The translations under genes and the position numbers were made by a program. A stretch of 63,654 nucleotides of DNA, counting the filler, from Collodictyon triciliatum (taxonomy: Eukaryota), in NCBI GenBank assembly GCA_043381765.1. It is 6 parts of 6 records of this genome, joined end to end, with 100 filler letters (N's around TTAATTAATTAA, not from the genome) between each part and the next. Parts side by side here need not be neighbours in the genome. Positions count along the whole stretch, not along the records: positions 28,015 to 53,231 come from JBHJMP010000148.1; 5 more parts are not named here. One strand, given 5' to 3'. The notes below the pieces were generated by a model. The model had not been told where the DNA came from. It worked only from the letters and a program-made list of their open reading frames with translations, and ran no database searches. Shown here one piece after another: positions 1 to 63,654 of this stretch (position 1 is the first letter of the stretch; each line of letters opens with the position of its first letter).

Positions 1-56
<56 letters not shown>

Positions 57-2196
57 AACCTGAAAAATCACCATCTCATGGGCATCACAACTGAATGAAG
101 TGAATCTATCCAATAAATAAAACCAAGCCCACGCTGAGTCCTATGAAAACGACAGTGCGCAAAAACGGAAAAAACTATGCAACGCACTCATTAGATAACT
201 GATTTTATACTTCTGGAAATTATATATGGACTGTAATATTTGCAATTAATTGTGGTTAAGGGATAACTCTGTATATAAAATATATGGATTTGTATGCTTT
301 TATTTGTAATTACGTGTGCAAGTTGTCATGGCCTCGCAAGAGGCGCTTCCCCTATCAGGGCATGGCGAAGTGAGGAGCTCCTCAACTTTTCCCAAATGCG
401 GATATTCAAATATGGATATTATTATATTTAATATATAATTCTACATTTTTTTGTTCTTATAATCAATCAAATATATATTCAAAGTGCTTACAAGGATGTC
501 CAATTTTTATTACACATTATTGCTGGCAGCGAATCGCCGACGACCACACGCCCGAGGAACAACTGAATTCCCTTGATTCATGATGCCGCTCCACTTAAGG
601 ACAAAGTTCCGGAACTCGCTTGTTTCGATTACTTCCAAATGCGTCTATTTAACTATACCAAAATGTACCGGGAAGTTTAAACTTCCTTCGGGAGTTTCTC
701 TCTTTTTTTAATTTGTGGCTGGAAATTGACCGAAAAAAGAAGAAGCAACCCAAATCCTCTTGCTCTTGCCTTTGGGTGTTGCACCTTGAATCCAAAAAAA
801 AAAAATGTGGATTCATTTGAGAATTCCTACAGGCCAGGTTCAGGATTTCATTGTTCATATAGGCATTTCCAAGAGTGGGCTTCTAGAACGACAATATTTA
901 CATTTGTCAATAGCAACGAGAGGAATAAACACTTGTTTGTTTATTTTCCTTCTAGTAAAACAATGATTAAAGTATCGAAAATACATATGTAATATTAGCC
1001 TAGGACCCCAATTCGTTCATTCGGGAAGCCCTTGCCGAGCGCGCCCTCGACTTCGCTCAGGCAATTTTTTCTTCCACTAAGAAAACATCAAATATTTAGA
1101 TTTTTTTATATATAAATTTTTTTCTTCTATTGTATCATCTCCTTTTTTTTTTTATTTGAGGTCATCTTTCTCCTCTTTCGTCCTTCTCATTCTCTCGCCC
1201 ACTCGATTCCATCTTCCTTTATTTTCCATTCCCTTAGGTGAATTCGAATTCGCTGCTGGATTTGGGTGCATTGTCCAGGCTAGAAGATGAATCAAAAGTC
1301 GAATGGATGGGTTGAACTTTTGAATTGGCGGGGCCTTTGTGTGGTATAAAGCAAGAGGAAACAAGCAGGCGCAAGACTTTCGGGTGGAACAGCATGAGAA
1401 TCAGTGCGTGAATTTTCAGTCACTCCAGCTAGAGCGCTCCGAGTTGCTTCGGCCCTGGAGAGATTGACCATTTTATTATTTTATTTTTCTGGTGGGGTTT
1501 GATACAACCCACCGCTTCGTCGTTCTGGCTTACTTGTTTGCTGGCCATTCGCAGACCAAGTTTCTTCTTTATGAAACAGATAACAGCAAATATGAAAGCT
1601 ATTCTGGTATCGAATCATTTACTCTTCCCGAGGGTGTGAGGGTACCCCTCGTGGGAGCCCTTCTCGTCGGTGAGGAAAAATATTTGTGATTGATTATTAT
1701 AATTTTTATATTTTATGTGATGGCAGAGCCAGAAAGAAAAAAAAAGGACATCGAGGGGTTGTTTAAAAGGTGTTAATATCTAAGCGGGATGGTACTAGGG
1801 CTTTGGATAGTTTCCATGCATATTACCTGGCTTTATTTTCATAAAGTGTCTTTTAAGTCAATTCGAAAAATGTTTAGCAAGCCTTTATTTATTTATTATA
1901 TGGATATCCATAGTTTCATCGACGCGCTTCACCAACCCTCACTATACAAGAAGGAAAGGCATCTCCGTTGTGCACTGCATTCTAGATGGGCGACGAAGAT
2001 TCAATCCAAAAGTACCCTGATTACAAGAACACACGACCTCATTCATGAATTTCTTTCAAGATTGCTTATCTTTGATTTTGGATCAGTTACATATATAAGG
2101 GTTTTCTATTTCCCTATATCGCCTTCGGTCTCTGAAATGGGTCTTTATCTGGTAGTTGCGTCTAGTCGGGTCCTTACTCATTCTTGTTTTCTGTAG

Positions 2197-3843
2197 CTTC
2201 CTCCGAAATGAGCTGTCTGATGAGTTTGACTTCGACGACACCCTTTTCCCTGAGCTGCAAGGCTATTGGAAAGATCACATCGATGGTCACTCCGGGTAAT
2301 TGTGTCCTCATTCTCCCTTTTACATATCTGTATCGCACTTGCCCTCAGTAAGTCCAAAAAAAAAAAAAAAAACGGAAAGAAAAACCTGTAAAATAATTCA
2401 TTAAAATCTTCGAGAGGAAGAAAACATCCATCTTTAATGTGTAATAAAGCAACAAGTATGAAAAATTATATGTGTGTTAAATCCCCTTATAATATAATGG
2501 ATGCTGTTAGGATTTGCTGGGGTTTTTGTTTCTCATCCTAATAAAAGAAGGGTGCGGCACACAACGATGGCACCTCCGTTTATCGAAACCCCACGACTAA
2601 TGCCCTCCACTCTCCGAATTTATAGTGCGGTACAAACAAATTCGGTCGAATCCAAGACAAACGGAGCCCCAAAGGAGGCACAAAGGAGCTCCAGTCCGGG
2701 CACCAACGTACAAGAACCTGATGAGCCCAGGTTGAGCCCCACTGCCAGAGGGAGTCTTAAGTTTCATCTGTATGAGGTAACGAGTGTCGGAAAGGATCAA
2801 AGGCTGACTCTGAAAAGCTCTGAAGTCCTCCACCCAGCCGAGGCAACGGAACCCACAGAGCAATCAAAATCAAAGTCGGAAGGTGAAGCCCCTCGACTTC
2901 GTTCCAATGCCAAGGCACTCACAGACCAACGTTACGAAATACGCGGCCAAAAGGATTCGTCATCATCCATTTCTACGTCGTGTGATCAAAGTGATACGCG
3001 AAAGTCGTCCCGACGGAGTAAAAAAACATCAATCAAGTCTTCAAGAAAAAGGCCCTGTGATACTGCAGGCCAGTTTTTTGAGGAAGCAAGCAAATTGGGA
3101 GACAATGAGTCGCCTTGCAGTGAGCCGCTTGAGCAAACAAACAGCACATCAAGCCTGCAGCATTCACAATCACCTTCTAGCGGTACCGAAAGTTCCTACA
3201 GATCCATGAGAGGTTCTGCGCTACCTAATGAGAGCGAGGATAGTATGCCTTTCAAAATAATTACCTTTTATTTTCCAGCAATCGACAGTTTTTCCCTTGA
3301 CTTTGAAAACAGATTTTGGACCACGCTCATTTTACTAGTACATACGCTATGAACAATTAATTTGATTTCCTTTTGGTTTGTATAGACACCCAAGAATCTG
3401 CACAAAAAAGGCCAAGGTCTTTTGGAGTCCAAGCTCAGATAGGTGAGAAGGTAATGGATTTTGGCGTTCCTTTAAAAGTAAAACGCCCGATCAACGCGTT
3501 CATGGCATTTGTTTCGCACATGAGAACTCTGCGAAACCAAGAAGGAGAGGTTTTTGAAAACAAAAATCTGCTACGAGAAATGGCTGTCAAGTGGAGGGAA
3601 TCTGCTCCCGAGTTTAAGGAGGTTTACAAAGACATCGCCTTAAACTTGACCGAGGCACGCGATGTCGAGATGACTCGCGAGAGAAGCAGAATGAAAACAC
3701 AGCCGCCGCTGAGACTCGACAAATTCACCAGCAGCCCCGAATTCCCAAACCTATTTGTCTGGTCACCTCCCACTATACCGCAGCCATCCCCATTCACAAA
3801 CATCGAGATGGGAAGATTGTCACGCCGGCCATCTTCAAAGTGA
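2197..3843 (+). CDS. HMG-box DNA-binding protein (multi-exon; 5' end uncertain, possibly exons from ~1288)
   Basis: The last exon encodes PLKVKRPINAFMAFVSHMR...NKNLLREMAVKWRE...KEVYKDIA, matching the HMG-box pattern (KRPxNAFM, Trp in helix 2, KxxY). A Ser-rich low-complexity exon (2511-~3240) precedes it, with GT-AG introns. Confidence 0.75.
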
Positions 3844-4703
3844 CAATCTGTACTCAAGAAAATCCATATTTTCCTTCATCTTTTTTTTTGAAAAAGTTTT
3901 CAATTAATGAGGCTGGGTATGAGTTACTTTGAATCAACTTTTTTTTTTTAATCCGTTCCTACAATTATTATTACTGTGGCGATTATTTTGTGCATTCTTT
4001 GTTACCACATTTTCCATTATTCATTTAACAGACAACTTATTTCTCGATTTGCTACGGGCTCTTGCTCTCTCCTCCCTCTTTTGCTTTCTTCCAAATCTCT
4101 TCGTATTTCCTTCTGTTATTCCATTTCACAACCCAAAGTGAAGGGCACCCATAAACGACTGCAGTAGATTTCCCTTTCGTTTCGCTTTAGAACACATATA
4201 TTTATTTATTGCCTATTCCCTCTGCTGTCTCAGGATTTCCTGAACACTTAGTTTGTTCGTTTTCAGGTAGGAATGCCTGGATAGGGCGCAGAAATCGCAG
4301 TATGCACAAGGTGTGGTAGATATTGACAAACACACATTTAAAGTCACGGGAATCTTTGTCATTGGACTTAAATCCTTGAGCGTTCGAGCCACACAAGCTT
4401 TTCAATTACCCCAGTACTTTTCCCAGCCCGATGATCGTGAAAGAGGACAAGACAAACAGGCAAGTTTTCGAAAGGGGGGGGGGGGGTTAAAAAAAGGAGT
4501 GAACTCAATTGTATAATTCTTTGCTGCATCTATCGTTCAATTCAATTGTTTTATACACACGACCAAGCTAATTGGACGCAATAGTAGTTCGATATGTCTT
4601 TGAGAAGAGTCAGAAATGCCGTTTTTCCCCCCTATAGGGCCACATCATTTCATAATACACCTCTACATGAAAAAACACGAATAGGAACAAGCTCACCAAC
4701 TAT

Positions 4704-5381
4704 CTACAAAGACTTCAACGGGGGGATAGCACCGAGACTTGTGCTTAATGTACCCAGACTAGCAGCAAGCGAGCCGAGACTATCTGTCAAGTCCCTACTC
4801 AGAGAGTCATTCTGGATTGAGAATTTTCCGTCCCCTTTGGCACGAGTTTTCCTTGGAGGCGTCTTTGAGCCGAGTTTCTTTGGTTTTGCGTCCTGCTAGA
4901 CACAAAAATTAATTTCATCGTCGAAAGACTAAAATATTACGTCTTTCACAAATCTTATAGAAGAGTATGACGATATAAGGAAGAATCAAGAATCATATTG
5001 AAAAAAAAAGTCAATGAAAGAATACTCAATGAGTAAACCAAGCAATAATTGTCAAAAGAAAGTCTGCTGGGGTATGGATGTCCCAATACATACTAATCCC
5101 GTGGGCGATGCGTGGAATACCTTAGCTGTCGGAGAACCAGGTCTTGCAGGTTCGCTTGATTGAGGAGTATTCGTTCTTGGTGGGAGTCGCTTCTGTGCGT
5201 CGAATCTGAGTATACATGATTACGATTTACACATATTAATCCGGATTTTTGTGAAGTAATATAAAAAATTATAATGATATGACCATGTGGGTGAGTACTT
5301 TGTTGCCGAACCTCCTTCATTTTTGTCGAAGATTACATCTCCCCCCTGAATATTAAACTGTTTCAAATTTGATGCTCTACT

Positions 5382-5478
<97 letters not shown>

Positions 5479-8400
5479 GTGGGCCTCATCATATGGTGTG
5501 AGTTCAAGGGTGGGAAAGATACACGTTTTTTTTAAAAGCGCTACAAATATAGCAATATTTGCTTGGATGGATATCCAATACTAACAGGTGCTGCTTTGCT
5601 CGAGATATCCAATCTGTTTCTATGTATTAATACATACTAATCAAAAATTAATTTCGAATTATATGATAGTTTTGTATCAAAACATATAAATATTGTAGAT
5701 GAATGTATATATCTACGCTCTGCCATCGTCCATCGCGCTGGTGGTGCCTTGAGCTGAATGAAAAACTATATCCGATGCAAGTCAGAGTATACAATAAATA
5801 ATCTTGATGAAATTGAAGTCAATAAGTTTACCATCCACTGAGAAGCTCGCTAATTTAAGCATGTTTTTACAAGCTGCCAAGGTTTCTTTTTCCTATTTTC
5901 ATATTACATTTTAAGTAGCTTTCAGAGTAAAAATTTAAGATAGATATATAGCTTCCTCTAGATGAATAAGACTACAAAGACTAATATTAAAAATAATGAT
6001 AATGATAATAAAATAATAAAAACTAAATTAAATGGAGTAATTGTTTATTTAGCTTACTTCTTGAATTAAGTTTTTCAATCTCATCACTTCTAAGTCATGA
6101 TGAAGCCTTGCCTTTTCTTCATCTTTTAGAATACCTTTCAACTTTTTCTCTAGGGCCACAACATGTTCTCCTTCTCTAGGGTGTTAGAAGGAGTCAACAA
6201 GCATGAGTACGAATCCTTACACTATTATTGTTGAACTTAATACGTGATTATTATTATTATTAGGTCTACCCAATTGAATAACTCTTACTTTTGGGACCTG
6301 TTTAATGCGGATCGATATTTTAAGTCCTTATCTGCTCTTATACGTGAGATATACATCATTCTTTCCTGGAGACCATTTTCAGCATGCATTGTTTCCTGTA
6401 AAGATGCCTTGGAGAAGGAGAAGAAAAATGAATTAAACCTTCGGGGGACGAACATTCTGCTGATTTTATTAAGATCTACTTTATGTTTTTTCTTATCATT
6501 CCATCTTAACTTTTAAAGTTACTGAATCTCATATATATTACATTAAGCTCTTGGTTCCTTTGAGACTTTCGTTTCTGAATGGCTGCTTCAAACTCTCTTA
6601 TTCGTTTGTCCATTACCTCAGCGTCAGTACGGGTCTTCATTTTATCATTTTTATTTTTCAAAATTAAATAATTGCTTTTAAGAACATTCAATCGTCTAGG
6701 ACGAGATAAAAATTGGCTATTTTATTAGGAGTCAAATCACAATAATATAGTTATCAGGGCGAAGTATGTAAATATATGTGAAAAGTCGATATTCCGATTC
6801 GACTTACTCTGTTATGCGAGGAGATGTGATCCTGCAGCTGGTCCTGTACAACAGCAAGTCTTTCTTCCTCAGATTTCAAGCTGGATATTTCTGTTACGTA
6901 GCGAGTAACTTGTGTTTTCCTGAACTTCCTTTGATTTGCTTTAATACATTCAAGAACAATACCATATGACTTGTAATTCATTTCGTTGAAGTTGATATCC
7001 AGATCTGCATACACGGACTAATTACTAAATCACTCTTTTTTTTTTTTTTTTGATTTTCCTTGCTTTTTAATGGGCAGCTTGTTCAAAAATGCCAAAATTT
7101 CAATATAATAATAAAATAATAAAATAATAACAGACAAAAGGGAGAAAAACTAAAAATCATAAAAAAATTATTTAATTATCCGGCCATACAGAGAAGTGTA
7201 GTATTTTTCTTGAAGCTTTCGACCAGTGCATTTCCCGAAGCATCTTTAAGTTGATTATACTTAAGGTTAAGGTTTTGCAGAGTCGAGTTGCTCCCAAGAG
7301 CCGTGCATAGTTCTGCTCCCCCAATATCACCTATCAGTAAACAAAATTTTCAGAGATTTTGACTAGTCAATAGCAAAAGTATACTCAATTGCGTTTTGAA
7401 TGGTCATGGTGAGACGTAGCTTTGTAGGTAGTAAATAAAATAAAACAAAAATTGAAAGCAATTGTACCTATTTTATTGTAAGATAGATCCAAGTGTCTCA
7501 ATGTAGAGTTCAAAGCCAAGGCAGGTCCGATTGCTTTACACCCATTGTCTCCAAGAATATTTCCACTAAGATCCAGGTGTGTCAATGAACCATTCTTCCT
7601 TAGGCTCTCAGCGAGTTCAGTCCCAATCTTGGAATCCAATTCATTGTGCGCCAGAGATAGAGATTTGATCGGTATAAATTGTTCTCTCAAGGCGGACATT
7701 AAATAACGACAGCCAGCTGAAGTTAGACTAGTATAATTTTGAAAGAATTTATCACCACATTTTTATTTGACTTCTTCAGTTTGGAATAATAGAATGAAAG
7801 GAGTATTAAATCGTGCATTTAAATAAAACTTGACTAAAAAAAAATAATATATTAAGCAGGAACATGATACGAAATTTCTTTGTGGATCTTAATTCCAAAT
7901 TCATTCGCGCATTTTCCTTACTTCTTTTTTTTTTTTGACAGAATGGATACCTATTATGCTCCAAATTCAATACTTGAATGAAATTCATTGAACGTAGGGC
8001 ATCTCCCAATGCCAAACCACCAGCCTTACTAATATTGTTGTATCCCAGATTCAGCTCCTGTGCAGTAGCTAATCGTTAAATAAAAGCAAGCATAACTTAC
8101 CATCGCCATCGGTCCATAATTAAATAATAAAAAAAAAAACCTTGACTCTACATCCATTCTTAATGATTTTTTGCAAGCAAGTAGCACCAACGTCGCCAAT
8201 GTTATTTCGAGACATGTTAATTGACTCTATATTTGATCTGAGGATAGAGCTACATATATGTTCACATCCTTTTGACTCTAATGTAAGAACCCAAGTAAGC
8301 GAGAGGTTATCTGGTGGTTAAATATAAGCGAGGCGTAGTAGCAACACTGTGTGCTCTTCATATAAGAATTAAAAAAAAATATTATCACAATAAGGTATAT

Positions 8401-8649
8401 CAGGTTACTCTGAATCGAATAACCGGGGGGGGGGGGGGGGGGGGGGTAAATTAGGTTTAAAAAAAGAAAAAATTTAAATAAGAATTTTTTGTTTAATTTA
8501 AAANNNNNNNNNNNNNNNNNNNNNNNNNNNNNNNNNNNNNNNNNNNNNNNNNNNNNNNNNNNNNNNNNNNNNNNNNNNNNNNNNNNNNNNNNNNNNNNNN
8601 NNNAAAAAAAAAAAAATAAAAAAAAAAAGGGGGGGGTGGGGGGGGGGGT

Positions 8650-8685
<36 letters not shown>

Positions 8686-11003
8686 GCTATATGAGGTTAC
8701 AATCATGTAAACTTTAATAGAGTACTCTTCGTACTAATTAGATAATACCTATATTATTACTCCCAATATCCAAGTATAAAAGCGATATATTTTGAATTAG
8801 ACCATTGGCCAATGATTCGGCCCCATCCACTCCTATTCCATTTCCGTTAATTGAAATGCTTGTAATAACCTAGTCAAGCATCCGCATGAGTAACTTAAGA
8901 CCAAGATAATGAATATTACTGACGTTTTTGAGTTGTTAATAATATATAAATGATTACCTGATTATTTACAATCGCATCAGATAATGAATTAGCTCCTTTA
9001 GTGCCGATATGATTTCTGTTCACCCCGGCAACGCAACTAAAGCGGTTTGCGAATGCATATGAATGATTCATGTAGCATTCAAAATAAGTTGTGGAGATAA
9101 CTAGTGTGTAATACCTAAGGTCGAGATACGTCAAAGACCTATTATGTTTCAGTCCCTCTCCAAGAGCAGCCCCACCTGTTGTATAAGTTTCTCAGAATTC
9201 AATAAGCTTCTGGCGAGATGTGGCATCATCGTTATTTTCTTTCAGAAATATCTTCAAAATGGGATTGGTTGAAATTGAGTCACGGCTCACTCTTCTCACA
9301 AATACCTTGCCCTCCGATGTCATTACTTCGCAAATCTAGGACAGTTAAAGACCGATTTGTTGTCAACATTTGAGATAATGCTTTTGCACCGTTATCTGAT
9401 ATGTGATTTCCGCTCCTAGGATTATGTTTTCATTTTAAAAAAATTCATCATTTTCCCAAATAATGCGAAAAAAAATCAATAAATAATGCTATGTACAAAT
9501 CAAGGACGTCAAAATATTCATCCGAGGAGAGTAAATCCTTTAGTACTATTCCCACAGAAGGACCTGAAAGATGATATTTTACATGATAGAATGAGTTGAT
9601 TATATAAAACCATTTCGAGGGGATCTATTGGAGCCGCCTTTACCTAAAGCTGACTCCTTGAGTTCCAACTTGGTCCCACAAGCAGAGCGAGATAAAATAT
9701 CTTGGAAACGCATTTCTCGCTCCAAATTAGAGTTCAAATATACGTCCTATTAAGACAGTATTGGGATTTTACATCAAATATTTCTTGATAGTGTTTCATT
9801 AGTATAATGTTTTGGATATTTTTGGAGTGATATCAACACAATGGTGTTTTGTAGACAAAGCTTCGTTGCCAACCTTTAATTTGGCATCGTGTATAAGAAG
9901 GGCCCATTGTCGGAGAACATGACGAACTTCTTCCTATGTCGGTGATAAATGAATAACCATAGGCTCCACAGAAATTATTATTATTATTATATTTATTATG
10001 TCTATCAACATAGAGCCAGGTATAGTGAATGAGGGAACACTTGATTATTATTTTTTGTTATTTGATATGGATAGAGTCAATAACACGATTGGTTTATTTT
10101 CATTTTGCATTTGCAAATGTTGGGGTCTATATTTTCCTTAGGTTTGTTTTACTTCTGAGCTGCTCCATGAAAGTTTTGGAATTTTTGACGTGCTTGAGTC
10201 ATTCATTGTGTAGTCAGGCTCTAAGGAGAGCTAAGTGATATTTAATTAATGTATTTATTTCGGTTATGGAGATAAAGAGATGAATCAACTATTCATTATG
10301 AAAATTGAGATGTTAGATATAACTTAATTTGTCTCCCAGCTAGAGTTATACCACAGATACATAATAGGACATCTAAACTATAATAGTATTTGAAATATAG
10401 GGCCTTGTCACCTTGGGGAAAAATGGCGAATTGGGTCTGGATTGATATGATGGCGTTACTGGCCGTGAAGAAAACCCTGTGGATGCTGAATTGGTTCTCT
10501 TCAGTTCGGGCCATGCCTATTGTAATTTTTCAGATTTATTCGTGTGTGATGTGCTTCATGCAAGTAAATTGACCGTTGTATTGGAGACTTGGTCCTTGAA
10601 GAGTAAGCTCACGAGAAATATTCATTGGGTGCACGGGGTGAATAAGAAAAGTGCTGCCTCATTTTGAAGTGCACTGAGTTTGGTTGTGCCGGAAAAAAAG
10701 AAAGAAAGAAAAAACCTGGGATGTAGTCGAGCGAGCAGAAGGGATACGACGATAGGCCGACGAGGTTGGGCGTGACAGCGACATTAGGGCGGAAGCCTAT
10801 GATGATTTCTATAGTCTCTTCCTTTAAAAAGCCTAGAAAATGTTTGTTACTTTCCTTAGTCCTGTATTTGCTGGCTTGTTTTAGTTGCTTGTTTTTTCCT
10901 TGCACACCAGAAGTTGTGTTGGTAAGGCTTCTGGTTGGGGTTGGTCAATGTGACGCTGGTTTTTTGCTTCATTTCCAGTGGGGGGAGTTTTTTCGACAAT
11001 CAT
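4704..11003 (-). CDS. Ribonuclease-inhibitor-like (NLRC3-like) leucine-rich repeat protein with coiled-coil C-terminal region
   Basis: Many exons carry 28-aa LRR units (SLTHLDLSGNILGDNGCKAIGPALALNSTLRHLDLSYNKIG; TLQNLNLKYNQLKDASGNALVESFKKNTTL). The putative ATG at 11003 (MIVEKTPP) and stop at 4704 come from manual exon chaining, so the outer boundaries are tentative. Confidence 0.75.
5384..5477. repeat. (AAT)n microsatellite in intron
   Basis: Perfect AAT tandem array seen directly. Confidence 0.95.
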
Positions 11004-11102
11004 GGTTCTCAATATAATGAAAATGAACCTAGGCTATCAGCAGGCAAGCAAAAAAAAAAAAAAAAAAAAGGAAAAAACCCAACTTCTTGTGAAAAAAAAA
11101 AA

Positions 11103-11202
11103 NNNNNNNNNNNNNNNNNNNNNNNNNNNNNNNNNNNNNNNNNNNNTTAATTAATTAANNNNNNNNNNNNNNNNNNNNNNNNNNNNNNNNNNNNNNNNNN
11201 NN
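11103..11202. other. Artificial scaffold linker N44-TTAATTAATTAA-N44
   Basis: The identical 100-nt pattern with six-frame stops occurs five times in the window. Confidence 0.95.
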
Positions 11203-11433
11203 TTTTTTTTTTTTTTTCCCCTTTTTTTTTTTTTTTTTTTAGAAAAAAACCTAGGTTAGTCATTCACAATTACGCGCAGTATTTTCTGCTGACTTACGCT
11301 CTCTTTTCTTCTTCTTGTTAGATAAATAAATAACTAACAATAATGACAACAATGGCAAAAAAAATAAAATAAAATAAAAAAATAAGAGTTTATTTGCAGA
11401 CCCAAAGCAGAGAGCAACGCAACTGCCCCGAAG

Positions 11434-16419
<4,986 letters not shown>

Positions 16420-16972
16420 ATTGTTCATTTCAAAAGAAAAGAAACACATGATAAAAAAAGAGTTGTCATCGCTTTTACTGAGTAGCGGTGTGTACCCAGT
16501 CGCAGGGCAAGCAACAAAGACAAAGAGCAGAGCCAACATGATATGAGTGATACGCTGAATGCATGCGCTGAACGAACATGCAGATCTATTTCCTTTTCGG
16601 GTTTGCATTTAGTTTCGGCGAAATCGTGGTTCGCCAGGCCTTGGCGACTATTCTCCACGCCTTCTGCTTCGGCGAAAAATCCGCCACCAAAAGTAAATAA
16701 ACAAATAACAATAATAACAAAAAAAGAACTGGGACAGAAAAAAGGAGAGAAAGGTGGATGACTAAAGGCTCGCACGCTGCAGCGAATATGGGGATAAATC
16801 GAAGTGGGTTCTGCGTTTTTGATGGAGCCTTTGTTGGGAGAACTATTTTTTTTTCCTATATCAAACTCATTTTTCTTCTTCTTTCCTTTCTCTTCATTTA
16901 TCGTTTCCGCCGCATGCTTCATTGGCATTGAATTTATTTTAAAAGAATATAACAAAAATAGACAGCACGCAA

Positions 16973-17058
16973 ATGGACATTCAGAACGAAGAGAACGAAC
17001 ATGTCTTAATTCAAGCGTGGATTGAATCATTAGAGTCAGCACAGAAGCTTTCGCAGGA
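16973..17058 (+). CDS. Possible first exon of a gene truncated at the scaffold end
   Basis: MDIQNEENEHVLIQAWIESLESAQKLSQD is followed by a GTGAGC donor-like site, then an (AAAACA)n repeat and a linker. Confidence 0.3.
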
Positions 17059-17198
17059 TGTGAGCAGATTAATTTTCGCATATAAGCCATACCAAACTCT
17101 TGTGAAAAAACAAAAACAAAAACAAAAACAAAAACAAAAACAAAAACAAAAACAAAAACAAAAACAAAAACAAAAACAAAAACAAAAACAAAAACAAA

Positions 17199-17298
17199 NN
17201 NNNNNNNNNNNNNNNNNNNNNNNNNNNNNNNNNNNNNNNNNNTTAATTAATTAANNNNNNNNNNNNNNNNNNNNNNNNNNNNNNNNNNNNNNNNNNNN
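17199..17298. other. Artificial scaffold linker
   Basis: N44-TTAATTAATTAA-N44. Confidence 0.95.
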
Positions 17299-18362
17299 TT
17301 TTCTTTTTTCTTTTTTTTTTTTTTTTTGCCACCGCATCACGAACGATGGCAATCGACTCTTTTATAAGTAACGAAAATCAGAAAATATGGTGCGGTCGGT
17401 CTGCAGCGATATGTGCAGCTCACAGACCTTCACTTCCGCCACCAGCGATGATTGGATATTCTTGTGCAAGTCTCTTGCGTTTCTAGATTCTGTTTCAGGG
17501 ATTAAGTTTCTGCCTCGCTGACAGAATCTCGCGTCATGTGTGCGTGTGTGTTGGATGTCTTTCTTTGTATGCGAGCAAAAGTGCACACAGCATTTACGGG
17601 TGAAGGTGAGATCATCAATGAAGGAAATAAAGGGACGGCCTCACCCCAGTCGCGTTGGCAGTTGCTCCATTATTCTCGGTGCATTAAGAACCAACACTTT
17701 TATCTACGGATTCTGCCGAGAGGCTTGAGCCAGCCAGGGCATCCGCTGTTTGGATCGTTCTTGCAAACGCTTTGCGATTGTCTTCTCTTCCTTCAAGTTT
17801 TTGTTGCTTTTTTTTTCCTTGCTGTTATTGACCTTCGCATCTCACTGAGACTAAGACGACCCGATCAGCCCGAGGTTTTCGCTGGGTTATATTGCGCATA
17901 TTCCGCCCTAGTCTGAACCCTACTCGTCTTCCTTTCCCTCTCGTGGCGCCGCGTACTCTGTTTGGCTGGCCAGCAGATTCGTCCACGGCTCTGGTGGGGG
18001 CTGAGCGAGAATCTACAAGCTAACTCATTATTGAAAGGCACAAAAAGGTAGCCGGAAGCTTCCCCTCAGTCCTTCTAAAGCAGGAAAGAGACGTGCACAG
18101 ACCGTATTTGCAGACCAGGCACGTTGTGCTGCTAGATTCCGGGCGTGTTGGGAGGAGGCCCACGAGCACAACCGAGATAAATACATGTCCGCCTAAGCGG
18201 TTTTCACACAGTGCAGCAGAGTCGAGAGATGTAGAAAATATTGAAGGGCTTTAATATCGATCCTTTTCATGTTATTTCGTGACAAAGTATTCTCATATGA
18301 GCATCCCAACGTGTCCTTTGAGAGGTATTATGACGGGCACATGCTGATCAAGGGTGAGAGTT

Positions 18363-19271
18363 TTAGTAATTAGAATCGTTGTTGTTGAAGCGGCGTGGGC
18401 GGTTGTATCCTCCGCTGGGACGGGGGCCACGGCTGTAGTTTCCAGAGGGTTCACCGCCAGCCTGGTTGCGGCGGGGAGTGGCAGAGTCGACGCGGAGGCT
18501 GCGGCCGTCGAGGATCTGTTTGGTCCAGGAGAGAGTAAGTTTGTGGGGATTAAGAGAAAGACAAGAAAGCCGCCGCATGAGACTTTGGCGATTGTGGAGG
18601 CAACAATTTCGTTTGTGTTTTTTCGGCTGCTGGCTGGGATAAGTGCAAGCAAAGCCATACGTAGTTGTTCATCTCGCCCTTGGCAGCATCGGCCTGCTCG
18701 GCGTTGGCGAATGTGACGAAGCCAAAGCCACGGGAGCGGCCGGAGGCTGGGTCAGTCACGACGCGGGCTGTGGAAAGGTTTTAAAGTGTTGATCAATAAG
18801 CCGTCCACTATGAGAAAGAGTCCAAGTAGAGGAACAGAGGGTTCCTTTAAGGTGGTGTGAGGCTACGCAGTGACTAGTAGAGTTGTCGGCATCATAGGGG
18901 AGAGGCACGAGACTTACCTTCGGAGACTTCACCGAACTTTGTGAAGATGGAGCGGAGCTGCTCGTTGGAGACGGCCCATGGGAGGCCACCGACAAAGAGA
19001 CGGCTGTCGTCGTTGAGAGCGATGTTGCTTCTGCAGGAGTGAGGAAGGGTTTAGCGTAAGTTCGGTGGAGGTTGCCCAAAGAGTTTATTGGGCGGAGTTG
19101 TGAGTCTGACGGGAAGGAATAAACAAGGTGGGTTGAGGAGGGAGAGTGCGAGAATAGTGCGGGTGCAGCTTACGTGTGGAGGGCAGAGACACGGACAGCC
19201 GGGAAGGCGGCGGAGACGGCAGTGCGTTGGCTGAGGGCGAAGACGGAGGCGAGGGCGCGGGTGAGGGACAT
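18363..19271 (-). CDS. Single-RRM RNA-binding protein (GR-RBP/CIRBP-like) with predicted mitochondrial presequence, 4 exons
   Basis: Spliced product: MSLTRALASVFALSQRTAVSAAFPAVRVSALHTSNIALNDDSRLFVGGLPWAVSNEQLRSIFTKFGEVSEARVVTDPASGRSRGFGFVTFANAEQADAAKGEMNNYILDGRSLRVDSATPRR...NY*. RNP2 is LFVGGL and RNP1 is RGFGFVTF; introns are GT-AG. Confidence 0.9.
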
Positions 19272-20085
19272 TCTGGAGGTTTTGCTTGTAGGGTGGAGTG
19301 AGACTCGGGCTTCTGCTCTGAGTCAGTTTTGAGAGAGAGAAAGAGAGAATGGAAAAGAGTGAGAAAGTTGATTTGCTTTATGTCTCTGGAATCATGAGGA
19401 AGCTTGTGTGGGAAGACTGGTGCTTTATCATTATGGCCAGCCTGAAGCGCTTCGTTGGATCAGTTCAATGGTGGTTTCTGATTGTGGAGGCAGGAAGGCG
19501 ATTGTTGGTTTTGTTTGTGTGCGTGGGTGTGATCGGTTGGGTTGGCGAGTTTTTCTGGCTGCAGAATTAGATCGGCAGGTTTTCGCGTTGCGGTTGGCAT
19601 TGATAGCTGAGGCCTGTGCGTTGGGACTTGTGAAGGTCTTTGTGGGAGGGGTTGGGGAGTTTTCCAGCATGGGAAAAGTCGCCGTGGTTTGTGGGCGGTC
19701 GATTTTGCTTCGTGGTGGGGTGTGATTCATTTGCCGCTGGGTGAGATCTGTATGATTCTCAACTATAGTCTATCGCAAGAGAAGTGGTCTAGTCAAGTGG
19801 GCTATCTTTATAGCGCCGGTGTGTGGTCTAACGAAGCAGACCATTCAGTGAAGCCACCTATATTCAAAAATGATGACGATTGATGATGTCATTGTTTTAT
19901 TTTCTGGAATTTTCTATTTGTGGATGAGGCTCCAAGGGTGGAGACCTTTTTCAGATGTGTTTTGATCCGTTCACACGCACAACAGTTTTCGCCAACACGC
20001 CTTCGGACTGCTTTTTTTTGGGGGTTCATACGACCTTCAATCAATTGAAACGATGAGCGCATCTTTCAGAGTGGGCGATTTCTAA

Positions 20086-22114
20086 TTAAGCTTTATGGGG
20101 AGATACAAGAAGCAAAGGAGACAATGAGCCTCTGAAAACTGTTTCTCCGAGACGGGCCGAACCGAACGGGCCTGGCAGATGGGTGGACATGTTTGAGCCC
20201 AACACTACAACATCGAACTGGTAGATAAACTCTCCGTTGGGCCCTTGACATTTTTCATAAATATATTAGCCAAAGGAAGATTTAATTGGATCACGAATAC
20301 CATTCGGAATTAAAGAATAAAAGGAAACGTACTAATTCCGAGCCTGTATGGGTCTAACAGAATATTGATAATGCATTGCGGGATGCTGTCGTTGGTTTTC
20401 AAAAGTTTGTTGTGAATGAAAGAGGAATCAACCCCAATCATCGATAGGGCCTTTTTGACACTGGAGAGTAATCGGGCACCCTCAGATATTTCGGCTTCAT
20501 ACCTGTACGTTTTAGTGGCTTGATGAGATTATGTACTCAGTTTATCTACCAAGCGTCTTATGATGAGGAAATCACGCCATAGTTTTTCCCATAAAACTGG
20601 TTTGATATTATGAAATAAACGGACTTGATGTATTGATTCAAACTGAATATTTTGATGCTATTTTTATTATATTCAGACTATCTCTCTCTTTCTTTTTTGT
20701 GGAATGAAAAATGAAAAGAAAAGTAAGGCAAAAATAGCCTGACTTCAAGTCGGGGTCCATGACAGTGGGTTTTATATGCACCACGTGCAGCACGATTACT
20801 CGAGCGTGAAAAATCCGAGCCAAAAATGCAATTTGCGACAACGTTATATCTGTTATTGTATATTTGCTCACGGCAAAGAGTATATATTTTGGCGTCTGCA
20901 ATTTTGTTGGTATGCTCTGATTAAGGTCCTAAAAGAGAAATGTAGTATTTGAAAGAAAGGTAAATGACTGAGGAGCATTCAGATTCGATTGGTATGGATA
21001 ATCTTCAATATTTGGCTCTGTATTGGCAGTATCGATGCTCATGCACGAGCATGGGTAATTTACATTAGTCCCAGAGAGAAAAGCAAGCAGTATGGGATGC
21101 ATCGGAAAAGACCGCATAGAATTAGGGTTATGGAATACCAACTTGGCAGATGAATGAGTTGGTGGTTGTTGTTTTTTTTTTTTTACCTTGGTGGGGATAA
21201 CGAAGACCGAAGAGCGGACTTTATGAAGAATTTCATATGCGTGCCTGATTCCCTTGGAACTTGCATGGGCCTGCGGCTCTGCTGCCATGAATACGATCTC
21301 GTAATTATCTGATATTGAGCGTATCTATAAACAGTAATCAAAAATGTCTTTCAGATAATATTTGTTTGCAGGTTGTTTTCTTGACAACATTATATTAGGG
21401 GAAAGAGTCGCTACGTGTCTGCTTATATTTTTTCCAGGAGGAACAAGTCGATTTATTCTGCTATTTGAAAATATTTCATCCAATTTCAGATTGTACTCGT
21501 AACTGGGGAAGAAGTCCAGGCCCTAAAATAAATCGAGTAGGTGTGGCTTTAATATAGACCTCAAGTAATGCTCGCAAACACGCCCCAAGGTAAGATAGAG
21601 AAAACTCGAATAAGGGTCTAAATTACCTTCCCTTTGGATGAAATGGCTTACCTGTATACTCTTCAAGCGAAGGTCATCCTGACTTTGTTCTCCTGAACCA
21701 TTATGCGGTGTTTGGTCGAGATTGCAGTCCATGACATCTATTTGGCACATATCTTGCAGGGCGGCTATCCATATGGTAATCAATTCTGTTGAAAACTAAA
21801 TGTAATTCAAGTTATTCGCCCATCTTATTATCGGCGAATATTTCTTCTCCAGTCATGGCAAAATATCTTTCATCCTGTATCTCATGCATGTTCAGATAGA
21901 TGTGCACTTATGTCGATAAGTCAACGATGTGATTATTAGTTTTTTTTTGTTGTTGTTATTTTCTTGTAAGGTGACGAATGAAAAATATTTATTTCAGCTG
22001 CAGAGATTAAGTTTTGAAATAAATAATAATATAAAAAATCGAATTGCCTACGTCGTTTAGTATCCCCCGTTCCAAAACGAATAGTAATCGGCGGATCGCT
22101 TGCTGAGACTCCAT
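20086..22114 (-). CDS. Tandem universal stress protein (USP) domain protein
   Basis: Two USP-like units: IRRLLFVLE...YEIVFMAAE...AYEILHKVRSSVFVIP, then KYILFAVS...LARIFHARVIVLHVVH...FDVVVLGSN...FGSARLGETVFRGSLSPLLLVSP*. These match the USP DxxVxGS...GS..E.V.....P.L.V motifs. Confidence 0.65.
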
Positions 22115-23032
22115 CTTATTTATTTTATTTCTGTGCTTGTTTGTTTTTTTCTTTTATGATTGTTGCACCAGATCAGCCCTAATGATAATAAAGATTGTGA
22201 AAATAAAAATAATATCACATTAAAGATCCGCTCATCATACAAAGAAAGGGAAAGGGCATGATTCTACGATTTACATGCCTTCACATGACCTACTCCATCC
22301 CAACACGCGACAGTTATTATGGGATTACAGCAACAAGCGGTACGGATTGCCTTCATCAGGATACAAACGAATGCACTCCAACTCCCCTCGCGCTACTGCC
22401 TTGACAGCGTAATGGCTTGTGGATAATTGATGTGTTTGCTCGCCTTGATGGCATTATGTACCGTTCCGTGCGTTCCCAACCAACGCATAGGCATCTGTCT
22501 TTGGCGCTTACCTGGCGATGGACACAATTCGCCACGTCAGGGAGCCACTTGCATTGGGAACGCCGATATTATCAACCTGCGCTCTAGCAACGCCCTTGCA
22601 TCACGCTATACATCGCGAGAAATTATCACTGGGGTAATCAAGTGCGGTCAATTAGGACGTAGGGTGGGTATTGTCTTGCTTTTTAAAATAAATGGCTGAT
22701 GTTAAAACAAAGTCTATCTTCATGTTGACCGCCTACAAAGTTGCTTAATCAAATCTCTTGAGTGAATTAAAACACAAAATATGAAATCCATCCAATTGGC
22801 TCATTCTTTTTGAGTAACACGCAGGATACATCCACGAAGCGACTTCACACAGCGGTACAATCGGCCGCTTTCTCTGCACAAGGAAGGTCCATGCGTGGTT
22901 CAGGAGACATGCATCATTCCATTACATGGTGTCTGGACGAGATGCATTCCTCGCCCACATAAATTCAGCTGGCGGGTGTATTTGGCAGGCGAGGCATATA
23001 GGCAGGAAATAATCCCGCACAGAAGAAAACTT

Positions 23033-23151
23033 GTCTCTGTCTCTGTCTCTGTCTCTGTCTCTGTCTCTGTCTCTGTCTCTGTCTCTGTCTCTGTCTCTGT
23101 CTCTGTCTCTGTCTCTGTCTCTGTCTCTGTCTCTGTCTCTGTCTCTGTCTC
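23033..23151. repeat. (GTCTCT)n microsatellite
   Basis: Tandem hexamer array. Confidence 0.95.
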
Positions 23152-23245
23152 TATCTTTTATGAACTGTTTATTGATTTATATTCGGGGTTCAACATATGG
23201 CCAAAGAAAAAAAGTGAGACTGGGTACATCTGGCACCAAAGCGTA

Positions 23246-26200
23246 CTAGTCCAGCTCCTCCCAGTCGAAACTGGATTCTTGTGGGCCAGATTTTCCACGC
23301 GCCTGTTGCTGTTCCTTACCAGACTCTACCTCCACATCGTCTTCGTCGATCTCCTGAATCAGCATTGTGGTCCTCTTGGGCCCGGGTGCCGAGACAGCAG
23401 ATCTGCGAGTCGAAACAAACAGCTTTTCCTCTGATTCTTCACAGGGATTCTCGCCCTTTTCACGATTTCCTTTGTCTTCATCACCCGTTGTGTTCAGACT
23501 GGATTCATCATCACCATCAAGCATTGTAATCAATGGGCGGTGCTGGTTACGAGCAGAGGAGCGAAGTCGAAGTGCCTCAAAGACGTCCTCGTCATTGGCG
23601 TCTGCTGCTTCAGAATCTTCATATTCATTCTCTACTTCCCGACTTTGTTGACAGGGTTCTCTGCCATCGTATGTCACATTGTGAAGGCTATGTGGTGACG
23701 GGGCTGCCTGTGGCCGCGAAATATTGGACGAAGAAGACGATTCGGTAATGATGTTTTTTTCATCAAATCTACTTTCTGACCATGCGGTGCGCGCTTGTGT
23801 CGCATTCTTGCGTAGTGTGGCAGTGTGGCCTCCAGTTTCTTCAACCTCTTTTGCCTCAGTGTTCTTTGGCTTCAGACTCTGAGCCTCCACATTCTTCTTG
23901 CCTCCACCAAGCCCACCCAACTCTTCCAAACTGGCATTTGCCTGCGACGAAAAGCAAAAAGTGCAAGTTGATGAGACAGCAGTTAAAAAAAAAAAGTGAC
24001 TTATCGCGTCTGCTAATCAAAAATGTATATGTGATTGAGGAAAGGTACTTTCCAGAAGACAAAAATTGAAAACCAAAACTTTGTGGCCTTTTTAAATAAC
24101 AATACCAAGATATCGCCTAGAGACAGAAGAGAGGAATCTAAAGTCAAGATTTACCTTCATCAAGTCCTCCAAGAAACGGTCGGTGGAAGGTGGCTGTGAA
24201 AGATACGGCTGCACCTGCTCTTGAACTTCTTCTTCGTCATTAACCTCAGTCCATGGGTTGTCTGTCGATGCAGTGGTGTCTTCCCTCGCTCTTGTCTCAG
24301 AGCTACTGTCCTTTCGAGTAGTTTGGCTGAACGAAACTTCAAGGCGGTTTGACCGTATAGGGATATTTGTAATCGGCACTCCGTCTTCAGATATTTCCTG
24401 AATGAGCGGCCGCGTATTGGGCAGGGGTCTTGACCCAATAACTAATGGTCCAGTTTCTAGCTCGGGCACATCCTCTAAATACCTGGATGAGGTTTGCTCT
24501 AACGGAGGTTGCTTGATGGATTCATCTTTGGTCCGATATCCGGGTGATAAGGGAACCGCTGATTGGTTGATGCTCGGTGGGTTAGAATCAATTTCGCTCG
24601 TGGACTCTTCGTTTTCGTCTGTCTCTCCACTGCCAAGGTCATCCTCTTCAGATCCGTTCCCCTCTCCTTCACAGACAAAGAATCCAAAGCGGTCTAGTTT
24701 AACTCCTCTCTCGCGAGCAGCTTCTTCCTGAAGTTGTCGGAGTGCTATCCAGGAATTACATACATTAGTGCCAACACAAGATAGTATTCAAGTCTCGGAT
24801 TTATGGCATCGTATATTCTATAAAACTAAACTGTATTAGAATACACTTTAATCATCAATCATGGCCAGTAAGAGAATGAAGTGACCATCTTAGGCTTACC
24901 CTCCAAGTTTCTTAAGTCGCGCTCCCTTTCGCGTCGTCTATATTCATCTCGGACTTCGTTTTCTGCCTCAGTCCCGCCAACAGCCCTAATATTGGAAAGT
25001 AGCTTTAGGTTACATCCTCTGTGGCAAGCTATATTAGTAGATGAAACTACTGAAATGTGTATTTGAATAAATGTACACCATGCTTCGGCTGTCAGTCTAT
25101 CGAGTTCAAAGACTGGACGATCGTCCAAGTAGGTCAGCGACTTGATTCTTGAAATCATCACCTAGTGTTCGGTTTAATTACACAAGGACTGTCTGTATGA
25201 AATTTCTAAAATGGCTAAAATAAAAAATTGGGCATTACCTTTCGGTAAAATCGGATTTTTGATACCACAGGGTTGTTCATTAAATTAAGGACAGCGAGGT
25301 TGGGCATCCTTTCAAATATCTCGACAATAGAAGGGTCATCAAGCCGGTTGTTGGACAAGTCCAGAACACTGTATCAAATGAGGGATCAGCACCTTATCAG
25401 AAAAGGAAAGAGAAACGAGAAAAGGGAAAAGGGAAAAGGAAAAGGAAAAGGAAAAGGAAAAGGAAAAGGAAAAGGAAAAGGAAAAGGAAAAGGAAAAGGA
25501 AAAGGAAAAGGAAAAGGAAAAGGAAANNNNNNNNNNNNNNNNNNNNNNNNNNNNNNNNNNNNNNNNNNNNNNNNNNNNNNNNNNNNNNNNNNNNNNNNNN
25601 NNNNNNNNNNNNNNNNNNNNNNNNNNAAAAGGAAAAGGAAAAGGAAAAGGAAAAGGAAAAGGAAAAGGAAAAGGAAAAGGAAAAGGAAAAGGAAAAGGAA
25701 AAGGAAAAGGAAAAGGAAAAGGAAATTATATGAATGAAATGTTCGTAAATGTGACTTTTTTTTATTTTTTCCACTCAGTTTTTTTCTTAAGGGGCATGAG
25801 GGGAAAACCTTATGCTGGGACATTCAGCTAAATGCTCAATGTCTTCTCTCTCGAAAAGCTGATTTGCGCTTATCTGCAATGTCCTCAAGACTGGAAGGCA
25901 GGAGAGATTTTGGATCTTTCGCACGATGTTGTTGCTGATGTTAATGGTATCCAATTCTTTCAGCTCATCAAGGTTTTCGATAACATCGATAGCATTTTGC
26001 TGAAGATACCTTACCAGACATAATCGAAGAGTAAATCTGAAATATCCTTCTCAAACTTGGTGGAAATAATGCAATACCTTATCACAAAGGTAATGTAATT
26101 ATGTAAGATGGGTGGCATTGGTAAGATGTTTTGTTTGTTTTGGTACTCACAGGCATTTCAACAAAATACACTTCTCCAGCCCTTCCAGCTTGGAGATGCA

Positions 26201-26835
26201 ATTCCCTTCCAGCCAGAGAGCCTTTACTCCTGTATATTCCTCAAGACCTTCAATCTTTTCAAATCCCTGTGCATAATTAAGGAATTTAAACTAAGAAATT
26301 GAAAAAACTCACCGTCGCTACGTTATGTAAAGTCATTTGATATGGCTCAAGTTTTTTGGATCATATATTTATATTAGAGTATGGTCTTTCGATATCTCCA
26401 GGGAATATGAGAGAGAGGGAGAGAGGGAGAGGGAGAGAGGGAGAGATACTGAACCTTGTGGTGGAGATAGAGCTTGTCGTTCAAGTACGGAGTGGAATAC
26501 AGTTTCTGCTCGCGGCACAAGTATTTTATGTATTCTGGGGTCATTCGGATCTTGCCATTTTCCTCGGCAAAACGTCGGCGTCGGTACATCCTGCTGTAAT
26601 TATACTTATCTTACTACTGGTTCCCTCCTTGTTCTCGTGCTTCTTCCTTTCCCGCTGCTTTGATTGCGTTGGTCGGTTAGGCTGGCTTTCTGGGGCTGGT
26701 GACTGCTAGCTTAAGAGCACAAAAGAAGGTGCGAGGTTAAGAAAGTGACGCCCGCACGATATGAAAGACAGACAAGAATGACAAAACAACGTCACGGCAT
26801 GACAATTCTGCTCCAAGAAAGTCATCCAAATCCAT
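23246..26835 (-). CDS. DNAAF1: Dynein axonemal assembly factor 1 (LRRC50/ODA7 homolog)
   Basis: Exons encode [53 protein letters not shown]..., an LRRcap region ([31 protein letters not shown]) and an acidic disordered tail ending SSFDWEELD*. The start at 26835 is tentative. Confidence 0.88.
25432..25725. repeat. (GGAAAA)n intronic microsatellite spanning a gap
   Basis: Tandem hexamer on both sides of a 100-N gap. Confidence 0.9.
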
Positions 26836-27829
26836 GAAATAATGAGCAGCAGTTTGTTCAGTGAAGAAAGTATCAGCAAGAGCGACAAGCCTTTTGATTT
26901 CCAAGCCTTTTCCGTGGGTGGCAGTAAGAATGAGAAGGCGAGGTGAGGAAAACTTTGATCATCATAGATTATTCTTTGTTTTCGGGGTGGCGAGGATTGC
27001 CCTGAAGCCTCTCGCAACATGACGAGGCCTTCACAAACTTGTAGATCGGTGATTACAAGTCTCGCGCTTTTTGCACACACACACACAACACTCATGGGGA
27101 GAATCGTGATGATTGTGGGATCACGCGAATGCTTGTGTGACTTGGCTGATTTCGGATCTTCGAACAAAGATCTCTTCAAAAATAGGGTGTAACGGTTGAT
27201 AACTGAAATATAATGTGGAATTTATATAATATTAAGCACAATTATCAATTATTTGTCCCTTGATAAGCACTATCTATCTAAATATCTTAAATATAATCAT
27301 TTATTATGCATTTTAGTGTCGATTATGGGTTACCGGAAATTGTCCAAGAAAGCAAGTCACACACAATCGTTTCCTAGAAAACTCAGGTTTGGCCGCGGCC
27401 AAAAGGCAATTATTTTCTGGCCCAACTCTTCAATTCGAATTTTGTTTGTGGAGCAAACCAGCGGCGTAGCCCCCGGCATTACGACATCGCTAGATTGGAG
27501 CTAGAATTCGATGCGTGATAGCGGAGTGGCGCTACAAAGACTATCGAAGGTTCTATTCAAAATTCGATCGAATATACCGAACGCCACCCGAAAGATTTTG
27601 TCCATGTCCCACTCTTGAATCTATTTATGAAGTTGTGATCTGGGGCGATTATGGTCGCAACTAAGTAAGCCCAACCTATGTGTCGTGTGAGGAGCACAAA
27701 GGGCGTCAACGAGACTATGCCCCGAACAAACCAAACCAAACCACAAAACAGCGAGAAGGTCGGAGTCGGAGATCCTCTGGCAGAGGATTGTTGCTCGCCA
27801 CTCGGCCGTTCTCTCTAAACTTGGTGGAA

Positions 27830-27914
27830 AACCAAACCAAACCAAACCAAACCAAACCAAACCAAACCAAACCAAACCAAACCAAACCAAACCAAACCAA
27901 ACCAAACCAAACCA
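27830..27914. repeat. (AAACC)n microsatellite at scaffold end
   Basis: Tandem pentamer array. Confidence 0.9.
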
Positions 27915-28014
27915 NNNNNNNNNNNNNNNNNNNNNNNNNNNNNNNNNNNNNNNNNNNNTTAATTAATTAANNNNNNNNNNNNNNNNNNNNNNNNNNNNNN
28001 NNNNNNNNNNNNNN
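27915..28014. other. Artificial scaffold linker
   Basis: N44-TTAATTAATTAA-N44. Confidence 0.95.
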
Positions 28015-28228
28015 CAAAAAAAAAAACCAAAAAAACCAAAAAAACCAAAAAAACCAAAAAAACCAAAAAAACCAAAAAAACCAAAAAAACCAAAAAAACA
28101 AAAAAACAAAAAAAACCAAAAAAACCAAAAAAAAAACAAAAACAAAACAAAAGAACAAGCCGGAGAAGTGTTAAAAGAAACCTCTGAAAATCAACAAAGA
28201 CTCGGTTCAGCAAGAAGCAGCTGGCAAC

Positions 28229-29285
28229 ATGCCACCCAAAAGCGTCGGGGCGACGTCAAGCAGACAGACCAAGCTGACGGAATTCTGCATCCAAAGCCGG
28301 CCTTCTGCTCTGAAGCGATCAAACACCACAGACTTTAGCGGCACAGCCGCACTTCCTAAACGCCCCCTCGTTGCAAGAACCGCGACGCGAGACGATGTGC
28401 TGCAGGAGACATCAGAGACCGACCCGCAAGGCAGCAACGAGGCAGCGACCCCGCCTCAGACCCCGCCATTATCAGAAACCCCGGCCGAAGAAAGCCACGA
28501 GTTTGCTGCTGCCCAAAACAAAGGCGAGCCCCTGACTCCGCCCCCAGATGAAAAAGAACCCACCCCTGAAAAAACACCCGAGGGCACTGATGATTCAGGT
28601 GAGGAAGGCTCTTGCAATGCAGGTTTTATCCTATACGGCGCTAAATTGGTTCAACTACATCGCGTCTCCTTGCTTTACAATAGACAAGGAGCAGCCGGCC
28701 CCAGAGCACAGGGCCCAGGAAAAGCCAAGACGCCTTGAAGAAGTCGACTCTGCCGCGGTGGTAAGTGAAAGTATCGACTCGAGGATTCGAGCCACGATTG
28801 CAAATGGAATCAAAGTGATTCGAGAAATTGAGTTTGTGGAGCAAGAGTTTTCTGCAAAGCGAGTCATCCGTATCTGCCAAGGAGACTTGACGCGCGAAAT
28901 AACCGACTGCATCGTTAATCCAGCCAACGGACACCTTTCGCATGGAGGCGGATTGGCTTATGCAATAAGTTCAAAGGCAGGCAGCGCACTTGATAGGGAA
29001 AGTCGGGACTATGTGAGAGCCAACGGCACGCTACCTACAGGCCAAGGTTCCTTCTTGTTCAACAATCTGATTCCTTGCCTCTACCATCTCCTTTTTTTTT
29101 TTAAAAAAAAATTAAATATAGTAATAGTAATCATTATATGTATTCTGTTTCTCTACGCATTTGTTACATCATTCCTCACACATACAAAATATACCATACC
29201 CTATCTGGTTTGTAAAAAATTAGAAATAATGTGTAAAATGTTAGAATCCAACTTAAGGCACAACGTGATTTCCTCATCCTGATTA

Positions 29286-29340
<55 letters not shown>

Positions 29341-30169
29341 AGCTATGTTTACAACTTCGGGTAGACTACCTTGCAAATTTGTTGTACATGCAGTCGGCCC
29401 GATATACCGAAACGGAAAACAGAAAGAATCACAGCTTCTGAGGGATTCCTGTCAGAATAGCTTGAAAGTAGCAGATTCTCAAAATGTAAAAACCTTCACT
29501 TCCTTTTGTATCAACCATATCTTTATTTCAAAATTTTTGCACCCTAACTGATTAGAGAACGGTCTTTAAAATAATACCACAAATAACCAATACACTCACA
29601 ATTCGATTGAATATTGCATATAGAGTAATATTTGTACCTTGCACCAATTTTTTTTTCATCTTCGCTTCACACGCTTCACACATACTCTCTGTCTCTCTTT
29701 TTCTTCTTTCATTTTTGGTGTGTATGAATGCTTCACTAAACAATTGTACACTTCCAAATAAAAGGCATTCTCCATCGCCATACCTGCTATTAGTAGTGGA
29801 ATATTCGGGTTTCCTAAAGATTTATGTGCACAAATCCTCGTAGACACGGTTTTGAGATGGTTCCAAGAAAACCACACCACCTCGATAAGTGTTGTTCATT
29901 TGACAAAGTAAGTGAGTGATATCATAGGGAAACATAATCGTGCTGATATTGATCGCTTTTAAACTCGACTTACCATACCAAAAGGTTATTTTTTCCTTTA
30001 TCAGACCTTTTTTTTTTTTTTTTGAAAATGTGTTTTTATTGTTTTTCTAAGTTTTTTTAAAAGAATCTCAAAATAAATTGGGTACCCCCCAACTTAAAAC
30101 AGTATTGACGAGGTCACGGTGTCACATTTGCGTGATGCTTTTGACAGCGCCTTCCCAAATGCTTCATAA
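28229..30169 (+). CDS. Macrodomain protein (MacroD-type ADP-ribose/O-acetyl-ADP-ribose hydrolase-like) with disordered N-terminus
   Basis: Spliced motifs: ICQGDLT, IVNPANGHLSHGGGLA, TTSGRLPCKFVVHAVGP, SIAIPAISSGIFGFP, VVHLTNID...FPNAS*. Five exons with GT-AG introns. Confidence 0.9.
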
Positions 30170-30378
30170 ATACAAGGCAATCAACAGGGTGTACTTCATG
30201 CAACGACCATAAGCAACCCATGCCACATGAAAGGAATAAAAGGATAAATGAATTCATATGAAGGTCGACATTTGTATAGCAATTTTTTTCGACTAGCGCG
30301 TCTCATGAATATGGAAGAGCTACCCGTGAAAGGAATAAAAGGCGTAGCCAAAGTCAGGTACAACATAAATCCATGTAA

Positions 30379-33300
30379 CTAATCTTGTTTATTTAGATTG
30401 AATATATGCTTGAGTTGCTCTTACTAATATCAGTGTTAATATCAACATCACCGATCTCCGTCATCTCATAATCTTTTAGAATGACACTGAAAAAGCGAAT
30501 TTCTCTCCTTATCCTCTTCATTAACACTAACCCAGCGCATAGAGCCTAATGAAGTTTATAGCGAATTGATGTTGGCCAAATATATCCATGATGCAAAATT
30601 GAACGAAAGATCATAACAAACAAACAAACAAAATGAGTTGGCGACATCACTTTACACAATATTTTCTGTTTCTGTCCCTTACCGCTGTCGCAAGTGTAAT
30701 CATCGTCACGAGGTAGCCATGACTTTCCTTGGTGTCAATCAGCGATAAGAGCACCATTGCCTATTCAAAGTTCTCAGCACCGCAACGATACAGAAATCAA
30801 ATCCAGAATAAATATAAAGCACCCATGAAACTTCCATATATAAAACGGAAGAGTTGTACCTGAATGCATTTTGCAAACGACACGAACATCGTGAAAAGAT
30901 TTCCAGGCAAAGTGGCCATCGGCCTATTATCAAGCAACAATGTGAGACAAAGGCAATTCATATGATAGTCTTAAAACGGTCTTTTTTTTTTTAGCACAGG
31001 AAGGGCTCATATACGACCAAGAAATGCGATGTCAACGAGTCGGGCGTGTACTATAACATAACATAACATAACATAACATAACATAACATAACATAACATA
31101 ACATAACATAACATAACATAACATAACATAACATAACATAACATAACATANNNNNNNNNNNNNNNNNNNNNNNNNNNNNNNNNNNNNNNNNNNNNNNNNN
31201 NNNNNNNNNNNNNNNNNNNNNNNNNNNNNNNNNNNNNNNNNNNNNNNNNNACATAACATAACATAACATAACATAACATAACATAACATAACATAACATA
31301 ACATAACATAACATAACATAACATAACATAACATAACATAACATAGCATAACATAACATAGCAAAACGAAACAAATCAGCATGACAATTGTCCAATTAAA
31401 GGTAATACCAAAGTAACATCACGAAGGTGAATTTCATGAGAACAAGGATGCCATTGGTAAAGACACGAACAGCAACATCATGCACAAGCACAGATACCAT
31501 GCAGATGGTGCACGACAAGCTCATATCCAGAGATGAAAACCAAGAAAACTGGGGTTTGGATTGAGCAGAAAAAAACTCTGCCGATCTTTTGGTTATGCTG
31601 CCACTTAGGCGCGACTCATGTTGAAATCTAAACGAAACCGTATTTGATTTTATCCATGGGGTTTCTCTTAATTGCATGAATAAAGAAATTGCAAGCATTT
31701 CTGCAAATAGATAGAAACGATGGTTCATGCAAGCAAAATTCGGACAAAGTCTAAACTCACTTCCGGTTCCTTGTCATATAGAGGGAGTATAAAATGAATC
31801 CAATCACATAAACTAAAAAGACAATCCAACCCAAAACAGATGCTGGCAAATGCGAACCTTTGTTCAAAAAAAAAAAAAGAGAGTGGAATCATTAGTGGAT
31901 TTCCGGCCATAATGAAGCTCAGACTCTAAATCAGGAAAATATGGCCTATCACATTATGCCATACCATTCATAACCGATATCTACAAACCTGTGTAGCATT
32001 CCTCGGACATTTCGATTCGCATAACACTATTATTATATACTTGTTTGCAATCAATTAATTGGATGGTTCGGAATGTGACGAGGATGTAGACAAGGTACCC
32101 CAGCATGAGTAACGACTACGGTCGATTTATATTATATCAATATATATAACTTGATTAGAAAAACAAATAAAAATAAAAATAAAAATAAAAATAAAAATAA
32201 AAATAAAAATAAAAATAAAAATAAAAATAAAAATAAAAATAAAAATAAAAACAAAAACAATAAAACAATAAAACGAATAACAAAAAACAAAAAACAAAAA
32301 ACAACAATAAAAACAATAAAAACAATAAAAACAATAAAAACAATAAAAACAATAAAAACAATAAAAACAATAAAAACAATAAAAACAATAAAAACAATAA
32401 ANNNNNNNNNNNNNNNNNNNNNNNNNNNNNNNNNNNNNNNNNNNNNNNNNNNNNNNNNNNNNNNNNNNNNNNNNNNNNNNNNNNNNNNNNNNNNNNNNNN
32501 NAATAAAAACAAAAATAAAAACAAAAATAAAAACAAAAATAAAAACAAAAATAAAAACAAAAATAAAAACAAAAATAAAAACAAAAATAAAAACAATATA
32601 AAAAAAACCAAAAGCATACCTCCATTGCTCTTAGTTTAAACTTACGAAAATAAAATAAAAGTGGCTTGGGTTCACATCGAAATCTTATTCTTAAGAAAAT
32701 CATCCTCATAAAAACGCATAGGAGCATGAATGCACCACACACAAACACACTTATTATTGTCATGTAATAATACGTTGGATATTTGATGAATGAGGTGTTG
32801 CATCCTGTTAAGCATTTGTTCGTACATTAATCTCTCTAAATATCATGATATAAATGTAATGGATGTTTTCTTTTCTTTTCTTTCCTCTTTTTTTTCCTCA
32901 AAAAACAACCTGGGCGAACAAAATTGAAATCAAGCAGGATCCATGATAAAGATGAAAAAAATTTCCTTCCGTGTGGTATCATTTCACTTCCAGAAAGCCC
33001 GATTTGCACAATTTGTTGGACAGACAGCATAAATGTTGTAAACATAAAAATCCTTTTCGATGTAGAAACTAAAAATCGAGATATTAATGACGCAGCAATG
33101 TATACTCCCTAGCTCAAATACAAGAAATAATTGTGGAGGAAGTAAAATTTACAGAAACATACATATTATAATGTATGATATACTGGCTGCAAAAAGCGAC
33201 GAAGCGATGAGAACGGGCTTCAAATTCAGGTCATCATCCGAACACGATTGACATGTGGGACCTTGTCTATAATAACCGTCCAAACATACAGAACAAAATT

Positions 33301-36300
33301 GGTTGCCGTATCCTATTAAGTACAATTGGAAATTAATTGGTAAAAAAATTACAAATAGAAGCACAATCATGATAGATACATAGTAATTCATGAACTTGGC
33401 CCGTATAAATTAATAACATAACTAAAAATGTATAATGAAATAGTAAACATATTAAGTTAAAATACATCACACAACCTGAGGCACACTTCGATAATCTGCC
33501 TCCTATGCAGCCCTCAGCAGGATAGCATTCTACAGGGCGTACACCTATGTAATATATGTTTAAATTCATACATTAGCTTATTACATTGACATCACATTTG
33601 GCAACTAGTTAGTCTTTCCAATAAACCGATGGAAAAAAACGAAAGGGAATTCATATAAATAATCATTTCAAACATACTTTCATCAGGCGACCAGCTCCCT
33701 TCTTTTGGCCATACCCTGTTGCCACCAGGACATTCGGCATTTGCTGTTCCAAAATCCAAAAATTAAATATCCATAATAATGCACAAGAAAATGAAAAAAG
33801 AAAAGAAAAAGAAAAGAAAAAGAAAAAGAAAAAGAAAAGAAAAAGAAAAGAAAAAGAAAAGAAAAAGAAAAAGAAAAAGAAAAAGAAAAAGAAAAAGAAA
33901 AAGAAAAAGAAAAAGAAAAGAAAAAGAAAAAGAAAAAAAAGGAGAACTATTTATAAACATTTTACATGGACAAATCGAGCAAGATGCATAGCCATGCGTT
34001 CCAGGGGCACCTAGAGACCATGATAAAATTAGGCAGACGACCAAAATTTAACCTGATTCGAAAATTAAACAAGTTAACCAATTTTATTCTCAAAATTCCA
34101 AAATACACTCACATGACGTGCTGACATAAAGTTGATTTTCTGGAGGGCATGTAGGATAACCTTGAGATGTTTGTGTCTTGCCAGCTGGACAACTAATCGA
34201 ATTTTTTACTTAAGCGAAGGAAGTCATAAAAAAGGGAGTTTTTTTCCAGACACAAACCTATGATATGCTCCGTTCGTATTCATCACTGTGACAATCTAGA
34301 CAAAAGAGGTCAGAAATACCATTAATTTTTTTTCTTCTCGACATATTAGACAACATTTAAAACTAACCAAGTAAGAGTCCTCCTGAAAAATTCCAATGAT
34401 CCGTGTTTGCAGTTTCTCAGTTGATATAAATGTCGTTTGCCCCTCAACTTTACAAAAATAAAAAATGTAGAAGTAGAAAGTTACTTTAAAAAAATTATTT
34501 TTTTAGAAAAAAGAGTTGCTATGTACGCTAAAATTGAGTGTGAATAAGCAACCTCTAAGGGAATGATTTGAGGGTGAAGTAATTATGACAAAGGTAGCCC
34601 GAGTGAAGAAATTTCCAGTAATATTTACCAACCCACCGTCCACTTTAATTGTTCTTTGGTTATAAATGAGAGTTAATTTCTTTGTATAAGGATATTAGCT
34701 ATAACATAAAACTAGCTTGAAAAGAAGCAAGAGATTCATTCGCCTATTTTTTTTTTTGAGCAACAGTTAACGTTTGTAGTCATTGTCTTACGGATTCTCT
34801 AATTTCAGAATTAAAGGAAAGTTCACACCAACATTGGTGACTGGTATAGAAACAGGGCCCTTGGGTACATAAAAAAAATATTTAAAACAATCACCTCATT
34901 AACTTCGATATCAATTAGTTTGAATAGAATTAAGGAAAAATTAACATTAACAAGTTAAATATTACAATATTCTTGAACGTGACATCTTTTGTTATTGGCC
35001 ACCCAACTTGAATGCTATACGAAACATTCACACCTTGATTGCTAATGTGTGGCTATAGTAACGCTAATTAAATCGCTGGTAATTTTTTTTGAAATTGTTT
35101 ATATCGCTTGGGTAGATAGTATTCAATCATACCAAACCCTGAATTACAACTCTTTGGTCTACATTCCAGTTCCTTAAAAATACAAAGCATAAATAAGAAA
35201 TTGAATGCTATTGATGATGTTTAATAAATAGCAATAAAAAAAGAACAGTAAATAACAACATGTGAAATAGATATATACATAAATATATCAATCTTTGAGC
35301 TCTCGTGGTTTTAATACCTAATATCATAACTTAGTGAAGACGGCGATATAATAGATTGCCTCGGGTCTGTGCTCAAAACTTTAAGTATGACCACATCATT
35401 TGGTGGGTTTGACAATTTCTAGTGTGCATTATCATGTATAATAATTAAGCCAATTTTTTCACAAATAAGTGCAAGTCAAAATAAAAAGGAAAATAATGGA
35501 GAATAAAGAGAGAAAAAAGAGGAAAAAAAAAGGGGGAAAAAGGGAAAAAGGGAAAAAGGGAAAATCGGAGAAAAGAGAAAAAAGAGAAAATAAGAAGAGA
35601 AAAATTTAAAGCTGAAAATTACCACTAATAAATGCGCTGAAGGTTGCCTATCAATTGATGACGTAAAAAGGTTCATCCACGGCCACACCAAGATACCGTT
35701 ACCTAGATTAAAAAAAGAAGTTAAGTTATCATCAAATTCCCTACGATGAACCGAATAATACTTAACTGTTTGATAAACACGTTCCTCCTATAAGCGAAAA
35801 GTCTGACTTGCATTTACATGATTGGTTTCTTGTATCAATGTCCTCATAAGAATTGGGATCGATCTTGTCATATAGAAGCCACGCTTTTAATATCATTTGA
35901 CAAATTAAATAAAAAAGAGCAGTACTTATTGGATATGATAGATAATGGGTAATAAAACCTTCGAGCAAGGTAAGACAAAAACAGAGTGGGTAGTGCGTAG
36001 TGATGTACCAGACACTTCAAACAGTAATTCATACTGCTGCCCATGAACCCCTAAATTTTTCTCGTGGTAAAGCCTGGGTGATAAAATGCATTTTTTTTTT
36101 TTGTATTGAGCGGATTACCTTTAAATCCGAATCCGTCGAATATAGCTAATCCATTAACAACACGTGTAGTTTTCGGTAATATAGTATCATTTGATGGAAT
36201 ATTTGGAGATATTTTATTCACTGTTATAAAAAAACAGAAAAAGTAAATAAATAATAAATATTTGTCACCCTAATGATTCATCTGATTAAGTAAATGAAGA

Positions 36301-38612
36301 AGCTGAAGTAAAGTTCCTTTAAAACCATTGAAGGATTTGTTTCTTTGATGTAGAATTTAGTTTAACCTGACACTGACAGGCCACCTAAAATAGGGTTGCC
36401 TAAACCATCCAGAACGGCTAACTTTGGTGCATGCGTAAACGGTCCATCGTTATCGTAATTTTCATCAGGAAGAGGTTCAACTGGAACATTTTTGAGACAA
36501 ACAAAACAACAATAATATTAGATGAAAATAAAGCAAAGTTTAATAATTCAAAAGATTATATCAAAATAGCTTCAAAAATGAGCATCAAAGTGATATACAA
36601 GAGATAATAATATTGAAAATTTTCGCTTACCAAATACAAGAATCTTTGGAGTATTCATATATGAAGTAGTAACACTCAAAGACGAATCTATTGTTGGACT
36701 ATTCGATTTTTTTTGTAGTTTGCTGAGTGACATACTTCTTGCAAGACTACCTGTAAGATTTCTAGAGCAACTTCCAGAACGACTTCCAGAGCGACTCCAT
36801 GAACGACTTGCAGAACGACTTGCAGAACGACTTCTAGAGAGACTTCCAGAGAGACTTCCAGAGAGACTTCCAGAACGACTCCCAGAACGACTTGCAGAAA
36901 GACTTGCAGAACGACTTGCAGAACGACTTGCAGAACGACTCCCTGAACGACTCCCTGAACGACTCCCTGAACGACTCCCTGAACGACTTGCAGAACGACT
37001 CCCAGAACGACTTGCAGAACGACTCCCTGAACGACTCCCTGAACGACTCCCTGAACGACTCCCTGAACGACTTCCAGAGAGACTTCCAGAGAGACTTCCA
37101 GAGAGACTCCCTGAACGACTCCCAGAACGACTTGCAGAACGACTCCCTGAACGACTTCCAGAGCGACTCCATGAACGACTCCCAGAACGACTTCTAGAGA
37201 GACTTCCAGAGAGACTTCCAGAGAGACTTCCAGAGAGACTTCCAGAGAGACTTCCAGAGAGACTTCCAGAGAGACTTCCAGAGCGACTCCCTGAACGACT
37301 CCCAGAACGACTTGCAGAACGACTTCCTGCACGACTTCTCAAAATACTTCCTGAACGATTTCCAGAACAACTTCCTGAACGAGACTTTGAGCGAGACCTT
37401 GAACGAGACTTTGAATGAGACCTTGAACGAGACTTTGAATGAGACCTTGAACGAGACTTTGAATGAGACCTTGAACGAGACTTTGAATGAGACCTTGAAC
37501 GAGACTTTGAATGAGACCTTGAACGAGATTTTGAGCGAGACTTTGAGCGAGACCTTGAGCGAGACCTTGAGCGAGACCTTGAACGAGACCTTGAGCGAGA
37601 CCTTGAACGAGACCTTGAACGAGACCTCTTAGGTGACTTGGAAAATGTTCCTAAAAATAACGTCGATTGTAATACAATATTTTTTTTTTAAAAAAAAATT
37701 ATTTGAAGACTTTAGAATTGAAGACTAAATAAGCCCCCATATTCTGTAAGAAAACCAAAATTTGATCATCAAGATCCTTCAATACATGCATTCTGACACG
37801 AAGAATCATGGCCAATACGTACCTGTAAATACTTCCTTGTTGTAAAGGATGTCGGCGTACCCTACACCGCTATTCGCGGACGGATTTCCTTCAATAAGAT
37901 ATCTCGACGTTTTTGTGACAGGCTCAACCGTCCCAGGCACACCGAGGCCATTCAGCACCCATGTGGTTCCGTTTGTTGTGTAAGTGTACACAAGGGTTGG
38001 GTTTTGGTTTGTCTGCACCCTAATCGTGGCACCTGCGACAGCCACAGACTGACCAAAGTACTCGTACGACATCGAGCCGGTGAGCTTTGCCACATTGATA
38101 AGAGTGTTTCCAGAGAGTGTATACACATACACTGCTCCTCGGTTGGTACTTGCTGAGATGGTCTCGGCAGCGCAGCCCACGACTGCAATGGTCGCAGAGA
38201 CACCGACCGCATTTCCGTAGAACATGTAGGGGAGCGGGGTTGGCGGATACAGCATGGCCGACTGCAGCCACGTGGAGCCAGAAAGGGTGAAGTAGAACGC
38301 AGCCCCGCAGCCAAAGGATGCACCAAAGGATGTTGCCGGCGCTCCAACCAAAGCAGCCGTGTCTGAGATTGAGACGCTCTGCCCAAACGCCCCGCTGATA
38401 ATGCCCGGCTCCGCGCTGATGCGCTGCATGTTTGCCCAGCTCGGCTTCTGGGTGGGTGTGGCACTTGCGGCCTTTGGCAACGCAGGCACTTCGGCGCCGG
38501 TTGTTTGCTCGCCCGTGAGCATGACAAACAGCATCAGCGCGCCAAACAATCGGGGCTGCACAAAAAGCACAACGCGGCGGTTGATCCGCCATGGCTGCTT
38601 CGGACAGTCCAT
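30379..38612 (-). CDS. Large surface protein: FG-GAP repeats, Ser/Arg-repeat stalk, Cys-rich region, multi-pass TM C-terminus
   Basis: Exon 1 has a hydrophobic N-terminal segment and FG-GAP repeats (AFGQSVSIS..ALVGAP, GAVYVY, YFGQSVAV). Exon 2 is the 12-bp repeat. Later exons give CSICP, AECPGGNRVWPKEGSW, CASGYGNQFCSVCLDGYY..CQSC and then several hydrophobic helices. The putative stop at 30379 is tentative. Confidence 0.7.
31054..31360. repeat. (ACATA)n intronic microsatellite spanning a gap
   Basis: Tandem pentamer array. Confidence 0.9.
36760..37630 (-). repeat. Coding 12-bp minisatellite (Ser-Arg-Ser-X tetrapeptides)
   Basis: About 70 degenerate 12-bp units (e.g. GAACGACTCCCT, GAACGAGACCTT on +), in frame with the FG-GAP exon on the - strand. 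Confidence 0.9.
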
Positions 38613-39269
38613 GCACCTGCTGCAAATTCAAACAGGCCGTGGCGGGGTGAGTGGGCGGACATGGACGCTTCGTGCGATGAGCGTATTTTCACAATTGGTT
38701 ATGCACACCCCGCGAGTTATTTGCTTTCGTTATGATTCACCTGATTATTTTTTTAATTTAATTTTTTTCCCCTTTTTCTTACTTTCATTTTTTTTTTTTG
38801 GTGTACGCGTCGTGTCGTGTCAGATTGACTGGTGAGTAGTCTTGATTTTCCACATATGGACAGACACACAACATCGTGGCTGACAAGTGCAGTGCGATGC
38901 AACGCCGTACAAAGGGGCACCCACACAAGGCGTTTCGTTTGTCAGGGTCTCATCCGCATTTCAAACAGCTCTGACTTTGTCGCCTCTTCCAGTTCACCAA
39001 CACCATGCTGGTTTCCCACCACCGTTATATATATATTTATTGGCAGCAGGACAAATATGCTGGGACAACCAGAAAGGCTTCTGCATCATCAAACAGGCTC
39101 ACGAAGGCAACGCGTCTACCATCGGAGAAATCTCATTCAAAGAAGGTGCCTTATTATACAAATTATCGTATTTAAATGGTTAGAGTAATGCACGAAAAGA
39201 AAAAAACAATATTTATTCTGCTCACTTGCACCGATGAGATGATATGTAGGAGCCTCTTTCCATGTCAAT

Positions 39270-39274
<5 letters not shown>

Positions 39275-39326
<52 letters not shown>
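39275..39326. repeat. (GT)n microsatellite
   Basis: Tandem dinucleotide. Confidence 0.95.
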
Positions 39327-39329
<3 letters not shown>

Positions 39330-39597
39330 AAATTATTTCTCACTGATTTTACGCTCTTGACGCGAAGCATGTGTGTAAATTACATCCAGCGAATAACCTT
39401 CATATTTCCCTTGAATGTATATTATCCACCTACGATTCATCTCTGAAATAAATCAACGTCCAGAGTATATACTATTTTATTTTTGCTTTTCATTTTGTCA
39501 AGACAATCAGGAAATATGAGGGTCCCATATAAAGAGAAAGTGGAGAAGTAGGCTAGCCCGTAGCCAAAAAAAAAAAAAATAGCAAAGAAAACAAACA

Positions 39598-40119
39598 TCA
39601 ACGACTCTGCTTGAATCGTAAAAGAAATTCATCGAAGGAAATGTTTTTGTCAGCAGCACGTATCAGCAAAGGAAATCCAGCCTTGCGCAGGTAAAGATTC
39701 GCAAGGAGACGACTGGTGCGACCATTTCCGTCTTCAAAGGGGTGGATGAAGTAGACAAACGTAGAGTACGCATAGTATGCTTGGATGGCGGGGTGGCGTC
39801 GCCCCATTTCCGCGCTGGTCAGGATGCTTTGCATGTACTGCATGGCTGGAGGTATTTCCTCTGGCGGCAGGAAGACACGGTAAAACTGATAATTATATAC
39901 GGAGCCCACAGTAACAGCTGTTCTGTACTTTGCTCGTTCCACATCCCCATCGAGATAAAGAGTTTCGTGAAGCTTCATGATATTTTCAATAGTGAATATA
40001 TGAGGAGACTGCAGTACTTCATTCATGACATTCATTGTTATCGTGATGGACTGGTCCTGGGAGTTATCCTTGGGTTTTTGGTAGAAGCTAATGCATGAAT
40101 TCACAAATATACGATAAAA

Positions 40120-40156
<37 letters not shown>

Positions 40157-41682
40157 ATGTAAGTGCGGTGCTGAACAAATTTTTTTTTATCAAAAAAATT
40201 CCTTCAGGTGAATCTACTATAAAATGTCCCAGCTGTCTCAATCAAGAAGTCTAATGAAAGTACCTTCCACCACCCGCCTGGGGCCTCATACCAACGATGT
40301 CAAATATATCTCGTATGGAAAAGGCTATTTTTTGACATTTAAATTCATTTAATCATGAGGAAGCAGTTGAGCGAAAAACTGAAGTTTGATGTACTTTGTT
40401 TAGATAAATAGAAAACATGTCATTACGATTTCCAATCTGAGATGGAGTTTTTCTTGTATCCGGTGCGTTTTGTCCGTGTTTTGTCACAAAATCAGCGAAA
40501 GTTCGTTCGTATTGCGCTTTAGTACATAATTTATAATTTTTTAATTTTTAAAAAAAAGCAACGACCAAAGTTGGTGGTAAATTTTGGCAAGGACTAAACA
40601 AACAAATGAAATAATGCAAGAGCTTATATATCCACAACCTTTTAGTGAATAAATGGACTGCATAACAGGAGATGGATTTCGACCTCCAAAGTATGGCTTC
40701 GAAATAGGCTCTGTAATGAATTGAAGTTGATTTATAGAACGAAAAAAAGTTCATAAGATACGCTTTTTGCATGCATTTTTCTTATAAAAAATATCCGGTG
40801 ACCTATTTTCCCTGTATCCATCATAGTTTTCAGGGCCTTATCAGCCATAGGTCGTACAAGTATCTTGGGTCCGAGGACTGGGGAGACAGTAGCCAAAAAT
40901 TTAAGGGACTCAATCAGCTTCGATTTGAAGGTTTCTTGTAAAGCACCGGCTGAAATGATTTTTTGTTTAAGTAAGGGTTGATGGCATTTTTACACTTGCA
41001 ATTATTGCGGTTCAATTCAAGATTTTCTGAAAGTTGAATGGAGAAGTGTACCCAGAGCCGTTTTTGAGGTTGCTAATCCAACGAGGGCATTGATGCAGCT
41101 GATATGTTCCTCCTAACATAATATTTTTTTAATACTCAAAAGGCTACAGTTCACATATATCATATGGCTAGGTAATATATTCGCATATCCCCACTAAAAT
41201 AAATTGATGGGCAAAAATAAAAATGAGAATAAAATGGCCATGAAATAAATCATCAACATGTATATATCCTGAATTAGTTAATGCATTTTTTTTTTTTTAC
41301 AAACAGAATTCATGGAGGAGGACCACTCGAAAACAACATCAAGGCATTTGAGGTCCATAATAAACTGATATATCAGTTGCAATTCTGTATATATGAAGTT
41401 TTTTTTTTAACCCAATTCATACATTTTTTCATCTTTCTTAAAACGAAGTAATCTCTTGGTATAATTTAAAATGAACACAAATGTATTTTCTGGTGTATAC
41501 TTTTAAAAGAAATGAGGAGGAACTGTAATTATAAGAAAAACTGATAACAAACTCTCGGCTGGAGTATCATCAGACATAAGTAAATCCTTCAGCCCACTTG
41601 AGAAGCCCCCACGTGATATAGATTCTCTCATTAAATCGGCATACAGAGTTGTAAATTTCGTAGCTTTGAGTGCATAACTGGC
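39598..41682 (-). CDS. Fic (Fido) domain protein with helical N-terminal region; inferred ATG-only first exon at 43826-43828
   Basis: The last exon has the canonical Fic motif HPFEDGNGRTSR plus IMKLHETL and YRTAVTVG elements. Several upstream GT-AG exons reach an acceptor at 41683. Confidence 0.85.
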
Positions 41683-42410
41683 CTGCAATAAGGAAAATTA
41701 CTCTTCATATGCCGTAATTTGAAACAGCATATACACCACACATGTGTTGTGNNNNNNNNNNNNNNNNNNNNNNNNNNNNNNNNNNNNNNNNNNNNNNNNN
41801 NNNNNNNNNNNNNNNNNNNNNNNNNNNNNNNNNNNNNNNNNNNNNNNNNNNNNNNNNNNNNNNNNNNNNNNNNNNNNNNNNNNNNNNNNNNNNNNNNNNN
41901 NNNNNNNNNNNNNNNNNNNNNNNNNNNNNNNNNNNNNNNNNNNNNNNNNNNNNNNNNNNNNNNNNNNNNNNNNNNNNNNNNNNNNNNNNNNNNNNNNNNN
42001 NNNNNNNNNNNNNNNNNNNNNNNNNNNNNNNNNNNNNNNNNNNNNNNNNNNNNNNNNNNNNNNNNNNNNNNNNNNNNNNNNNNNNNNNNNNNNNNNNNNN
42101 NNNNNNNNNNNNNNNNNNNNNNNNNNNNNNNNNNNNNNNNNNNNNNNNNNNNNNNNNNNNNNNNNNNNNNNNNNNNNNNNNNNNNNNNNNNNNNNNNNNN
42201 NNNNNNNNNNNNNNNNNNNNNNNNNNNNNNNNNNNNNNNNNNNNNNNNNNNNNNNNNNNNNNNNNNNNNNNNNNNNNNNNNNNNNNNNNNNNNNNNNNNN
42301 NNNNNNNNNNNNNNNNNNNNNNNNNNNNNNNNNNNNNNNNNNNNNNNNNNNNNNNNNNNNNNNNNNNNNNNNNNNNNNNNNNNNNNNNNNNNNNNNNNNN
42401 NNNNNNNNNN

Positions 42411-43786
42411 TATCATTACCAGCGATATTGTAAATGGTATCGGATGTGACGTCAAAGTCAATCCAAATAAGTCCATTCCATGTTTGATTCACATGAATTG
42501 CATTTTTGAGGACATTTTAACCAAAAACTGTTTCAACCAATCTCTATAAGAACTAACAATACACCATGTCATGTTACTCTAGATACTGCATGTTTGATTG
42601 TTATTAGTATCATCAGGAAAAACATTATTACTGAAGAATATGTCAGGATGCAAAGAGACCCTATGGGATAAGTTATTTGAAACGAAGAAGAGGGTCTTCA
42701 TCAAAGAGGCTAAAATTTTAAATACATGATACAAACAGACGGCTAAGCGGTGTCATTATTGTTTGAAAAGAATGGTTTTTCAAATTCAAAATACCAATAT
42801 AACCAAAAAAAATGTTTATATATAGATGAACTTTTCGAATAGCAGATATCTTTATTAGCGACAAAAAAAAATTGGTTGGAGTGGACGCAGGCGAGTTTAA
42901 TTTGGTTTACATGGTGGATGAGACAGGTAAGAAATTACGTTACACGGCATACCAAACAAGACATGATAGCAAATCTCTTAGAAATCACAAAATACTCTTG
43001 CGCGAGAAAAAAAAGTGCAATGCTTTAGGGATATGCATGGCAACAGGTTTACAAAGTGCTTTTTCCTTTGGTCAAATGACTTTTGAAGAGAATCAGCAGT
43101 TTGAGACATCAAGAGCATCTTTAATCGATTTAGAGACAGAACTGAGCAAACATAATTCATGCACAGTCGATTATGAAAAGTTTCGAAAATGTGTGTCTAT
43201 GAAATTAAGATTCCAGATAGAGTTATCCAGATTTTATGAACAAGTAACTTTTCGAAAGATGAGATGGAGACAGATTGTTAATACAAAAAGAAGTGAAGAA
43301 TTGTTTATGGACCGAATCGAAAAGACATTTGGCAAGGATGTTGTACTGGCGTATGGAGACTAGAGCAGAAAATCTCCGATGAAACATTTTATGCCAACAA
43401 TCAGAAGGGGATTACGAAAAATACTCTCCAAACGTTTTGACTCAGTGAGTGTGAATGAATTTAGAACCTCCAAGATGAGTTGTAACTGCGAAAAAGAGCT
43501 GGAATATATGCAACCGAAAGGAAATTCAAAACAGATGTATAGATGTCTCATATGTAAAGAATGTAATCGCTCAGAAAGCAAACAAACTATATTCTTGACA
43601 ACGGACTTTAACAGCGCCAAAAATATACTCAAGAAAGTTCTTTTAATCCTTCAAAAAAACTTACACCTCTCTTTAAAAAATAGGCTGTCGGGTCTTTCCT
43701 GGCAACCTTCACCACTACACAACCATGTGAAAAAAGTGATGAGACCTTGGATACTAGCGCACCAGTTTTACCAATCGATAGATTGA
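42411..43786 (+). pseudogene. Fanzor1 (TnpB-derived RNA-guided RuvC endonuclease) pseudogene, copy 1
   Basis: Motifs across frames: DVKVNP..HMN, KLFQPISIRTNNTPCHVTLDTA, FKYMIQTDG*AVSLLF, RuvC-I VGVDAG (D 42884), FRKMRW, VVLAYGD*S, RuvC-II VNEFRTSK (E 43457), Zn-finger SCNC...CKEC, RuvC-III TDFNSAKNI (D 43604). Several in-frame stops and frameshifts; no introns. Confidence 0.88.
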
Positions 43787-43802
43787 TATACCCCTTCTAG
43801 TG
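43682..43802 (+). ncRNA. Candidate Fanzor omegaRNA scaffold, copy 1
   Basis: Conserved with copy 2 and able to form consecutive hairpins: AGGCTGTCGGG/CCTGGCAACCT, TCACCACT..AGTGATGA, ACTAG..CTAGT enclosing CAATC-GATA-GATTG. It overlaps the ORF end and abuts the element right end, as expected for TnpB/Fanzor omegaRNAs. Confidence 0.6.
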
Positions 43803-44095
43803 TATATGATAAATGTAAAACGAACCATGAGTAAATGTGATGGATATATTATAATATCCAAAAATAGATAAAACAGAAGGCCGCAACTGTCGTCCGCTGT
43901 TGATGCGTGCGCGCTATGTTTTTAATCGAAAGGCGGGTGGATAGCCGATGAGTTTTTATTTGCGATGTAAAGAGGATGCAGGATGAGCAACCAAGTGCTT
44001 TATTTCATGTGATTCTGGAGGTTAATAGGAAAAAAATCTTTTCGAAGCACAGAGCTGAGTGTAGGTGAGAAAGATTTTCCATTTTTTTTTCTTTC

Positions 44096-46921
44096 TTAAC
44101 TACCAGTACTCTTAAACAACGCAAGATTTTTTTCTGCTTCCTTACTCCCTTGTATTGCCAACAGCTCCAACAAATCAATTATCTCTTCGCGATGTGCCAC
44201 TTTGTCTTTTTTAATTAGCAGCTCGGCAAGAAGTTTCAATGATTTCTTGTCGTTCATTTGGTATCCAGCGCGCAGATACCCTTCGGCCAAGCGTATATTA
44301 TGCCCATGCCACTCAGTGTTCATGTAGGCCATTCCGAGGTGTCGCTTGCATATTCCATTCGGGGTTGCATCCATGACTTCAAAGAGTTCGACGGCTCGGT
44401 CTATGTCCCTGTCTACTCCTTTTCCAAAGTAATACATGTACGCCAGGTTGAAAGTGCTGGATGTCTTACCCTGCTCATAGGCACTTTTGAACCAGCGGGC
44501 TGCTTCGGCATAATTAACAACACACCCGACACCATTGTAATACATGAATCCGGCCTGGTTTTGTGACTTGGCACACCCCATGTTTGCTCCCATCTCATAC
44601 CAAGATAGCGCCAGCCGCTCAAAGTTCCGGGCAACCTCTGGCTCTTTGGTACTTTTCTTTGCCCACGAAAGGTAGTACGTTCCAAGTTCAGATGCTGCCG
44701 CAGCATATCCAGCTTTTGCAGCACGCTCTTTGAATTTTATAGACTCTTCCATAGATTTTTCAACACCACGTCCACTCTCATAGAATGAAGCTATTTTTGC
44801 AAGGGCCTCTCCGTGCTCACCCTCTGCAGCAGCCATGTAGTATCGAAATGCTACCTGTTCGTTTTGGTAGTCCTTCTCGTCATTTCCTTCGTATAATTGC
44901 CCAAGGCGGAATGCCGCGTCGTGTATTCCTTTTTCGGTAGCTTCCTGCAGTAATGATACTCCCCTTTTAATATCCTTGGTAACTCCTTGTCCATTGATAA
45001 AACAAATACCCAGCTGATAAATGGCCTCATCATGACCAGCATTCATCGATTGCACAATCCAATTAATTGCTTCATTCTCTTCTAGGGCGGTTTTAATTTC
45101 CGGTTGTATTGAAAGAATATGTTTTCCTAGGAGAAGCATTGCTGGGGCATAACCGTAAGACGCCGCAACTCTAATATGACGCAAGAACATCGATTCATCT
45201 CTTATGAAACCCCTTTCAGATGGCTGGATATAGTAAATTGCAAGATTGTAGTTGGCAACAGCGTCTCCCATAATAGAAGCTTTTCTGAGCCAAACCAGAG
45301 CCGATGTAATATTTTGGATTGTCCCCAATGCATCCATGTAACACACTGCCGTGTTTGTCATAGCAGAGAGGACTCCAGTATTTGCAGACCTTTCATACAT
45401 AACGAAAGCTTCATGAACGTTGTATGCTGGGCTGTTGGGATTGTTGAGACAATCTCCTAGACCAAGCAGAGCAAATCCGTGGCTGGATTCTATTTTCAAG
45501 AGTTTTTGATAGTTTTTAATTGCTTCTGGGATATTACCCGTCACATGCCAACCAAGTTGGTAATATTTGCCTCTTAAAAACATAGCATGAAGGGATGCGA
45601 CACTTTCCGAATCAGTTTGCAGACTCTCTGCAATTTGATCGAGATATATCCAACCTTGTGTATAATCCTTGCTAATCCATGTATGATAATGTGCCATGAA
45701 GAGAATTGAAACCCAGACAACATCTCTTTGGTTCATGGACGCTTCGACAATACTTTGCGTGATTACAGATATTATGGTTTCATTGCTTTCTGAAGATTCT
45801 GAGAATGCTTTTGCTGAGTTCGGGTTATAAAGAGATGAGAAGTGGGAATCATACTCCATGAAAAAATCGTCGGGTCTCCCATCTGGACTTTTTTTTGAAT
45901 CCACCGCGAATCTCTCATGGGATTCCTCTTTGAAAATGGTAGAATCGTCCTTATTCGACGTCCACGTCTCTGTATTGCCCAATTTTAGTACAGGGCCTAG
46001 AGTTGCTTCAGTTTTTGGTAATTTTGTATGGGCGGTTTCTTTCTCACTTTTCAGTATGACCGAGGCGTTGACTTTATCACGAAGTTTATTAGGGTTCATC
46101 AAATGGAAAATGAACAATATCAACCGGTACAGGGGAACTGGTAACCTATCTTCAAAGTTTACTACGCTTTCGAGAGCTTCATTACTTTCTTTGCTAGATA
46201 AAGTCGAGTAAATAAATATCAATCTTTTTGCAGCATCGTTTGGAACTCGTAACCCAGTTGCCATGTTTTCGTTAGCTTTAGGAGCTGATGTTGATTTAGG
46301 TAAGAGCTTTACCGAGTTGATTATAGATTCAGAAATCTTGCATGTTTGAGGAATGCTACATTCGGCGCCATGGTGCGCTGCCTGTTAGTTTTAACAGGAT
46401 ATAAGTTGTTTTTTTAACACCTTTATTCGATGATAGCAAGATAATATGCTATTTATTTTGGATGTATATTTATAACGAGAGGAAGTATCCAATTTCTGAT
46501 TAATTCTACAAAGACAAACCTGTGGCCTGGTACCATATTTTGGCCCAAGAAGGTCAAGGTAATCATGAAGCGGCATGGCCTTTATGCGGGATGAGTCTAA
46601 ACAATTCGAATAGGATTGGATTCCTGGTGAGGATTGACTAATGATATCTCGAACACGTTTGAGTCTACGGATTGATATGGATGAGTTTATATTCGCGTCG
46701 TGAAGCCATTGCTCGACTGGGATTTGCATAAACTCTTCTCGCGTGACCGTCCATTTTGTCAGGAACTCAATAAACTCGGTTTGGATTTTCCCCAACTCCA
46801 TTTCTCTGCACAGAGCTTGACATTCGTGCCTGCGATCGCTGGTCTCTGGAACAGATTTTTGGGCCATTTTTGTGTTTCTGCGTTTCCGCTTGGCTTTCGG
46901 CTCAACATCTTCATTGTCCAT
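44096..46921 (-). CDS. Sel1-like repeat protein with N-terminal NLS-like and possible SAM-like region (2 exons, intron 46382-46519)
   Basis: About ten Sel1 repeats (AIYQLGICFINGQGVTKDIKRGVSLLQEATEKG; SQNQAGFMYYNGVGCVVNYAEAARWFKSAYEQG). A phase-0 intron GTTTGT...CTAACAG joins ORF 46391-46921 in frame to ORF 44096-46264. Confidence 0.88.
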
Positions 46922-47029
46922 CCCTGACTAAAAACTTGGACCAACTATTGTTCTATTTAAGACTGTTTATGCTCAATTATCAGACAGTCCTTTTCCTTCA
47001 TGTTAAGCTTACGTTGTCTTCCCTTCTTT

Positions 47030-47331
47030 TTCCCTTTTTTTTGTTTTTTTTTTTGTTTTTTGTTATTTTGTTTTTTTGTTTTTTTGTTTTTTTGTTTTTT
47101 TGTTTTTTTGTTTTTTGTTTTTTGTTTTTTTTTTTTTGTTTTTTGTTTTTTTTTTTGTTTTTTGTTTTTTGTTTTTTGTTTTTGTTTTGTTTTTTGTTTT
47201 TTGTTTTTGTTTTTTGTTTTTGTTTTTTGTTTTTGTTTTTTGTTTTTTTTTTTTTTTGTTTTTTGTTTTGTTTTTTGTTTTTTGTTTTTTGTTTTTTGTT
47301 TTTTGTTTTTTGTTTTTTGTTTTTTGTTTTT
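47030..47331. repeat. Degenerate (TTTTTTG)n tract between divergent genes
   Basis: Low-complexity T-rich tandem array. Confidence 0.9.
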
Positions 47332-47879
47332 CTGAAGCATTCTCAGCTGCTGGCGAAGCGAACCCACGAGCATATTGATGCGCTTGCGCGTGTTTGGGTC
47401 TGAGGCCCTAACCCAAAAAGCCCAGAACGATGTCCGACGAATTCGATCAGAAAGAAAAAGAAAACTTGGTTGTTTCATATATAATATACCGTAAATATAA
47501 TATGATATATTCAAACCGCATACGCTCTGTTTCTGCTAAAAATTGAAACGGACAAGAAAAGAATGCTGGTGGGATGCGAAGGGCAACCAAAAAGAACAGC
47601 AGAAAAAAAGATAGAAAAGAAACGACCGGGCAAACAAAGCGAGTCACGCATTTGTTGCAGGTGTTGACTGGCATAGTAAATAGCCTTCCTGATTCACTAT
47701 TAACAGGAAGAAAAAAAAGGAGCAAAGCCTTTTATTCGCCGGGTGCCCCATTCTCCAAGGGAAAGCAGTGGGGTGCAAAAGAGAAGGGTTGATAGGAGGA
47801 GGAAGAAGAAAAGAAGAAAAAAAAAGCAATACAAGACGAAGACGAAAAGATCACCCGGACTGGAACTAAACGCGAGGTT

Positions 47880-49241
47880 ATGGGACGAGAAGCCATCTCA
47901 GAAGACAATCAAATGAACCTGGCCTGGTGCCTCCACAAAGCCCTTCAAATCTGGTTTGGGATCTTTGCACGCCTGATTCCCAAACTTTACATGATACTAT
48001 TGGCGATGTGGATGTACTATATTCCGTCCAGAATATTAACACGCGAGATTCTAGATCGAGTTCGACCTGTTCTTTACATATTGGTCCGGAACTGTTTGAT
48101 GGTCTTTTTATTTTCTTTTTCGTTTTCTGTATACTTTGAGCATGTTTTCGGTTTTGAACAAGTATTGCACGCGGTTTTCTTTGTTGTAATCCCATGCTCT
48201 TTCGCATCTCTTTTAACCGGTGTTATATTTTATCAAGAGTATTTTGTATACAATATCATCGTGAATATGATATCTATCATCGGGATAACTCTTAGCTTCT
48301 GGTCGATATCCAAAAGTGAAAGAAGGGAGAACATTAACGCCACTGAAGACATGAGGTACATGCTCTCAAAAGACGGGACTCCGCTTGCTTTATGGAAAGG
48401 AATCATGGTTATGTTTATGCTTGCCAATTTTTTGGTCCAGAATTTGTTTCCTCTGTATTTGTCATCGGATGTATATGTGCAGCTGGCCTTTCGGCTATTC
48501 GTGTTTCCGCTATGCTTTACTTTTTCCAAATGGGTCCAAATATACTTGCTGTTTAAGTTTTCCAATGACCTAATGGATCGAAGATTGATTATGAACAAGA
48601 TGAGACTATATTACATGGACTTGGTTAATCGGTTGTATTTGTCCAATATGTCGAAAGATGGCTTCAACTCTACTATATATATCGTTGCAAACTTTGCCAC
48701 ATGTGTCTTTGAGATTTTGTTGGTTTTGACTCACGAACAACAACTGAAGCTATGGTATAGGTTTAGAGAAGCAATGAAGGGCTTAATCACAAAATTGGTT
48801 GAAAGAAACAAGAGAAATCGGGTAGCCGCCTTTACGTCCATCGAAAGCCGGATGGACTATTTCGTGGGCAGCCCAGAAATGAACGAGGAAGAATTTGTCA
48901 AAGCCTCCATTATTTTTCATGAGAGACATATATGCGAAGGCATTTGTTCTGAAGTTCACTCCATTTTTAGCGCACCTCTACTGATGTATTTTTTGTATTT
49001 CATATTCCCAGACGCCCCACTTGAGATTATACCTTCACTTTGGGGCTGCATCTACCAGGTTGGCGTCCAACTAGGATTCGAGTTTGTGAGTGACGTGGTG
49101 AATTTAACGTTTCAACTTTGGAAAGGGCACATTCGAGCAGAGATTTTAGAGGATTGGCATCCAATGCAAAGTACTCTTATTGTTTCATTTTATCTCTTTT
49201 GTGTTTTTTATGTCCATTTTCTTGTTGGTTTATTTTCTTGA
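47880..49241 (+). CDS. Intronless multi-pass membrane protein, unknown family
   Basis: 453-aa open frame in AT-rich DNA with roughly 9-11 hydrophobic segments and a charged loop. No motif recognised. Confidence 0.7.
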   Translation: MGREAISEDNQMNLAWCLHKALQIWFGIFARLIPKLYMILLAMWMYYIPSRILTREILDRVRPVLYILVRNCLMVFLFSFSFSVYFEHVFGFEQVLHAVFFVVIPCSFASLLTGVIFYQEYFVYNIIVNMISIIGITLSFWSISKSERRENINATEDMRYMLSKDGTPLALWKGIMVMFMLANFLVQNLFPLYLSSDVYVQLAFRLFVFPLCFTFSKWVQIYLLFKFSNDLMDRRLIMNKMRLYYMDLVNRLYLSNMSKDGFNSTIYIVANFATCVFEILLVLTHEQQLKLWYRFREAMKGLITKLVERNKRNRVAAFTSIESRMDYFVGSPEMNEEEFVKASIIFHERHICEGICSEVHSIFSAPLLMYFLYFIFPDAPLEIIPSLWGCIYQVGVQLGFEFVSDVVNLTFQLWKGHIRAEILEDWHPMQSTLIVSFYLFCVFYVHFLVGLFS

Positions 49242-50523
49242 GTGTGTTTTATACAAGATTGCTGTAAATCTTCAAGAATGCCTTCTGTGAATAAAAGGAC
49301 ATTCTCCCTTCTGTTCTTTCGTGGGTCTGGATTGTGAAACCTAAGAAGAAAAGTGGAGGAAATAAATGGGCAATCAGAGGTTGGTAGAGACGAATCATAA
49401 AATACCTTGTGATAGAGAAAGTCTTATCGCGCGTCATCCGGCGAAGATAGTTTTGGTTTGGTTTTGGACGAGTGGTTCTGTGCCCTGGAATTCACATCCA
49501 GATTTGAACATGTAAAGGCTCAATGAATTATAAATTCCACAAAAGAAATTCATCTTGGCCTGAAAATTTTGAAAACGAGAACGATTTGTCCAAAAGAGGT
49601 ATCACGCCAAGTCCTTCCCATGCAGCAGACATGGTTGCTTTTACGACTAATGATGCCATATTAGTGTTTATTCTGTTGAAGAGTCAGTCGAATCCTCCGC
49701 TTTTGTCCGTTTTGTTTTCCCGACCACAGGTTATCCGATAAGGTCGCTTCATTATCCAGCTTGTTTTTCGCGTGGTTGTTACTTTCGAGTCGCACCACAA
49801 CGGCCACTGAATCCAAATGTAGCAGTTGCGAACTGCCTATTCCGTAAGATCATCCAAATAGGAAGTTGTGTATTTGAATTAAATTTTTCTTTTCGGGGCC
49901 AAAATCAGAATTCAATTCATTAAAATTCGAAAAGACTACACAAGAAACGCATTTTATTTTCTCGAAAAGAAACGCTGTGCATAATATAAAGAGCGATAGA
50001 TGAAATCTGCAAGGCGAAAGAAAAAAAAACAATTATTTGAAATTTCCAAGGAGTTTGTGGGGTTTAAAGAGAAACAAATGACCAACAACAGCAGCGGCCA
50101 ATCCGCAACAGCCTTCAACCAATCCGATGAGGTGAAGAGAGAGAGAGAAGAGAAAAGAGAATAGAACAGAGAAGAAAGGAGAATGAGAGATAAAGAAAAT
50201 ACCACAGTATTGAATCGCCCCAAGCGCACATGACAACACACCCACCTTCATCCCGCACGGCCACCCCGCCCGGGACGTCACCGACAACATAAATAGACGG
50301 TGGCTGCCATGCGCAACCTCGCACAACATATCCCCAACAACAAAGCAAAGTCTCATTTCCCATTCAAAGCCGAATACAAAACAAAAACAAAACAAAAACA
50401 AACCACTTCGATTAGCTTGTCCAGAGCACTCTGTGCACAAACAAAACAAAATAGAACAGAACATGACATAACAAAGAACAAAATAGAACAGAACAGAACA
50501 GAACAGAACAGCACAGAACAGCC

Positions 50524-51117
50524 ATGACAATGAAGCGCAGCGCCCACGAGTGGGAGGGCACAGAGAGCACACGCGTGTGTGTGAGCGAGGCCGCGTGGGA
50601 CTCGCTGGTGGCCGGGATGCTGGACGCGTGTCCCCGCAAACGCCTGCGAGGCCGCCCCCGCCGCGACGGACAACCGCCACAGCCCCGCCCGAAGCCGCCG
50701 CATCCGCCCCTCGCCCTCCTCAACCACTTCGTCCTGCCCCCGCGCTCCCCGCCCGCATTCCTCTCGCTCCCCATCCCCATCCCCATCCCCCTCGCCGTCC
50801 CGCTCGCGCCCGCATTCTCCCATGGACGCACAAACAACGCAGCTGGCACCGCCACAGACTCTTCCATCTCCATTTCGTCGTCCCTGTCGCCCGCATTCCC
50901 CCATGGACGCACAAATAACGCAGCTGGCACCGCCACAGACTCTTCCGTTTCCATTTCATCGTCGTCGTCATCTTCATCAGCGTCGCTCTCGCCCGCATTC
51001 CCTGACGGACGCACCAACTGCCCGAGTGGCACAACCACCCCGCCGAGCCGCCTGCAGGTCATGCAGATTCCCTTTCTGCTCAACGAGCCGCCCTTTGCAA
51101 ACGCCGCGACCTCCTGA
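50524..51117 (+). CDS. Hypothetical Pro/Ser-rich protein with internal 81-bp repeat
   Basis: GC-rich ORF with an ATG after (AGAAC)n. PAFxHGRTNNAAGTATDSS occurs twice, plus a partial third copy. Confidence 0.35.
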   Translation: MTMKRSAHEWEGTESTRVCVSEAAWDSLVAGMLDACPRKRLRGRPRRDGQPPQPRPKPPHPPLALLNHFVLPPRSPPAFLSLPIPIPIPLAVPLAPAFSHGRTNNAAGTATDSSISISSSLSPAFPHGRTNNAAGTATDSSVSISSSSSSSSASLSPAFPDGRTNCPSGTTTPPSRLQVMQIPFLLNEPPFANAATS

Positions 51118-51426
51118 ACAGCCCCCGATTTCTCCGTACACTCATTCACTCACTCGCTCACTATCTCTTCCCCTATCTGTCTCTATCTCTGCTTGTTTCC
51201 AATCTCACGTCCCTACACAAACACACACACACGCACTGAAGAGGAGGGAAATCGGGAGTTTCTCCTCCGTTCGTCCAACTCATTCGCTTGCTTTTCTCTT
51301 CTCTCCTTCTCTCCTCTCCCCTCTCTTCTACTTACCTATACAAAGTTGATATTAAAGGCCCACCATAGACTGTCAACCAAGGAAGACGTTGGATGGGACT
51401 CTGGATGAGAAAGGACAGTGCTTTAT

Positions 51427-52953
51427 TCATCCCCGCAGCCTGGTCTGCGATGCTCGCTCGGCATTCAGCGCGCTTTGCTGGGCCATCACAGTTGCCACGC
51501 TGTTCATGTATTCGGCCATTGGCGGAAGCGGCACCGGCCCCAAAGTGCCTGCCTCTTTGTCGCTCACTTTCCTCTGTCGAATCAGCATCGCAGCCCATCG
51601 CCGCTCTGTCTGCTGGCACACGTCTTTGATGGTTCGGCCGGATATCCCGTTTGTCTTTTGGGCCAGCTAGTGTTATTAATTAATAATTATATATATTTAA
51701 GGGAAAAAAGTGCATTCCAATGCACTAGTATTTCTTGCTCTAGCTCGTATACCTATGTTATCAATCACAAGCTGATGTGATGATTAAGATTATATTTTTT
51801 TTGAAAAAAAAAAAGCAACAATCTTGACAGGTAGACTAGTTTGTTTTGTTATCTGTTCTGTTTGTTTTTTTAAGTGCATCTGATGAAAATTCATTGGAGA
51901 GAACTCGAATTGAAAGAAAAAGAAAAATGAAGTGAAGATGGGCACATGGATGATCTGGTTGTGAGAAGGGGAGAATACAAACGATTCTCCGCTCCGGCTC
52001 GCTCAGATGGATGGCGTACAGGCCAAAGATCTCGGCCCGCGCAGACTCATCAGGTAGTGGGAAGCTCAAAGTCGTGTCGAAGCGGCTGAGCAAAGCCTCG
52101 TCCAAATCCTGCATGTATGTGTGTGTATATGTGCGTGAGTCTGTTTCAGTATGGTTGACACATCTTTTGTGTATGTGCGGGCTGCTTTTTGTGGTGGTGT
52201 GCTTCTGATTCTGTGGGTTTTGGATGCATTTGGTGGTATTGGAGGGAATATTGCTGTATATAGGAGTGCTCTTGTTCGATTCGATGTCGGCGTTAAAAGT
52301 AATTATCGTATCGATTTTTTTTTCTTCTTCTTCCCTCTCTAGCTTATATTTGGGTGTGGATTGATGGAGCGTATATATTTCTGCTTGTTTGTGTGTTGCA
52401 TATGTGAACGGGTGCTGTGTGGTGGCGTTGGCTGTGCCAACAGATACAAAACTATGCTTCAACAATCTGGCATAGGCTGTCACCTGCGGTCGATTCGTAG
52501 CTCCAATCACAAGGGTCTTTTGATTGTCTTGAAAGCCGTCAATTCGACGAAGAAGCACTGTGCAAATGTGGTTGACCATGAACATTATGAATGGAATTTG
52601 ACATCAATATGTTTGTAACAAAGGTGCTTGATGTCAAAAGAAAATAATGGATTGGCGTGTAACCATTTCTAATTGGCAATATGCATTCGTGTAATGTGTT
52701 TAGATCTCGAGTTCAATTTTGTTTGCTCATGGAACGAATTCATGTCTTATCTGAAAAAAAAATTCATCTTGGGGAGGGATTATCGATTTAATCCTGTATC
52801 ATTATCTATATCTTGTTTTCTCTTTTTGCTTCTCTTGTTTATCTACGGTTGTCTTGTTGTTTTGAATTCATGTTAACAAAATGGTATACCAGACAAAGTT
52901 CGTCGCGACGCTTCATGAATCTCACCAGATCGTGATGTTGCAAGGGAATCAAT
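51427..52953 (-). CDS. AAA+ ATPase, C-terminal part (5' end lost at scaffold end)
   Basis: Exons encode IDSLATSRSGEIHEASRRTL|SVLLRRIDGF..TLVIGATNRPQ|DLDEALLSRFD..FPLPDESARAEIF|LAQKTNGISGRTIKDVC: the post-Walker-B region, SRH with Arg finger, and lid. Confidence 0.88.
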
Positions 52954-53231
52954 CTTGCATTTATTTTATGAAGTTACAGAAAAAAAGAAAGGTCATCTGG
53001 TCTTCCAAGTATATTTTTTTTTGAAGGGCATGATTTTGTTGAATAAGAGAGACTAGATACTTTTGTATTCTTTTCTTTTTTCTTTTTTTCTTTTTTTCTT
53101 TTTTCTTTTTTCTTTTTTCCTATTTTCCTATTTTCCTTTTTTCCTTTTTTCCTTTTTTCCTTTTTTCCTTTTTTCCTTTTTTCCTTTTTTCCTTTTTTCC
53201 TTTTTTCCTTTTTTCCTTTTTTCCTTTTTTC

Positions 53232-53331
53232 NNNNNNNNNNNNNNNNNNNNNNNNNNNNNNNNNNNNNNNNNNNNTTAATTAATTAANNNNNNNNNNNNN
53301 NNNNNNNNNNNNNNNNNNNNNNNNNNNNNNN
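53232..53331. other. Artificial scaffold linker
   Basis: N44-TTAATTAATTAA-N44. It separates the scaffolds carrying the two Fanzor copies. Confidence 0.95.
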
Positions 53332-53719
53332 TTTTACTTTTTACTTTTTACTTTTTACTTTTTACTTTTTACTTTTTACTTTTTACTTTTTACTTTTTAC
53401 TTTTTACTTTTTTTTTTCTTTTATTCCTTGAAACGATCAAAGAAGGCACCTAACGAATCGAATAAAGGAAAAAAAAAAAAAAGAAGGCACCTAACAAGGG
53501 GCAATGAATCAAGGATATAGCCTTGCGCTCAGGATCTCGCGTGTGGGTTCTCGCCACCCAATCGCCTATTTTTTTTTATTGTCGCTGCCCTTTCCCCGGC
53601 GACTAGATCGGAATCAGTGTCCATTATCCTGGTGTAATTTACCCAATAATGGAAATTATAGGATACTAACTAAATATAGTCCTAATAACTTATTTTAGTC
53701 TGCACTAACAATAATGTAT

Positions 53720-53840
53720 TACTAGAAAGAGTATACCAATAAAAGACTAGTGAACCTGGTTTGCTAGTATCCAAGGTCTCACCATTTTTTTCACAAAGAT
53801 TGTGTAGTGGTGAAGGCTGCCTGGAAAGAGCCAACAGCCT
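53720..53840 (-). ncRNA. Candidate Fanzor omegaRNA scaffold, copy 2
   Basis: On the - strand the hairpins AGGCTGTTGG/CCAGGCAGCCT, TCACCA..CACA..TGTG..TGGTGA and TACTAG..CTAGTA are homologous to copy 1. Confidence 0.6.
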
Positions 53841-54322
53841 GTTTTTTAGAGGAAGGTGTATGCATTTTTTGAATGATTAAAAGAACTTTGTTGAGTATGT
53901 TATTAGCGCTGTTAAAGTCCGTTGTCAAGAATACAGTTTGTTTGCTTTCTGAGCGATTGCATTCTTTACATATGAGACATCTATACACCTTTTTGTATTT
54001 TCTTTCAGTTTCATACAGTTCATTTCTTTTTTCGCAGTTGCAACACATCTTGGAGGTTCTTAATTCATCTACACTAACTGCTTCAAAACGTTTGGATATT
54101 ATTTTTCGTAATTGTCTTCCGATTATTGCCATAAAATGTTTCATCTGACATTTTCTGCTCCAGTCCCCATAGGCCAGTACAACATCCTAGCCAAATGTCT
54201 TTTCGATTCAGTCCATAAACAATTCTTCACTTCTTTTTGTATTGACATAGTGTCTCCATCTCATCTTTCGAAAAGCTACTTGTTCATAAAATCTGGGTAA
54301 TTCTGTCTGGTATCTTGATTTC
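53720..54322 (-). pseudogene. Fanzor1 element copy 2 (3' part; upstream portion in a 719-N gap)
   Basis: Collinear with 43201-43802, roughly 85-90% identical in the coding part by hand count: FRKMRW, MD*IEKTFG*DVVLAYGDWS, VDELRTSKMCCNC...CKEC, TDFNSANNI. Stops at 54208-54210 and 54187-54189. Confidence 0.88.
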
Positions 54323-55879
54323 NNNNNNNNNNNNNNNNNNNNNNNNNNNNNNNNNNNNNNNNNNNNNNNNNNNNNNNNNNNNNNNNNNNNNNNNNNNNNN
54401 NNNNNNNNNNNNNNNNNNNNNNNNNNNNNNNNNNNNNNNNNNNNNNNNNNNNNNNNNNNNNNNNNNNNNNNNNNNNNNNNNNNNNNNNNNNNNNNNNNNN
54501 NNNNNNNNNNNNNNNNNNNNNNNNNNNNNNNNNNNNNNNNNNNNNNNNNNNNNNNNNNNNNNNNNNNNNNNNNNNNNNNNNNNNNNNNNNNNNNNNNNNN
54601 NNNNNNNNNNNNNNNNNNNNNNNNNNNNNNNNNNNNNNNNNNNNNNNNNNNNNNNNNNNNNNNNNNNNNNNNNNNNNNNNNNNNNNNNNNNNNNNNNNNN
54701 NNNNNNNNNNNNNNNNNNNNNNNNNNNNNNNNNNNNNNNNNNNNNNNNNNNNNNNNNNNNNNNNNNNNNNNNNNNNNNNNNNNNNNNNNNNNNNNNNNNN
54801 NNNNNNNNNNNNNNNNNNNNNNNNNNNNNNNNNNNNNNNNNNNNNNNNNNNNNNNNNNNNNNNNNNNNNNNNNNNNNNNNNNNNNNNNNNNNNNNNNNNN
54901 NNNNNNNNNNNNNNNNNNNNNNNNNNNNNNNNNNNNNNNNNNNNNNNNNNNNNNNNNNNNNNNNNNNNNNNNNNNNNNNNNNNNNNNNNNNNNNNNNNNN
55001 NNNNNNNNNNNNNNNNNNNNNNNNNNNNNNNNNNNNNNNNNGAAAGATAATTGCATAGGAAGATAGAGGGTGGTTTATTTTTCTAAAAAGCAGTTAACTT
55101 GAATCACAGTCGATTTTACATGTCATAGCCAACGAAAGGACATACCCTCGTCTTGAATTATAGGCTTCCTTCATCGGTGCCCGCGGGGGTGGGGGCGGAG
55201 GTGGGGATGTGATCCACAAATGGTATAAATCTCACCTTTCTTTTGGCGAAATTTCTCCCCACCACAGAACAGAATCGTTCCGAGACTAATTCCAGATATA
55301 GTTCAATTTGAGTAGGATTATGGACAGAGGCCTTTTTTTTTCTTTTTTTTCTGGTTGTTGGTTATTCGATTTACCTTTATATTTGCAAACTGTCCACATC
55401 GAATATTGCTTATACAAACGGAATCGAAAAAATATTATGCAAAGCAGCAGTTTCGATATTGTCTGTGATACAGAAAAGTGATCCAAAAGCGGAGGCCTTA
55501 ATCCGAGCCTCGCTTCAGACCCAAACATCATCCCCTCATATACGAGTCCTTTCACAGCCCAGCTCTACTTTTCATTTATGTTTGTGCACTCCTCACACTC
55601 ACGCATCCAGACCGACTCCGAAGTTTTTGGTATATGCATCAAAGAAAAGAAAAGAAAAGAAAAAAAAAGAAAAGAAAAAATGAAAAATGAAAAATGAAAA
55701 AAATAAAAAGAGAAAAGAAAAACGAAAAGAAAAACGAAAAGAAAAAAGAGAAAGAAAAAGAAAAAGAGAAAAGAGAAAAGAGAAAAGAGAAAAGAGAAAA
55801 GAGAAAGAGAAAAGAGAAAGAGAAAGAGAATGAGAAAGATATCATTATTATTCACAGTGCGTCACTCAGACAAGCTGTT

Positions 55880-56331
55880 ATGAAATCCAGAACACCAGTC
55901 CCCCAGCAGATGGGCGACCAGCCATCAGCCAGACAGCGCCTCCAATACGTTGGACATTACCGGTTGGGGAAAACAATAGGTCAGGGCTCTTTCGGCAAAG
56001 TTAAGATTGCAACACACCAACTGACTGGAGAAAAGGTTTGCATCCTCTCCCTTACTCCCACTCCTGCTTTCCCTCCTATCTAGACATTCTTTTATTCTTT
56101 TTTTTCTCAATTTCTCCTAGTAGCGAACCTGATAGGATAAATAATAATAAAATAAAAAAAAGATCTTCCTATGCTATGCCCTTTTATCACAAAGTAGCTA
56201 ACATTTAACTTTGTAATAATAGTGAAAGATACAAAGTATCAAGTAAATAAACTTTTACACATTAAGTCGTATTTTTATTCTAGGTAGCAATCAAGATATT
56301 GACCAAAGAAAAGATTCTTGCTGACCCACCG
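55880..56331 (+). CDS. SNF1/MARK-family kinase paralog, first two exons only (runs into a gap)
   Basis: MKSRTP...YVGHYRLGKTIGQGSFGKVKIATHQLTGEK|VAIKILTKEKILADPP, with the same intron positions as the downstream paralog. Confidence 0.75.
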
Positions 56332-56499
56332 GTAATTGAATGCATTGAAAGCATTTTCCCTTTTTTTTCTTTTTTTTTTTTTTTTTTTTTTTTTGTTTTN
56401 NNNNNNNNNNNNNNNNNNNNNNNNNNNNNNNNNNNNNNNNNNNNNNNNNNNNNNNNNNNNNNNNNNNNNNNNNNNNNNNNNNNNNNNNNNNNNNNNNNN

Positions 56500-56500
56500 G

Positions 56501-56594
<94 letters not shown>
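56500..56594. repeat. (GTT)n microsatellite
   Basis: Tandem trinucleotide next to a gap. Confidence 0.9.
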
Positions 56595-58632
56595 GGAAGG
56601 AGTATTAGAAGACGAACACATTCGACGAAGTGATTGGCTTGCGCGGCTTGCACTTGGTGACAACTATTTTATTTTTTGTCTTAAGGCGTTCAGTGTCTTC
56701 AAAGCAAGACTGCCTGAGAATTCCTCCTCCATTTTGCCCGGAATGTGTGTGCCGGGCCGTAATTGAATTCTAAAATAAAAGAAGTTTTCGTGTCCAAAGC
56801 GAGCCCGTGTGTCCAGCAAGAATGCAGTGGATGCCGGAATGTTCTGCGACTTCTGGTCTCGAAAGCTAAAAGTCGTGTTTTTTTTTTCTGAAGAAAAGAC
56901 GATTCTTGGTTGACCAGAAACTATAAATTTATATGCAAAAATGATAAATTTTTTTCCATTCTTCGGCTCTGTTTTCATGAGGGTCAATCCGCTATATCTC
57001 GTCTGGTTTACTTGGCCGTGACCATGGCGCGATTGTTGGAGCAGTGCATCTCTACTACCCGGAGAAAACCTAGTCACTCTAGCTAGATTTGTTGGCCTGC
57101 TCCGCCCTGATAAATCCCACAATGTGGGTTATAATGTCAATTTTCTATATCAGAAATTGACTTCACCGGCCATCGACACATATGTCATTATCCCGATCTG
57201 CCGCAATCGGATTTTCTTTTGGTCTAGATTTTATAATTTTTTTTTTATGCAGTGTTTTTTTTCCTCGAATTTTGAATGAAAGCATCTTCTATTTGTTTTT
57301 TTCGGTATGCAGTATATATCAATTAATTGAAATCACATGCTGCATTTCATTTCGATAGAACAGAGAGCCAGAATCCCTGTGCGCAAATGTTTGATTTGCC
57401 TGTGCATTTTTCCATATTGTTTTGGCCGTTTTCACCAGCGAGGCTACTCTTTAGGATTTTTCTTGTGTCAGCATCATTTTTTTTTAAAAAAAAAATTGAT
57501 AACAATATTTTAATCAACAAAACTATTTGATAATGAAATAATCGGATTTGGAAGCAGAAGGACAACAACAAGAAGAAAAAAAATATGTTGCAATGACACT
57601 TGCCTGGTGAATTATAAATCTCTTCTTTTCATCTAAACCACACCACACAAAACGAACACTTCCCAGGTGGGATGTCTCTTTTTCCATAGAGTGTGTGCAG
57701 GCTTTTTGGTAGTTGATATTGTTTTTTTGTTTTTTTGTTATAATTTAATTTGTCTCATTTTCTCATTGAGATATTGTTTTTTTTTTTCTTAACCTTCATT
57801 TCTTTCCGTAACTTCATAAAGGATTCGCCACACAGATTGATTCCTCTCAACGAATCATTCCACTTGGGTCTATATTATTCCACTGCCCCTCTACAAAGAA
57901 GAAAAAAAAAACACGTTAACAGGCAAGCCATCTGAATCTCCCCTTCGTGGTCTTGATATATCTCCTTGGCGAGGCACAGCATCTGTTTTTCTTTTTCTTC
58001 TTCAATTTCTCTAGTATCGCTAATAGCCAAGCATCTATCGATTCTGCGTCTACCCGCAGCTACCCCCTGGGATCCTGTCTCAAGCATGGAAGCCAGCGTT
58101 TTTCTTTTGTTATCATATATGTGTGACTGACTCGCTTTTCGGTTGAATTATGTCCAAGCTGCTTGAGACCAAATGCAAAGCCTATTCCTTGCGATCACCG
58201 TCCTTCGATCATTCCCCCGCCTCATCCATCTCATACCTATGCATGATAATCTTGGGGGATGCTCATATACGCTACCTCGGTGCTGTGATTGATCTCAAAC
58301 CAAATGCATTTGCTCTGGCCATACTTCTTTTTTCTTTTCTTTTCTTTTCCTCTTTTTTTTTTTTTTATCTATACCACCATCGAGTTTTCCTCGCTCCAAG
58401 AGCAAAGAACCCACTCGCTCCCCACTTTCATCGCACGCATAATCTCTCAGTCATCCTTTGATACATATCGGATTTATTTTATCATCAAGAGTGAATATAT
58501 CTTTTCGTTGCCCTCATACCATTGTCTTTGTTATCGGAGGCGTCCTCCCTCCACAGCGGATGATACCAAAAAGAAAAAAAGAAGCGATTACTTCTGTGAA
58601 CTGATCCGCATTGAGTTCTTCAGACCAGCTCG

Positions 58633-61128
<2,496 letters not shown>

Positions 61129-61267
61129 GTGACAAAACTCTACCAAACTATACCCATCATCAAGTCGTTTTTCAATATTTATAACAATAGATATAGAAAT
61201 AGTCATTATAGCCATAATTTCGCCGCTATGAAGCTAAGATCACTACAATTACCATCATCACAGCCTT

Positions 61268-61370
<103 letters not shown>

Positions 61371-61371
61371 T

Positions 61372-61471
61372 NNNNNNNNNNNNNNNNNNNNNNNNNNNNN
61401 NNNNNNNNNNNNNNNTTAATTAATTAANNNNNNNNNNNNNNNNNNNNNNNNNNNNNNNNNNNNNNNNNNNN
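61372..61471. other. Artificial scaffold linker
   Basis: N44-TTAATTAATTAA-N44, preceded by (TTTA)n. Confidence 0.95.
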
Positions 61472-61597
61472 AGACTGTTTTTTTTTTTAAAAAATAAAAA
61501 AAATTAAAAAAAAAAAAAAAAATAAAAAAAAAACAAAAAAAAAAAAACAAAAAAAAAAAAAACAAAAAACAAACCAAACATGCACCATCCTTTTAGT

Positions 61598-62895
61598 CTT
61601 TTTGGAATTCGCCAATAGCTGTCAATTATCATGAAGAGCTAGCAATCAAGACTGCGTTGTTACAGTTGGTTAGTTTCAAGCTTCATTTTCTTTGAAAGCA
61701 TTATTATTATCCTTGATCAAATATTTTCATAATTAATGAAAGCTACCATTGATTTATAGGTTTATTATTTTTTATTGCTTTTATTGTGCAAATATTTTAA
61801 AAAAGTAGTTGACTATTAGATTTCTAAATAAAATACCTTTGTTTCGATCAGAAAGCTCTGCGACAGCTGAATACCGATTGGATCGAGAAGGGGAAAATTC
61901 GAGAGAGCCTAGAAATGCGAATAGGGATTCACACTGGAGAGGTTCTAGTCGGCAACATTGGATCTTCAAACAGAATGAAATATGGGGCAGTAGGTGATGC
62001 TGTTAACCTTGCATCCAGGTTAAGAGCAAATTTATTGTACAAGTCCTTTTGTACATATATATTTCAAACTGAAGTATCACACTGTAATAATTTTGAATTT
62101 AATATTTCACTAAAACGATGTTCAAATTGTTCAAATATCTTACATGGTGAGTTTAATTCAAAAAAAATCTTTTGAGTAGATTGGAAGGACTGAACAAAAG
62201 ATATGGGACAGAAATGATTATAAGTCACATAACCTACGAAAAAGTTAAAAATTTCTTCATCTGTAGACCGTTAGAAACAGTCATCGTTAAAGGAAGGTTA
62301 TAAAAAAGTTCAGCTACCAGAACCCTAACATATATTAAAGAGAAGTTTAAGATTTTTTTTTTCGTGAGATATTAAAAAAAAAAAAAAAAAAAAAACACAT
62401 TAAAAAAAAAAAAAAAAAAAAAAAAANNNNNNNNNNNNNNNNNNNNNNNNNNNNNNNNNNNNNNNNNNNNNNNNNNNNNNNNNNNNNNNNNNNNNNNNNN
62501 NNNNNNNNNNNNNNNNNNNNNNNNNNAAATCAGAAAAATATAAAAAAAAAAAATAAAAAATTTTTTTTTTTAAAATATTAAAAAAAAAAAAAAAAAAGGA
62601 GCACATTTATGATCTTAACAACAAATTGTTTAGGACTGAGCCAATTAAGATTTATGAAGTTATCGAATTCTCAGAACATGAATTAGACAGAGACAAATCC
62701 TCTCTGCTGAGAAAGAAGGTACAAGTACTGGAGAATATTCAAGAGCTTAATTTGAAAACTCAGGAAATGAGGTTGACAGTAATCGACCAGCTGAGGGACT
62801 ATGTTCGCCAACATAATGACTCGCCTGCGTATCGTATACTCGAGATAGTTACTAATCCACTCTACAACGGCGTTTCAGTTATAGACACAAAATAA
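61598..62895 (+). CDS. Class III adenylate/guanylate cyclase, C-terminal part (5' end lost)
   Basis: Spliced: FWNSP...HEELAIKTAL|...MRIGIHTGEVLVGNIGSSNRMKYGAVGDAVNLASR|LEGLNKRYGTEMIIS...VIVKGR|TEPIKIYEV. The catalytic NxxxR is present. Confidence 0.9.
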
Positions 62896-63116
62896 AAATC
62901 AATTAGTGAAGTTTTTATGATGTAGAAACACTGAGAGTGCCGGTAATATCTGATATTTAGACAAGTTACATTTATAAATAATTATTTAATTCAGTAAGCA
63001 AAAAAGTAGACTGGTAAATTAAAGAATATCTTACAAGAGACTGCCCCCACCCCTTCACAAAATCTGAATATGCTTACCATCTTCTTAAAGGCGTGGTTAT
63101 CGATGAAATTGCTTGG

Positions 63117-63148
<32 letters not shown>

Positions 63149-63654
63149 GTATACATGCCAAAATTCACGAGCGATATACCAAGGAGCCAGAACGCGATGT
63201 TAAAATGTGCTTTCTAGATATAAAAGTGGAGAGTGTAAGGTATGTTCGAGTTGAAATTGTGTGGTCGGCAGGGACTGCGCTGTAACACACAACAATTGAG
63301 CTAGACGGCTTGACGCAAGAAGCGAAAAGAATACATCAGGTATGAATTCATTATGCATGAAAGATTTAACAAATTAGAGATAATTGCACATCTACTGCAA
63401 ATACATTGGAATTACACAGTGTATGATATCTTATAAATATATTCCGCATTTGTCTGATACAATTTAAACATTCAAATATTCACAATATTTCAAAAACAAA
63501 ATCCAATTATTTAAATTCTGGGTAATACGGTTCCATTTTTCTAAATAATAAAAAACCAAAAAAACCAAAAAAAACCAAAAAAAACCAAAAAAAACCAAAA
63601 AAACCAAAAACCAAAAAACCAAAAAACCAAAAAACCAAAAAACCAAAAAACAAA

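What the first reader, a model, noticed from the sequence alone, without database searches (positions are those of the whole stretch)
42411..43786. Fanzor1 (eukaryotic OMEGA RNA-guided nuclease) family in this protist genome
Seen: an intronless decayed ORF in an otherwise intron-rich region, with VGVDAG, YGD(W)S, NEFRTSKxxC, a CxxC zinc finger and DxNSAxNI, plus upstream TDGxxVS and LFQP..R....P....LDT motifs. Established: this RuvC D/E/D layout, with the RuvC-II Glu just before the zinc finger (EFRTSK), is the hallmark of Fanzor1 proteins derived from TnpB, which are programmable RNA-guided DNA endonucleases. All three catalytic acidic residues (42884, 43457, 43604) are still encoded. Inference: this may be an undescribed Fanzor1 lineage. 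Both copies here run into N gaps, which suggests a collapsed multi-copy repeat whose intact copies may exist elsewhere.
Basis: partly seen in the sequence, partly recalled or inferred. Interest (0 to 1): 0.9.

Follow-up and report, generated by a model that had tools for sequence, protein, structure and literature searches.

The report
Decayed Fanzor1 nuclease transposon copies
Two broken copies of a Fanzor1 gene, an RNA-guided DNA cutter carried by mobile elements of eukaryotes and giant viruses, sit next to assembly gaps in this genome; they are real but dead, and they belong to a kind that is already described.

Summary
Window 42411-43801 (+) and 53721-54322 (-) are two copies of one repeat, 86.6% identical in DNA, and each abuts an N gap. 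Copy 1 still encodes the RuvC Asp, Glu and Asp at exactly the stated coordinates, plus the zinc finger.

It is Fanzor1. On its own, the readable C-terminal half matches solved Fanzor1 chains (E=4.8e-8). A profile of its 18 intact relatives matches Parasitella, Spizellomyces and Guillardia Fanzor1 at E=4e-84 to 3e-61, and matches no TnpB, Cas12 or Fanzor2 chain. A fold model of the window's own piece puts seven Fanzor1 chains first.

Both copies are pseudogenes. Copy 1 has at least 4 frameshifts and 3 premature stops. Copy 2 has 2 stops.

The family is not undescribed. Its nearest relatives are intact proteins of 590-700 aa (precomputed Pfam PF26935 = DUF8286). They are abundant on giant-virus contigs (541 of 598 candidate stretches), often beside a Tc1/mariner-type DDE transposase. 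That arrangement is already published for an algal endogenous giant virus.

Contigs of public runs show many diverged copies of the same unit, which ends at about 43801. Most of them read TGG where copy 1 has TAG.

No guide RNA could be shown for the window copies.

Verdict: a new member of a known kind, of modest interest.

The parts
41752..42410 (.). Assembly gap (659 N) at the 5' side of copy 1. About 203 N-terminal codons (about 609 nt) of the gene would fit inside it.
   Evidence: Gap list. Copy 1 starts aligning at residue 204 of the intact 648-aa relative P0002.
42411..43801 (+). Copy 1 of the Fanzor1 element. It is 5'-truncated by the gap. The right end of the repeat unit is at about 43801.
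   Evidence: tblastn of P0002 covers residues 204-620. DNA homology with copy 2 ends at 43801. Summed contig depth in runs X1-X3 falls across bins 43751-43884, and a contig of X2 leaves the sequence at 43801.
42412..42869 (+). Decayed middle part of the protein (P0002 residues 204-359, holding KLFQP...LDT and TDG.VS). The frame changes near 42520, 42600, 42725 and 42866. Premature stops are TAA 42744-42746 and TAG 42840-42842.
   Evidence: The tblastn pieces lie in three frames. Other copies in public runs differ by small insertions or deletions at 42522-42527, 42600-42602 and 42696.
42884..42886 (+). RuvC-I catalytic Asp codon (GAC), inside VGVDAG.
   Evidence: It is the invariant column D19 in alignment A5.
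43361..43363 (+). Premature TAG where relatives have Trp (YGDWS). The Gly of YGD stands where canonical TnpBs have the RuvC-II Glu; that placement is recalled from the literature and was not aligned here.
   Evidence: At 43362 the other copies read G, giving TGG: 16 contigs of X1 (depth 252.9 of 258.6), 1 contig of X2 and 3 contigs of X3. Copy 2 has TGG.
43457..43459 (+). Relocated RuvC-II catalytic Glu codon (GAA), inside NEFRTSK.
   Evidence: It is the invariant column E210. The role of this Glu comes from Jiang 2023.
43481..43564 (+). Zinc-finger (TNB) segment, CNC...CLICKEC.
   Evidence: The Pfam match to Cas12f1-like_TNB (PF07282) is weak, E=0.046, 14.3 bits against a cut-off of 26.3. The same family reaches E=1.5e-5 in relative P0043.
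43604..43606 (+). RuvC-III catalytic Asp codon (GAC), inside DFNSAKNI.
   Evidence: It is the invariant column D259.
43620..43801 (+). 3' tail of the element. It holds the protein's frameshifted C-terminus and, by analogy only, the place where a guide (omega) RNA scaffold would lie, ending at the right end (...CTTCTAGT).
   Evidence: 125 of 154 columns are identical to copy 2 here, against 16 of 42 beyond the end. The frame is shifted relative to copy 2 and P0002 near 43660. An RNA is not shown: the covariance model of the viral relatives does not hit here, and the folding z-score is -0.82.
53721..54322 (-). Copy 2 of the element. Only the C-terminal 173 codons plus the 3' tail are left outside the gap. 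Premature stops are TGA 54208-54210 and TAG 54187-54189. Glu is at 54064-54066 (DELRTSK) and Asp at 53917-53919.
   Evidence: It is 86.6% identical to copy 1 over 604 bp. The RuvC-I part is hidden in the gap.
54323..55041 (.). Assembly gap (719 N) at the 5' side of copy 2.

Best explanation
These are two dead copies of a roughly 2-kb Fanzor1 mobile element. It belongs to a sub-lineage close to the Fanzor1 genes that are abundant in giant viruses, and it multiplied in this eukaryote or its close kin.

In working form such an element encodes a protein of about 650 aa with a single TnpB-type RuvC active site: Asp in VGVDxG, the relocated Glu in NEFRTSK, and Asp in RDxNSAxNI. A zinc finger follows. 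The protein would be loaded with an RNA transcribed from the element's own 3' end, whose guide part reads into the flanking DNA, and the complex would cut matching double-stranded DNA. Movement would depend on a transposase supplied in cis or in trans, of Tc1/mariner type in the viral relatives.

What is shown: family membership by sequence and fold, the pseudogene state, the common right boundary of the two copies, and many diverged copies of the same unit in public runs.

What is inferred: the RNA guide, the nuclease activity of the ancestor, and the means of transposition.
For: - Window piece alone: P0001 matches solved Fanzor1 chains, Parasitella E=4.8e-8 and Spizellomyces E=1e-4.
- Intact relatives: 46 of 1837 candidates scored E<=0.001. 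The best is P0002, 648 aa, 66% identical, E=3.9e-107. All 46 carry precomputed PF26935.
- Profile of 18 relatives against the PDB: Parasitella Fanzor1 4.2e-84, Spizellomyces Fanzor1 9.5e-83 (profile positions 3-610 on chain residues 398-1028), Guillardia Fanzor1 3.1e-61. The only other chain with E<=1 is an unrelated protein at 0.45.
- Fold: an AlphaFold2 model of the window's own 318 residues has pLDDT 68.5 and pTM 0.61. Foldseek ranks 1-7 are all Fanzor1 chains (2.2e-10 to 1.6e-8). Cas12f follows at 4.5e-6, TnpB at 2.1e-5 and mimivirus Fanzor2 at 4.3e-5.
- Catalytic residues fall in invariant columns.
- Decay: copy 1 has frame changes and three stops. Copy 2 has two stops. Each stop is one base away from the residue codon at that site: in the other copy for three (TGG, CGA, AAG), and in the relatives' residue for ELFE* (Glu). 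For TDG* the relatives' residue varies.
- Repeat unit: the homology between the copies ends at 43801/53721. In X1, 248 contigs lay on the stretch at 85-100% identity, nearly all on the unit. The right flank is covered by one contig with 10 differing letters and 4 gaps over 43866-44400.
- Relatives are working-looking genes: in 76 of 81 fetched loci the longest plus-strand frame is 593-699 codons. They share a unit that runs from shortly upstream of the start codon to about 88 nt past the stop.
- The relatives have a 3' module with compensatory base changes: 98.5% of cells are paired against 92.9% in shuffles (0 of 500 reach it), with 60 double-change cells against 15.7.
- A DDE_3 plus HTH_28 transposase lies beside the gene in L001, and within the fetched flanks of 26 of 80 viral loci.
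Against: - No guide RNA is shown for the window copies. The covariance model of the viral 3' module gives 14 matches at E<=10 in the window, none at either copy. The two 3' tails fold no better than shuffles, z -0.82 and -0.68. Rfam gives nothing.
- No transposase remnant is in the window; the best tblastn E is 9.9.
- The 5' end, the N-terminal third of the protein and any left end are hidden in gaps.
- Pfam alone does not reach its cut-off on the window's pieces.
- Whole-genome copy number and intact copies could not be checked, because no genome is held. The summed contig depth is not a copy number.
- dN/dS between the copies is 0.49, but it rests on only 38 differences.
Confidence: 0.9

Rival explanations
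1. The copies are leftovers of integrated giant-virus DNA (an endogenous viral region), not of a transposon family that multiplied in the host genome.
For: The nearest named relatives are overwhelmingly viral. 541 of 598 candidate stretches in IMG/VR encode a relative, many of them on giant-virus MAGs. The atlas clusters are 92-100% Viruses, mostly Nucleocytoviricota. Long uninterrupted frames (Sel1, Fic, FG-GAP) lie nearby. Transfer of Fanzor1 fragments from virus to host is published.
Against: The two copies share only the element itself. Identity stops at the same right end, and 16 of 42 columns match beyond it. In X1 and X3 the many diverged contigs cover the unit and stop at about 43801-43817, while the flank is covered by one contig. 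That is the pattern of a dispersed short repeat. On the tree the window copies, P0002 and P0065 form their own clade (SH-aLRT 99), beside the viral clades and not inside them. No viral hallmark gene was seen in the window, though it was not searched exhaustively.
Confidence: 0.07
2. The gene is in fact intact and functional. On this reading the stops and frameshifts are draft-assembly errors or reflect a non-standard genetic code.
For: The assembly is a gap-rich draft (19 N runs). Most other copies read TGG at the TAG site.
Against: The five stops in the two copies stand where relatives or the other copy have different residues (variable residue, Glu, Trp, Arg, Lys), so no single reassignment fits. 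Three stops are base substitutions rather than homopolymer slips. At least four frame changes occur within 460 bp. A 762-codon host frame next door reads normally under the standard code. A small share of X1 depth at 43362 (5.7 of 258.6) keeps the window's A, as expected if this allele is real.
Confidence: 0.02
3. It is a Fanzor2 or a prokaryotic TnpB, for example contamination or a recent bacterial transfer, and not Fanzor1.
For: The RuvC layout with the relocated Glu is shared by Fanzor2 and some TnpBs. The weak Pfam hit is to the TnpB/Cas12f zinc-finger family.
Against: The profile of relatives hits three Fanzor1 structures at 1e-61 or better, and no Fanzor2, TnpB or Cas12 chain at E<=1. 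Fold ranks 1-7 are Fanzor1. TnpB is rank 13 and Fanzor2 rank 15, with TM-scores 0.31-0.35 against 0.48-0.53. Relatives are about 620-660 aa, the Fanzor size, not about 400-480 aa. Where a neighbouring transposase was found (26 of 80 viral loci) it is of DDE_3/Tc1-mariner type; no IS607-type transposase was looked for.
Confidence: 0.01

Closest known systems
Fanzor1 nucleases with solved structures: Spizellomyces punctatus SpuFz1 (8GKH, 9CEU-9CEZ), Parasitella parasitica PpFz1 (9CF0-9CF3), Guillardia theta GtFz1 (9CER-9CET)
   Same: The family profile aligns over the whole length of SpuFz1. The RuvC Asp/Glu/Asp and the zinc finger are shared. These chains are the best fold matches. SpuFz1 and GtFz1 are shown to be omega-RNA-guided dsDNA endonucleases (Saito 2023, passages).
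   Different: Foldseek identity is only 16-19%. The window copies are pseudogenes and lack their N-terminal third. The window/P0002 sub-lineage carries an extra segment of about 33 residues (P0001 about 64-96) that is absent from the viral relatives and is modelled with low confidence. No omega RNA is shown here.
Fanzor1 elements of the Chlamydomonas reinhardtii endogenous giant virus (bioRxiv 10.1101/2024.09.03.611062; passages read)
   Same: Fanzor1 is carried on giant-virus DNA together with an IS630/Tc1/mariner-type transposase. Some forms hold only the Fanzor gene and the right-end guide. Degraded copies exist, and a fragment sits in a host chromosome. The viral relatives here show the same pairing with a DDE_3 transposase and a Fanzor-only unit of about 2 kb.
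   Different: The host is different and unidentified. Here the host copies are many and diverged rather than a single fragment.
Giant-virus 'transposase' proteins with Pfam PF26935 (DUF8286), e.g. UniRef A0A6C0CSH1 (viral metagenome)
   Same: They are 44-47% identical to P0002 and about 45% to the window piece. They have the same length class and the same catalytic columns.
   Different: They are intact, virus-borne and lack the 33-residue segment. Their conserved 3' RNA-like module is not detectable in the window copies.
ISDra2 TnpB, Cas12f and mimivirus Fanzor2 (ApmFz2)
   Same: They share the RuvC fold and the zinc finger (ranks 8-15). The general RNA-guided mechanism is taken from the literature.
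   Different: Similarity is much weaker: no sequence-profile hit at E<=1 and TM-scores 0.31-0.36. These proteins are smaller. Per the literature, canonical TnpB and Cas12f keep the RuvC-II Glu at the site where this family has Gly; I did not align them here.

Membership tests
Fanzor1 | TnpB-type RuvC triad with the relocated RuvC-II Glu next to the zinc finger and a non-acidic residue at the canonical Glu site. This is shared with Fanzor2 and some TnpBs, so it is necessary but not sufficient. | tested here: met
   D19, E210 and D259 of P0001, and G176 of YGD, fall in invariant columns of A5. Coordinates were verified. The definition comes from Jiang 2023. In copy 2 only the Glu and the second Asp can be seen.
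Fanzor1 | Closer in sequence to characterised Fanzor1 proteins than to Fanzor2, TnpB or Cas12. | tested here: met
   The three Fanzor1 chains score E=4.2e-84, 9.5e-83 and 3.1e-61. No Fanzor2, TnpB or Cas12 chain reaches E<=1. No reference tree with the named sub-families Fanzor1a-d could be built, because the reference sets are in supplements that are closed.
Fanzor1 | Fanzor1-like fold of the RuvC/TNB half. | tested here: met
   The model of the window's own residues has pLDDT 68.5. Foldseek ranks 1-7 are Fanzor1, with TM-score on the query 0.48-0.53.
Fanzor1 | Full architecture: N-terminal WED/REC part plus RuvC plus zinc finger, about 600+ aa. | tested here: inconclusive
   The relatives' profile aligns with SpuFz1 end to end. 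The window holds residues 204 to about 640 of the 648-aa relative in decayed form. The first 203 codons are under the gap.
Fanzor1 | Guide (omega) RNA encoded at the 3' end and reaching the element's right end. | tested here: inconclusive
   The viral relatives have a conserved 3' module with compensatory changes that ends at the right end. Window copies: no hit with that model, folding z-scores not significant, and only two sequences to compare. No RNA data were obtained; the one run guessed to be RNA (X1) may be DNA.
Fanzor1 | Residence in a eukaryotic-type transposon (Tc1/mariner and others) rather than IS607/IS200-605. | tested here: inconclusive
   A DDE_3/HTH_28 transposase is adjacent in L001 and lies within the flanks of 26 of 80 viral loci. 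None is in the window, best E=9.9. The left ends are hidden in gaps.
Fanzor1 | Open reading frame able to give an active nuclease. | tested here: not met
   Copy 1 has at least 4 frame changes plus stops at 42744, 42840 and 43361, and a shifted tail. Copy 2 has stops at 54208-54210 and 54187-54189. They are members by descent, as pseudogenes.
Fanzor1 | RNA-guided dsDNA cleavage. | not testable with these tools
   This needs biochemistry on an intact relative.
Fanzor2 / IS607-type TnpB | Closest similarity to Fanzor2/TnpB, size about 400-500 aa, IS607 TnpA neighbour. | tested here: not met
   There is no profile hit to Fanzor2 or TnpB chains at E<=1. ApmFz2 is fold rank 15. Relatives are 562-722 aa. 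The neighbouring transposase found in relatives is DDE_3; no IS607-type transposase was looked for.
Pfam PF26935 (DUF8286) | Match to the Pfam model above its cut-off. | not testable with these tools
   The local Pfam copy does not report this model, even on P0002. It is known only as a precomputed label on all 46 relatives and on the atlas clusters. The part of the protein it covers is not known to me.

The most novel reading that the evidence does not exclude
The window copies, P0002 and P0065 mark a separate, host-resident branch of the giant-virus-rich Fanzor1 clade, set apart by an extra segment of about 33 residues. That branch spread to many copies in an under-sampled freshwater eukaryote (none of its neighbouring genes tested has a close homologue). 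It still has intact, active members with their own divergent guide RNA. This would record a virus-to-host or host-to-virus hand-over of an RNA-guided nuclease and supply a compact (about 650 aa) enzyme of a new sub-type.
Probability: 0.2. Interest if true: 0.45.

Novelty: new member of a known kind. Interest (0 to 1): 0.28.

Why it matters
Fanzors are the eukaryotic RNA-guided nucleases, so each new lineage is a possible source of compact genome editors and a data point on how such elements pass between giant viruses and their hosts.

These two loci cannot give an enzyme, because both are broken and truncated. Their value is as pointers in three directions:

- A multi-copy family in a poorly sampled eukaryote.
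- An intact 648-aa relative (P0002).
- A very large, mostly unnamed giant-virus clade (labelled DUF8286) that can now be read as Fanzor1 with a covarying 3' RNA module and a frequent Tc1/mariner-type partner.

None of this changes what is known about the mechanism.

Tried and rejected
- Whole-genome copy count: no genome is held for this window.
- Pfam on the window's own pieces: only Cas12f1-like_TNB below its cut-off (E 0.046-0.11). By itself this would not have settled the family.
- DNA of the closest intact relative: the metagenome scan with P0002 returned one distant locus (L081, 21% identity). The 5' end and the 3' RNA of the window's own sub-lineage therefore could not be compared.
- Guide RNA in the window. 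The covariance model R1 of the viral 3' module, run with filters off, gave 14 matches at E 0.65-9.7. All were elsewhere, and the four printed alignments are A/T-rich. RNAfold z-scores were -0.82 and -0.68. Rfam gave 0 matches at gathering score over the window, and 0 at E<=1 over 43300-44000. By eye, both tails can form a terminal ACUAG/CUAGU helix ending at the right end and a GGUCU/AGACC helix. That recalls the viral layout, but two sequences cannot test it.
- Host identity: ORF 47796-49238 had no homologue among 3999 candidates. The Sel1 protein had only distant hits, at most 27% identity for E below 1e-8, from mixed organisms. The host lineage stays unknown.
- Sequencing runs: none holds more than 0.19 of the sampled words. 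All four runs laid are contigs, so depth is not a copy number, expression cannot be judged, and parts without cover in X2 and X5 mean nothing.
- Alternative genetic code: rejected. The stops map to different residues.
Full report
**What is there.** The stretch 42411-43786 begins at the first base after a 659-N gap (41752-42410). From 42830 to 43786 it reads as one frame of 318 codons with a single in-frame TAG at 43361-43363.

- VGVDAG, with the Asp codon at 42884-42886.
- YGD followed by the TAG.
- NEFRTSK, with the Glu codon at 43457-43459.
- CNC...CLICKEC at 43481-43564.
- DFNSAKNI, with the Asp codon at 43604-43606.

A second copy lies on the minus strand at 53721-54322 and runs straight into a 719-N gap. 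It is 86.6% identical to copy 1 over 604 bp.

**What it is.** The window's 318-residue piece (P0001, with X at the stop) matches two solved Fanzor1 chains on its own: Parasitella parasitica at E=4.8e-8 and Spizellomyces punctatus at E=1e-4. Pfam gives only a sub-threshold hit to the Cas12f1-like zinc-finger family.

A search among longer proteins found 46 relatives (E<=0.001) among 1837 candidates. They are 562-722 aa long, and all carry the precomputed label PF26935. The best, P0002, has 648 aa, 66% identity and E=3.9e-107.

I made a profile of 18 of these 46, chosen to span the range of identity. It hits Parasitella Fanzor1 at 4.2e-84, Spizellomyces Fanzor1 at 9.5e-83 (profile positions 3-610 on chain residues 398-1028, that is end to end behind the MBP tag) and Guillardia Fanzor1 at 3.1e-61. 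The only other chain with E<=1 is an unrelated protein at 0.45. No TnpB, Cas12 or Fanzor2 chain appears.

An AlphaFold2 model of the window's own residues, built with those relatives as its alignment, has mean pLDDT 68.5 and pTM 0.61. In Foldseek against the PDB, ranks 1-7 are all Fanzor1 chains (E 2.2e-10 to 1.6e-8, query TM 0.48-0.53). Cas12f follows at 4.5e-6, ISDra2-type TnpB at 2.1e-5 and mimivirus Fanzor2 at 4.3e-5.

The three catalytic residues and the TS of EFRTSK fall in invariant columns of the 19-row alignment.

**A correction to the reasoning.** Jiang et al. 2023 (PMC10530073; I read passages and section 6) state that all Fanzors and a subset of TnpBs have lost the canonical RuvC-II Glu, replaced by Pro or Gly. 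They use another Glu about 45 residues further on. So the Glu before the zinc finger does not tell Fanzor1 from Fanzor2. The similarity ranking does.

**State of the copies.** Laid against P0002, copy 1 covers residues 204 to about 640.

- The frame changes near 42520, 42600, 42725 and 42866.
- Premature stops are TAA 42744, TAG 42840 and TAG 43361.
- The tail is shifted again near 43660 relative to copy 2 and P0002.
- The missing 203 codons (about 609 nt) would fit in the 659-N gap.

Copy 2 covers residues 470-642. It has two stops, TGA 54208-54210 and TAG 54187-54189. It also has a +1/-1 pair of indels that scrambles 14 codons.

The five stops stand where relatives or the other copy have different residues (a variable residue, Glu, Trp, Arg, Lys). 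They are decay, not a changed genetic code.

Between the two copies dN/dS is 0.49 over 132 codons (12 synonymous and 26 non-synonymous differences). This is a weak hint that part of their divergence arose while the elements were still under selection.

**A repeated unit.** Identity between the copies is 398 of 450 columns in the coding part and 125 of 154 in the 3' tail. It drops to 16 of 42 beyond ...CTAGT at 43801/53721.

No run holds more than 0.19 of the stretch's sampled words. I laid four runs on 42411-44400 at 85% identity or more:

- X1 gave 248 contigs: 21 at 99% or more, 56 at 95-99%, 93 at 90-95% and 78 under 90%.
- X3 gave 117 contigs, X2 gave 13 and X5 gave 2.
- In X1 the summed depth is 31.7-514.9 per bin over the unit. 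From bin 43885 on, the flank is at 12.9. One contig covers the flank, with 10 differing letters and 4 gaps over 43866-44400.
- A contig of X2 leaves the sequence at 43801.
- At 43362 the other copies read G (TGG, Trp): 16 contigs of X1 (depth 252.9 of 258.6), 1 contig of X2 and 3 contigs of X3.
- Small insertions or deletions are listed at 42522-42527, 42600-42602, 42696 and 43661-43664, close to the window's frame changes.

All four runs are contigs, so depth is not a copy number and nothing can be said about expression. What can be said is that many diverged versions of this unit exist in at least two samples, and that the lesions of copy 1 are mostly private to it. X5, labelled a freshwater metagenome, holds two 151-nt contigs identical to the flank.

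**Relatives and their context.** In IMG/VR, 541 of 598 candidate stretches encode a relative. Many lie on giant-virus MAGs, at 38-47% identity to P0002. In 76 of 81 fetched loci the longest plus-strand frame is 593-699 codons, so the viral copies look intact.

The atlas places P0002 next to clusters named 'transposase' or 'hypothetical'. They carry PF26935 = DUF8286 and are 92-100% viral, mostly Nucleocytoviricota. phmmer against 1.84 billion representatives finds 1535 at E<=0.001, 636 at E<=1e-10 and 38 at E<=1e-30.

I built a quick maximum-likelihood tree of 41 rows: the two window copies, 25 of the roughly 210 relative proteins and 14 of the 81 loci, with the rest left out. Rooting it on the distant L081 is only a convention. 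The window copies fall with P0002 and P0065 in a clade with SH-aLRT 99. That clade sits inside a 32-row clade (99) with two clades that hold viral contigs, and the order of the three is unresolved. The window and P0002 share a segment of about 33 residues that the viral proteins lack. It is modelled with pLDDT below 50.

**How the relatives seem to work.** I read the first 120 of 2226 printed locus pairs. Among them, the shared DNA runs from a few tens of bases upstream of the start codon to about 190 bp past the end of the protein match. This gives a unit of about 2 kb holding only the Fanzor gene.

The 3' end is sharply defined (...GGTGTAA, about 88 nt after the stop). I took 53 non-identical tails of the main viral group and removed four with aberrant ends (L034, L046, L048, L052). 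After dropping sequences that became identical over the narrower stretch, 46 remained. L008 and L075 had been left out earlier because their flanks were too short.

RNAalifold predicts 29 pairs in four helices. These overlap the last 50 or so nt of the frame and close at the right end. Of the cells, 98.5% are paired, against 92.9% in shuffles (0 of 500 reach it) and 42-55% when partners are slid. There are 60 double-change cells against 15.7 in shuffles. The structure was derived from the same alignment, so this is support rather than proof.

That is the layout expected of an omega RNA (Saito 2023, PMC10432273, passages).

In L001 the frame just upstream, on the other strand, is a DDE_3 plus HTH_28 transposase. 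Its relatives lie within the fetched flanks of 26 of 80 viral loci. The same pairing is described for a Chlamydomonas endogenous giant virus (bioRxiv 10.1101/2024.09.03.611062, passages). That paper also reports Fanzor-only units with a right-end guide, degraded copies and a host-chromosome fragment.

**What could not be shown for the window.**

- The viral RNA model finds nothing at either copy.
- The tails fold no better than shuffles.
- Rfam has no match.
- No transposase trace is present.
- No genome is held for a copy census.
- The DNA of P0002 could not be fetched.
- The host could not be placed.

The RNA guide, the nuclease activity and the mode of movement are therefore inferred from the family, not observed.

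**Novelty.** Fanzor1 in protists and giant viruses, multi-copy occurrence (up to 122 copies per genome) and association with eukaryotic transposases are in print. The original naming by Bao and Jurka in 2013 is recalled, not seen.

A full-text search for 'DUF8286' found 0 papers. 'Fanzor' with 'Nucleocytoviricota' found 7, of which I read passages of one. The supplements of the two survey papers, which list every sequence they used, were closed. I therefore cannot say whether this clade or this genome is already in their trees.

I file the finding as a new member of a known kind: real, correctly recognised, dead, and of modest interest.

Noticed in passing
L009:4750-4903 and 45 other viral loci (alignment A3): The giant-virus Fanzor1 elements share a 3' module of about 150 nt that overlaps the end of the frame and stops at a sharp right end (...GGTGTAA). 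It has four helices and compensatory changes: for example, one pair is CG in 24, AU in 16 and UA in 6 sequences. It is probably their omega RNA. No Rfam family was checked against these loci.
   Followed up: partly
L001:1641-2678 (-), next to the Fanzor1 gene at 3001-4905: A 346-aa DDE_3 plus HTH_28 (Tc1/mariner/IS630-type) transposase lies head to head with Fanzor1. L001 and L002/L004 share a 3.4-kb unit that includes it. Relatives of this transposase lie within the flanks of 26 of 80 viral loci.
   Followed up: partly
Proteins P0002-P0047 (relatives): The precomputed Pfam label PF26935 (DUF8286, 'unknown function') sits on proteins whose profile aligns end to end with solved Fanzor1 structures. 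The DUF therefore appears to be part of Fanzor1. A full-text search found no paper naming it.
   Followed up: partly
window 43490-43532 against copy 2 (alignment A4, columns 291 and 333): Copy 2 differs from copy 1 by a +1 and a -1 indel 42 columns apart. This scrambles 14 codons between the two halves of the zinc finger and then restores the frame. Copy 1 keeps the reading shared with P0002.
   Followed up: partly
window 11103-11202, 17199-17298, 27915-28014, 53232-53331, 61372-61471: Five identical joints of 44 N + 12 bases + 44 N. The 12 bases were read only at the joint 53276-53287, where they are TTAATTAATTAA (stops in all six frames). They look like artificial linkers between contigs rather than sized gaps.
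   Followed up: no
window 37809-38627 (-), 39601-40203 (-), 44099-46384 (-): Three long uninterrupted frames lie around copy 1: FG-GAP repeats, a Fic/DOC domain and a 762-codon Sel1-repeat protein. The Sel1 protein has only distant relatives, at most 27% identity for hits with E below 1e-8. Their origin (host, transfer or viral) was not examined.
   Followed up: partly
window 47796-49238 (+): A 481-codon open frame with no Pfam family and no homologue at E<=0.001 among 3999 candidates. It may be a lineage-specific gene, or not a gene at all.
   Followed up: partly
window 36572-37687 (-), 12597-13247, 32109-32826, 53340-53420, 55600-55860: A long Ser/Arg- and Ser/Gly-rich repeat frame, and many microsatellite-like tracts (A/T-rich hexamer and octamer units) that often border the N gaps. 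These probably explain why the assembly breaks there.
   Followed up: no
window 43899-44049 and 44203-44353: Run X5, labelled a freshwater metagenome, holds two 151-nt contigs identical to the unique flank of copy 1. The contig of X1's organism over this flank (43866-44400) differs by 10 letters and 4 gaps. This is a small hint at where the host lives.
   Followed up: partly

Follow-up and report, generated by a model that had tools for sequence, protein, structure and literature searches.

The DNA stretch that we analyzed (63,654 nucleotides; hereafter the window) contains two incomplete copies of a mobile element, each of which retains the 3′ part of a nuclease gene. Copy A occupies positions 42412-43801 on the plus strand and copy B occupies positions 54321-53721 on the minus strand. 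The first-pass annotation had claimed a second copy, and we found that the two are indeed inverted relative to each other, with arms at 43201-43495 and 54028-54322 that are 89% complementary. Runs of N at 41753-42411 and 54323-55041 occupy the expected left parts of copies A and B, respectively.

We used tblastn with P0001, an intact 648-amino acid relative, to delimit the nuclease genes. The gene of copy A (42412-43730, plus strand) corresponds to residues ~204-643 of P0001 and is 66% identical to it across 42866-43654. Its 5′ part is missing into the adjoining N run, two frames are needed to follow 42412-42869, where several stops are present, and an in-frame TAG lies at 43361-43363. The gene of copy B (53800-54321, minus strand) corresponds to residues 470-643. 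It aligns at 64% identity without a change of frame, though two in-frame stops interrupt it, and it is truncated at its own N run.

To place this gene within a family, we compared it with solved Fanzor1 chains. The window fragment matched Parasitella PpFz1 (9cf0; E 4.7e-08) and Spizellomyces SpuFz1 (8gkh; E 1.9e-04), and a profile of 23 homologues matched 9cf0 (E 1.4e-59), 8gkh over its full length (E 1.3e-58, positions 3-606), and GtFz1 (9cer; E 1.6e-49). Pfam and NCBIfam scans of the fragment returned TnpB-type matches below threshold only – the NCBIfam guided_TnpB match, at E 0.0018, falls far under the cut-off – and PF26935, which is precomputed as an annotation on 43/43 homologues, was nevertheless not returned by a direct Pfam scan. 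Judged by these comparisons, the gene adjoining 43682-43802 is a decayed Fanzor1. Its protein clade is sparsely sampled: P0001, at 66% identity, is the sole close relative among the matches listed, and all other relatives listed from the collections that we searched reach at most 47%. The best listed identities were 47% and 43% for viral contigs (two query alignments) and 47% for JGI metagenome contigs, and prokaryote genome contigs gave one match of 39%, within a MAG.

Bao and Jurka (2013) describe the Fanzor1 motif as D-X-[TS][TS]-X-X-[C4 zinc finger]-X-RD (PMC3627910). The window copies retain parts of it – the D of GVDAG, the TS of EFRTSK, and the second CxxC – and neither carries the motif in full. 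Both copies have TD in place of the RD found in 23/23 aligned homologues, and in copy A a serine replaces the invariant first zinc-finger cysteine. Together with the stops and frameshifts, the TD and the lost cysteine indicate a decayed rather than a working Fanzor1 member.

The reading frames of the two copies end differently, as had been noted before, and we traced this difference to a 1-nt indel that copy A carries near 43661. Copy B holds the frame of P0001, ending in ...KKQAVGSFQAAFTTTQ followed by SL and a stop. We therefore place the ancestral stop at ~43728-43730, which is 71-72 nt from the end of the element. The 3′ region under study lies on the sense strand of the gene and overlaps the 3′ end of the ancestral Fanzor ORF.

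We next delimited the element. The pairwise alignment of copies A and B covers 43682-43802 and ends at ~43801-43802; beyond this boundary, identity drops to 43-48%, the level for unrelated AT-rich DNA. Three contigs of metagenome run X1 diverge from the stretch behind 43801, which is the last base that they share with it. Because the homology between the copies stops at ~43801 and the X1 contigs depart at the same base, we assign 43801 as the right end of the element and mark the boundary, without strand, at 43800-43802 (...CTTCTAG followed by T). A right end is the place where published Fanzor and TnpB guide RNAs are encoded. The reverse complement of this right end has no further match within the window. 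If an RNA were made from copy A, its guide would lie at about 43802-43820 on the plus strand, going by the 14-21 nt guides reported for Fanzors (PMC10432273, PMC10530073, PMC10711439). The would-be guide 16-mers of copies A and B are each present in the window solely at their own flank. The contig comparison placed 261 contigs along the stretch at 80-99% likeness. In run X3, which stems from a related organism, two contigs link 43440 or 43444 with 43675 or 43684, and X3 contig cover drops past ~43788; the RNA label of this run is a guess, so the contigs say nothing on expression and the drop is not evidence.

Within the 3′ region (43682-43802 on the plus strand in copy A; 53721-53840 on the minus strand in copy B, ending at ~53721), the first-pass annotation had quoted three stem elements. 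All three are present in both copies where it had placed them, and the minimum free energy (MFE) folds of the copies have identical topology. Stem 1 (43682-43708) is an imperfect 10-11 bp hairpin in the coding tail. It encodes ..QAVGSFQAAF.., aligned to KKQAVGYSS of P0001, and because it is coding sequence its conservation can be at the protein level. Stem 2 (43709-43742) has an outer helix, TCACCAC/GTGATGA, an inner helix, CACA/TGTG, and an A-rich internal loop; the ancestral stop falls inside it, and it bears the sequence TTCAC..AAAAAAGT that is common to giant-virus relatives. An AGACC motif at 43742-43746 follows, which in those relatives is the 3′ strand of an outer helix. Stem 3 (43752-43802) consists of a closing helix, TACTAG/CTAGTR, in which 43752-43757 pairs with 43797-43802, and an inner hairpin at 43770-43787. 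The region thus ends at the right end of the transposon, with the element's last bases forming the 3′ strand of its closing helix.

By folding energy these structures are unexceptional. Copy A has a z-score of -1.21, with 24/200 shuffled sequences being as stable, and copy B one of -1.61, with 14/200. Folds of the antisense strand are about as stable as those of the sense strand. An Rfam scan of 43300-44000 returned chance-level matches only (E above 2). We also considered an outer helix like that of the giant viruses, pairing GGTCT at 43691-43695 with AGACC, and rejected it: forcing it costs ~7-12 kcal/mol relative to the MFE fold, and in copy B the helix would contain a mismatch.

The first-pass annotation had described ~120 nt as conserved between the copies. 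The alignment does run through the whole region, but identity there (99/120 aligned bases, or 82.5%, plus 6 gap columns) is lower than in the decayed ORF at 43201-43681 (424/480, or 88.3%), so that the likeness speaks for shared descent only. It had also held that several substitutions keep pairing. The consensus fold of the two copies has 66/74 cells paired, and 25 of its 37 pairs are invariant. Among the 12 variable pairs, four retain pairing through one-sided changes compatible with G-U on the sense strand, but the other eight are unpaired in one copy. By element, stem 1 (11 pairs) has seven invariant pairs, one changed to G-U, and three broken in one copy; stem 2 (13 pairs) has ten invariant and three broken in one copy; the closing helix of stem 3 (six pairs) has five invariant and one that alternates between U-G and U-A; and its inner hairpin (seven pairs) has three invariant, two with G-U changes, and two broken in one copy. 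Compensatory double changes number 0/37 in this comparison of two copies, and the covariation seen by eye thus fails once it is counted. A slid-partner control is uninformative here, since the two sequences being tested are the ones that yielded the structure. On their own, copies A and B are no proof of an RNA; the support is comparative.

That support comes from giant-virus Fanzor1 relatives, which are 38-47% identical to P0001 at the protein level and are the closest relatives with DNA among the matches listed. Their elements measure ~2.35-2.46 kb and carry ~30-bp terminal inverted repeats of the form TACACC...GGTGTA. We aligned 49 of 65 distinct giant-virus 3′ ends and found a 22-pair structure with pairing in 99.0% of 1024 cells and with changes on both sides in 10/22 pairs. 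None of 500 shuffles reached 10 double changes, and slid controls gave 2-4. By this pattern of substitution, the giant-virus relatives have a strongly covarying RNA at the same position as the 3′ region of the window. The distance from stop to element end is 70-89 nt in 86/94 distinct giant-virus loci, a range that includes the 71-72 nt of the window. An Rfam scan of the 3′ elements in four relative loci gave no match.

A composite motif drawn from the relatives' RNA, TTCAC..AAAAART..AGACC, is present in 120/160 relative loci, where it sits at the ORF 3′ end. It has two matches in the 63.6-kb window, which are the two copies, against an expectation of 0.01, for a pattern that was widened, through its R and its gap lengths, after the window had been seen. 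Models built from the relatives did not recover the region. A covariance model of the relatives' RNA detected neither window copy under default filters; with filters off, copy B scored 4.6 bits (E 0.41 in 401 nt, not significant), the sole match in the correct place, and copy A yielded a local stem only (2.7 bits). A search with nhmmer and the relatives' alignment listed neither copy A nor copy B, and an exact 17-mer of the 3′ region was not found in viral contigs.

The window elements and the giant-virus elements have the same gene orientation, an RNA or candidate RNA that overlaps the ORF end (by the last ~70 nt in the viruses), the TTCAC..AAAAAGT..AGACC motif, and a closing helix that finishes at the element terminus. 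They differ in the last ~60 nt, where the viruses have a T-rich spacer, a variable hairpin, and a GGCGTTTTAAATG..AAGGTGTA terminal repeat that are without counterpart in the window, and where the window element ends in ..CTTCTAG, unlike the viral repeat. By these searches, the window right end has only the short composite motif in common with the TACACC...GGTGTA right ends. Going by published description, the giant-virus elements are probably of the Mariner-Fanzor1 kind known for PGv-1 and its relatives (PMC3627910).

We conclude that a DNA transposon carrying Fanzor1, now decayed and lying in a eukaryote-like genome, has its right end at 43682-43802, and that ~43709-43801 is probably what remains of the guide-RNA (omegaRNA or reRNA) scaffold of this family. 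The proposal that the region is an omegaRNA scaffold is consistent with its location, its architecture, and the RNA of its relatives; against it stand the absence of covariation between copies A and B, the failure of the relatives' models to detect the region, the coding nature of stem 1, and the death of both genes. We infer that in the window clade this region is transcribed and bound by Fanzor1. In intact members, a sense-strand transcript would run from the last nuclease codons, through the stop, to the transposon end and on for ~15-20 nt into the flank. Fanzor1 would bind the folded part, in which a stem-loop spans the stop codon, a small hairpin follows, and the element's terminal bases form part of a closing helix; the flank-derived tail would direct DNA cleavage. 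Since neither nuclease gene is intact and the stems are starting to decay, copies A and B probably have no activity of their own; at most, intact copies elsewhere could use them in trans.

We weighed this scaffold reading against the possibility that the region is transposon-end DNA and nothing else, holding terminal or subterminal sites for a transposase or replication protein, with the likeness between the copies reflecting common descent and no RNA function. According to PMC3627910, Helitron1 elements have the ends 5′-TC and CTRR-3′ and a single 3′-subterminal hairpin, and Helitrons that contain Fanzor1 are known. Consistent with an end of this type, both copies terminate in CTAG (43797-43800 in A; 53725-53722 in B) followed by a T, which in copy A is 43801, the last base common to the three X1 contigs, and copy A has a 5-bp hairpin at 43773-43786, 10 nt upstream of the CTAG end. 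The lack of excess conservation and of compensatory change between the copies also counts in favor of this explanation. Yet the inner hairpin survives in copy B only by virtue of two G-U pairs; in DNA, these are mismatched and make the hairpin weak. Stem 2, like the shared motif, is 55-90 nt away from the end, too distant for a terminal recognition site. A role in DNA, moreover, does not exclude one in RNA, because the terminal repeat is part of the published Fanzor1 scaffold (PMC10711439). We consider it unlikely that the region is transposon-end DNA only.

Another possibility is that the region is simply the ordinary 3′ UTR of the nuclease mRNA, together with its transcript-end signal, and that the hairpins serve no particular purpose. 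It does lie directly past the ancestral stop on the sense strand, and its fold energies are unremarkable, but its end coincides exactly with a mobile-element boundary and not with a poly(A)-type signal, and the equivalent stretch in the relatives covaries and is conserved far beyond what a UTR would need. In all of the Fanzor loci studied in PMC10432273 and PMC10530073, the guide RNA is placed here, at the ORF 3′ end or right end. We regard a UTR as very improbable. An even slimmer chance attaches to a fortuitous fold of neutral sequence in two recent duplicates: modest z-scores (-1.21 and -1.61) and an uninformative slid-partner control would fit such a fold, but the stem over the stop codon and the terminal closing helix parallel those of the relatives and of published Fanzor1 RNAs (PMC10711439), and they occur at the position where this family's RNA is expected.

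Under the preferred reading, a probable guide-RNA scaffold relic in a known kind of element, the outcome is annotation: a eukaryote-like genome is shown to contain two dead copies of a Fanzor1 transposon, with the right end of each marked, and the known picture of Fanzor function is unchanged. The window clade may already be present in the supplementary Fanzor locus tables of PMC10432273 and PMC10530073. For the giant-virus sister family, the analysis provides a well-supported model of guide-RNA structure. If intact copies of the window element exist, their compact scaffold of ~95 nt with a different terminal helix would represent another natural Fanzor1 guide design. We can also envisage, as a speculation that we think rather doubtful, that a Fanzor1 lineage, whose nearest relatives are carried by mariner-like elements in freshwater giant viruses, moved into a eukaryotic genome on a different, CTAG-ending, possibly Helitron-like backbone, kept the ORF-overlapping stem of its guide RNA, and rebuilt the guide-proximal closing helix from the new termini. 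If this were so, it would represent natural modular exchange of a guide-RNA scaffold upon capture of the nuclease by a new transposon, and deletion derivatives that keep the 3′ module only would be ‘ghost’ guide elements.

The arrangement proposed for the window can be compared with guide RNAs that have been characterized. The ISDra2 TnpB omegaRNA is likewise encoded at the right end, overlaps the 3′ end of the nuclease ORF, and takes its guide from the flank, though it belongs to a prokaryotic IS200/IS605 element (PMC10432273), and protein similarity to the window is weak (NCBIfam guided_TnpB E 0.0018). TnpB and Fanzor2 RNAs are described as having a pseudoknot and Fanzor1 RNAs as lacking one (PMC10711439). 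SpuFz1, from the Spizellomyces punctatus element Spu-1, is of the same Fanzor1 protein family. Its scaffold, 75 nt long, lies downstream of the stop and upstream of the 3′ inverted repeat, compared with 71-72 nt from stop to end here, and its guide comes from 14-15 nt of flank, a feature that is only prospective in the window (Saito et al. 2023, PMC10432273). Spu-1, like the window element, is a multi-copy family, with full, partial, and stripped copies; gene-less ‘ghost’ loci are described for Spu-1 (PMC10432273). Unlike that of SpuFz1, the window fold begins within the ORF, as in published GtFz1 (17-amino acid overlap), and the window genes are dead and their RNA is predicted.

Fanzor1 reRNAs are described by Yoon et al. 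(2023, PMC10711439) as having three stems, a scaffold that includes the terminal inverted repeat and target-site duplication (TIR/TSD), and a double-stranded stem at the terminus. Those of insect viruses, such as Spodoptera frugiperda ascovirus 1a, belong to another clade and another transposon backbone, and they were sequenced in vivo, whereas the window RNA is a prediction (PMC10711439). They reach ~15 nt past the element end, as would the RNA predicted for the window. The window fold has the same three-stem shape, needs no pseudoknot, and, as in the insect-virus reRNAs, uses the terminal bases of the element as one strand of its closing stem (PMC10711439).

There is no doubt that the interval 43682–43802 forms the right end of a decayed Fanzor1 element. 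A repeat search of the window, which looks eukaryotic in its N runs, microsatellites and long homopolymer tracts (a perfect (TGTCTC)n array at 23032–23151, a long array of 12-nt period at 36600–37700, and long low-complexity tracts, A-rich and T-rich and broken up by N, at 12650–13150 and 47000–47350), found one long inverted pair, 43201–43495 against 54028–54322, 89% complementary. Pairwise alignment of the two copies involved, copy A (42412–43801, +) and copy B (54321–53721, −), finds them homologous from the N run at which copy B is cut off, across 43682–43802, to ~43802, past which identity drops to 43–48%. We compared contigs from public sequencing runs with 42420–44100 at 80% likeness. 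Three contigs of run X1, a metagenome, diverge at 43801 with unlike letters beyond; both they and the alignment favor ...CTTCTAG|T as the right end. The stretch is matched by 261 contigs of run X3, so other copies exist. Two X3 contigs join 43440 or 43444 straight to 43675 or 43684, one with 12 other letters between; such deletion copies (43440–43684 gap) have lost the zinc-finger/RuvC-III part and kept the 3′ module. On the opposite strand, a 722-aa ORF with many Sel1/TPR repeats and no interruption (44096–46264, −; Sel1 E 5.1e-39) begins ~290 nt past the right end of A.

The adjacent gene is assigned to Fanzor1 by its sequence matches: the window fragment matched the solved chains of PpFz1 (E 4.7e-08) and SpuFz1 (E 1.9e-04), and a profile of 23 homologues matched SpuFz1 over its full length (E 1.3e-58). 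Pfam and NCBIfam gave the fragment only below-threshold TnpB-type matches (PF07282, E 0.1; guided_TnpB, E 0.0018). A protein search returned 43 longer homologues, of which the intact 648-aa P0001 is 66% identical and the others at most 46%. PF26935 is precomputed on 43 of these 43 proteins (P0001–P0043) and had no match in our own Pfam scan.

Both gene copies are dead. The sense translation of copy A contains GVDAGEF, an in-frame TAG in ..AYGD*S.., EFRTSK, a zinc-finger region and ..TTDFNSAKNI..; tblastn with P0001 places it in two frames with several stops in 42412–42869, plus the TAG at 43361–43363, and finds two in-frame stops in copy B. Nearly all contigs at the TAG codon carry G at 43362 (16 in X3, 1 in X1), so other copies are unbroken at this site. 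Copy A lacks one invariant zinc-finger cysteine. Within LTTDF, in the RuvC-III region (43586–43600 in A, 53946–53960 in B), both copies have TD versus the RD invariant in 23 of 23 aligned homologues, and this change therefore predates their divergence. N runs at 41753–42411 (659 bases) and 54323–55041 (719 bases) hide the 5′ part of both copies, leaving the left end and the first ~200 codons unreadable in each. Copies A and B are probably inert.

The sequence features named in the first-pass annotation are real: its three quoted elements are present in both copies, and ViennaRNA folds both into the same three-part topology, comprising, in copy A coordinates, stem 1 (43682–43708), stem 2 (43709–43742) and stem 3, a closing helix (43752–43757/43797–43802) around an inner hairpin (43770–43787). 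The differing reading-frame ends also held up. Copy B stays in a single frame through the tail KKQAVGSFQAAFTTTQ, which precedes SL and a stop, and its alignment with KKQAVGYSSTALTVTH of P0001 places the ancestral stop at ~43728–43730 in copy A coordinates; the frame of copy A runs on to 43786 because of a 1-nt indel near 43661. From the ancestral stop, stem 1 and half of stem 2 were coding, with a stop-to-end distance of 71–72 nt. The 3′ region shows no excess conservation: 99 of 120 aligned bases are identical (82.5%, plus 6 gap columns) versus 424 of 480 (88.3%) in ORF 43201–43681.

The claim that substitutions keep pairing holds in part. Among 37 pairs in five helices on the A/B alignment, 25 are invariant, 4 have one-sided changes, each with G-U as one of the two states, and 8 form in just one copy; compensatory double changes number 0 of 37. 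Since these two sequences are also the source of the structure, neither the paired fraction (89.2% of cells) nor a slid-partner control is informative. Fold energies gave z = -1.21 for copy A, matched by 24 of 200 shuffles, and z = -1.61 for copy B (14 of 200), and the antisense strand folds about as well as the sense; on the sense strand, 4 of 4 one-sided changes permit wobble pairing, the sole, small strand-specific hint. Alone, the two copies do not support an RNA structure.

Hundreds of loci, many on giant-virus MAG contigs, encode relatives at 38–47% identity. We scanned IMG/VR and JGI metagenome contigs and took the best 80 of 515 and best 80 of 413 confirmed stretches. Their ORF ends and ~80 nt downstream are strikingly conserved, stopping abruptly at ..AAGGTGTA. 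We aligned 49 of 65 distinct ends, leaving out near-duplicates (L014, L025, L029, L035, L041, L062, L068, L071, L073, L074, L079), ends with large insertions (L032, L036) and ends with a mis-set start anchor (L047, L054, L058). Insertions of ~50–60 nt lie in the variable hairpin at L036:4767–4981 and, as a G+C-rich block, in the first stem-loop at L032:3757–3962. RNAalifold gave a predicted 15 pairs, 7 with double changes. When this structure was extended by hand to 22 pairs in four helices, 99.0% of 1024 cells were paired, and 10 of its pairs have changed on both sides (0 of 500 shuffles equal this; slid controls give 2–4). Its outer helix (GUCU/AGAC) encloses a variable stem-loop that overlaps the last codons; it further has a small hairpin 3′ of the stop, a variable hairpin and, pairing over a long range, the closing helix UACAY/GUGUA, whose 3′ strand is the element terminus.

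These relatives form ~2.35–2.46 kb elements with ~30-bp terminal inverted repeats, TACACC...GGTGTA (e.g., L016:2518–4914). We sought the left repeat up to 520 nt from the start codon in the 94 distinct loci with enough upstream sequence; in 42 (elements of 2345–2455 bp) at least 24 of 30 positions equal the reverse complement of the right end. The other 52 (51 scoring below 18/30, one 18–23) may be longer or differently built elements. Stop-to-end distance is 70–89 nt in 86 of the 94. Partial second right-end repeats (..CGGCGTTTGAAATGTTAAAAGGTGTAA and similar), ~60 nt past the right end of L027 and just past those of L023 and L043, look like solo ends or nested-insertion remnants.

The composite motif TTCAC..AAAAART..AGACC is present a single time at the 3′ end of the ORF in 120 of 160 relative loci and twice in the window, exactly in copies A and B (expected 0.01), a match of limited weight because the pattern was loosened after the window had been seen. 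A covariance model of the relatives' RNA found no match in the window with default filters; with filters off, copy B scored 4.6 bits (E 0.41 in 401 nt) and copy A gave a 2.7-bit local stem. The copy B alignment matches stem 2 with the first helix of the relatives and ACUAG/CUAGU with the closing one, a parallel of architecture rather than demonstrable homology. With the relatives' alignment, nhmmer returned neither window copy, and neither the window region nor the relatives' RNA corresponds to an Rfam family. When the relatives' outer helix (GGUCU/AGACC) is imposed on the window copies, the penalty is ~7–12 kcal/mol, and we rejected this pairing. The T-rich spacer, variable hairpin and terminal repeat of the giant-virus relatives lack counterparts in the window copies. 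Among the matches listed from viral, JGI metagenome and prokaryote genome contigs, no closer relative with DNA was found.

Position, geometry and the covarying RNA that the nearest relatives have at this place speak for the first-pass proposal of an omegaRNA scaffold; against it stand the lack of covariation between the copies and the relatives' models, which do not recognize the region. Adding the published rule for Fanzor loci, we favor reading the interval as a relic of the family's guide-RNA scaffold, a probable though not secure assignment; it does not draw on covariation between the copies, since there is none. Further evidence would be needed before stem 1 is counted as scaffold. The element's clade would be a sparsely sampled addition to the known Fanzor1 guide-RNA type.

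Transposon termini offer another comparison. Mariner, Helitron and other transposons captured Fanzor1, and the Helitron1 signature is 5′-TC, CTRR-3′ and one 3′-subterminal hairpin (Bao and Jurka, PMC3627910). The CTAG end in the window, the hairpin 10 nt upstream and the following T would also fit a possible terminus of this type; the left ends are missing. Among published guide RNAs, those bound by Fanzor derive from non-coding sequence on the 3′ side, directly against the right end (Jiang et al., PMC10530073). Transcripts reach 14–15 nt into the variable flank, the GtFz1 RNA overlaps its gene by 17 codons, and gene-less 'ghost' loci are known (Saito et al., PMC10432273). Fanzor1 reRNAs, the guide RNAs, are three-stem folds without a pseudoknot; their scaffold includes the terminal repeat and target duplication, with a double-stranded stem from the terminal bases and then ~15 nt of guide (Yoon et al., PMC10711439). 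The strand, position and length of the window region, and the closing stem at its terminus, match the Fanzor1 design in these accounts.
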